32,018 nucleotides of DNA from assembly GCA_000433115.1 (NCBI GenBank), contig FR892168.1, positions 1 through 32,018 of the forward strand, in the 5' to 3' direction. The stretch is from Ruminococcus sp. CAG:382. GTDB lineage: Bacteria; Bacillota; Clostridia; Oscillospirales; CAG-382. Below, piece by piece: positions 1 to 32,018 of this stretch (positions are counted from its first letter, which is position 1; every line of letters starts with the position of its first letter). The notes under the pieces are model-generated. The model searched no databases and was not told the DNA's origin. It was given only the letters and a program-made list of their open reading frames with translations. Position numbers and translations under genes: made by a program.

Positions 1-20
1 CTTACGCTGTTCCCAAGCGT
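1..20 (-). repeat. Inverted repeat W (encodes AWEQRK), copy in expressed hsdS, second half
   Basis: The reverse complement of 1-20 (acgcttgggaacagcgtaag) is identical to 4107-4126. The match may extend past the window edge. Confidence 0.9.
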
Positions 21-663
21 CCGTAAATCCTGCAAATCGGACTTCCGGATAGGCACTTCCGTCTTTCGGAAACATCTTTTCAAGCATGGAAGCCTTAATA
101 TTCACTAATTTTGCATACTCACGCTGATGAAGGGTGATAAGGTCGCTTAGTTTGTCCAAATATCGGGCGATTGCTGCTTGTTCAGCCTTTGACGGATACA
201 CAAAATCGAGAGTTAAAAACTCATCATAGCTTATACTGCGCCCATCACGAATACCGTAAGTCACAGTTTCTAATCGTCTTATAAATTCCTTGGAAGTGAA
301 TACATATTTCCAATACTCCGAATCGTGCTTTTCAGGCTCAGAAAAGCCAAAAACCGTGTAGGCAGGCGAAGTTATGCCTTCTATTGTGGAATGAGCAAAT
401 CCTCCCTGAAAGGAACGGAGATGTATTACAAACTGCCCCGGTAATACTCTTTTATAGCCTGATTCATTCTTTTTGTCGTGGAATATATTGATGCTGTTTT
501 CATCTCTGCGAATCATTCCACGGTCTTGTGTTGCCGACAGAACAGGAAGATCGGGATATCCTTTATCAGCAGTTGAATTAAACAGTCCTTTTGACTTACG
601 CTGTTCCCAAGCATCTGTGAAACCGGCAAATCTGATAGCCGGTTTATTCATTCCGTCAGCCAT
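1..663 (-). CDS. hsdS: Type I R-M specificity subunit HsdS, expressed copy (5' part; continues past window start)
   Basis: ATG at 663, one nt after the hsdM stop (665-667). My translation: MADGMNKPAIRFAGFTDAWEQRK-[TRD]-LDKLSDLITLHQREYAKLVNIKASMLEKMFPKDGSAYPEVRFAGFTDAWEQRK. This is a typical HsdS N-terminal motif, TRD1, central helical conserved region and start of the second half. It is absent from the ORF track only because it is open at the window edge. Confidence 0.85.
   Translation of the reverse strand, partial: MADGMNKPAIRFAGFTDAWEQRKSKGLFNSTADKGYPDLPVLSATQDRGMIRRDENSINIFHDKKNESGYKRVLPGQFVIHLRSFQGGFAHSTIEGITSPAYTVFGFSEPEKHDSEYWKYVFTSKEFIRRLETVTYGIRDGRSISYDEFLTLDFVYPSKAEQAAIARYLDKLSDLITLHQREYAKLVNIKASMLEKMFPKDGSAYPEVRFAGFTDAWEQRK
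118..143 (-). repeat. Inverted repeat L (encodes LITLHQRE), expressed hsdS
   Basis: The reverse complement (accttatcacccttcatcagcgtgag, 26 bp) is identical to 4581-4606. Its first 23 bp are identical to 4029-4051. Confidence 0.9.
595..611 (-). repeat. Inverted repeat W, copy at N-terminus of expressed hsdS
   Basis: The reverse complement of 595-611 (cttgggaacagcgtaag, 17 bp) is identical to 3564-3580 and 4110-4126. Confidence 0.9.
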
Positions 664-664
664 T

Positions 665-3220
665 TTATTCACCTCCGAGCAGTTTCTTCAGTTCGAGAAG
701 TCCCTGCATATCGAAGTCGCTGCCGGTTAACTGGTCAATCATTGCGGTCAAAGAAGCCTCGGTATCGGCAATTTCTTTCTCAACATCTTCAAATGTGGTC
801 TGGTACTTTTTCGCCAATGCTTCCAATTTAGCTGTCAGTGTGTCGACGATCCGCAGAGGAAGGGCTGAAATCTCGGTTACCATTGGTTCAATCCATTTCT
901 TAGAGAGTAACGCTAATGCATCCTCTTCACTCAAAGATTCAATTGTTTTCTTGGTTGTGATCTGAAGACTTGCAGTCTTATCTTTGATATCCTTTTTCAA
1001 AGACTTTTCTTCGTTTACCAAAGCATCAACCTTTTTGAGTATAGCGAGAACTTCCGCCTCTTCGTCTTTTGCTTTGAGAGCTTTCTTAACAGCAGCCGGA
1101 ACAAATGCAGTGCTGTCGTCATTGACAAAGTCTTTGGATTTTTCGTCTTCGGGCAGTTCCTCGAGAAGGGAGTCAAAGTCGGAAGTAATAGCAGCCAAAC
1201 GATCTTCACACAACTTTAGCGCGGTAACATCATCTGACAGAAGCTCTTTCTGCACCAGTTCAAACGGCAGAACACGACCGATCCAACCTTCCTGTACCTC
1301 GGTTTCTTTGTTGTCCTTTTTCTTAATCACCATATTGGGATCAACAACCGTAATGGACTTGGTACCTTCGGTTTGGATAATTTCAAGATCTACGGCGATT
1401 TTTGCCCAGTTCTGATCAAGTATCTGATATGCCTCATAGGGATCAACCAATGGAACATCGGAAAGCCGCTTGAAAAGTTCCGTGGCAATCGTGTTTTCTT
1501 CTTTGGATACTGGTATGCGTTCCATATCCGTAATCAGCTCTTGGTTCAGATACTCCGCAAAATTACCAAACTCGGTCTTAAATTTGCTTTCAAATGCCTC
1601 TGTGTCGGCATGAGAAAGAATAAATGCTTTGATATCATCAGGAACAAACAGCAGATATCCTGCGTTCTTTTTGGAAAACAAGGAGTCCTTCAGCGTCGGG
1701 AAAGCAGTCCAGTACTCAGCGAGATCTTCAACCTCACTGACTGGAACACCTCCATACATGGAAGCATAGATATCCCAACTCTCTGCTTTTTCAGACGAGT
1801 CTACATAGCGCGGAATATTCAGATTGTAATCATTTTTCCGGACTTCATCGCGGGAAACAACGCGGGAATATTTAGCGATAGTTTTGCGCCCGGTTACGGT
1901 ATCAACGATACGCTTGATATCGGAAGCACGGAGCTTATTGTTCTTTCCAACCTTCTCAAATCCCTTGGAAGCATCAATAATCAGGATGTCTGTATTCTCC
2001 CGCTTTTGCTTCAGCACCATAATAATTGTGGGAATACCGGTGCCAAAGAAAATGTTGGCGGGCAAGCCGATGATCGCATCAATTTTGTTGTTTTCAATCA
2101 GGTGCTTGCGTATTTCGCCTTCTTCACCGCCACGGAACAAAACGCCGTGTGGAAGAACAATTGTCATAATGCCATCCGGCTTGATATGATAAAGATCGTG
2201 GAGAAGGAAAGCATAGTCGGCTTTTCCTTTCGGAGCGAGTCCGTACTCCTTGTAACGAGGTTCATTTTCTTTGTCCTGCGGGTTCCAGTTCTGCGAATAA
2301 GGCGGGTTGGAAACGACCGCGTCCACATAAAGCGGATCATAGGTGCCGACCGGATCGCTCTCGTCAAAGTACGGCCAGTCATCTTCCAATGTATCGCCGT
2401 TTCTTGTTACGATATTTGAGGGAAGGATACCACGCATTACAAGGTTCATTCGCGTAAGGTTGTATGTATTCTCCTTCAATTCCTGTGCGTAATACTTGAT
2501 TTGGTCACCGTTGCCCATGTGTTTTGCAACGCTCTTGCCGATATTGATCAGCAAGGAACCGGAGCCGCTGGTCGGATCATATATCTTGATTTCTGTACGG
2601 TCTTTCAGATGATCGGCAACGATTTCGGACATAAGTAGCGATACTTCGTGCGGGGTATAGAATTCTCCTGCCTTCTTTCCTGCGTTTGCGGCAAAGTTGG
2701 AGATCAGATACTCATAGATGAAGCCAAGAACATCGTAGTCCTGCTTTCCGTCCATGGGGATGTCTTTGATGAGGTGTATCAAATCGCTGATTGCCTTTGT
2801 CTGACTTCCGGCACCGTCTCCAAGTTTGGAAAGACCGGTTTGCAGTGTGTCAAAAATCTTTTCAAAAACCTTTTTGTGAGTTGGGTTGATCAAACGGCTG
2901 AAAGCAGAAAGAGCATCACGGACATTGCCAACATTGAAATCCGAACCCTTGGCAAGCCATGTGGAAAACAAATTCTCATAAGCTATGAAGTAACCGATTT
3001 TATTCTGTACATCCGTAACGATTTCTGTTTGATCTTCTGTTACTGCTGGAAGATCAGCATCGGTAAAGCCAAGCTCTTTCAGATATTTAACCTCTTTATC
3101 GGAAAGAAATTTATAGAAAATGAAACCGAGAATATAATCCTTATATTCGTTTGCCTCAATTTTGGAACGCATTTTATTTGCGGATTCCCAAATTTTTGCC
3201 GCCAATTGCTGTTTGTTCAT
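665..3220 (-). CDS. hsdM: Type I R-M DNA methyltransferase subunit HsdM (long form, 851 aa)
   Basis: N-terminus MNKQQLAAKIWESANKMR.. is HsdM_N-like. SAM motif I is DPTSGSGSLL and catalytic motif IV is NPPYSQNW (N6-adenine MTase). RBS AAGGAAGG lies upstream of the ATG at 3220. The C-terminal ~330 aa is a charged, helical extension. Confidence 0.9.
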   Translation of the reverse strand: MNKQQLAAKIWESANKMRSKIEANEYKDYILGFIFYKFLSDKEVKYLKELGFTDADLPAVTEDQTEIVTDVQNKIGYFIAYENLFSTWLAKGSDFNVGNVRDALSAFSRLINPTHKKVFEKIFDTLQTGLSKLGDGAGSQTKAISDLIHLIKDIPMDGKQDYDVLGFIYEYLISNFAANAGKKAGEFYTPHEVSLLMSEIVADHLKDRTEIKIYDPTSGSGSLLINIGKSVAKHMGNGDQIKYYAQELKENTYNLTRMNLVMRGILPSNIVTRNGDTLEDDWPYFDESDPVGTYDPLYVDAVVSNPPYSQNWNPQDKENEPRYKEYGLAPKGKADYAFLLHDLYHIKPDGIMTIVLPHGVLFRGGEEGEIRKHLIENNKIDAIIGLPANIFFGTGIPTIIMVLKQKRENTDILIIDASKGFEKVGKNNKLRASDIKRIVDTVTGRKTIAKYSRVVSRDEVRKNDYNLNIPRYVDSSEKAESWDIYASMYGGVPVSEVEDLAEYWTAFPTLKDSLFSKKNAGYLLFVPDDIKAFILSHADTEAFESKFKTEFGNFAEYLNQELITDMERIPVSKEENTIATELFKRLSDVPLVDPYEAYQILDQNWAKIAVDLEIIQTEGTKSITVVDPNMVIKKKDNKETEVQEGWIGRVLPFELVQKELLSDDVTALKLCEDRLAAITSDFDSLLEELPEDEKSKDFVNDDSTAFVPAAVKKALKAKDEEAEVLAILKKVDALVNEEKSLKKDIKDKTASLQITTKKTIESLSEEDALALLSKKWIEPMVTEISALPLRIVDTLTAKLEALAKKYQTTFEDVEKEIADTEASLTAMIDQLTGSDFDMQGLLELKKLLGGE

Positions 3221-3242
3221 GCGTGGCTACCTTCCTTTTTGA

Positions 3243-3479
3243 TTATTTTTTGTTTTTCGGCAAGTCTGAATTGATCAACGCCTTTTGTAAATTATCAATT
3301 GGTATATTGTTCTCATCACAGAAAGTCTTGATCTTTCTCATAGCCGCCATTTTCGGAATCGTCTTTCCGGTTTCCCACCGATTAACGGTCGCAAAGGTTA
3401 CAGAAAGCCTTTCCGCAAAGTCTCTTTGGGATAAAAGTGCTTTTTGGCGTATTATTTTTATTTCGTTCGCAACACTCAT
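3243..3479 (-). CDS. XRE-family helix-turn-helix protein, likely controller (C-protein-like) of the R-M operon
   Basis: HTH LSQRDFAERLSVTFATVNRWETGK. RBS GAGGAG lies 7 nt before the ATG at 3479 (the track ORF start at 3494 is an alternative GTG). It is first gene of the HTH-hsdM-hsdS operon. Confidence 0.75.
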   Translation of the reverse strand: MSVANEIKIIRQKALLSQRDFAERLSVTFATVNRWETGKTIPKMAAMRKIKTFCDENNIPIDNLQKALINSDLPKNKK

Positions 3480-3498
3480 TATTCTGCTCCTCACGATT

Positions 3499-3529
3499 GT
3501 ATATCAATAGTATAACACAAGTATATCAA
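3499..3529. promoter_or_regulatory. Direct repeat GTATATCAA x2 bracketing the -10 element (candidate C-box/operator)
   Basis: GTATATCAA occurs at 3499-3507 and 3521-3529, start-to-start spacing 22 bp (two helical turns), flanking the -10 hexamer. Confidence 0.4.
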
Positions 3530-3537
3530 AATTACAA
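3509..3537 (-). promoter_or_regulatory. Sigma-A type promoter of the controller-hsdM-hsdS operon
   Basis: On the minus strand: TTGTAA (3537-3532), 17-nt spacer, TGt-TATACT (extended -10, hexamer 3514-3509). It lies ~30 nt upstream of the controller RBS. Confidence 0.55.
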
Positions 3538-3554
3538 TAGCAAAACGACATTAT

Positions 3555-4636
3555 TGGCTTTTTCTTGGGAACAGCGTAAGCTCGGAGACTGCTTCGATGA
3601 ACGCAATGAAAGTATGCCAGATGGAGAATTGATTTCAGTAACCATAAACGATGGAATTAGAAAATTCTCCGAACTTGGAAGGCATGATAATTCTAATGAT
3701 GACAAATCAAAATATAAAAAAGTATGCGTCGGAGATATAGCTTATAACTCCATGCGAATGTGGCAAGGGGCAAGTGGTTATTCACCATACGAAGGCATTG
3801 TAAGCCCAGCTTATACCGTATTATCGCCCAAGACGGGGGTTGTGTCACGTTGCTTGGCATATCAATTCAAGCTACCAGAGATGATACATACTTTCCAAGT
3901 TAATTCGCAAGGAATTACATCTGATAACTGGAACTTGAAATATCCCGCTTTCAGTGAAATAGAGATTGCCGTTGCAAAACAGACCGAGGAGCAAGAACTG
4001 ATAGCATCATTTTTCACTAATCTCGACAACCTTATCACCCTTCATCAGCGTAAGTATTTTTACATGTTCACTTCGGCAGGAACCATTCGAACTTTTCAAA
4101 ATACAAACGCTTGGGAACAGCGTAAGTTTGAAGACGCCTTTATTGAACGAAGGGAAAAAACGGTAACGGAAAATGAAGATACACTCCTTTCATGCGCAAT
4201 AAACGGAATGTTTTTGAATTCGGAACTCTTTGGGCATTTTCGAGGGACGACAACCATTGGCTATTTGAAAGTGAAAAAAAACGATTTAATTTTATCTGCT
4301 CAAAACCTTCATCTTGGTAATGCAAATGTCAATTTGCGCTTTGAACACGGCATTATTTCACCTGCATATAAGGTTTATGACCTAAATAATTGTGAACCTG
4401 AATTTGTTCAGGCGTGGGTAAAAAAGGAAGATACAAAGAATTTCTTTTTGGCTGCGACAACAGAAGGTGCAAGTCAATGTCGAAAAAATATAGAATGGGA
4501 TACTCTCGGTAAACAAACTATTTGTATGCCGGCTATAAAAGAACAAGCGACAATAGGCTCATTTTTTAAGTGTGTTGACAACCTTATCACCCTTCATCAG
4601 CGTGAGCGTATTTTGCATGAAATTCAAAATAATTAG
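3555..4636 (+). CDS. hsdS: Start-less HsdS cassette (silent hsdS'): two target-recognition domains flanked by recombination repeats
   Basis: The reading frame gives ..WEQRK-TRD1'-LDNLITLHQRK-(18-aa linker)-AWEQRK-TRD2'-VDNLITLHQRERILHEIQNN*. There is no HsdS N-terminal motif, RBS or plausible start. The track start at 3437 lies in the promoter region of the opposite operon. The long central helical region present in the expressed copy is missing. Confidence 0.8.
3564..3580 (+). repeat. Inverted repeat W, silent cassette TRD1' boundary
   Basis: cttgggaacagcgtaag is an exact inverted copy of 595-611 and 1-17. Confidence 0.9.
4025..4051 (+). repeat. Repeat L, silent cassette after TRD1'
   Basis: gacaaccttatcacccttcatcagcgt is a 27-bp direct repeat of 4577-4603. 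Positions 4029-4051 are inverted relative to 121-143. Confidence 0.9.
4107..4126 (+). repeat. Inverted repeat W, silent cassette TRD2' boundary
   Basis: acgcttgggaacagcgtaag is an exact 20-bp inverted copy of 1-20. Confidence 0.9.
4577..4606 (+). repeat. Repeat L, silent cassette after TRD2'
   Basis: Direct repeat of 4025-4051. Positions 4581-4606 are an exact inverted copy of 118-143. Confidence 0.9.
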
Positions 4637-4644
4637 GGATAAAT

Positions 4645-4679
4645 ATTGGCTTTTTGCTTCCACTCAAAATCAGCGTAAG
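4645..4679 (+). repeat. Degenerate third W-type site closing the silent cassette
   Basis: attggcttttt(4645-4655)...cagcgtaag(4671-4679) mirrors attggcttttt-cttgggaa-cagcgtaag at 3553-3580. The central part has diverged. Confidence 0.6.
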
Positions 4680-4684
4680 TAAAA

Positions 4685-4716
4685 CCGCCTACGATTCAAT
4701 CACGAATCGTAGACGG
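4685..4716. terminator. Bidirectional stem-loop terminator between hsdS' cassette and repressor gene
   Basis: 13-bp stem ccgcctacgattc / gaatcgtagacgg (one mismatch) with loop aatcac. On the minus strand it is followed by TTTTACTT, downstream of the 4722 stop. Confidence 0.6.
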
Positions 4717-4721
4717 CTTTA

Positions 4722-5438
4722 CTATTCTTCCACCACTCCGAGAACTCTGCCACAGCAATAAATGCTGTCTGTCGAGCGCAACGGAATCGGTTTATATGCT
4801 GTGTTGTGCGAAATCAGGCACTTGTTGCCCAACTCTTTGATATATGCATCGCCGTTAACAATAAAGATGCCGATATCACCTTCTTCAAGCGCATCGTCTT
4901 TCACTACAAAGACGCGATCACCGCTGTGGAATGTCGGTTCCATACTGTCACCGGAGATTGGGATCACAAAGTCAGCTTGCTCCGCCTCGGACGATTCATT
5001 AACCCAAATCTTTTCGGGCAATTCGGATTCGAGAAAGTTACCGGTACCGGCTGATGCAGGAAAATCATAGAAATCTATGCCCAATTTGCGCAGCCTCGGC
5101 TTTCTGGGCTGGCTGACAAGCACGCGTTCGTATTCCGCAGCCAAAACCGAGTTTACGGCCTTCTTTCCGAAATCATCTATGTATCGGTACTTTTTTATGA
5201 TTTCCCACTCGGTTAAATTGGGCACTTCTGCTGCCGATCGATAACCAAGAAGCTGATCCGCAGATACCTCAAGGACATTGCAAATCTTCAAGAGAGTAAC
5301 GCAGTCCGGTTTTGCTCTTCCGCTTTCCCAAGTTGATACTGCCGATGGAGATTTCGCCCCAATGCGTTCGGCAAGCTCTTCCTGTTTCATATTTCTTGCA
5401 AGTCGTGCTTCTTTGATTCGTAAGCCAATAGACTTCAT
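4722..5438 (-). CDS. LexA/phage CI-like repressor: N-terminal XRE HTH + C-terminal S24 self-cleaving peptidase domain
   Basis: HTH MKQEELAERIGAKSPSAVSTWESGR. Candidate cleavage region PASAGTG. Catalytic Ser in GDSMEPTF and Lys in AYIKEL. RBS GGAGGG lies before the ATG at 5438 (the track start at 5453 is TTG). Confidence 0.85.
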   Translation of the reverse strand: MKSIGLRIKEARLARNMKQEELAERIGAKSPSAVSTWESGRAKPDCVTLLKICNVLEVSADQLLGYRSAAEVPNLTEWEIIKKYRYIDDFGKKAVNSVLAAEYERVLVSQPRKPRLRKLGIDFYDFPASAGTGNFLESELPEKIWVNESSEAEQADFVIPISGDSMEPTFHSGDRVFVVKDDALEEGDIGIFIVNGDAYIKELGNKCLISHNTAYKPIPLRSTDSIYCCGRVLGVVEE

Positions 5439-5467
5439 GACACAACCCTCCAATCTATCATAATGCT

Positions 5468-5496
5468 ATTATATCACAGTCTGAATCAAATGTCAA
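5468..5496 (-). promoter_or_regulatory. Consensus sigma-A promoter of the repressor gene
   Basis: Minus strand: TTGACA (5496-5491), 17-nt spacer, TGa-TATAAT (hexamer 5473-5468). Confidence 0.75.
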
Positions 5497-5503
5497 GAGA
5501 AAA

Positions 5504-5520
5504 CTTGAATTAAATTCAAG
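5504..5520. promoter_or_regulatory. Perfect 17-bp palindromic operator between the divergent promoters
   Basis: CTTGAATT-A-AATTCAAG has 8-bp perfect arms and sits between the two -35 boxes. A degenerate second copy (tctgaatcaaatgtcaag, ~5480-5498) overlaps the repressor promoter. Confidence 0.65.
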
Positions 5521-5528
5521 AAAACCTC

Positions 5529-5557
5529 TTGACAAATGAACCTCGTTAATGTATAAT
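5529..5557 (+). promoter_or_regulatory. Consensus sigma-A promoter of the polymerase/ImmA operon
   Basis: TTGACA (5529-5534), 17-nt spacer, TATAAT (5552-5557). Confidence 0.75.
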
Positions 5558-5613
5558 ATAATCACTTCACCGTGATTCAAGCAAAAACCGGAAAGAGAGG
5601 CATTGGCTATACC

Positions 5614-6855
5614 ATGTCAGACCGCGCAATCCTCCATATTGATATGAATAACTTCTATGCCTCGGTCGAGTGCATGATGAACCCCGACCTGAAACCGTAC
5701 CCGATTGCCGTTTGCGGCAGTCAGGAAGACCGACACGGAATCGTCCTTGCAAAGAATTACAAAGCAAAGGCGTTCGGAGTCAGTACGGGTGAAGCCATCT
5801 GGCAAGCGAAGCAGAAATGCCCGAATCTTGTTATTGTCCCTCCGCACTATGAGCAGTACATGAGATTCTCAAAGCTCGCAAGGGAGATATACGGCAGATA
5901 TACCGATCTGATTGAACCGTTCGGAATGGACGAGGTCTGGGCTGATGTTACCGGATGTCAGCGTTATATCGGCACTCCTTTGCATATTGCGAAAAAGATA
6001 AAGGAAACCATCAAGTACGAACTTGGGTTAACGGTCTCCATCGGAGTTTCCTTTAATAAGATATTTGCCAAACTCGGTTCGGATATGAAAAAGCCCGATG
6101 CTATTACCGTGATTCCGAAAGAATCTTTCAAAGAGATCGTCTGGGATCTCCCTGCATCGGATATGCTCGGCGTCGGTCGTGCAACTGAAAAGAAACTCTC
6201 GTCAGTTGGCATCCGAACAATCGGACAACTCGCGCAGTTTCCGGTCGACTTTTTTCAGAGAAGACTCGGGAAATGCGGTGTTGATATATGGCGTTTCGCC
6301 AACGGTCTTGATACATCGCCCGTCACAGTCAGGGATATTGAAGCCCCGGACAAAACCGTCGGACATGGTATGACGGCAATTCAGGACCTTGAAAATCCGG
6401 CAGAGGTCTGGAAATTCATCCTCGAACTCTGCCAAGACATAGGTCATCGGCTCTATGTCTTCAACAAGAAAGCAACAGGCATCGCAATTGCGATTCGAGA
6501 TAAAAACCTTTTTACAAAGCAGTGGCAGTGTGGACTCCCCGTTTCCACACAAAGTCCATCGGTTATTGCGAAAGAAGCCTTCTCCCTGTTTTTACACAAC
6601 TATGACTGGACACATCCGATTCGTTCGATTACGGTCAGAGCCATCAATCTCACATCGTTGGACACCCCATGTCAGCTCGACCTGTTTTCCGATCCAATCA
6701 AAGTTGCGAAAGCAGAATCTCTGGACAAAACCATTGAAAACTTGCGCTATCGCTTCGGAAAGAAAATCATCCGCAATGCCTGTCTGTTGAACAATCCGAA
6801 AATGTCGCCGCATGACAATCCCGATATTATCATGCCGACAGGAATACCCATGTAG
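5614..6855 (+). CDS. Y-family (UmuC/DinB-type) translesion DNA polymerase
   Basis: ILHIDMNNFYASVE (catalytic Asp motif), HGIVLAKNYKAK, SIGVSFNKIFAKLGSDMKKPD. The start at ATG 5614 (MSDRAILHID) is preferred over the alternative start at 5572. Confidence 0.85.
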   Translation: MSDRAILHIDMNNFYASVECMMNPDLKPYPIAVCGSQEDRHGIVLAKNYKAKAFGVSTGEAIWQAKQKCPNLVIVPPHYEQYMRFSKLAREIYGRYTDLIEPFGMDEVWADVTGCQRYIGTPLHIAKKIKETIKYELGLTVSIGVSFNKIFAKLGSDMKKPDAITVIPKESFKEIVWDLPASDMLGVGRATEKKLSSVGIRTIGQLAQFPVDFFQRRLGKCGVDIWRFANGLDTSPVTVRDIEAPDKTVGHGMTAIQDLENPAEVWKFILELCQDIGHRLYVFNKKATGIAIAIRDKNLFTKQWQCGLPVSTQSPSVIAKEAFSLFLHNYDWTHPIRSITVRAINLTSLDTPCQLDLFSDPIKVAKAESLDKTIENLRYRFGKKIIRNACLLNNPKMSPHDNPDIIMPTGIPM

Positions 6856-6865
6856 GAGGTTCAAT

Positions 6866-7135
6866 ATGCAAACGACCAAATTTGTCAAACAGCCGGTTGC
6901 TGTCAGTGTCATCGTGGAGAAGGACGGACGTGTGTTCCCCAGGAAATTTCTATGGAAGGACGGTCACACCTATAAAATTGACCGAATAACAAGAGTTGAA
7001 AGAGCCGCTTCTACCAAGGTCGGAGGATGCGGTATCCGCTACACCGTCATGGTGGAAGGACTGCCTCGATACCTGTACGATGAGGAAGGTAAATGGTTTA
7101 TGGAAGACGAGGTTGTAATCGAGGTAGATACATGA
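6866..7135 (+). CDS. Small conserved-looking hypothetical protein (89 aa), coupled to the polymerase and ImmA genes
   Basis: RBS GGAGG lies 6 nt before the ATG at 6866. Its stop overlaps the next start (ATGA at 7132-7135). I recognise no family. Confidence 0.6.
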   Translation: MQTTKFVKQPVAVSVIVEKDGRVFPRKFLWKDGHTYKIDRITRVERAASTKVGGCGIRYTVMVEGLPRYLYDEEGKWFMEDEVVIEVDT

Positions 7136-7776
7136 TCATAGGTACAAAAGCCGAGTTTGAACAACTCGCCGACTTCATTCTCCGGGATTATCTCGGAAAT
7201 ACCTATGACGGCTATGATCCACTTGACATTCAAGCCTTCGCCAAAGACTACTTAAAACTCGATATCTCTTATTTTGCCTTTGACCCTGACACAGGGATCG
7301 AAGGAATGCGGACAGGAAATCAGATCATTCTCGACGACAGGCTGCTTGATGACAAGAAAGCCGGTGAGCGAAACTTCACGATTGCTCACGAGTGCGGACA
7401 CGATCTGATCAACTGGCAGGATCCTACCTATTCTCCGCAAACGGTTGTGAATTACCGCATCAAAAGTTCACGCAAAAGCCTTGTGACGGAAGATGATTTC
7501 AAGGAATGGCAAGCAAATGTGGTAGCCTCCTGTCTTCTGCTCCGTCCGAATCTTGTCGGCTGGTCTATGTTCACCTTTATGCGCAAAGATAAAGTGACTG
7601 TGTTTGACGAACATTATTTGTATCCGGAAGACCGCTATCGACTACGGATGATGGCGTGTTATCTCGGAGTATCTCAAACCTGCCTTTTATATCGCCTTGA
7701 TCGGTTGAACATGGTTGATCACAAACCATTTAAAGAATATGACCTGCTGACGGCATCGTTCTTTAATTGGAGGTGA
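7132..7776 (+). CDS. ImmA/IrrE-family zinc metallopeptidase (anti-repressor protease type)
   Basis: HEXXH motif in FTIAHECGHDLINW. Size and context fit the family. The ATG at 7132 overlaps the upstream stop. Confidence 0.7.
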   Translation: MIIGTKAEFEQLADFILRDYLGNTYDGYDPLDIQAFAKDYLKLDISYFAFDPDTGIEGMRTGNQIILDDRLLDDKKAGERNFTIAHECGHDLINWQDPTYSPQTVVNYRIKSSRKSLVTEDDFKEWQANVVASCLLLRPNLVGWSMFTFMRKDKVTVFDEHYLYPEDRYRLRMMACYLGVSQTCLLYRLDRLNMVDHKPFKEYDLLTASFFNWR

Positions 7777-7781
7777 TAACA

Positions 7782-8063
7782 GTGCCAAAAAGAATTGTTC
7801 TCGACCGGGAATACATCGCCCGTGTCAAAAAAGATAATGCGCCTTTAATGGCAGCCGTTGCAACAATGGAACAGAAGAAAATCCCGTGTAAGTTCTGCAA
7901 GCTCAGGACGATAGATAAATACGAAGATCTGCAAGGCCATTTTTCTGCTTTCTGCAATCGTTGCGGACAAGTCGCGGTTTATAACGCCGCCGACTACAGG
8001 CACTATTCGTATCTGCCGCATACGCGACCTGTCGCAACTATGATCGCAAGGACTCGCGTATAA
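7782..8063 (+). CDS. Small zinc-ribbon protein (CxxC...CxxC)
   Basis: RBS GGAGGTGA lies 5 nt before the GTG at 7782. Motifs CKFCK and CNRCG are 30 aa apart. Confidence 0.55.
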   Translation: MPKRIVLDREYIARVKKDNAPLMAAVATMEQKKIPCKFCKLRTIDKYEDLQGHFSAFCNRCGQVAVYNAADYRHYSYLPHTRPVATMIARTRV

Positions 8064-8098
8064 GGTATTACCCTAACAATTAAATATTACTCGTGTAT

Positions 8099-8214
8099 GA
8101 GCCGAGGAGTCGATGAAAGTCGTAACGTCCCAAGTGCCGCATGAAGATTTGAATCCCAAATAGGATTCATCTTTTGTGGTGCGTTGTTACGACCTTCATG
8201 CGGCTCCTTTTTTT
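8099..8214 (+). terminator. Large compound stem-loop ending in a T7 run (terminator/attenuator)
   Basis: Outer helix: gagccg(8099-8104)/cggctc(8201-8206) plus atgaaagtcgtaac(8113-8126)/gttacgaccttcat(8186-8199). Inner hairpin: gaatcc-caaata-ggattc (8151-8168), extended by aagat/atctt. The structure is followed by ctttttttg (8207-8214). Confidence 0.6.
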
Positions 8215-8248
8215 GTCCTTTCCGCCTCCCGGCAGAAAGGACTTTTTT
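8215..8248 (+). terminator. Second intrinsic terminator directly abutting the first
   Basis: gtcctttc(8215-8222)/gaaaggac(8235-8242), 12-nt loop, then TTTTTT (8243-8248). Confidence 0.7.
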
Positions 8249-8339
8249 CATGCCCTGGGAACCTTATATCGCCAAATACCCGTAATCTCCGGATTTTTGA
8301 TTCCAACCACAAATTCAAAAATTCAAGGAGATTACGAAA

Positions 8340-8780
8340 ATGAAAGAACTTTTTACCGATATCACGCTTCGCAACGGCGAGGTAAAGAAAATCAAAATTG
8401 AACTTGAGGACGAGCTTGCAGAGTGGCTCGTGACACAACCTGAAGAGGTATATAGGGATTTTCTCTTATTCGAATATAAAAGCAAATGCGTTGAAAGAAA
8501 AGAAACGCGCAGAACACAGTCGCTCGATGCATCATTGTCAAATGGATTTGAAGTACCTGACGAAGACGCCGATGTGCATTTGGCTGTGCTTCGTAAGATG
8601 ACTTGTGAACAAGTACGTAAAGCCATACAGAAACTCGAACCACAACAGCAATGGCTGATAAAAGAAGTGTTCTTTAATGGACGAAAGCAAGCGGATATTG
8701 CAAGGGAGCTTGGCATTGGCAAGACCGCTGTTAGAAATCGTCTTCAAAAGATTTTTGAAAAAATGCAAAAAAGTTTGTGA
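8340..8780 (+). CDS. Small sigma-70-family protein with region 4 only (mobile-element sigma factor, Tn916 Orf7-like)
   Basis: C-terminal region 4.2 HTH: LEPQQQWLIKEVFFNGRKQADIARELGIGKTAVRNRLQKI. RBS AAGGAGA lies before the ATG at 8340. Confidence 0.7.
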   Translation: MKELFTDITLRNGEVKKIKIELEDELAEWLVTQPEEVYRDFLLFEYKSKCVERKETRRTQSLDASLSNGFEVPDEDADVHLAVLRKMTCEQVRKAIQKLEPQQQWLIKEVFFNGRKQADIARELGIGKTAVRNRLQKIFEKMQKSL

Positions 8781-8789
8781 GAGGGGGTG

Positions 8790-9240
8790 CACTTTTGCTT
8801 TTCCTGTGGCTATTAAGTGAGAGGACAAAATTCTCTCGTTGGTCTTTTACAATTGAATACCCATTCATCAAGCACATTACCTGCGGAATGCCCGTGAGTA
8901 ACGGGGGTAGCCGGCTTCATAAGTGCGCCATGACCTCTCAAAGAGCGAGCGATTAAACTTATATGAAGGAATTTGAGTAGCACTCAAAGGGAGGCAAGGA
9001 CATACGCAGAGGACAATGATACTTTTGTAGCCGAAAGGCGCAACCGGCGGAGTACCCGGCGGTGGTGAAATTCCAATGGAGCAGGTTCACTGCCTGCCGC
9101 TTGATGACTTCCCACACGCACTTGGGGTGTCAAGGACAAATAAAGTGTGAGAAGCTCTCGTGAACATATGCGAGAGCCGATACATACTTTATTTGCCTTG
9201 TGGGAAGCACCGAAAGGTATGGGTATTCACATGAGACAAC
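8790..9240 (+). ncRNA. Candidate large structured RNA (unclassified) in an ORF-free gap
   Basis: No ORF of 60 aa or more in any frame across ~8829-9247. Nested exact helices: 9108-9116/9199-9207 (9 bp), 9137-9149/9183-9195 (13 bp including one G-U), 9154-9160/9171-9177 (7 bp), 9081-9085/9093-9097, 8915-8924/8957-8968, 8973-8978/8982-8987. Two GAAA tetraloop hairpins (gccGAAAggc 9030-9039; accGAAAggt 9209-9218). The G-U pair and GNRA loops favour the + strand. Confidence 0.4.
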
Positions 9241-9268
9241 TTAATTATTGAAAGGAAAGAAGCAGAAA

Positions 9269-9658
9269 ATGACAAGAGAATGCACAGCTTTATTTGATTA
9301 TCAGGAGTTTTGCGAATTGCTGGATCATATCCAAGTTTTGAGATCCTTGGCGAGTGAAAATAAAAGTGCAGCTCCCATGTATCGAGAAAAGATCAAACAG
9401 ATTTGTGAGAGAGTAGAACGGGATTTCAGTGACAGTCATCATTTCTTTTCCGCTTGGATTAATGGGAAATCCATTCTTCTCGAATCCGGATATGTAGTGT
9501 CTTTGAATGGAGACAGGAAAGTAATCTTCGTGTTCCTGATTCTGAATCGACGCCGAAAGCTTGGATTACCGATATTCCAAAGTGATTTGGATCAATTCTG
9601 CAAACTATGCAAACAAGCAAAAGTAGTGTTCCCGGAAAAATATTTCACAGGAGTTTGA
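9269..9658 (+). CDS. Hypothetical protein (129 aa)
   Basis: ATG at 9269 with AGGAAAG upstream. No recognisable motif. Confidence 0.5.
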   Translation: MTRECTALFDYQEFCELLDHIQVLRSLASENKSAAPMYREKIKQICERVERDFSDSHHFFSAWINGKSILLESGYVVSLNGDRKVIFVFLILNRRRKLGLPIFQSDLDQFCKLCKQAKVVFPEKYFTGV

Positions 9659-9662
9659 GAGC

Positions 9663-9860
9663 ATGAGAGAAATTCACATCAATATTTCGGTTCCCGATGA
9701 TTCGGACATTGATTCGGTTGTTATCAACTTAAAACATAGGGGTGAACCCAAAGAGTGCAACAACAGACCTCAAAAGAACAATCATAAATTCAATGTTCCT
9801 GCAAAAAAAGGATTTTCAGAAGAGCCTGACGAGGGTCTGCTGTACGATGAACTGTATTGA
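9663..9860 (+). CDS. Small hypothetical protein with acidic/aromatic C-terminus (possible non-canonical antitoxin)
   Basis: RBS GGAG lies 9 nt before the ATG at 9663. 65 aa ending EEPDEGLLYDELY. It sits 85 nt upstream of mazF. Confidence 0.4.
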   Translation: MREIHINISVPDDSDIDSVVINLKHRGEPKECNNRPQKNNHKFNVPAKKGFSEEPDEGLLYDELY

Positions 9861-9947
9861 GGATGCCGTTCTAAATTCAGATTCGAATAACACCCCGATA
9901 TGGTTGCTGTATCGGGTCATACATAAAAGCAGAAAGGACAAATGAAA

Positions 9948-10313
9948 ATGGACAAAGCGATTAAAAGAGGCGATTTGGTGTATTTGAATTTCGACCCCAT
10001 TGTCGGTTCGGAGCAGGGCGGTCCGCGTCCGGCGGTTGTGGTTCAGAATGACATGGGGAATAAGCATGCACCGACGGTTATCATTGCACCGGTCACAAGT
10101 AAAAACAAGAAAAGCAATCTTCCAACTCACGTTAAGCTGACGTCACATATTCTTGAAAGGAATTCCATGGTTCTCCTTGAACAGCTCAAGACTGTCGACA
10201 AATCAAGAATAGACTCCTATATCGGGACATTGAGCGATGAAGAGATGAAGATGATTGACAAAGCACTGAGAATCAGTCTCGCCATCGGCAGATATAAGAA
10301 ACGGAGCGTATAA
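9948..10313 (+). CDS. mazF: MazF/PemK-family endoribonuclease toxin
   Basis: KRGDLVYLNFDPIVGSEQGGPRPAVVVQNDMGNKHAPTVIIAPVTS is the classic PemK/MazF signature. The second ATG (9948) has better spacing to AAAGGA than the ATG at 9942. Confidence 0.85.
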   Translation: MDKAIKRGDLVYLNFDPIVGSEQGGPRPAVVVQNDMGNKHAPTVIIAPVTSKNKKSNLPTHVKLTSHILERNSMVLLEQLKTVDKSRIDSYIGTLSDEEMKMIDKALRISLAIGRYKKRSV

Positions 10314-11560
10314 TGATGGCAAATATTACGAGAAAGCCAAACGGCACATTTTTGATTCGGGTTTCCAACGGAATGAAGAACGGGAAGCAGGACCTTGTTT
10401 CCACTATTTACAAACCTCCGGTTGGATCAACGTCAGCCATGGCGAGGAAGGCTGCTGAAAAGTACGCTGTTCTCTTTGAGGAACTTGTACATAGCGGTGG
10501 CTATGAGAAAAAACAGGCGATCAGTCGGGAGATCAGGGCACGTCGGAGAATGACCATCGAACAGTTCGTTCAGAACTTTTATTATCCCTCCATCCAGAAG
10601 CATCTCTCTCCCACGACCTGTAGAACCTATGAACTGATCATTGACTCTCTCATTCTGCCTTCCTTTGGAAGAGTGGAGCTTGAGGATGTGGACTCCACTC
10701 ACATTCAGAGTTTTGTCGATTTTTTGTCCACACCCGAAGCAAGTGCCAAGGGAGAGCATGGTCTGTCTCCAGCATCGGTCAAACGGTATTCAACCGTGTT
10801 TTCCTCTATTATTACTGAGGCATGGAAGCAGAAGTTTATTGAAACCAATCCAATCGGAAAGAATTATATCCATTATCCGAAAATCGTTCAGCCACAGTTG
10901 GAAGCCTACAGCGATGAGGAAGTTGAACAGTTGATGGAGGCACTGGAGAACGAGGACATTCGCACAAGGGCGTTGCTGACGCTTGCGGTTACCACGGGTA
11001 TGCGCCGCGGAGAACTGGTAGGGCTTATGTGGGATGACATTGATTTCGATAAGCAAATCATCACCATTTCCCGGAGCGTTTATAAGCCCAAGGGAGAAGA
11101 GCAAAGGATCAAAACCACCAAATCCGTTAGCAGTAACCGGACGGTGTATATCCCCGAAAGCTGTTCCCGCATCCTATACGAACTCAAAATCCAACAGGCC
11201 AGCGACAAGCGACACTCGCAAGGGGTTTGGCTGGACTCCGGTTTCGTCTTTACGGACAAGTACGGCAAGAATATCAGCCTGTATGCGCCAACGCGAATCT
11301 GCGCTGAAGTACAGGCCAAATACGGGTTAAGGCATTTGAAACTGCATGGCTTACGTCATACCTGCGGTTCGCTGATGGTGGAGCATGGAGTGGATCCCGA
11401 AACGGTTAAAACCGTGCTTGGTCACGAGAGCCTCAAAACGACAAACAGATATTTGCATCCTTACGCAGAGAGCATGAAGGACGCATCAGAAAAAATGGAA
11501 AGAATAATTCGAGGTAAAACAGATGGTGAAACTTCGATCCATCTGTCAGGCGGTGAATGA
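10313..11560 (+). CDS. int: Tyrosine recombinase / phage-type integrase (Int-1)
   Basis: Catalytic motifs TGMRRGEL, HGLRHTCGS, LGHESLKTTNRYLH. N-terminal arm-binding-type domain. The ATG shares one base with the mazF stop (TAATG). Confidence 0.9.
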   Translation: MMANITRKPNGTFLIRVSNGMKNGKQDLVSTIYKPPVGSTSAMARKAAEKYAVLFEELVHSGGYEKKQAISREIRARRRMTIEQFVQNFYYPSIQKHLSPTTCRTYELIIDSLILPSFGRVELEDVDSTHIQSFVDFLSTPEASAKGEHGLSPASVKRYSTVFSSIITEAWKQKFIETNPIGKNYIHYPKIVQPQLEAYSDEEVEQLMEALENEDIRTRALLTLAVTTGMRRGELVGLMWDDIDFDKQIITISRSVYKPKGEEQRIKTTKSVSSNRTVYIPESCSRILYELKIQQASDKRHSQGVWLDSGFVFTDKYGKNISLYAPTRICAEVQAKYGLRHLKLHGLRHTCGSLMVEHGVDPETVKTVLGHESLKTTNRYLHPYAESMKDASEKMERIIRGKTDGETSIHLSGGE

Positions 11561-12014
11561 TATCAGAGCATCAGATCCCGGAACTGCTATGACAGAAGGC
11601 TTTTTGCGATTGCTGATTGAAAACGGCGACGTGTCTTACGAAATATGCGGTTCCCGGGTGTGCCTCAACATTGCTATTCTGTTTAAGGAATTGGCGTGTC
11701 TATTTGAATTGGAATCTGCAGCTATGCCAAAACTGCGTACTATTAAAGGCGCACTGAAGGAAATAAAGGCTACTGATCCCGGGAGCGTTATGACGGATTA
11801 TAAAATCCGTTGGCTGATAAAAAGTGGCCGACTGCGCAGTTACGCAGTCGGCACAAGAGAAATAATCGTTATGGAGTCCTTCGACGATGAAAATCTGCTG
11901 ACACAGGAATCAAGAGAAGGATGTAATATTACACAGGGAATCAAGTTGAGCGAACAATACGGCGAATTGCTCTCCAAAACCACTCAGTCCTATACATGCA
12001 CTCGAAGGCGATGA
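11523..12014 (+). CDS. Tandem-duplicated small DNA-binding (excisionase-like) protein
   Basis: Two internal repeats: LRSICQAVNDIRASDPGTAMTEGFLRLLIENGDV and LRTIKGALKEIKATDPGSVMTDYKIRWLIKSGRL. RBS GAGGT. The start lies inside the 3' end of Int-1 (38-nt overlap). Confidence 0.5.
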   Translation: MVKLRSICQAVNDIRASDPGTAMTEGFLRLLIENGDVSYEICGSRVCLNIAILFKELACLFELESAAMPKLRTIKGALKEIKATDPGSVMTDYKIRWLIKSGRLRSYAVGTREIIVMESFDDENLLTQESREGCNITQGIKLSEQYGELLSKTTQSYTCTRRR

Positions 12015-12017
12015 GGA

Positions 12018-13301
12018 TCAGACTTCGATGGAATCAAAGCATTCGGCTGCTGCCTTGTCGGTTTTCTCCAGTGCATGTACATATATATTGGTCGTGTCAA
12101 TAGACGTATGCCCAAGTCTTTTTGAAACGGTTTTGATGTCGCATCCATTTGACAGCAGATAGGTTGCGGACGAATGTCTCAGCCCATGAAATTTCAGATG
12201 ACGAAAACCGTATTTCTTCAAAAACTTATCGAATTGTTTGGTCGGCGTGTGAGGATGCATGACATGACCGCACCAGTCGGTAAAGAGGAATCCCTCCTCA
12301 TGCCATTTCTCACCGAGCAAGGCTTTTTTACGGTCTTGCTCTTTTTTCAGTTCCTGCAGAATGTCACAAAGAGCTTGTGGAATTGCTATCTGACGAATGC
12401 TGCTGATCGTCTTTGGAAGTTTGATTTCAGGCTCCTGCTGGGCAAGCTTGACAACGCTTCTGCGGATATACATAGTCCGTTTTTCAAAATCAATATCCTC
12501 CCACTTCAAACCGGCGATCTCGCCACGTCTGGCACCCGTATAAATAGCGGTGGCAATAACGGCGTGAATATGGATAGGTTCAAGCTGAGCCATTTTGAGA
12601 ATTTCGGCAATCTCTTCGTTGCTGAAAGCCTCAACCTCCGGAGTTACGATTTTGGATATCTCCAAGCGGCGGGTGTCAGCAGGATTGGAATTGATATATT
12701 CTTGCTTCCATGCCATTGTCATGATGGACTGAAGAATGGTTAAATATCTGCGAATCGTAGCAGGGGCGAGTTTCTCGCCCTTTTTATCTACCCGACCGGA
12801 TGGAGTAGCCAAGAAATTGATCAGCTCCTGAACATGATACGGTTTAATCTCATCCAAATGAAGATGACCGAGCCTGGGAATGAGAATTCGTTGAATCGCG
12901 GTTTCATAAAGCAAATATGTGGTGGACGAAATATTCTCCTTCTTAGCTGCCAAATAAATGGTACAGAAATCAGCAAATAGGGGGGAACTCGATGCGTTAA
13001 TGGGAGCAATCATTGATTGATGATCGCCCTTGACTTGTTCCTCTGCGGGTTCTTGTTTTGTTTTACCTTCGGATAATTCCAAATCGGTTTGGGATTGACG
13101 TTTGGTTTCAAATTCGATTCGACACTCTTCCTCAAGAGCCTTGACAAAAGCGTCGAGTTCCTTACGAACCTTTGATTCTGGTAGATTCACTCTTGAAGGA
13201 CGAAACAGACGTGATTTTTGAAAAGGACGTCCGTTATCGAGAATCCCGCAAGATACTCTGACGAAATAATTGTTGTTGCCTCGTTCTTTGATGTAAGCCA
13301 T
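12018..13301 (-). CDS. int: Tyrosine recombinase / integrase (Int-2, Tn916-Int-like architecture)
   Basis: TGARRGEIAGL, HGLRHSSAT, LGHTSIDTTNIYVH. N-terminal MAYIKERGNNNYFVRV arm-binding-type domain. Convergent with the Xis-like gene, with 3 nt between the stops. Confidence 0.9.
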   Translation of the reverse strand: MAYIKERGNNNYFVRVSCGILDNGRPFQKSRLFRPSRVNLPESKVRKELDAFVKALEEECRIEFETKRQSQTDLELSEGKTKQEPAEEQVKGDHQSMIAPINASSSPLFADFCTIYLAAKKENISSTTYLLYETAIQRILIPRLGHLHLDEIKPYHVQELINFLATPSGRVDKKGEKLAPATIRRYLTILQSIMTMAWKQEYINSNPADTRRLEISKIVTPEVEAFSNEEIAEILKMAQLEPIHIHAVIATAIYTGARRGEIAGLKWEDIDFEKRTMYIRRSVVKLAQQEPEIKLPKTISSIRQIAIPQALCDILQELKKEQDRKKALLGEKWHEEGFLFTDWCGHVMHPHTPTKQFDKFLKKYGFRHLKFHGLRHSSATYLLSNGCDIKTVSKRLGHTSIDTTNIYVHALEKTDKAAAECFDSIEV

Positions 13302-13443
13302 AACAGCCTCCTAAAAAAATAGAATGATTGTCAAGCAGTACACCATTGCATTATTTTTGCAGAATTAAGACGGTTTTTTTGTCATTGTCAGTGGGGAGCG
13401 AGTTGCATAATTGTTCGGATTTTTTTGAAAAAACCGACGATTA

Positions 13444-13483
13444 ACTTGCAATTTACTTGCACTGACTATGCACTAACTATGCA
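13444..13483 (+). repeat. Four helically phased direct repeats ACT(T/A)TGCA (candidate Int/Xis arm sites)
   Basis: Copies start at 13444, 13455, 13465 and 13476 (spacing 11/10/11 bp), between the Int-2 start and tRNA-Pro. Confidence 0.6.
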
Positions 13484-13533
13484 CCAAACCATTTTCGGAA
13501 TGGTAGAGGCGAATAGACAGTGGCATAATAAAC

Positions 13534-13574
13534 AAAAATCGAGCCTGAATCATACGATTTGGCTCGATTTTTTG
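13534..13574 (-). terminator. Bidirectional intrinsic terminator downstream of tRNA-Pro
   Basis: atcgagcc(13538-13545)/ggctcgat(13561-13568), flanked by an A-run and a T-run. Confidence 0.7.
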
Positions 13575-13593
13575 TTCATTTCATACGAAATGT

Positions 13594-13669
13594 TGGTCTG
13601 AGTGACAAGACTTGAACTTGCGGCCTCTACCACCCCAAGGTAGCGCGCTACCAACTGCGCCACACCCAG
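13594..13669 (-). tRNA. tRNA-Pro (anticodon GGG)
   Basis: Hand-folded cloverleaf: acceptor CTGGGTG/CACTCAG, D-arm GCGC-AGTTGGTA-GCGC, anticodon arm CTACC-TTGGGGT-GGTAG, T-arm GCAAG-TTCAAGT-CTTGT, encoded CCA. Confidence 0.88.
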
Positions 13670-14062
13670 ATAAATTAACACTGTCACGAGAACAATACTG
13701 ACGACAGGAACACCTGAAAAAACACATCAATATCAATAACCCACGCCGCATATCAAGCACAAGCGCAAATCAAAAACACAATGACAGTACACATATGAGG
13801 AAGATACGTCAAAGCGTCAAGCGAGCAAACGACAGTGATCATTTGCGCCATGCCGTCCGTATCTCTAAGTGCAGGTGATATTATACCACCAAGATGGCGA
13901 TATGTCAATACCAAAAGCAGCGTATTAAGATAAAAAAAATACAGTAAAATCGCCAAAAATGATAGCTTTGACTATCACGATTATTCTTACAGTTGAATAA
14001 CAGCAGAAGATGTGATATCTTATACTTGCATACAACATCCGCAGAAAGAGGAGAAAACAGAC

Positions 14063-14556
14063 TTGCAAAAGCTGTATCTGATAGGCGGCACCATGGTGTC
14101 GGCAAAACGACTGTATGTCGCAGACCGAACGAATTGCTTGAAAACAGTGTGTTTCTTGATGGCGATTGGTGCTGGAACTCCAGTCCTTTTCAGGTAACGG
14201 AAGAGACAAAAAACACGGTGATTGAAAACATACGATTTCTCCTGAACCAATTTATTCACTGCTCCGCATATGAGAAGATCGTCTTTTGCCGGGTGATGCA
14301 TGAACGCACTATAATCGACACAATAATTTCAGGGATAGATACATCCTCCTGCATTGTTGAAGAAATCTCGCTCATTTGTGACGAAAACGCGCTGAAAAGT
14401 CGGCTTAAAAATGATATATCCGCAGGATTGAAGAAGCCGGATGTCGTCGAACGCAGCATTGAAAGGCTTCCGCTTTACAGCTTCTTCGGCACCCGTATTA
14501 TCGATACAACCAAGAAGCGCGTTGAAGAAACTACCACCGAAATTGCAGGTATTTGA
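14063..14556 (+). pseudogene. P-loop NTPase/kinase-like gene with a 1-nt frameshift inside the Walker A motif
   Basis: RBS GAGGAG then TTG 14063 gives MQKLYLIGGTM. After atgg (14093-14096) the frame must shift by one to read GVGKTTVCR...FLDGDWCW... through the stop at 14556. Restoring one G gives LIGGTMGVGKTT. Confidence 0.6.
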
Positions 14557-14599
14557 ATCCGAAATGTATCGAAAAAAAGGATGTTAGATTGAAAACAGC

Positions 14600-14628
14600 T
14601 TGCAAACACAGACTTATACTGCTATAAT
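14600..14628 (+). promoter_or_regulatory. Sigma-A promoter
   Basis: TTGCAA (14600-14605), 17-nt spacer, TATAAT (14623-14628), ~60 nt upstream of the ATG at 14688. Confidence 0.65.
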
Positions 14629-14687
14629 GATACTGGCGTATTTGTCACGCGGGTACGCCGCAGAAAATGTCCCGGACGGTGTAAATT

Positions 14688-15683
14688 ATGGAAACAAATA
14701 TAAGTAAACCAGATATAAAAGAAGAAATAGAACGAATAATAAAAGTTTCCGACACGCGTATTTTGGCTGTCGCCGATTCGACGATGCGAATCGTATACCA
14801 CGACAGCATGCTTAATATTCCAAAGCGAACATCACTGCTCGAAGTTGTCAAAGGAGATTGCGAAAAGCTGTTCACGCTTACAAACGGAACAACAACACTG
14901 CTTGGAATAAGTATAGATTGCAGGACGTTTGAAGCCGAAGTAACGCTCAGAGACGGACTTTATATCGTGACACGCCCGCGTTCATACGGTCTCTGCTTTG
15001 AGCGTGCCGAAGAACTCCGCCGCATGACCTGCCCCGAAGTGCTTGAAAAATTACCGCCCGAATTGCGTCAGTGCGTCACCGCATATCGTGAGGTATTGCG
15101 ATACAGCGGCAGAGGAGACAGCGGAACAGGTGACGCAAGTGCACTTATACGAAAGGTAACTGCCATTGCTGACGAGGTTCGCGGTGTTCTGCGCAAAAGC
15201 TGCACCGTCGTAAGGTCGCGTGGCGTTCCGATTGTCCGCTATTCGGAAAAAGATTTTTGTCGGATACTGCTGACGATGTTGTCGGCGTGCGATATCATGG
15301 CAGGCAGAGAAGGTGTCAGAACACGTTGCGAAACGACAGAGCGTATTGTTACACTGACCGCAACGTTTGCATATAAGCTTCCGGAAACCGTTGCCGAAAC
15401 TGTTGTGAGCGGCGAATTTGAGCGCATGCCTTTTACCGGAGAGTACGGCGGATTGTTCATGATGCTCAGCTACCTGCGCCGTCTTTGCCGTATATATGAG
15501 TATTCGTTTGCCGTTGAAAAAAGCAATTCACGCAGTATGACGGCGACTCTCCTTTTTCCGCTTACCATTGAAAGCGACCAATTGTTTGACATGCACGAAA
15601 ACGACGAATGGATCCATGAGATCGCGAAACGTGCTTTTCGAAAACAGCGCCAGAACACCCGAGATAAAGATACTGACACATAA
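14688..15683 (+). CDS. Hypothetical protein (331 aa)
   Basis: Long ORF with its own promoter. It has only a weak resemblance to a kinase N-box (RILLTMLSAC) and no His box, so function is unassigned. Confidence 0.6.
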   Translation: METNISKPDIKEEIERIIKVSDTRILAVADSTMRIVYHDSMLNIPKRTSLLEVVKGDCEKLFTLTNGTTTLLGISIDCRTFEAEVTLRDGLYIVTRPRSYGLCFERAEELRRMTCPEVLEKLPPELRQCVTAYREVLRYSGRGDSGTGDASALIRKVTAIADEVRGVLRKSCTVVRSRGVPIVRYSEKDFCRILLTMLSACDIMAGREGVRTRCETTERIVTLTATFAYKLPETVAETVVSGEFERMPFTGEYGGLFMMLSYLRRLCRIYEYSFAVEKSNSRSMTATLLFPLTIESDQLFDMHENDEWIHEIAKRAFRKQRQNTRDKDTDT

Positions 15684-15721
15684 AAAATCCACCGTAATTC
15701 TATCAAAATTACAGTGGATTC

Positions 15722-15798
15722 TGGTGGAGACGAGGGGGCTCGAACCCATGACCTCTCGGATGTGAACCGAACGCTCTGACCAACTGAGCTACGCCTCC
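15722..15798 (-). tRNA. tRNA-Val (anticodon CAC)
   Basis: Acceptor GGAGGCG/CGTCTCC, D-arm GCTC-AGTTGGTCA-GAGC, anticodon arm TTCGG-TTCACAT-CCGAG, T-loop TTCGAGC (one T-stem mismatch), encoded CCA. Confidence 0.85.
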
Positions 15799-16030
15799 GT
15801 ATTGAATTCATAAATCGTACCAACGACCAATATTTATTATAACACTGTGTCCGGTAAAAATCAATACCGATTTCAAAAAAATCGCAATAAAAATTGCAGT
15901 GCTGCAAGAAATGCGAGAACGAGAGCGAAAGAACAGTTAACGCCCAAACGCCCGCACGGATTCCATTTAATAGTTGTTGAAATCATTCCGACTTAGAGTC
16001 CGCCGGTTCAAGTCCAATCACTAAGACAAA

Positions 16031-16078
16031 ACAGCCCGAAATTATGTCTGCAACGACTACGTTTCGGGCTGTTTTTGT
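16031..16078. terminator. Strong bidirectional intrinsic terminator
   Basis: acagcccgaaa(16031-16041)/tttcgggctgt(16062-16072), an 11-bp stem with an A-run before and TTTTTG after. Confidence 0.7.
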
Positions 16079-16401
16079 TATTTCCCGCGGAGGCAGAGTC
16101 AAACAAAGCTTTGCGCCTCTTCCCTGCTCCGACTTCTAAAGATCTTCTGAAAATGCTCTCAATTTGTTTCTGCGAGAGCTTCTGCAATTGTTATTCAAAA
16201 TTAAGGCTTCACCGCGTAATTCCGATGGTGCAATTGCGCAGTCGGATTTTTCGTCAGATGAAACAAAAATTCGCAGGCTGTGCGGTGATGCCTTAAAAAC
16301 ATTTTGTTAAGAGCGTTTTTTCTTATTTGGTTTTGTAGTCATATTCCAACAATGCCTCCATACTCATTTTCTCTTTTAAACATCTCAAGTTTCTCCTTCC
16401 T

Positions 16402-18177
16402 TCAGACAGAGGTATATTTTTCAGCCTGAGCTGACCACATTTTGTAGTAAATACCTTTTTTCTTAAGTAATTCGGCGTGAGTACCCTGCTCGGCAACGGC
16501 GCCGTTGTCCAGCACGATGATATTATCGAACTTCGGCATACATATCAGGCGGTGCGTGATCATAATGACCGTCTGATCCGTCGACTGTTCAAGTATATCG
16601 TTTATGAAACGATTTTCGATCAGAGGATCGAGTGATGCCGTAGGCTCATCGAACAGCACATACCGAGAACCATGATACAACGTTCTTGCGAGCATTAGCC
16701 TGTGCCATTGACCTTCCGAGAGGTCTGTGCCGCCTTCGTCATACTCCTTGTTGAGCGGAGTTTCGTCGCGCAGCAACAGCTCTTCCGCAAGTTTATCACA
16801 ACCCGAACGGCGCAGTACATCGGCATATCTGCTCTCGTCTACATCGGCGGACAAGGTTATATTCTCGCGTATTCCAAACGGATATTTGCAATACTCCTGA
16901 AATGCCACTGAAAAAGCGCTGTATATGTCCCGGTTGGCGATTTCACGTGCGGGCACATCACCAAAGCAAACATCCCCATCGTAGTTATTATAAAGCCCCA
17001 CGATGATCTTTGAAAGCGTTGTTTTGCCTGCTCCGTTATATCCGACAATTGCCGTGCGTTTGCCGTTTTTGATCGTCATATTCAGATGATCGAGTGCATT
17101 ATTCTCACTTTCGGGATATGAATATGTAAGGTTCTTTATAACTATATCGGCATTCTCGGGAAGCTTCTTTCCGTTTGTCCTTTCTTCTTCGCTCTCAAAA
17201 AAGTCATTATAGGTCTTGAAGCGTACACAAGATTCTGAAAAGCTCCTGATCGAACCGCTCACGGACGAAAGACTGTCGTTAAGCTTTGTGGCGAGATTGA
17301 CTGCGATCCAGAAGTCACCGATGATCATCTTTCCGGCGCACACGCTCAATGCCAGGACAAAATACATACCGTAATACAGCGCAAGGGGCAGCGCCGTCAG
17401 AAGCGTTGCGATATTTGTCTGCTTCAGGTTGAAGCGTATGGATTCGTCACGTATTTTACCGAACAGCTTTTTTCTTTGCTCGATGATATAATCAAACGAA
17501 TTGAAAAGCTTGAGCTCCTGTATGGTTGTTCTGGACGCTACAAAGTCAAACAGCGCCTGCAGCTTGCTTTGGAGAGTGATTTTCGAACGAATGAATTTGA
17601 TCCATGATATACCCATTTTTTGTTTGAGCAGACATATCGGTGTATATACCGCGATAAATGCAGCGCATATAACGGGAGATATGTTTATCATCGCGACAAC
17701 CGCTATGATGATATCCAAAATCTTAGACGGAACACTGATTACACCATCAAAATACGCATCAATCTCGCGCGAAGAAAACGAGCTTATATCTGAGTTATTG
17801 CGATAAAGATCGTTGCTTTCATAGTAATCCATCCGAATGCGGGAAATCTTATCGATCCTCTTCTCCCTGAGCTTTTCATCAGCGTCATATTGCTCAAGGC
17901 TTCTTTTGAAATTGGAATAGGTCTGAAATGCTTTTTCAAAAAACTTTATTGAAAAAACCAAAAGAATGAACATGAGAACGGTCGTAAAATCCCCGCTTCT
18001 GCTTCCGACGATTATATCGAGCACACGGCCGGTGCAGAAAATTTCTCCGTAAAAGAAAAGCTTTTCTGCAAGATTCAAAATGATCTCTCTGATCATCAGT
18101 CGCTTGTTGTAGGTCCATTGCATTTTCAAAGCGCTGAGCGTGATCTTTTTATATTCGGCAAATTGCATTTTTTTCAT
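16402..18177 (-). CDS. ABC exporter, fused permease + ATP-binding subunit (partner 2)
   Basis: N-terminal multi-TM domain. Walker A GYNGAGKTT, signature LSEGQWHRL, Walker B YVLFDEPTASLD. Confidence 0.85.
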   Translation of the reverse strand: MKKMQFAEYKKITLSALKMQWTYNKRLMIREIILNLAEKLFFYGEIFCTGRVLDIIVGSRSGDFTTVLMFILLVFSIKFFEKAFQTYSNFKRSLEQYDADEKLREKRIDKISRIRMDYYESNDLYRNNSDISSFSSREIDAYFDGVISVPSKILDIIIAVVAMINISPVICAAFIAVYTPICLLKQKMGISWIKFIRSKITLQSKLQALFDFVASRTTIQELKLFNSFDYIIEQRKKLFGKIRDESIRFNLKQTNIATLLTALPLALYYGMYFVLALSVCAGKMIIGDFWIAVNLATKLNDSLSSVSGSIRSFSESCVRFKTYNDFFESEEERTNGKKLPENADIVIKNLTYSYPESENNALDHLNMTIKNGKRTAIVGYNGAGKTTLSKIIVGLYNNYDGDVCFGDVPAREIANRDIYSAFSVAFQEYCKYPFGIRENITLSADVDESRYADVLRRSGCDKLAEELLLRDETPLNKEYDEGGTDLSEGQWHRLMLARTLYHGSRYVLFDEPTASLDPLIENRFINDILEQSTDQTVIMITHRLICMPKFDNIIVLDNGAVAEQGTHAELLKKKGIYYKMWSAQAEKYTSV

Positions 18178-18272
18178 TTATCCATGCCTTTCTGCGAAAA
18201 GCGCCAACGAAAAGCAGAATCGTTGACGGCGTTCCGCCAAAACATTTTTCTATTATCTTATTTGTATGAACC

Positions 18273-20078
18273 TCAGGCTTCAATATATGCGGCTGCCTGG
18301 GTCTCAAACATGGTTTTATATATGCCATTACGCTTCATAAGCTCCTTATGGTTCCCGATATCCACAACTTTTCCATCATCCATGACAATAATTTTGTCAG
18401 CCGTGGTGCAGCACGAAAGACGATGGGAAATGATTATTATGGTTTTATCCTTATATTTTTCCATAAGCGCGTCCATAAAATTCTTTTCGGCAATGGGGTC
18501 AAGTGAATTTGACGGCTCATCAAACAAAAGAACATCACGGTCACGGTAAAGAGCTCTCGCAAGCACGAGCTTGTGCCATTGACCCTCAGAAAGTTCCGTT
18601 CCGTCATCCGACAAAGCCTTGTTCAGCATAGTGTCGTATCCGTCTTTCAGACCGGCAATAAATCCGTCCGCCGATGCCTGACCGGAGACCTCTTCCACAC
18701 TTCCGTTATCTTTGTCTGACCAATCGCTTATAATTATGTTATCCCGAACAGTAAGCGGGTACTTACAGTAATCCTGCATAGCAACCGAAAACAGACCGTA
18801 AACATCCTGCTTATCCAGAGATTCCGAATCGATCCCGTTATATTCTATTGCGCCGTCAAAATCGTTATACAGACCAATGAGCAGCTTTGAAAGCGTTGTT
18901 TTGCCCGCACCGTTTTGCCCGACAATACAGACCTTTTCTTTCGGAGAAACTGAAAAGCTGATGTCCCTGAGCACTTCTTTCTGCGAACCGGGATAGCAGA
19001 AGCTGAGGTTTTTGACCTTCAATCCGTTGAATCCGCTCTTCAGCTTTCCGGTGGTGCATTTTCTTTCTTCTTCGCATTCCAGGATGAATCTGAAATTATC
19101 CATATCCATAGCCGTATAGTAAAGCGAACCGATCATGCTTACAACGAAGCCGGTCGAGCTTATGAGATTTTTGGAAATGCCGACAAAGTAAGTAAAATCT
19201 GCCGCCGAGATACCTCCGGTCACGGCTTTATATGCGCAAAAAAAATACAAGCCATAATCCGAGACAAGTCCCAAAAATTCTACGATCGCAAACAAAACAG
19301 TGGTTTTTTTGCTTACGTTCTTTTTGACCTCCGCTATCTTTCTGTAAAGCGAGCGCTGTTTATCGTTGATGAAGGACGCGGCTTCATTCAGCTTGATATC
19401 CTGAGCGGCTGCTTTTTTTGCAAACAACGAAGACAAAAAGCCGAGCTTTCTTTCTTCCGGGACGTTGATCTGAGTAGCTTTATAATCCAAAACAGAGACC
19501 TTCTGCCACAGGATCACAAAAGACGCTTCTAAAACTATTACAGGTATAACAAGCCAGATGTGATTCCCGAGCAGTATCGATGCTGCAATAATCAAAGTTA
19601 TAAGGCTACTTACGACATCATTCGTATCGTTAAATACTCCGAGCACACCCTTAACAGCCGTCGAACGCGCCATATTGAACCGATTATAGAAGTCGCTCTG
19701 TTCAAAGTATTCCATTTTGATTCTGGATATTTTGCGTATCAGCAAATTCTGCATTTGTTCATCTGCTTTTGATTCCATTTTCTGCCTGAACACATTGAAA
19801 TAGTTAGAGCTCACAGACGAAAGCAGCTTGAGGAGAAAAACGCCCAGACAAAGTCCGAACAGCTCCGCATCGAATCCGAGCTCCGACGAATGCACTGTGA
19901 CCGTGATATAATCGACGACACGCTTCAGGAGATAAACAAGGGAAAACGATAATACGTTTCCGATAACAACATCTTTCAGAATGCTCATGAAGAACAGTTT
20001 TTTCGATATTTTCCATGCAAGACCATATGCAAGCTTCAGATTCTTTATTGTATATTTAATCTTATTGTCTTTTTTCAT
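18273..20078 (-). CDS. ABC exporter, fused permease + ATP-binding subunit (partner 1)
   Basis: Walker A GQNGAGKTT, signature LSEGQWHKL, Walker B VLLFDEPSNSLD. The start is placed at ATG 20078 (MKKDNKIKY, GGAGA upstream) rather than the track start at 20195. Confidence 0.85.
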   Translation of the reverse strand: MKKDNKIKYTIKNLKLAYGLAWKISKKLFFMSILKDVVIGNVLSFSLVYLLKRVVDYITVTVHSSELGFDAELFGLCLGVFLLKLLSSVSSNYFNVFRQKMESKADEQMQNLLIRKISRIKMEYFEQSDFYNRFNMARSTAVKGVLGVFNDTNDVVSSLITLIIAASILLGNHIWLVIPVIVLEASFVILWQKVSVLDYKATQINVPEERKLGFLSSLFAKKAAAQDIKLNEAASFINDKQRSLYRKIAEVKKNVSKKTTVLFAIVEFLGLVSDYGLYFFCAYKAVTGGISAADFTYFVGISKNLISSTGFVVSMIGSLYYTAMDMDNFRFILECEEERKCTTGKLKSGFNGLKVKNLSFCYPGSQKEVLRDISFSVSPKEKVCIVGQNGAGKTTLSKLLIGLYNDFDGAIEYNGIDSESLDKQDVYGLFSVAMQDYCKYPLTVRDNIIISDWSDKDNGSVEEVSGQASADGFIAGLKDGYDTMLNKALSDDGTELSEGQWHKLVLARALYRDRDVLLFDEPSNSLDPIAEKNFMDALMEKYKDKTIIIISHRLSCCTTADKIIVMDDGKVVDIGNHKELMKRNGIYKTMFETQAAAYIEA

Positions 20079-20973
20079 AGATTCTCCAAATTTGTTGTAT
20101 GACAAGCTCTTTGCTCTTTTCCCTACTGCTCCGGCAAACAAAGATGCCTGATACTGTTTAGATAGCTCATAGCAGCGACCGGAAATACGCCGCAATGATT
20201 AATAACTAAGCAAAAACGGTTGCGCAATGTTAGCATCCCAAACACGCTGTATTGCAGCACGGTTTATAAATACCTGCACATTTTGAGTCCTCAACACTTT
20301 CTGCGGCAAAAATAATCAATATCAAAAATCAAAAATTCAAACATAAATATAATCTCCTTTGTTATAAAAAAATTTGTATGTCCGGCCGAAGTGCTTAATC
20401 ATTTTCATGGAATCTCAATCAAATGCCATGGCATGATATACCGATGTGTCAGCCGACAAAGCTGTTAAAAATCATATCAAACTCATGCAAAAGAAAAAAC
20501 GCAAAGTGATTCCGTCAAGGGTCATTTTGCGCTGTTCATAATCATATAATATTCGTTTTGGGCATAGTGATGCATAAAGACAGAACTACGCCATGAAGGA
20601 AAAGCTCCATCGGCATAGTGCAAAAACGCATATCTTTGCGAATTGCAATTCATTATGTAAGTATGCGCATTGCATTTTGTCACGTCCGTGTTCTCCCATT
20701 AATGTTCCGCTCTTATTAAGCCTATATCGATATTTTATCATATATTTTTCATTTTGTCAACACAAAATTCCGATTTTATACATTTTCTTTATCGGTCTTG
20801 AACAAAAATCGAAGCAAAGTGCGGTCAAAAAATCTTTATCATCAACATTTTCAACAACCAGCATTTCTTTTGCGCCTTCATACGGTAATTCATAGGTTGC
20901 CGACGGAATCTTTTTTGCAGAATTTCGGCTGTCTGCTTCAAGTTTTTCGAAAGCAAATGCCTTAACAACGCAG

Positions 20974-21000
20974 AAAAAGCCTTGAAAATCAAGGCTTTTT
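20974..21000 (-). terminator. Terminator downstream of tRNA-Thr
   Basis: aaagcctt/aaggcttt 8-bp stem, loop gaaaatc, A/T runs on both sides. Confidence 0.65.
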
Positions 21001-21027
21001 CCGAAGCAGTCCTTCACACTGCAAATA

Positions 21028-21102
21028 TGGAGCTAATGGTGGGGATTGAACCCACGACCTGCTGATTACGAATCAGCTGCACTACCACTGTGCTACATTA
21101 GC
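21028..21102 (-). tRNA. tRNA-Thr (anticodon CGT)
   Basis: Acceptor GCTAATG/CATTAGC, D-arm GCAC-AGTGGTA-GTGC, anticodon arm GCTGA-TTCGTAA-TCAGC, T-arm GTGGG-TTCAATC-CCCAC, encoded CCA. Confidence 0.9.
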
Positions 21103-21224
21103 AAAGCATTGCTATGATACCGTCACAATGCTTTGGTATTATACCACACCATATCGGATTTTGCAAGTGTTTTTTTGAATTTCTGAAAATATTCCCGAAA
21201 ATCCGGTCGGGATTCTCCGGAAAG

Positions 21225-23018
21225 CTATTTTACGAATTTCTCCCAGAAAAGTTCCGACGCATTTTTACAACAGTCGTATGTTTCGCGGAGAATTTCGGCA
21301 TAAATCTTGAATTTGTTCATTATATTCTGATACGTAAACGCAGCTGAACTTTCATTCCTGTATGCCGCCATAAACATCGCGGAGAACGTATCGGCTCGGT
21401 CCTCTTCCGCATTTGTGCGTGCATACGATGAAACAAACCACACATCGCTTGTATCGTTGTCATATATCGTATGCTTCAGGTCATTCTCTCCGTAGTATTC
21501 ACTCGGTGTGGCTTTCTCCCACTTCGCCGCACTCTCAATCGAAAGACGGTAATTGAACACATGCCCTGCTTCATGGCTGAGCACAGCCATCGCAGAATCA
21601 CCGCGGAACGACGAGTCAACGGCTATGAACGGATATTGAGAAACATATGCGGCAAAGCCGCCGAAGCTTTCTTCGCCCTTATGAATATCACGGCAGAGAT
21701 ATATCCACACTTCTTTTCCTCCGCTCACCTCACGCATAAGAGTTGCCGGAATAAGTGAAAGGAACTCTTCAATCGTCTTTGCGGTAGGAAGCCAATCTTC
21801 TTCGGGTGCCGCGCTGACTTCATAGAAAAGGCCGCCGTTTACAAAGTTATTGCTTTCGAAAATGATCCTGACGCCGTATTTTTCAAACACCCTCTCGGCA
21901 ATTTCAACTTCTTCGGTCCCCTCACGATACGGCTCATACATACCGTGAATATCGGTGGTCTCATCCGCTTCGTTTATCCGGCACGCGGTGTATTTTGCCT
22001 TCGAAAGATTGACGACATGCACTCCGGCAGAGTCGGCTGCGTAGAAATATCCGTTTTCGGCGGCGCAGCCGAAAGAATGACCCGTAAGATCAAGCGTCAG
22101 ATATTCCGAAGTCTCGGTACGGTAAATACGATAAAGCCCGTCAACAACGGTGACGATCGTGCCGTCATCGCAATCAACAATATATTCCCTCTCATCCGGC
22201 TGATGTATCACGCGCCGCTTTCCGGATCCGATCTCAGTGAAAATGATACCGTCATTCCACGTCTCGGTGAGATACGGGGCATTGACTTTCAGTGCACGTT
22301 CGTCGCCGCAATAGGTGATGGCTCCTGTCGCGGGATCAAGAATGCTTATCGGCTTTTCTCTTCCCGACACCGCGATCTCATCACCGGCAGTGATGACGAA
22401 TTTATCTCCGAAAGCATATCCGGAGCGCACACTTGTGGCTATATTGCGCTTTGTATCCGAGCCATCGGATGCATTGCAAAGTATCGGTTTACTTCCGAAT
22501 ATGAGAATATACCTGCCGTCGGCGCTGACAGCGAAATATATATCATCACTTGCCGGAAGATCGTATTCGGTCAGCAGTATAAGCGATTTATCGTAGACAC
22601 GCATATGGCGTGAGGCTGCGTCGAGTACATAAAGCCTTCCGGACTGAACCACTATCGTCCATTCACCTTCTCCAAGCTCAAGCACGCCTGTGCGCTTTCC
22701 GTCGGTTAAAGTATATGCGACGAACGTCACCGAAAAACTGTCAAGTCCCGCATTTGCATACTGCGCAAATGCAACACCATCGGAAAACTTGATGTCAAGC
22801 GTTCCGTCATATTCGTCCGTCGGAATCGGTATAAGCCGCATTCCGTCTGCATCTGTGGCAATTGCCGCCTCGGATGCCTCGGACTCGTTGCCGGCTTCTC
22901 CGGACACTTCTGTTGAAGCACCGCTGTTTTCCGGTCTGCTTACATCATTTCCAATATCACAGGCGGCAAACGCCAGAACCATTGAAAATGTAAGAAGAAA
23001 AGCTATTATTTTCTTCAT
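21225..23018 (-). CDS. Lipoprotein with C-terminal ATLF-like (lethal-factor-type) zinc metallopeptidase domain
   Basis: Signal peptide plus lipobox MKKIIAFLLTFSMVLAFAAC. HEXXH in VLSHEAGHVF and a downstream acidic helix EEDRADTFSAMF, as in the HExxH...ExxAExF arrangement of anthrax LF-like domains. RBS AAGGAGAG. Confidence 0.65.
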   Translation of the reverse strand: MKKIIAFLLTFSMVLAFAACDIGNDVSRPENSGASTEVSGEAGNESEASEAAIATDADGMRLIPIPTDEYDGTLDIKFSDGVAFAQYANAGLDSFSVTFVAYTLTDGKRTGVLELGEGEWTIVVQSGRLYVLDAASRHMRVYDKSLILLTEYDLPASDDIYFAVSADGRYILIFGSKPILCNASDGSDTKRNIATSVRSGYAFGDKFVITAGDEIAVSGREKPISILDPATGAITYCGDERALKVNAPYLTETWNDGIIFTEIGSGKRRVIHQPDEREYIVDCDDGTIVTVVDGLYRIYRTETSEYLTLDLTGHSFGCAAENGYFYAADSAGVHVVNLSKAKYTACRINEADETTDIHGMYEPYREGTEEVEIAERVFEKYGVRIIFESNNFVNGGLFYEVSAAPEEDWLPTAKTIEEFLSLIPATLMREVSGGKEVWIYLCRDIHKGEESFGGFAAYVSQYPFIAVDSSFRGDSAMAVLSHEAGHVFNYRLSIESAAKWEKATPSEYYGENDLKHTIYDNDTSDVWFVSSYARTNAEEDRADTFSAMFMAAYRNESSAAFTYQNIMNKFKIYAEILRETYDCCKNASELFWEKFVK

Positions 23019-23118
23019 ATTTTCACTCTCCTTATGTGTTGCATGATAACATATGTTTTTGTTACTTTCGGGCTCTTTGTGTTAACAAAAAGAAAAAACT
23101 ATCATGGTTTTCCCCGGG

Positions 23119-23535
23119 TCATATTCTGTCGATATAATACAATCCTATCATTTCGGCAAGCGATTTTGCGACCTCATGTGTTTCGTTGGTTTCGTGTTCC
23201 CATATTATTATACTACCCGGCATGCAGACTTTGTTTTCACTCCTATATCCGTAATAGTCGCCGCAACCGTTTCCGGCAATGAAGAGCAGATCACAGAGAC
23301 CCTCGTAACACTCGGACAGTCCCTCTCTCACGCTTTGATTGGTCTCAACGATTTCATTGCAGGAAAAACAAAGGTATCGGTCGCCGTCAAATTCGGAAAG
23401 CAATGCTTTCAATTCGTCGGGAAAATCAACACCCATGGACTTCTCGGCAGACAAAATCATTTCCGCCGTTGCGGGCGGATCCGGTTTTATATATTTATTA
23501 TCAGCCATAAACGGTTTCAGCAATTCAAGAAACAT
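23119..23535 (-). CDS. SMI1/KNR4 (SUKH-1) family protein, immunity-protein type
   Basis: MGVDFPDELKALLSEFDG...FIAGNGCGDYYGY...IIIWEHETNE matches the SUKH-1 pattern. RBS AAGGAGGA lies before the ATG at 23535. Confidence 0.7.
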   Translation of the reverse strand: MFLELLKPFMADNKYIKPDPPATAEMILSAEKSMGVDFPDELKALLSEFDGDRYLCFSCNEIVETNQSVREGLSECYEGLCDLLFIAGNGCGDYYGYRSENKVCMPGSIIIWEHETNETHEVAKSLAEMIGLYYIDRI

Positions 23536-23623
23536 TTTTCCTCCTTCAGCCGTAAAAAACATCGGATGTGCAACAGCAGATGTGAATTATACCACATCAC
23601 TTTGCTTTTGTCAATAAGGTTTT

Positions 23624-23665
23624 AAAAAAATAATACCGCCGTACCGATTAGTTCGGTAACGGCGG
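23624..23665 (-). terminator. Terminator of the suf operon
   Basis: ccgccgtaccga/tcggtaacggcgg stem (one bulge), followed on the minus strand by a T7 run (A-run 23624-23630 on +). Confidence 0.7.
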
Positions 23666-23683
23666 CATCACTTCGTTTATTGT

Positions 23684-24610
23684 TCAGCTGAGGAACCCTT
23701 GAATTATAACATCCTCTGCTTCTTTTTCCGTAAGTCCGAGAGTGCAGAGTTTTGTTATCTGCTCGCCGGCAATCTTACCGATTGCCGCCTCGTGTACAAG
23801 CGAAGCATCCTCATCGTGAGCGCAAAGCTCGGGTGCGGCATCCACCTTTCCGTGGTCGGCGATTATCGCATCGCATTCGGTATGTCCGGTACAGGGGGCG
23901 TCGCCGATTACGACCGAGCGGTATCTCTGATACGAATTGTCCTTTGCGACGGAACGGCTGACAAGATCGACTCCGGCGCCTTTTCCGTTCATCACAACGG
24001 AGAAATCGGTTTCTGCCTGTTGATCTTTTTCTGTCAGTATTCTTTCCCGTATGAAAAGACGCGCGCCTTCTCCGACTTCGCCTCCGGTTTTACGAACCGT
24101 GCGGTCGACGCCTCCGATCTGTGACGTGTCCATTTCGAGAACGGAATTCTTCCCGAGATGTACCTCAGTCACAGGGTCGATCGTACGTATGCCGATTCCC
24201 TTTCCCGTACCGACGTGCTTTTCAAGATATTTCACGTGCGATCCTTCTTCAAGGAAAAAGCGATGTATGCCGTTATGCCTTGCGGGTTCGCCGTTTTCGG
24301 TATGGACGCCGCACCCCGCCACAATCACGACATCGGCGTTTTTGCCGACATAGAAATCGTTGTAAACAAGGTCATCGACGTTACCGTGTGTGACACAGGC
24401 GGGTATGGAAACAGTTTCACCCTTTGTTCCCGGCGCAATACGTATGTCAAGACCCGGCTTGTCGGTTTTTGAATAGATTTTGATGTTATCACTGGACTGC
24501 CTGCCTGCACATGTGCTGTCAACACGTATGTTATACGCACCTTTGTACTCTCCGTTCCAGTCGGAAACTTTGCCAAGCAGGTCTTTTGTTATCTCATTTA
24601 TGTCATTCAT
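23684..24610 (-). CDS. sufD: SufB/SufD-family Fe-S cluster assembly protein
   Basis: Size and beta-helix-type repeats are typical of the family. C-terminus HEAAIGKIAGEQITKLCTLGLTEKEAEDVIIQGFL is typical of SufB/D. ATGA overlap with the sufC stop. RBS GGAGGAGG. Confidence 0.75.
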   Translation of the reverse strand: MNDINEITKDLLGKVSDWNGEYKGAYNIRVDSTCAGRQSSDNIKIYSKTDKPGLDIRIAPGTKGETVSIPACVTHGNVDDLVYNDFYVGKNADVVIVAGCGVHTENGEPARHNGIHRFFLEEGSHVKYLEKHVGTGKGIGIRTIDPVTEVHLGKNSVLEMDTSQIGGVDRTVRKTGGEVGEGARLFIRERILTEKDQQAETDFSVVMNGKGAGVDLVSRSVAKDNSYQRYRSVVIGDAPCTGHTECDAIIADHGKVDAAPELCAHDEDASLVHEAAIGKIAGEQITKLCTLGLTEKEAEDVIIQGFLS

Positions 24611-25335
24611 CTGAAAGCCTCCTCCTGCTTCACGCACGACGGATGCGCGTCACCGACAGACAGAATACCGCCGAGCATTGTTTCGGGATCGCCTTTCGCC
24701 TTGACCTTGCCGTCTGCGACAAGAACGATTTCATCGGCAATGCGAAGTATGCGTTCCTGATGCGAAATGATTATCAGCGTTCCCTTCAGGTTATTTCTCA
24801 TACGTTTAAACACATCGATGAGATTGCTGAAGCTCCAGAGGTCGATTCCGGCTTCCGGCTCGTCGAATATTGTAAGACGCGTATGCCTTGCAAGCACAGT
24901 CGCGATTTCAATACGCTTAATCTCACCACCCGAAAGAGTCGAATTGACCTCGCGGTCGATGTAATCACGGGCACAAAGTCCGACCTGGCTGAGTACGTCG
25001 CACATGTTGCTTTCCTTCATATTGCCGCCGGATGCAAGTTCGATGAGCTTTCGGACGGTTATACCCTTGAAGCGCACAGGCTGCTGAAAGGCAAAGCTGA
25101 TGCCGCGCTTTGCGCGTTCCGTCACGTCAAGCGACGTTATATCTTCGCCGTCAAGAAAAATCGAACCGGAATCCGGTTTTATGATACCTGCGATGATCTT
25201 CGCAAGCGTTGTTTTGCCGCCTCCGTTCGGTCCGGTTATGACGATCAGTCTGCCTTCCGAAACGTCCAGGTCGAGTCCGTCGATGATTCCGACGCCGTCA
25301 GGGGTCTTCCAATTTATATTTTCAAGTCTGAGCAT
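24607..25335 (-). CDS. sufC: SufC-type ABC ATPase (Fe-S assembly)
   Basis: Walker A GPNGGGKTT, LSGGEIKRIEI (SufC-like signature), Walker B LTIFDEPEAGID. There is no membrane domain. Confidence 0.8.
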   Translation of the reverse strand: MLRLENINWKTPDGVGIIDGLDLDVSEGRLIVITGPNGGGKTTLAKIIAGIIKPDSGSIFLDGEDITSLDVTERAKRGISFAFQQPVRFKGITVRKLIELASGGNMKESNMCDVLSQVGLCARDYIDREVNSTLSGGEIKRIEIATVLARHTRLTIFDEPEAGIDLWSFSNLIDVFKRMRNNLKGTLIIISHQERILRIADEIVLVADGKVKAKGDPETMLGGILSVGDAHPSCVKQEEAFR

Positions 25336-25350
25336 ATTATTTTCTCCGGT

Positions 25351-26136
25351 TTATTTTATAAGTCCGGCATGACGTGTGTCGGAATACTCCGATGTCGGCA
25401 AAAATGCTGCCGCAACCACCGTTTTGAAACGGTGCTGTAAAAACGGCAAAACCGACTTCACTGCTTCATGCGATGCAAGTGCTTCGGTCAGAACAATCCC
25501 TTTGTCCGGAAACATCGCCATCGCGCAGAACCGCGAATAGCCATATGCTATCCTAAGGACACGCCCGCCGTCACGACGGAATTTCAACAGCAAAAAGCGC
25601 ATGAAGCCGTCGTTGTACTCCGCCGTTTTCCCTTCGGCAGCATATTCGTGCCTTGCGGCGATGTAATCATCGTCGCCGATGTCCCTGACTATCATTTTTG
25701 TACCTTCGCGCGTCTGTTTACTCTCGCGTGTGGCGATATAATCATAAAACAATGCGGGTCTCATTCCGCGATGAGCAAAAAAACGCTCCGCGCTCTTTGC
25801 GTTCGTTTTCGCAATCAGTGCGCATTCATTTTCTGTGCACCACTGCATGATCGTTTCGATTGTCCGCGACATTATTCCCATGCCGCGATACTTGGCTTCT
25901 GTCGCGACGGCGTATACCGAAAATGTTTTTTTGCCGGAATAATATGCGGGTATAAGGCAAAGCGCCGCGCGCGGTTTTTTATAGTTCTCCGAGATAATAC
26001 AGTACGAATCGGGAAATGTCTGTTCGATAAAGCACTCGGATGTCTCTTCCGTCCAGCCGAATTCGGTGTGCCATAACGCCTTCAGAAAAGGCACGTCGTC
26101 TTCGGTACTTAATCGTAATTTCAATTGCAACGGCAT
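25351..26136 (-). CDS. GNAT-family N-acetyltransferase
   Basis: Acetyl-CoA binding motif VATEAKYRGMGIMSRTIE. The start codon is uncertain because no clear RBS is present. Confidence 0.65.
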   Translation of the reverse strand: MPLQLKLRLSTEDDVPFLKALWHTEFGWTEETSECFIEQTFPDSYCIISENYKKPRAALCLIPAYYSGKKTFSVYAVATEAKYRGMGIMSRTIETIMQWCTENECALIAKTNAKSAERFFAHRGMRPALFYDYIATRESKQTREGTKMIVRDIGDDDYIAARHEYAAEGKTAEYNDGFMRFLLLKFRRDGGRVLRIAYGYSRFCAMAMFPDKGIVLTEALASHEAVKSVLPFLQHRFKTVVAAAFLPTSEYSDTRHAGLIK

Positions 26137-26358
26137 TGCTGTGGGGGAAAAAGGACTGCGTTCATTAAGGCAATGATGCGTTGTTCGAGCGGTTTTTCCT
26201 TAAATCAGAATGAACGTTCCTTCCTGCAAACCTTCTTTCTCTCTTTTGAAAATGTTGCTGTCACTGCGACAGCACGTTAAAACCGAAAAAGCCCGGGCAG
26301 CATTTCTGCCGCCCAAGCCTTTTGTCAAGGAGACGGGGCAAACCCGTCGCCAACGGAA

Positions 26359-26733
26359 TCAGTCTTCTTTTTCTTCGACTGCGGCTTCGGCAGCGTTCTT
26401 TCTCACGCTTTCGATACCGTTAAGGCAGCTTGTCTTAGCTTTATAGCCCTCTGAAGCAAGGATCGGTTCACCGTTTCTCGCCTTGAGACGGAAGCGATAT
26501 TCTCCCGCTTTATCAAGATACATTTCAAATTTCGGATGCTTTGCTTCAACAACCGGTTCCGCTGTCTGGTCTTCAAACTCTGCAATCGGCGCATTTTTCT
26601 TTACGCTTTCAATTCCGTTCATACACGCCTTTTCGCTTGTGTAAATCTCGGAGGTTCCGATTACCTCACCATTGCCCGCCTTGAGGTCAAATTTTATACC
26701 TGTCGCGGTCTTTTTGACTAAAAATTTGCCCAT
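26359..26733 (-). CDS. yegP: YegP-family (UPF0339/DUF1508) protein, two tandem domains
   Basis: Repeats F.LKAGNGEVIGTSEIYTSEKACMNGIESVKKNA and FRLKARNGEPILASEGYKAKTSCLNGIESVRKNA. RBS AAAGGAG. Confidence 0.8.
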   Translation of the reverse strand: MGKFLVKKTATGIKFDLKAGNGEVIGTSEIYTSEKACMNGIESVKKNAPIAEFEDQTAEPVVEAKHPKFEMYLDKAGEYRFRLKARNGEPILASEGYKAKTSCLNGIESVRKNAAEAAVEEKED

Positions 26734-26879
26734 TATGATTGCTCCTTTTCATTCCGACCATGCTTTATAAGGCATTGTCGTTATTATCATGTACTTGATT
26801 TTATCACATTTGCTTCGTTTTTTCAAGTATAAAATGAGAATTTATAAGTAAGAAGAAGCGTGAATAACAGAGATTGTGC

Positions 26880-26908
26880 TTGACACGGAGGCGGATTTGT
26901 GATATAAT
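26880..26908 (+). promoter_or_regulatory. Consensus sigma-A promoter driving the riboswitch leader
   Basis: TTGACA (26880-26885), 17-nt spacer, TGa-TATAAT (hexamer 26903-26908). Confidence 0.8.
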
Positions 26909-26924
26909 CGCCACCGATGATGAG

Positions 26925-27065
26925 AATACGGTTTGAAAAGTTGTTAACTGAGTAGATGTAAAAGGAATCCGGTTTGAATCCGGAACAACCGCCATTACTG
27001 TATTTGAGCGCATTTTTCAATGCGCATGGGAATCCTCCCTCATAAGTCAGTATACCTACCGTATT
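26925..27065 (+). promoter_or_regulatory. Cobalamin (B12) riboswitch aptamer
   Basis: P1 aatacggt(26925-26932)/accgtatt(27058-27065). Core AAAAGGAAUCCGGUUUGAAUCCGGAACAACCGCCAUUACUGUA (compare AGGGAA..GGUG..AAUCC..CCGCCACUGUA). Hairpin gcgcat-ttttca-atgcgc then GGGAAUCC. B12 box AAGUCAGUAUACCUACC (compare rAGYCMGgAgaCCkGCc). Recognised from memory of RF00174, not from a covariance search. Confidence 0.75.
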
Positions 27066-27226
27066 TTTTGATTTGTTATGCTCAGGTGTGGAGCGTGCAG
27101 TCGTTTATCATGATAAATGATACCCGGCTTCGCGCTCTTTTTTTGCGCTCCGGGCAGGAGGTGACATTTTTCTTCCACAGCCCACGCACACATACCGCAA
27201 CACAAATATAAGAAAGGGTTCACATC

Positions 27227-27991
27227 ATGAAAAGAAAAACTCTGCTGGTTCTTGTCACAGCCATCTTATTGTCTGCCATAGCGGTTTTCGGCACCTCGGC
27301 GGCAGACGACCTTGAAAAGTACCTGAGCGACACTCAGCTCAGAATCGAAACCTATCCTCTGAACTACGCGCTTACACCCAATTCTGACGGAGAATATGAA
27401 ATACCCGTATATTCGCAGAATCTGCGCATATCTTCGGTACGCCTCAAGGCGCCGTCGAGCAGCAGCTACTCATCCGACTGGAGCATTGACTATAACAAAT
27501 GGGTCTCAAGATCCTACCAGCTTGCAAAAATCAACAAACGTCCCACTGTTGAAGAAGGCGACCGGCGTATTACCGTAAAACAGACCGTCACCGACAGTTC
27601 AAAGAGTGTCGTTGCCGTTAAGGAATATGTTCTGCTTATCAGACACGAACTCCCCAAGGTGAAGCTCACTGTCAAGGTTGTTGACGATGACGGCGATCCC
27701 GTTGAAAACGCCGACGTGTTTATCGGCACCAATGTCAAACGTCCAACAAAGCAGTATCCTGACAGCAACGGCGTTTATACCGTCATGGGCGGTTTTGAAA
27801 TAAAATTAATCCCCAAAAGACTATATTTATACCGTCAATGCAGCCGGCTTCGAGGAAGCCTCCGAAAAATTCACGATCAAAAAAGACACAGAGCTTACAA
27901 TCCGCCTGACTCAGAAAAAATACAAAGTGGGATTCAGTGTGATACGTGCCAACGGCTCTTCCACCGAATACGCAACTCTCAAGGTTTTTGA
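27227..27991 (+). CDS. Secreted dockerin protein, N-terminal fragment (authentic to ~27815, then out of frame)
   Basis: Signal peptide MKRKTLLVLVTAILLSAIAVFGTSAADD. CarboxypepD_reg/PEGA-like module VKVVDDDGDPVENADVFIGT. The sequence after ..GGFEIKLIPK becomes low-complexity nonsense. Confidence 0.7.
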   Translation: MKRKTLLVLVTAILLSAIAVFGTSAADDLEKYLSDTQLRIETYPLNYALTPNSDGEYEIPVYSQNLRISSVRLKAPSSSSYSSDWSIDYNKWVSRSYQLAKINKRPTVEEGDRRITVKQTVTDSSKSVVAVKEYVLLIRHELPKVKLTVKVVDDDGDPVENADVFIGTNVKRPTKQYPDSNGVYTVMGGFEIKLIPKRLYLYRQCSRLRGSLRKIHDQKRHRAYNPPDSEKIQSGIQCDTCQRLFHRIRNSQGF

Positions 27992-29786
27992 TTCCGAAAA
28001 CACACTCTGTAAGCCTCTTGCCGACGAATACGGCTACGACACATACAATTATCTTTTAAAGCCCGGAAAGTACTCTTATCAGGCTACCTACAACAGCGGA
28101 AGCGAATACGCAAACGGCAACTTTGAAGTGGCTTCGGATGATCTTTCACCCACCGTAAGACTTGCCGAACGTATTTATCCGATCACATTCGACGTTACTC
28201 CCGCCAACGCTAAAATATCACTTTACAAAAACGGCTACAGTGGCGCATACGGCGATCCGATACTGCCAAACGACAATGGCGTATATGAGATTAAGGCAGG
28301 TCAGTATCGCTACACAATTGAAGCGGACGGCTATGTCAAAGTCAGCAAAACCTTCAACGCAACAGATGCACAGCTTGCCAAAAACAACTATAAAATAACC
28401 GTCAGACTTCTTTCCGAAGCCGACCGGCTTCTCAAGGATGCCGACGATGCTCTGTTCGGCATGGCAGGCTTCGGATTCACCATGAATGAATTCACAGGCG
28501 ACCTCAGCGAACCCGGCGATGAAGCGTGGGACATAGATTCCGACTACGACGACGTTAACATCTGCAGATATATCGAAGAAATACTTGCAAAAAGAAATCC
28601 GAAATTCAAGGATATCAAAGTAAGCATTGTTTCCGTTAAAAGTGATTATGACTGGCGTTATAACGACGAATTCGCGGACTGCGACCAAATTGAAGACATG
28701 CCCGACTATTATACCGTGATCGCCAAAGACGGCACAATCAATTACAAGGCCGTTGACGAGGATAAAATCGACGAGGACTACGGCGGCGAAGTATGCTCCG
28801 TTTTCCTCAGACTGAGCTACGGTAACAGCGAACTTATCATAAACAATTCTTATGATTTCATCGTTCCCATGCATATTATGACACGTCAGGAGCGTCTCGA
28901 AAGCTTACTCAGTAAATTCGGCACTCTCAGAACCGTGAACGGCAACTACGATTTCTCTTTTGACTGGGATGAAAGCTACTTCTATTTTGTTATAGGCAAA
29001 TGGACATCCGACAACACCGATATCATCGGAAACGACGGCAAGATCACCCTACCCGAAAGAGATACCGTTGTCAGAGTCACCTTCACTGTGAGCTACAGCG
29101 AAGCACAGATAGAAGACGGCGGCTTCCTCCGGGATCCGGGTCCGCTCGGCGAAGGTAAAATGAGCGTGTCATACGATATATCCTTCAAAGGCATAGGTCA
29201 CGATTACAGCGGCGAATATGTCTGCATTTCAGAAGCGAACTGCATATACGGCGCTGTTATGGTCAAGTATTGCAGCCATTGCGGCGATATAGTTTCGCAG
29301 TATTCAACTCAGCCGAACGGTCACGACTTTACCGTTTGGAGCGAAGAGAACGGCTTCATGGTCTGCCGTTGCAATGTCTGCAGATACGAAAAGAGCATTC
29401 ACTGCAATGAATTCTTCGAAACACCGGATGACACCGCGATATCCGGCGGCTTCATCAAAATTGCGTTCGGCACAAACACGGATGCTCTCAAAAACGCCGT
29501 TGTTTATGACAAAAACGGCAAGCTCAGAACAGCACACATATGCACCGGCGACACCGTTGTATTTACCGTGAACGACGTTGAATATGCCTTCGCTGCTGCA
29601 GTAAGCGGTGATGTTAACGGCGACGGAAAAATTGACGCAAAAGACTATATCGCACTTCGCCGCGCCATACTCGGCATTACAACGCTTGACGATGCCGCAA
29701 AGCTTGCAGGCGACAGAAACGGCGACGGAAAAGTCAACAGCGCAGATTATATCGCAATCAGAAAAGCGCTTCTCAAAATCGCATAA
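27810..29786 (+). CDS. Secreted dockerin protein, main body (frame open from 27810; track start GTG 27927)
   Basis: Continues the repeat pattern (..DYIYTVNAAGFEEASEKFTI; GKYSYQATYNSGSEYANGNFEV; GQYRYTIEADGYVKVSKTFNAT). A Cys-rich module is followed by a C-terminal type I dockerin duplication: DVNGDGKIDAKDYIALRRAIL / DRNGDGKVNSADYIAIRKALL. Confidence 0.8.
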   Translation, partial: SPKDYIYTVNAAGFEEASEKFTIKKDTELTIRLTQKKYKVGFSVIRANGSSTEYATLKVFDSENTLCKPLADEYGYDTYNYLLKPGKYSYQATYNSGSEYANGNFEVASDDLSPTVRLAERIYPITFDVTPANAKISLYKNGYSGAYGDPILPNDNGVYEIKAGQYRYTIEADGYVKVSKTFNATDAQLAKNNYKITVRLLSEADRLLKDADDALFGMAGFGFTMNEFTGDLSEPGDEAWDIDSDYDDVNICRYIEEILAKRNPKFKDIKVSIVSVKSDYDWRYNDEFADCDQIEDMPDYYTVIAKDGTINYKAVDEDKIDEDYGGEVCSVFLRLSYGNSELIINNSYDFIVPMHIMTRQERLESLLSKFGTLRTVNGNYDFSFDWDESYFYFVIGKWTSDNTDIIGNDGKITLPERDTVVRVTFTVSYSEAQIEDGGFLRDPGPLGEGKMSVSYDISFKGIGHDYSGEYVCISEANCIYGAVMVKYCSHCGDIVSQYSTQPNGHDFTVWSEENGFMVCRCNVCRYEKSIHCNEFFETPDDTAISGGFIKIAFGTNTDALKNAVVYDKNGKLRTAHICTGDTVVFTVNDVEYAFAAAVSGDVNGDGKIDAKDYIALRRAILGITTLDDAAKLAGDRNGDGKVNSADYIAIRKALLKIA

Positions 29787-29835
29787 ACCAATGAATCATA
29801 CGTTTCCGAAGTACATTTCAGAAACGGCACATATC

Positions 29836-29869
29836 AAAAACTCCGGCTTGAACAAAGTCGGAGTTTTTT
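29836..29869 (+). terminator. Intrinsic terminator of the dockerin gene
   Basis: aaaaactccg...cggagtttttt: stem actccg/cggagt flanked by A5 and T6. Confidence 0.75.
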
Positions 29870-30231
29870 CGTGCTGCCGCAATAAGCACGTAAAAAACGA
29901 TGTTTTAATCGATGTATTTGTATTTATATTTTTATAAATATATTCGTTGTTTTAATCAATTACATTAAATACAAATTCGCATAACAATAAATCTCAGAAT
30001 ACGCCTTAATATTTAAAGAAACAGCCAAGAGACTCCCCCTCCCCACCCGGTCACTGTGAAAGATCGCTCCGCAGATCTTTTTCCCGTATTGTAATCCAAA
30101 CTCCGTCGCGGTTCGGATGCAAAGTTCCTTCTTCTGTATTGCTGTCCATTGCTACGGTGGCTATGACTTTGCGGAGTTCCGGTGAAGGTTTGAAAAACAC
30201 ACAGAAAAATAACACCGAGTGTTGTAAACTC

Positions 30232-30260
30232 TTGCGTTTTTCCGGGAAATGTGTTATCAT
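30232..30260 (+). promoter_or_regulatory. Candidate promoter of the sensor-like gene
   Basis: TTGCGT (30232-30237), 17-nt spacer, TGt-TATCAT (hexamer 30255-30260), giving a ~240-nt leader. Confidence 0.4.
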
Positions 30261-30502
30261 ACTACCGACTACCGACAGTCAGAGACGGCGGGTTCCGTTT
30301 CCGGGGGAGGGCCGGCGGTTTCCGTTTCCGGAGCAGTGCCCGACCTGAACGGAAATGACGGTTCGGGAATCCGTACGGTGCTGGCGGGTTGGTCCGAGCG
30401 TGCCGTTTGCGGAAACGCACGTCCGGAACGACCTGTCGGAAACACAAAAACAACGCCAAGGGGGAATCCCTTGTCTGCGACAGAAAGAGAGAGATTTTCC
30501 CC

Positions 30503-30757
30503 ATGAAACGGAACACAAGACAGCTGATTTCCCTGATCGTTGTTTTTGTCCTCATTGCCGCGGCTTATTCCTGCAGGATGCTTGCCAAATTCGACATCGG
30601 CGGGATTTATGTGAACTATATCCGCGCGGCGCTTTATTTACTTCTGTTTTCCCTTTGGGGTTATTCCCTTGACCGCCGCATTATACAGCCACAGACTCTG
30701 CACTGTCTGCGCCTGACGGCTGCCCTGATGCTTGTGTGGCTTGTTTTGCGCACTTGA
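30503..30757 (+). CDS. Multi-pass membrane sensor-like protein, N-terminal fragment before frameshift
   Basis: ATG 30503, MKRNTRQLISLIVVFVLIAAAY.. with 3 hydrophobic helices. It ends at TGA 30755-30757, within cacttgaaat. Confidence 0.6.
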   Translation: MKRNTRQLISLIVVFVLIAAAYSCRMLAKFDIGGIYVNYIRAALYLLLFSLWGYSLDRRIIQPQTLHCLRLTAALMLVWLVLRT

Positions 30758-32018
30758 AATACGAGATCGTCACCGATCCGACGGTGGCGCGGTACATCTG
30801 GTATCTTTACTATTTACCCATGCTTTTTATACCGCTGCTCGGGGTGTATATTGCTTTGTTTCTCGGAAAACCACAGGAAATCCGTCTGAACGTAAGGACC
30901 GGCTGTCTTGCGATTGTTCCGGCCGTGCTTTTTCTGTCTGTGATTACCAACGACCTGCACCAGCAGGTGTTTGCGTTCAGCGGCGGAGTGCCGGGGGGAC
31001 AGGACAACTCTTCGTTTTCTCACCGTCCGCTGTATTTTGCCTGTCTCGTCTGGATGGTCGCCTGCATGGTTTTTTCGCTTGTCCGGCTTCTGAACAAAAG
31101 CCGTATACCGGGCAGCGGAAAAAAGAATCTTGCGCCGTTTGTTACAGGCTGCATAACGGTTCTTTACGGAGTCCTTTATCTGTCTGGACTGCCGGCTGTA
31201 CGCTGGTGGTTCGGCGATATGAATGTGATGTTTTGCCTGTTGTTTGCCGCGATTTACGAAAGCTGTATACACTGCCGGATGATACAGTCCAACACGGGAT
31301 ATGTCGAGCTTTTCGAGGCAACGACGCTGGCTGCCTGTATTGCTGACAGCAGCGGAAACATTGTTCTCCGCTCCCATGCCGCCTGTGAGGACATAGCCTG
31401 TCCGGAGGAGGGAACTCAGGTCTTCCGTCCCGACGGAATACGGATCTCGTCGGCACCGATAAGCGGCGGATATGCCGTATGGCAGGACAATGTGCGTCCG
31501 CTGACAGAACTGCGGGCAAAACTGAGCGGTAACAAAGCCATAATCAAAAACAACAAGGAGAAGTTGCAAGAGGCTTATTTCATACAGAAGAAGCTGTATG
31601 AGCTGACCGAAAAAAACCGTATTTACGATGAGCTGGAGGCAAGGTACGGAAAGCAAATAAACAGAATCGGGCAGCTGTTGAAGCAATGTGAGGATACGGG
31701 ACCTGCGGAAGTGCAGAACCTGCTGAAAAGAATTCTTCTGCTGGGTACCTACATCAAGCGCGGCGCCAATCTGTATTTCCTCGGCATGGAATATGAGCTT
31801 CTGCCTCAGCAGGAGCTCCGGCTGACCGTTGACGAGGCGGTGAGAGTCATGACCGTCTGCGGCACGGAGTGCAGTGTGGTCTACCGTACAACGAAGCCCA
31901 TGCGCTCAACAGAGGTGATGAGGCTGTTTGACCTTCTGAAAACGGTTGCGGAAATGACGATAAACGGGCTGCAGTCCTTGTTTATTTCGGTGTCCGACAG
32001 CGAGATGGACCTGTCGGT
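30754..32018 (+). CDS. Multi-pass membrane sensor-like protein, continuation (partial, runs off window end)
   Basis: This frame is open from before 30754 to the window end. My translation: LKYEIVTDPTVARYIWYLYYLPMLFIPLLGVYIALF... (more TM helices, resembling a 7TM histidine-kinase N-terminal region), then coiled-coil LRAKLSGNKAIIKNNKEKLQEAYFIQKKLYEL and a cytoplasmic domain. No clear His box was seen. Confidence 0.6.
   Translation, partial: MKYEIVTDPTVARYIWYLYYLPMLFIPLLGVYIALFLGKPQEIRLNVRTGCLAIVPAVLFLSVITNDLHQQVFAFSGGVPGGQDNSSFSHRPLYFACLVWMVACMVFSLVRLLNKSRIPGSGKKNLAPFVTGCITVLYGVLYLSGLPAVRWWFGDMNVMFCLLFAAIYESCIHCRMIQSNTGYVELFEATTLAACIADSSGNIVLRSHAACEDIACPEEGTQVFRPDGIRISSAPISGGYAVWQDNVRPLTELRAKLSGNKAIIKNNKEKLQEAYFIQKKLYELTEKNRIYDELEARYGKQINRIGQLLKQCEDTGPAEVQNLLKRILLLGTYIKRGANLYFLGMEYELLPQQELRLTVDEAVRVMTVCGTECSVVYRTTKPMRSTEVMRLFDLLKTVAEMTINGLQSLFISVSDSEMDLS

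Follow-up and report, generated by a model that had tools for sequence, protein, structure and literature searches.

Processive antitermination in rrn operons and at phage lambda nut uses boxA RNA together with NusB, NusE (S10), NusA and NusG, and two RNA-only processive antiterminators are put of phage HK022, made of two small stem-loops, and EAR of the B. subtilis eps operon. Plasmid pLS20 carries conAn, a bipartite antitermination system (PMC8191782). The closest described system for the present locus is canT, the orf8-xis spacer of Tn916, which was found experimentally in 2024 to be a cis-acting, orientation-specific processive antiterminator RNA (PMC11658703). Its transcription comes from Porf7, a promoter upstream of orf7, and a chromosomal reporter under Pspank shows it to be active; it acts on heterologous terminators downstream, is needed many kilobases away and is dispensable for excision (PMC11658703). 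Its discoverers, Wirachman and Grossman (PLoS Genet), suggested that it binds RNA polymerase directly, giving no role to Nus factors; they could not interpret the single-sequence folds, and made no comparative analysis (PMC11658703). Further, the pemK motif (RF02913) was described by Weinberg et al. 2017 in NAR (PMC5737381); its Rfam model has 61 positions only and is labelled as a cis-regulatory element of unknown function.

We analysed a stretch of 32,018 nt from Ruminococcus sp. CAG:382 (contig FR892168.1), here called the window. Its 450-base gene-free region downstream of a sigma-like gene is a conserved, folded RNA. Comparison of sequence and structure makes it probable that a canT-type processive antiterminator RNA is encoded by 8840-9113, below referred to as the unit, and by an extension of this lineage that reaches ~9229. 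The genes and the candidate promoter around it are:

4722-5453, minus strand: LexA/CI-like repressor (HTH_3 and Peptidase_S24), divergent from the 5529-5557 promoter
5529..5557, plus strand: candidate promoter of a long plus-strand operon (TTGACA, 17 nt, TATAAT; 12/12 matches)
8340..8780, plus strand: upstream gene for a 146-aa protein (Pfam Sigma70_r4_2, 1.6e-10), in the position of Tn916 orf7
9269-9658, plus strand: hypothetical gene, downstream and co-oriented, into which the transcript of the unit would run
9942-10313, plus strand: MazF/PemK toxin (Pfam PemK_toxin, 6.9e-35)
10313-11560, plus strand: tyrosine integrase (Pfam Phage_integrase, 2.3e-33)

The sigma-like gene stops at 8780 and the next gene starts at 9248/9269; between them (8781-9268) there is no ORF of 60 aa or more, the longest ORFs over the gene-free region having 59 aa (8777-8956, plus strand) and 56 aa (8813-8983, minus strand). 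The G+C content of 8846-9113 is 0.50. The plus strand folds with a minimum free energy of -176.8 kcal/mol versus -135.6 +/- 5.7 for 100 dinucleotide shuffles (z = -7.26, equalled by no shuffle), the corresponding z of the minus strand is -5.38, and 183 G-U pairs versus 64 A-C pairs favour the plus strand. An earlier note on this DNA had called the region ORF-free (threshold 60 aa), not AT-rich and densely base-paired, and had read it as a structured RNA of the plus strand, pointing the same way as the sigma factor gene before it and the hypothetical and MazF genes after it. The ORF count over 8781-9268, the 50% G+C and the fold z-score agree with this description, covariation among relatives confirms most of the fold, and the strand and orientation were right. 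Sequence conservation and covariation, which the note had named as checks, both came out positive.

The note could not match the RNA by eye and considered it novel, perhaps a member of a large orphan RNA class of Firmicute mobile elements. A cmscan search against Rfam gives a clean match to pemK on 9013-9079, with 67.3 bits versus a gathering score of 34.8 (E 3e-10, positions 1-61 of 61), hence a full-length member well over threshold. The family traits are present: the conserved AUAAUGAUACUU is unpaired, and of the three hairpins that come after it the last carries the loop UGAAAUU. A large RNA class of Firmicute mobile elements was thus a good guess, but it is no orphan, as the centre is RF02913 and the unit has a homologue over its entire length in Tn916 canT. 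The 61-nt pemK motif makes up only the 3' third of the ~270-nt unit, 8840-9113; the conserved unit is at least four times as long as the Rfam model, which leaves out the box, helices P1 and P2, the 5' domain and hairpin P6. The consensus of the dinG RNA motif (RF03082) starts with the same AAUGAUACUUC and continues with two hairpins; membership was rejected since 9015-9092 scores 19.4 bits, under the gathering threshold of 46.9, and the 3' half differs. Among 13 loci tested, 0 were of the dinG type. The parts of the RNA are:

8816..8840, plus strand: hairpin P0, core GAGAG 8820-8824 / CTCTC 8833-8837, directly 5' of the box (terminator-like scan)
8840..8859, plus strand: boxA-like element TGGTCTTTTACAATTGAATA, 5' boundary of the conserved unit, with an invariant 14-nt core at 8846-8859
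8865..8873, plus strand: P1 5' arm TCATCAAGC, partner 9099-9107; P1 closes the entire unit
8874..8880, plus strand: unpaired linker ACAUUAC at the P1-P2 junction, family consensus RYACRUUA
8881..9009, plus strand: 5' domain, closing helix P2 8881-8887 / 9003-9009, conserved junction strings CGCCAUGAC and GAGCGA
~8891-8905, plus strand: lineage-specific hairpin of the 5' domain
8910-8912 / 8993-8995, plus strand: 5' domain inner helix GCC/GGC
8916-8923 / 8958-8967, plus strand: 5' domain inner helix
8926-8928 / 8949-8951, plus strand: 5' domain inner helix CGC/GCG
8972-8976 / 8984-8988, plus strand: 5' domain inner hairpin
9013..9079, plus strand: Rfam pemK motif RF02913 (cmscan)
9013-9024, plus strand: pemK unpaired segment ACAAUGAUACUU
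9015-9024, plus strand: AAUGAUACUU, part of the pemK unpaired segment
9025-9043, plus strand: pemK P3, GAAA loop 9033-9036
9044-9062, plus strand: pemK P4, arms CCGGCGG 9044-9050 and 9056-9062
9063-9075, plus strand: pemK P5, invariant loop UGAAAUU; GGUGAAAUUCC = 9064-9074
9081..9097, plus strand: hairpin P6, GCAGGT 9081-9086 / GCCTGC 9092-9097, separating the pemK core from the P1 3' arm
9099..9107, plus strand: P1 3' arm GCTTGATGA, partner 8865-8873
9108..9229, plus strand: subfamily-specific 3' extension, only partly conserved
9108-9116 / 9199-9207, plus strand: 9-bp closing stem of the 3' extension, CTTCCCACA / TGTGGGAAG
9117-9123 / 9143-9149, plus strand: hairpin S1, conserved 19-nt loop GGGGUGUCAAGGACAAAUA at 9124-9142
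9154-9160 / 9171-9177, plus strand: variable 7-bp hairpin, GCTCTCG / CGAGAGC
9181-9186, plus strand: conserved UACAUA
9209-9218, plus strand: GAAA hairpin of the 3' extension
9219-9229, plus strand: 3' arm of the outer helix, partner 8854-8864, the 3' half of the box

In the linker, A29, C30 and T32 of alignment A1 are nearly invariant. Together with the GAUGA/CUGA-like flanks, the GCC/GGC stem may form a kink-turn. CCGAAAGG occurs twice, at 9031-9038 and 9210-9217. The strings quoted in the earlier note are present where it placed them; the CCGGCGG that it listed as a duplication is, however, the two arms of the pemK hairpin P4.

BLASTN of the region against plasmids and against phages gave one partial match each, which was too little for comparison, and relatives were therefore collected by a pattern scan, in which a species-representative collection of genomes yielded at least 119 homologous loci. 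Misalignment of the variable helices limited RNAalifold to two helices on a MAFFT alignment of all 44 diverse units, hence we replaced it by arm-pairing tests and a subgroup-seeded covariance model. The alignment-free arm-pairing test gave a cognate mean of -14.0 versus a non-cognate mean of -7.0 kcal/mol for P1, and -11.8 versus -6.9 kcal/mol for P2. With 64 loci and 12 helices, 92.8% of the cells are paired, versus 57.9% for shuffles (0 of 500 reach the observed value) and 37-42% for slid partners. Compensatory changes are seen in 52 of 58 pairs (64 sequences), including 11 of 11 in P1 (92% of cells paired) and 7 of 7 in P6 (helix 12), with covariation also in helices 2-7 (5' domain) and 8-11 (pemK core); it should be noted that these counts were taken on a model-fitted alignment, which is biased toward the structure of the model. 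Covariance model R1 was seeded with 11 ParA-class loci, one homogeneous subgroup without the window and without Tn916. It finds the window at 8846-9113 with 104.1 bits (E 1.8e-26) and Tn916 (locus L131, 2166-2452) with 62.9 bits (E 3.6e-15), in both cases over model positions 1-241.

The 3' extension behaves differently from the rest. The earlier note had described a nested domain at 9108-9207, and its 9-bp stem, 7-bp hairpin and long helix (with one bulged A) are indeed present in the sequence. The 13-bp helix (9134-9146/9186-9197) is not supported: it clashes with hairpin S1, which covaries in 25 distinct loci (cognate -8.2 versus non-cognate -4.6 kcal/mol), and the nearest relative already lacks it. 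That relative (L001) retains both the closing stem and the outer helix, in each case with one compensatory change, but the wider family retains neither. The most detailed structure of the earlier note falls in the least conserved part of the region and holds only in part. The UUCCC after P1 and the GGGG of the S1 loop are candidate pseudoknot partners, both of them invariant; alternatively, UUCCC may be an anti-Shine-Dalgarno sequence.

The identity with canT can be followed to single mutations. The pemK model matches the orf8-xis spacer of Tn916 at L131 2323-2423 with 55 bits. The functional fragment is 452 bp long and covers nt 126-577 after the orf8 stop (PMC11658703), hence its first base, L131 2166, is also that of the box core TTGAAAACTGAATA. 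The inactivating mutation canT(S3) changes ATA to TGC at nt 283 (PMC11658703); this maps to L131 2323-2325, AUA, pemK model positions 1-3, and the altered bases fall in the conserved AUAAUGAUACU stretch. At this site the window has ACA (9013-9015) and Tn916 AUA, the family having either of the two, and the adjacent AAUGAUACU is invariant. Further, canT(delta162) corresponds to L131 2269-2430 and deletes the P2 3' arm and the entire pemK core. The fragment series is irregular, as S3 failed to inactivate a 400-bp fragment (PMC11658703).

The window and Tn916 have the full architecture in common (boxA, P1, 5' domain, pemK core and P6), and the unit sits in the same slot, on the same strand, after orf7/orf8-type regulator genes and before recombination genes. 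The two differ in that the primary sequence has diverged so far that BLAST does not link them, the window has no orf8 (HTH_16) gene, the ~120-nt 3' extension of the window is absent from Tn916, and P3 of Tn916 carries a 50-nt insertion. BLASTP shows no similarity between the sigma-like protein of the window and Tn916 Orf7, hence we rejected it as an Orf7 homologue. Antitermination activity has been demonstrated for Tn916 only; the window's own copy would likewise be active as an antiterminator.

Among the relatives, a sigma70 region 4 gene is the nearest upstream gene in at least 35; the slot has sigma70_r4 or HTH_16 genes upstream, and excisionases, integrases, serine recombinases or ParAB downstream. 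Among the matches listed, the carriers are many Bacillota elements plus Fusobacterium and Campylobacter; they are integrative and conjugative elements (ICEs), mobilisable islands and plasmid-like elements with tyrosine or serine recombinases or ParAB. In the window, the promoter scan found no sigma-70-type promoter on the plus strand in 8300-9700, and the terminator scan from the unit to the integrase found weak terminator-like sites only and no strong intrinsic terminator on that strand. The 5529-5557 promoter presumably feeds the unit. No convincing att-site repeats marked the ends of the element, whose far end may be beyond the window.

This gene order would also suit a gene-specific cis-regulatory leader (a riboswitch, or an element acting on translation or stability) for the 9269 gene and the MazF toxin, which the earlier note had offered as an alternative and which we consider improbable. 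The Rfam label, "pemK, Cis-reg", suggests such a role, the unit is always 5' of co-oriented genes and often 40-150 nt from the ribosome-binding site, a MazF/PemK gene lies downstream in the window and directly after the unit in relative L025, and the 3' arm of the outer helix is placed just before the next gene in the window and the nearest relative. However, the downstream genes of the relatives are mixed, encoding serine recombinases, tyrosine integrases, excisionases, ParA/ParB, MazF or small unknown proteins, and no conserved terminator or ribosome-binding-site-masking helix was found after the unit. The Tn916 homologue also acts on heterologous terminators and on genes many kilobases away, with excision being independent of it (PMC11658703).

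At its 5' end the unit has a box with a counterpart in the host. Among the matches listed, about 100 of 130 loci carry the 14-mer TTGAMAAYTGAATA at 117-275 nt 5' of their pemK core. The window box reads UGGUCUUUUACAAUU, and the family consensus uUGwwCyUUGAMAAYU compares to UGWUCUUUGAAAACU of the B. subtilis rrn boxA; a B. subtilis rrn operon has TGATCTTTGAAAACT in the leader, 75-91 nt before 16S, and TGTTCTTTGAAAACT in the 16S-23S spacer. The Tn916 canT box TGTTCTTTGAAAACTGAATA equals the B. subtilis rrn boxA over 15 of 15 bases, and a Mollicutes spacer primer, GTTCTTTGAAAACTGAAT, is identical to the Tn916 sequence over 18 of 18. The window has a U in the box core where 96% of the relatives have G (UUUACAA versus UUGACAA). 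Directly upstream, the 45 nt 5' of the box fold more stably than shuffles, with a mean z of -2.0 versus -0.46 for a control segment 60 nt farther up (74 distinct relatives). In the window this is hairpin P0, which looks like a weak terminator of the sigma-like gene and may correspond to the hairpin preceding boxA in rrn leaders; it lies outside the functional Tn916 canT clone. By eye, there was no consistent complementarity of the box to the pemK loop or the ribosome-binding site.

Since TTGACA is the sigma-70 -35 consensus, the box could be a promoter element with the RNA starting downstream of it, perhaps serving the adjacent sigma-like protein, a sigma70 region 4 gene being the commonest upstream neighbour and the onset of conservation at the box being sharp. 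We find this very improbable. No -10 is seen at 16-18 nt, the next conserved block being 20-23 nt off, and conservation reaches 5' of TTGACA in the boxA pattern: of 69 distinct flanks, 100% have G at -5 and 88% have C at -2. The 5' arm of P1 begins 5 nt past the box and covaries with its 3' partner, and must therefore be transcribed. The boxA-like sequence of a short-variant class lies downstream of a canonical TTGACA-17-TATAAT promoter, which means that the box is transcribed, and Tn916 canT is transcribed from Porf7 and works from Pspank (PMC11658703).

A single-stranded DNA function (an sso, an oriT with hairpin and nick box, also raised in the earlier note, or a single-strand promoter after conjugative transfer) is the least probable reading and can hardly be upheld, for although the unit is carried by integrative and conjugative elements, has a variable hairpin and then an invariant box with TTGACA, folds extensively and in an orientation-dependent way, and stems from motif searches that also pick up single-stranded DNA structures (PMC5737381), the G-U pairs exceed the A-C pairs ~3 to 1 on the gene-sense strand, the P3 loops alternate between the GNRA and UNCG types typical of RNA (GAAA, GUAA, GCGA, GUGA, GCAA, UACG), the box matches rrn boxA, an RNA signal, and the Tn916 homologue works in a Pspank chromosomal reporter without a single-stranded DNA intermediate, the oriT and sso of Tn916 mapping elsewhere in the element (PMC11658703).

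As a canT-type antiterminator, the unit would be transcribed within a long plus-strand operon, from a promoter 5' of the sigma-like gene through the toxin and the integrase toward the element end, and the nascent RNA would fold into a closed multi-helix body in which P1 encloses the 5' domain and the pemK core. It would remain bound to the polymerase that made it, and by this tethering act in cis. The modified polymerase would resist terminators and read through the recombination genes, and, after excision and circularisation, would pass over the joint and transcribe the genes of the opposite end. As the 5' boxA resembles the host rrn boxA, the polymerase-modifying complex most likely includes host NusB and S10 (NusE). 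These would assemble as in rrn and phage lambda nut antitermination, with the folded body replacing extra proteins. BoxA and the Nus factors would hence probably take part in antitermination; the active Tn916 clone begins within boxA, without the 5' UGUUCU, so the full boxA may be dispensable, at least in that reporter. Further, we speculate that the outer helix of the window lineage, joining the 3' half of boxA and the segment before the next gene, could make the signal switchable.

What the unit has in common with rrn and lambda nut is a cis-acting, processive antitermination signal that opens with a boxA-like sequence, and the hairpin that often precedes the canT-family box recalls boxB in rrn leaders. 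The difference is that the canT-type boxA is followed by ~250 nt of folded RNA and not by boxC or a single boxB hairpin, and we know of no N-like or SuhB-like partner protein of a canT-type RNA. The likeness to put, EAR and conAn is that of cis-acting RNAs making RNA polymerase resist many terminators across long operons, including conjugation operons, but they have no Rfam or sequence relationship to the unit. Identity with the pLS20 system was rejected, as it needs the protein ConAn1 (PF17362), which is absent here and belongs to a different protein family (PMC8191782). We see an even chance that pemK is the core of a canT family of mobile-element RNA antiterminators hijacking the host rRNA antitermination machinery, in which a boxA copied from rrn would load NusB-S10 and the ~250-nt body would substitute for protein cofactors. 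If true, terminator-proof polymerases would couple excision to transfer-gene expression.

The unit is a further canT-type RNA rather than an orphan, and the link to boxA is a new mechanistic lead. The apparent orphan in the window becomes an annotated regulatory RNA, and short ORFs called across the unit are not genes, in parallel to "orf5" of Tn916, which is antisense to canT and not a gene (PMC11658703). The pemK motif, previously without a known function, gains one in processive antitermination, canT gains a secondary structure supported by covariation, defined boundaries and at least 119 homologous loci, and the boxA match supplies a testable mechanism, recruitment of Nus factors. Our literature searches gave nothing relevant on the 14-mer box and no paper joining pemK, canT and boxA; knowledge of the three, kept separate in the literature searched, is hereby joined. 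Elements of this kind spread antibiotic-resistance genes among Gram-positive bacteria, and an RNA required for transfer-gene expression would be a handle to predict or block transfer.

A cmscan search of the whole window against Rfam 15 gave a full-length match to the pemK RNA (RF02913) at 9013-9079 on the plus strand, at 67.3 bits (gathering score 34.8). The earlier note had proposed a candidate novel RNA or, as one alternative, a member of an orphan class, which no longer applies to its centre. The "duplicated CCGGCGG" that it listed makes up both arms of pemK hairpin P4, and the first CCGAAAGG does form a GAAA-capped hairpin and belongs to pemK as hairpin P3. A permissive Rfam scan of 8600-9400 gave nothing further of significance; the only related extra match was a sub-threshold one to dinG (RF03082) at 9015-9092, the consensus of which opens with the same AAUGAUACUUC. 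The first approximately 25 consensus positions of the dinG model (AAUGAUACUUC and two hairpins) are common to pemK, the two are not placed in one clan, and they may be variants of one RNA. The 2017 description of pemK (PMC5737381) rests on comparative genomics alone, and our literature search found no paper assigning it a function.

Features of the window around the RNA unit
665-3220, minus: Type I restriction-modification methylase
3437-4636, plus: Type I specificity subunit
4722-5453, minus: LexA/CI-like S24 repressor
5468-5557, both: pair of perfect divergent sigma-A promoters, TTGACA-17-TATAAT
5572-6855, plus: UmuC-like polymerase
7093-7776, plus: IrrE-like peptidase
8340-8780, plus: sigma-like gene
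8840-9229, plus: the unit, i.e. the structured RNA (8840-9113) and its 3' extension
9269-9658, plus: hypothetical gene
9942-10313, plus: MazF
10313-11560, plus: tyrosine integrase
11523-12014, plus: further ORF
12018-13301, minus: second tyrosine integrase
13597-13669, minus: tRNA

In the interval that separates the sigma-like gene (stop at 8780) from the next one (9248/9269) the longest ORFs are of 59 and 56 aa, so that the stretch is free of ORFs of 60 aa or more as first described; nor is it AT-rich spacer (G+C 50%), and the strings and helices quoted for it were recovered at most one base off. The plus strand folds at -176.8 kcal/mol, compared with -135.6 +/- 5.7 in 100 dinucleotide-preserving shuffles (z = -7.26). 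None of the shuffles was as good, hence the region is more structured than chance, in agreement with the dense base-pairing noted earlier. The minus strand gave z = -5.38.

BLAST against annotated plasmids and phages returned almost no matches, and relatives were therefore collected by scanning for AATGATACTT and GGTGAAATTCC, both invariant in the motif. This gave 9 loci in the viral contig collection and at least 119 in the collection of species-representative genomes. Among the matches listed, about 100 of 130 loci carry a 14-nt box, TTGAMAAYTGAATA, 117-275 nt upstream of the pemK core; in the window it reads TTTACAATTGAATA (8846-8859). The interval from box to core contains conserved RYACRTTA, GAGC, ACGCCAWGAC, GAGCGA and GGCGATGAC with variable segments between them. 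The conserved unit is thus much larger than the Rfam pemK model. The hosts among the matches listed are mostly Bacillota (Clostridia, streptococci, enterococci, Listeria, lactobacilli and Peptoniphilaceae), and Fusobacterium and Campylobacter ureolyticus are also found. Outside Bacillota the pattern defining the unit is present in Campylobacter ureolyticus (L032), Fusobacterium necrophorum (L058), a "Chlamydiales" MAG (L074) and an Anaerolineaceae MAG (L087). In Fusobacterium and Campylobacter the copies are similar to Peptoniphilaceae ones, and they point to a putative recent horizontal transfer; the two MAG loci, both without the box, may be chance or partial matches.

Two long-range helices are prominent in the unit. 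P1 pairs the segment right after the box with one about 20 nt past the core (in the window TCATCAAGC 8865-8873 with GCTTGATGA 9099-9107); its 5' arm starts 5 nt past the box and covaries with its partner. P2 pairs the segment after RYACRTTA with the one immediately 5' of the core. For 43 non-redundant loci we used an alignment-free test, in which the arms of each locus were paired with each other or with those of other loci; cognate arms gave -14.0 kcal/mol for P1 and -11.8 for P2, non-cognate arms -7.0 and -6.9. RNAalifold on 11 homogeneous loci, all with ParA downstream and excluding both the window and Tn916, returned a nested structure of 58 base pairs, on which a covariance model of 241 positions, R1, was built. 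R1 gave 64 matches among 70 sources. It matches the window at 8846-9113 (104.1 bits, E 1.8e-26) and the Tn916 copy on pCF10 (L131) at 2166-2452 (62.9 bits, E 3.6e-15), both over model positions 1-241.

It should be noted that an alignment fitted to R1 is biased towards the model's own structure; in it, standard pairs occupy 92.8% of pair cells, a level reached in none of 500 column shuffles (57.9% paired), and sliding the partners by 1-3 columns leaves 37-42% paired. Compensatory changes occur in 52 of the 58 pairs, and in all helices save two short, nearly invariant ones. The slid controls and the alignment-free test argue that the covariation signal is real. G-U pairs outnumber A-C pairs (183 vs 64), hence the folded strand is the plus strand, as the earlier note had proposed.

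Beyond P1, about 25 distinct relatives have in common with the window the string UUCCC, a hairpin S1 with covarying stem (9117-9123 with 9143-9149 in the window) and conserved 19-nt loop GGGGUGUYGAGRACAAAUA, a variable hairpin, and then UACAUA. The nested domain drawn earlier for this part survives in pieces. Its 7-bp hairpin (9154-9160 with 9171-9177) has the position of the variable hairpin, and its 9-bp closing stem (9108-9116 with 9199-9207) is kept in the window's nearest relative, L001, with one compensatory change (UCCCAUA with UAUGGGA) and is lacking in the wider family. The 13-bp helix (9134-9146 with 9186-9197) shares positions with the loop and the 3' arm of S1 and is not kept even in L001. 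An 11-bp outer helix missing from that list (8854-8864 with 9219-9229) pairs the 3' half of the boxA-like box with bases shortly before the next gene; in L001 it is kept (UGAAUAUCCAUU with AAUGGAUAUUCA, one compensatory change), and the wider family lacks it. UUCCC (9109-9113) and the GGGG opening the S1 loop (9124-9127) are possible partners in an H-type pseudoknot; downstream ribosome-binding sites, being purine-rich, are another possible partner of UUCCC. As UUCCC and GGGG are both invariant, covariation cannot decide between these pairings.

Upstream of the unit, the loci most often have a co-oriented gene whose product of about 140 aa carries sigma-70 region 4; an HTH_16 or Xre protein is sometimes found there instead. 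The downstream genes encode large serine recombinases, tyrosine integrases, excisionase-like proteins, ParA/ParB or MazF. Such neighbours belong to that end of Tn916-like elements which serves regulation and recombination. In Tn916, the orf8-xis region holds canT, a processive antiterminator that acts in cis and in one orientation (Wirachman and Grossman 2024, PMC11658703). Its transcription starts from Porf7; canT works most likely as RNA, gives read-through of Tn916 terminators T1-T3 and of heterologous terminators, and is needed for conjugation and not for excision (PMC11658703). Its single-sequence fold predictions were reported as uninterpretable and its sequence and structure were not pursued by the authors, whose paper mentions neither Rfam, pemK nor boxA (PMC11658703).

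Published canT coordinates and the pemK match on the Tn916 copy L131
2323-2423: Rfam pemK match, 55.0 bits; pemK core within the orf8-xis spacer
2166: start of the active 452-bp canT clone, nt 126 after the orf8 stop; first base of TTGAAAACTGAATA
2323-2325: canT(S3), ATA to TGC, nt 283 after the orf8 stop; AUA, pemK model positions 1-3
2269-2430: canT(delta162), nt 229-390 after the orf8 stop; P2 3' arm and entire core lost

Tn916 canT also has its own P1 (GTAATCGAA with TTCGATTGC) and P2 (CGATAAGAA with TTCTTATCG). As the published coordinates map on the unit and both helices are present, we conclude that the window's unit is very probably a canT homologue; the pemK motif is the core of canT. 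The unit is likely an active processive antiterminator of the canT type. A gene-specific leader or riboswitch does not fit, as the downstream genes are heterogeneous, no expression platform is conserved and the Tn916 data are at odds with it. Neither does a single-stranded DNA function (sso, oriT), given the G-U bias, the GNRA and UNCG loops and the activity of Tn916 canT in a chromosomal transcription reporter. The conAn system of pLS20 is a different one with an unrelated protein. On both strands of 8777-9251, ORFs of 31-59 aa overlap the RNA, and the annotated "orf5" of Tn916 (L131 2266-2517, minus), antisense to canT, was shown not to function as a protein; ORFs called across the unit are probably artefacts.

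Conservation extends 5' of the 14-mer: among 69 distinct flanks, 100% have G at -5 and 88% have C at -2, giving the extended consensus uUGwwCyUUGAMAAYUGAAUA. We compared it with one B. subtilis rRNA operon, in which 16S and 23S were located by Rfam.

The box and boxA sequences of rRNA operons
Window box, 8840-8859: TGGTCTTTTACAATTGAATA
Tn916 canT, start of canT: TGTTCTTTGAAAACTGAATA
B. subtilis rrn leader, 75-91 nt before 16S: TGATCTTTGAAAACT
B. subtilis spacer, between 16S and 23S: TGTTCTTTGAAAACT
Mollicutes spacer primer, 16S-23S spacer: GTTCTTTGAAAACTGAAT

The Tn916 sequence is identical to the B. subtilis spacer copy at 15 of 15 bases and to the Mollicutes primer at 18 of 18. Leader and spacer are the classical positions of rrn boxA, which in E. 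coli is UGCUCUUUAACAA, and the conserved Mollicutes spacer block was reportedly called boxA-like by Harasawa et al. in 1992. NusB-S10 loads at boxA in rrn and lambda nut antitermination. A hairpin often lies immediately upstream of the box, as it does in rrn leaders, and falls outside the active Tn916 clone. The first six boxA bases (UGUUCU) are also absent from that clone, and a Nus-factor model is therefore something we infer and not a result; we give even odds that boxA and Nus factors take part in the mechanism.

The box is transcribed and is not a promoter, a role ruled out by the P1 covariation and by the promoters of a short-variant class; no -10 element follows the box. There, the boxA-like sequence is preceded by a canonical TTGACA-17-TATAAT promoter. 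The loci of this class (L016, L027, L064, L080 and L045, over about 150 nt upstream of each pemK core) are without the large 5' domain and score only about 30 bits with R1; their order is promoter, hairpin, boxA-like gUACAUUGAAAAAUAC about 55 nt before the core, and pemK core.

No plus-strand sigma-70-type promoter was found in 8300-9700, hence the unit is probably transcribed from upstream, with 5529-5557 as the candidate promoter. The divergent promoters sit between the S24 repressor and UmuC-like polymerase genes, and they look like an SOS-type switch of the island's long operon. Downstream of the unit the plus strand has only weak terminator-like sites, and neither att repeats nor the far end of the element were found in the window. 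The second integrase lies directly downstream of the tRNA gene and adjoins the canT-bearing operon, whose end is at 12014; this suggests two islands, tandem or nested. A 67-aa GTG-start ORF (9742-9945, plus) overlaps the MazF start (9942) by four bases and makes a stronger candidate for the antitoxin than does the 65-aa ORF at 9663-9860, which has no Pfam match. Within the specificity gene are direct repeats at a spacing of 546-552 nt (3564-3611 with 4110-4157; 4001-4061 with 4553-4613), and positions 1-63 and 595-657 hold a similar pair. Such an arrangement is typical of duplicated target-recognition domains or shufflable hsdS copies. Further tRNAs are at 15725-15798 and 21031-21102, and a cobalamin riboswitch (RF00174, 45.6 bits; 26912-27077, plus) precedes plus-strand ORFs starting at 27227.

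Against the literature searched, what is new is that pemK is equated with canT, that the unit is given a full-length structure with covariation support and set boundaries, the breadth of the family, and the identity of the box as boxA; this last point suggests that the mechanism is rrn-like and would depend on Nus factors.
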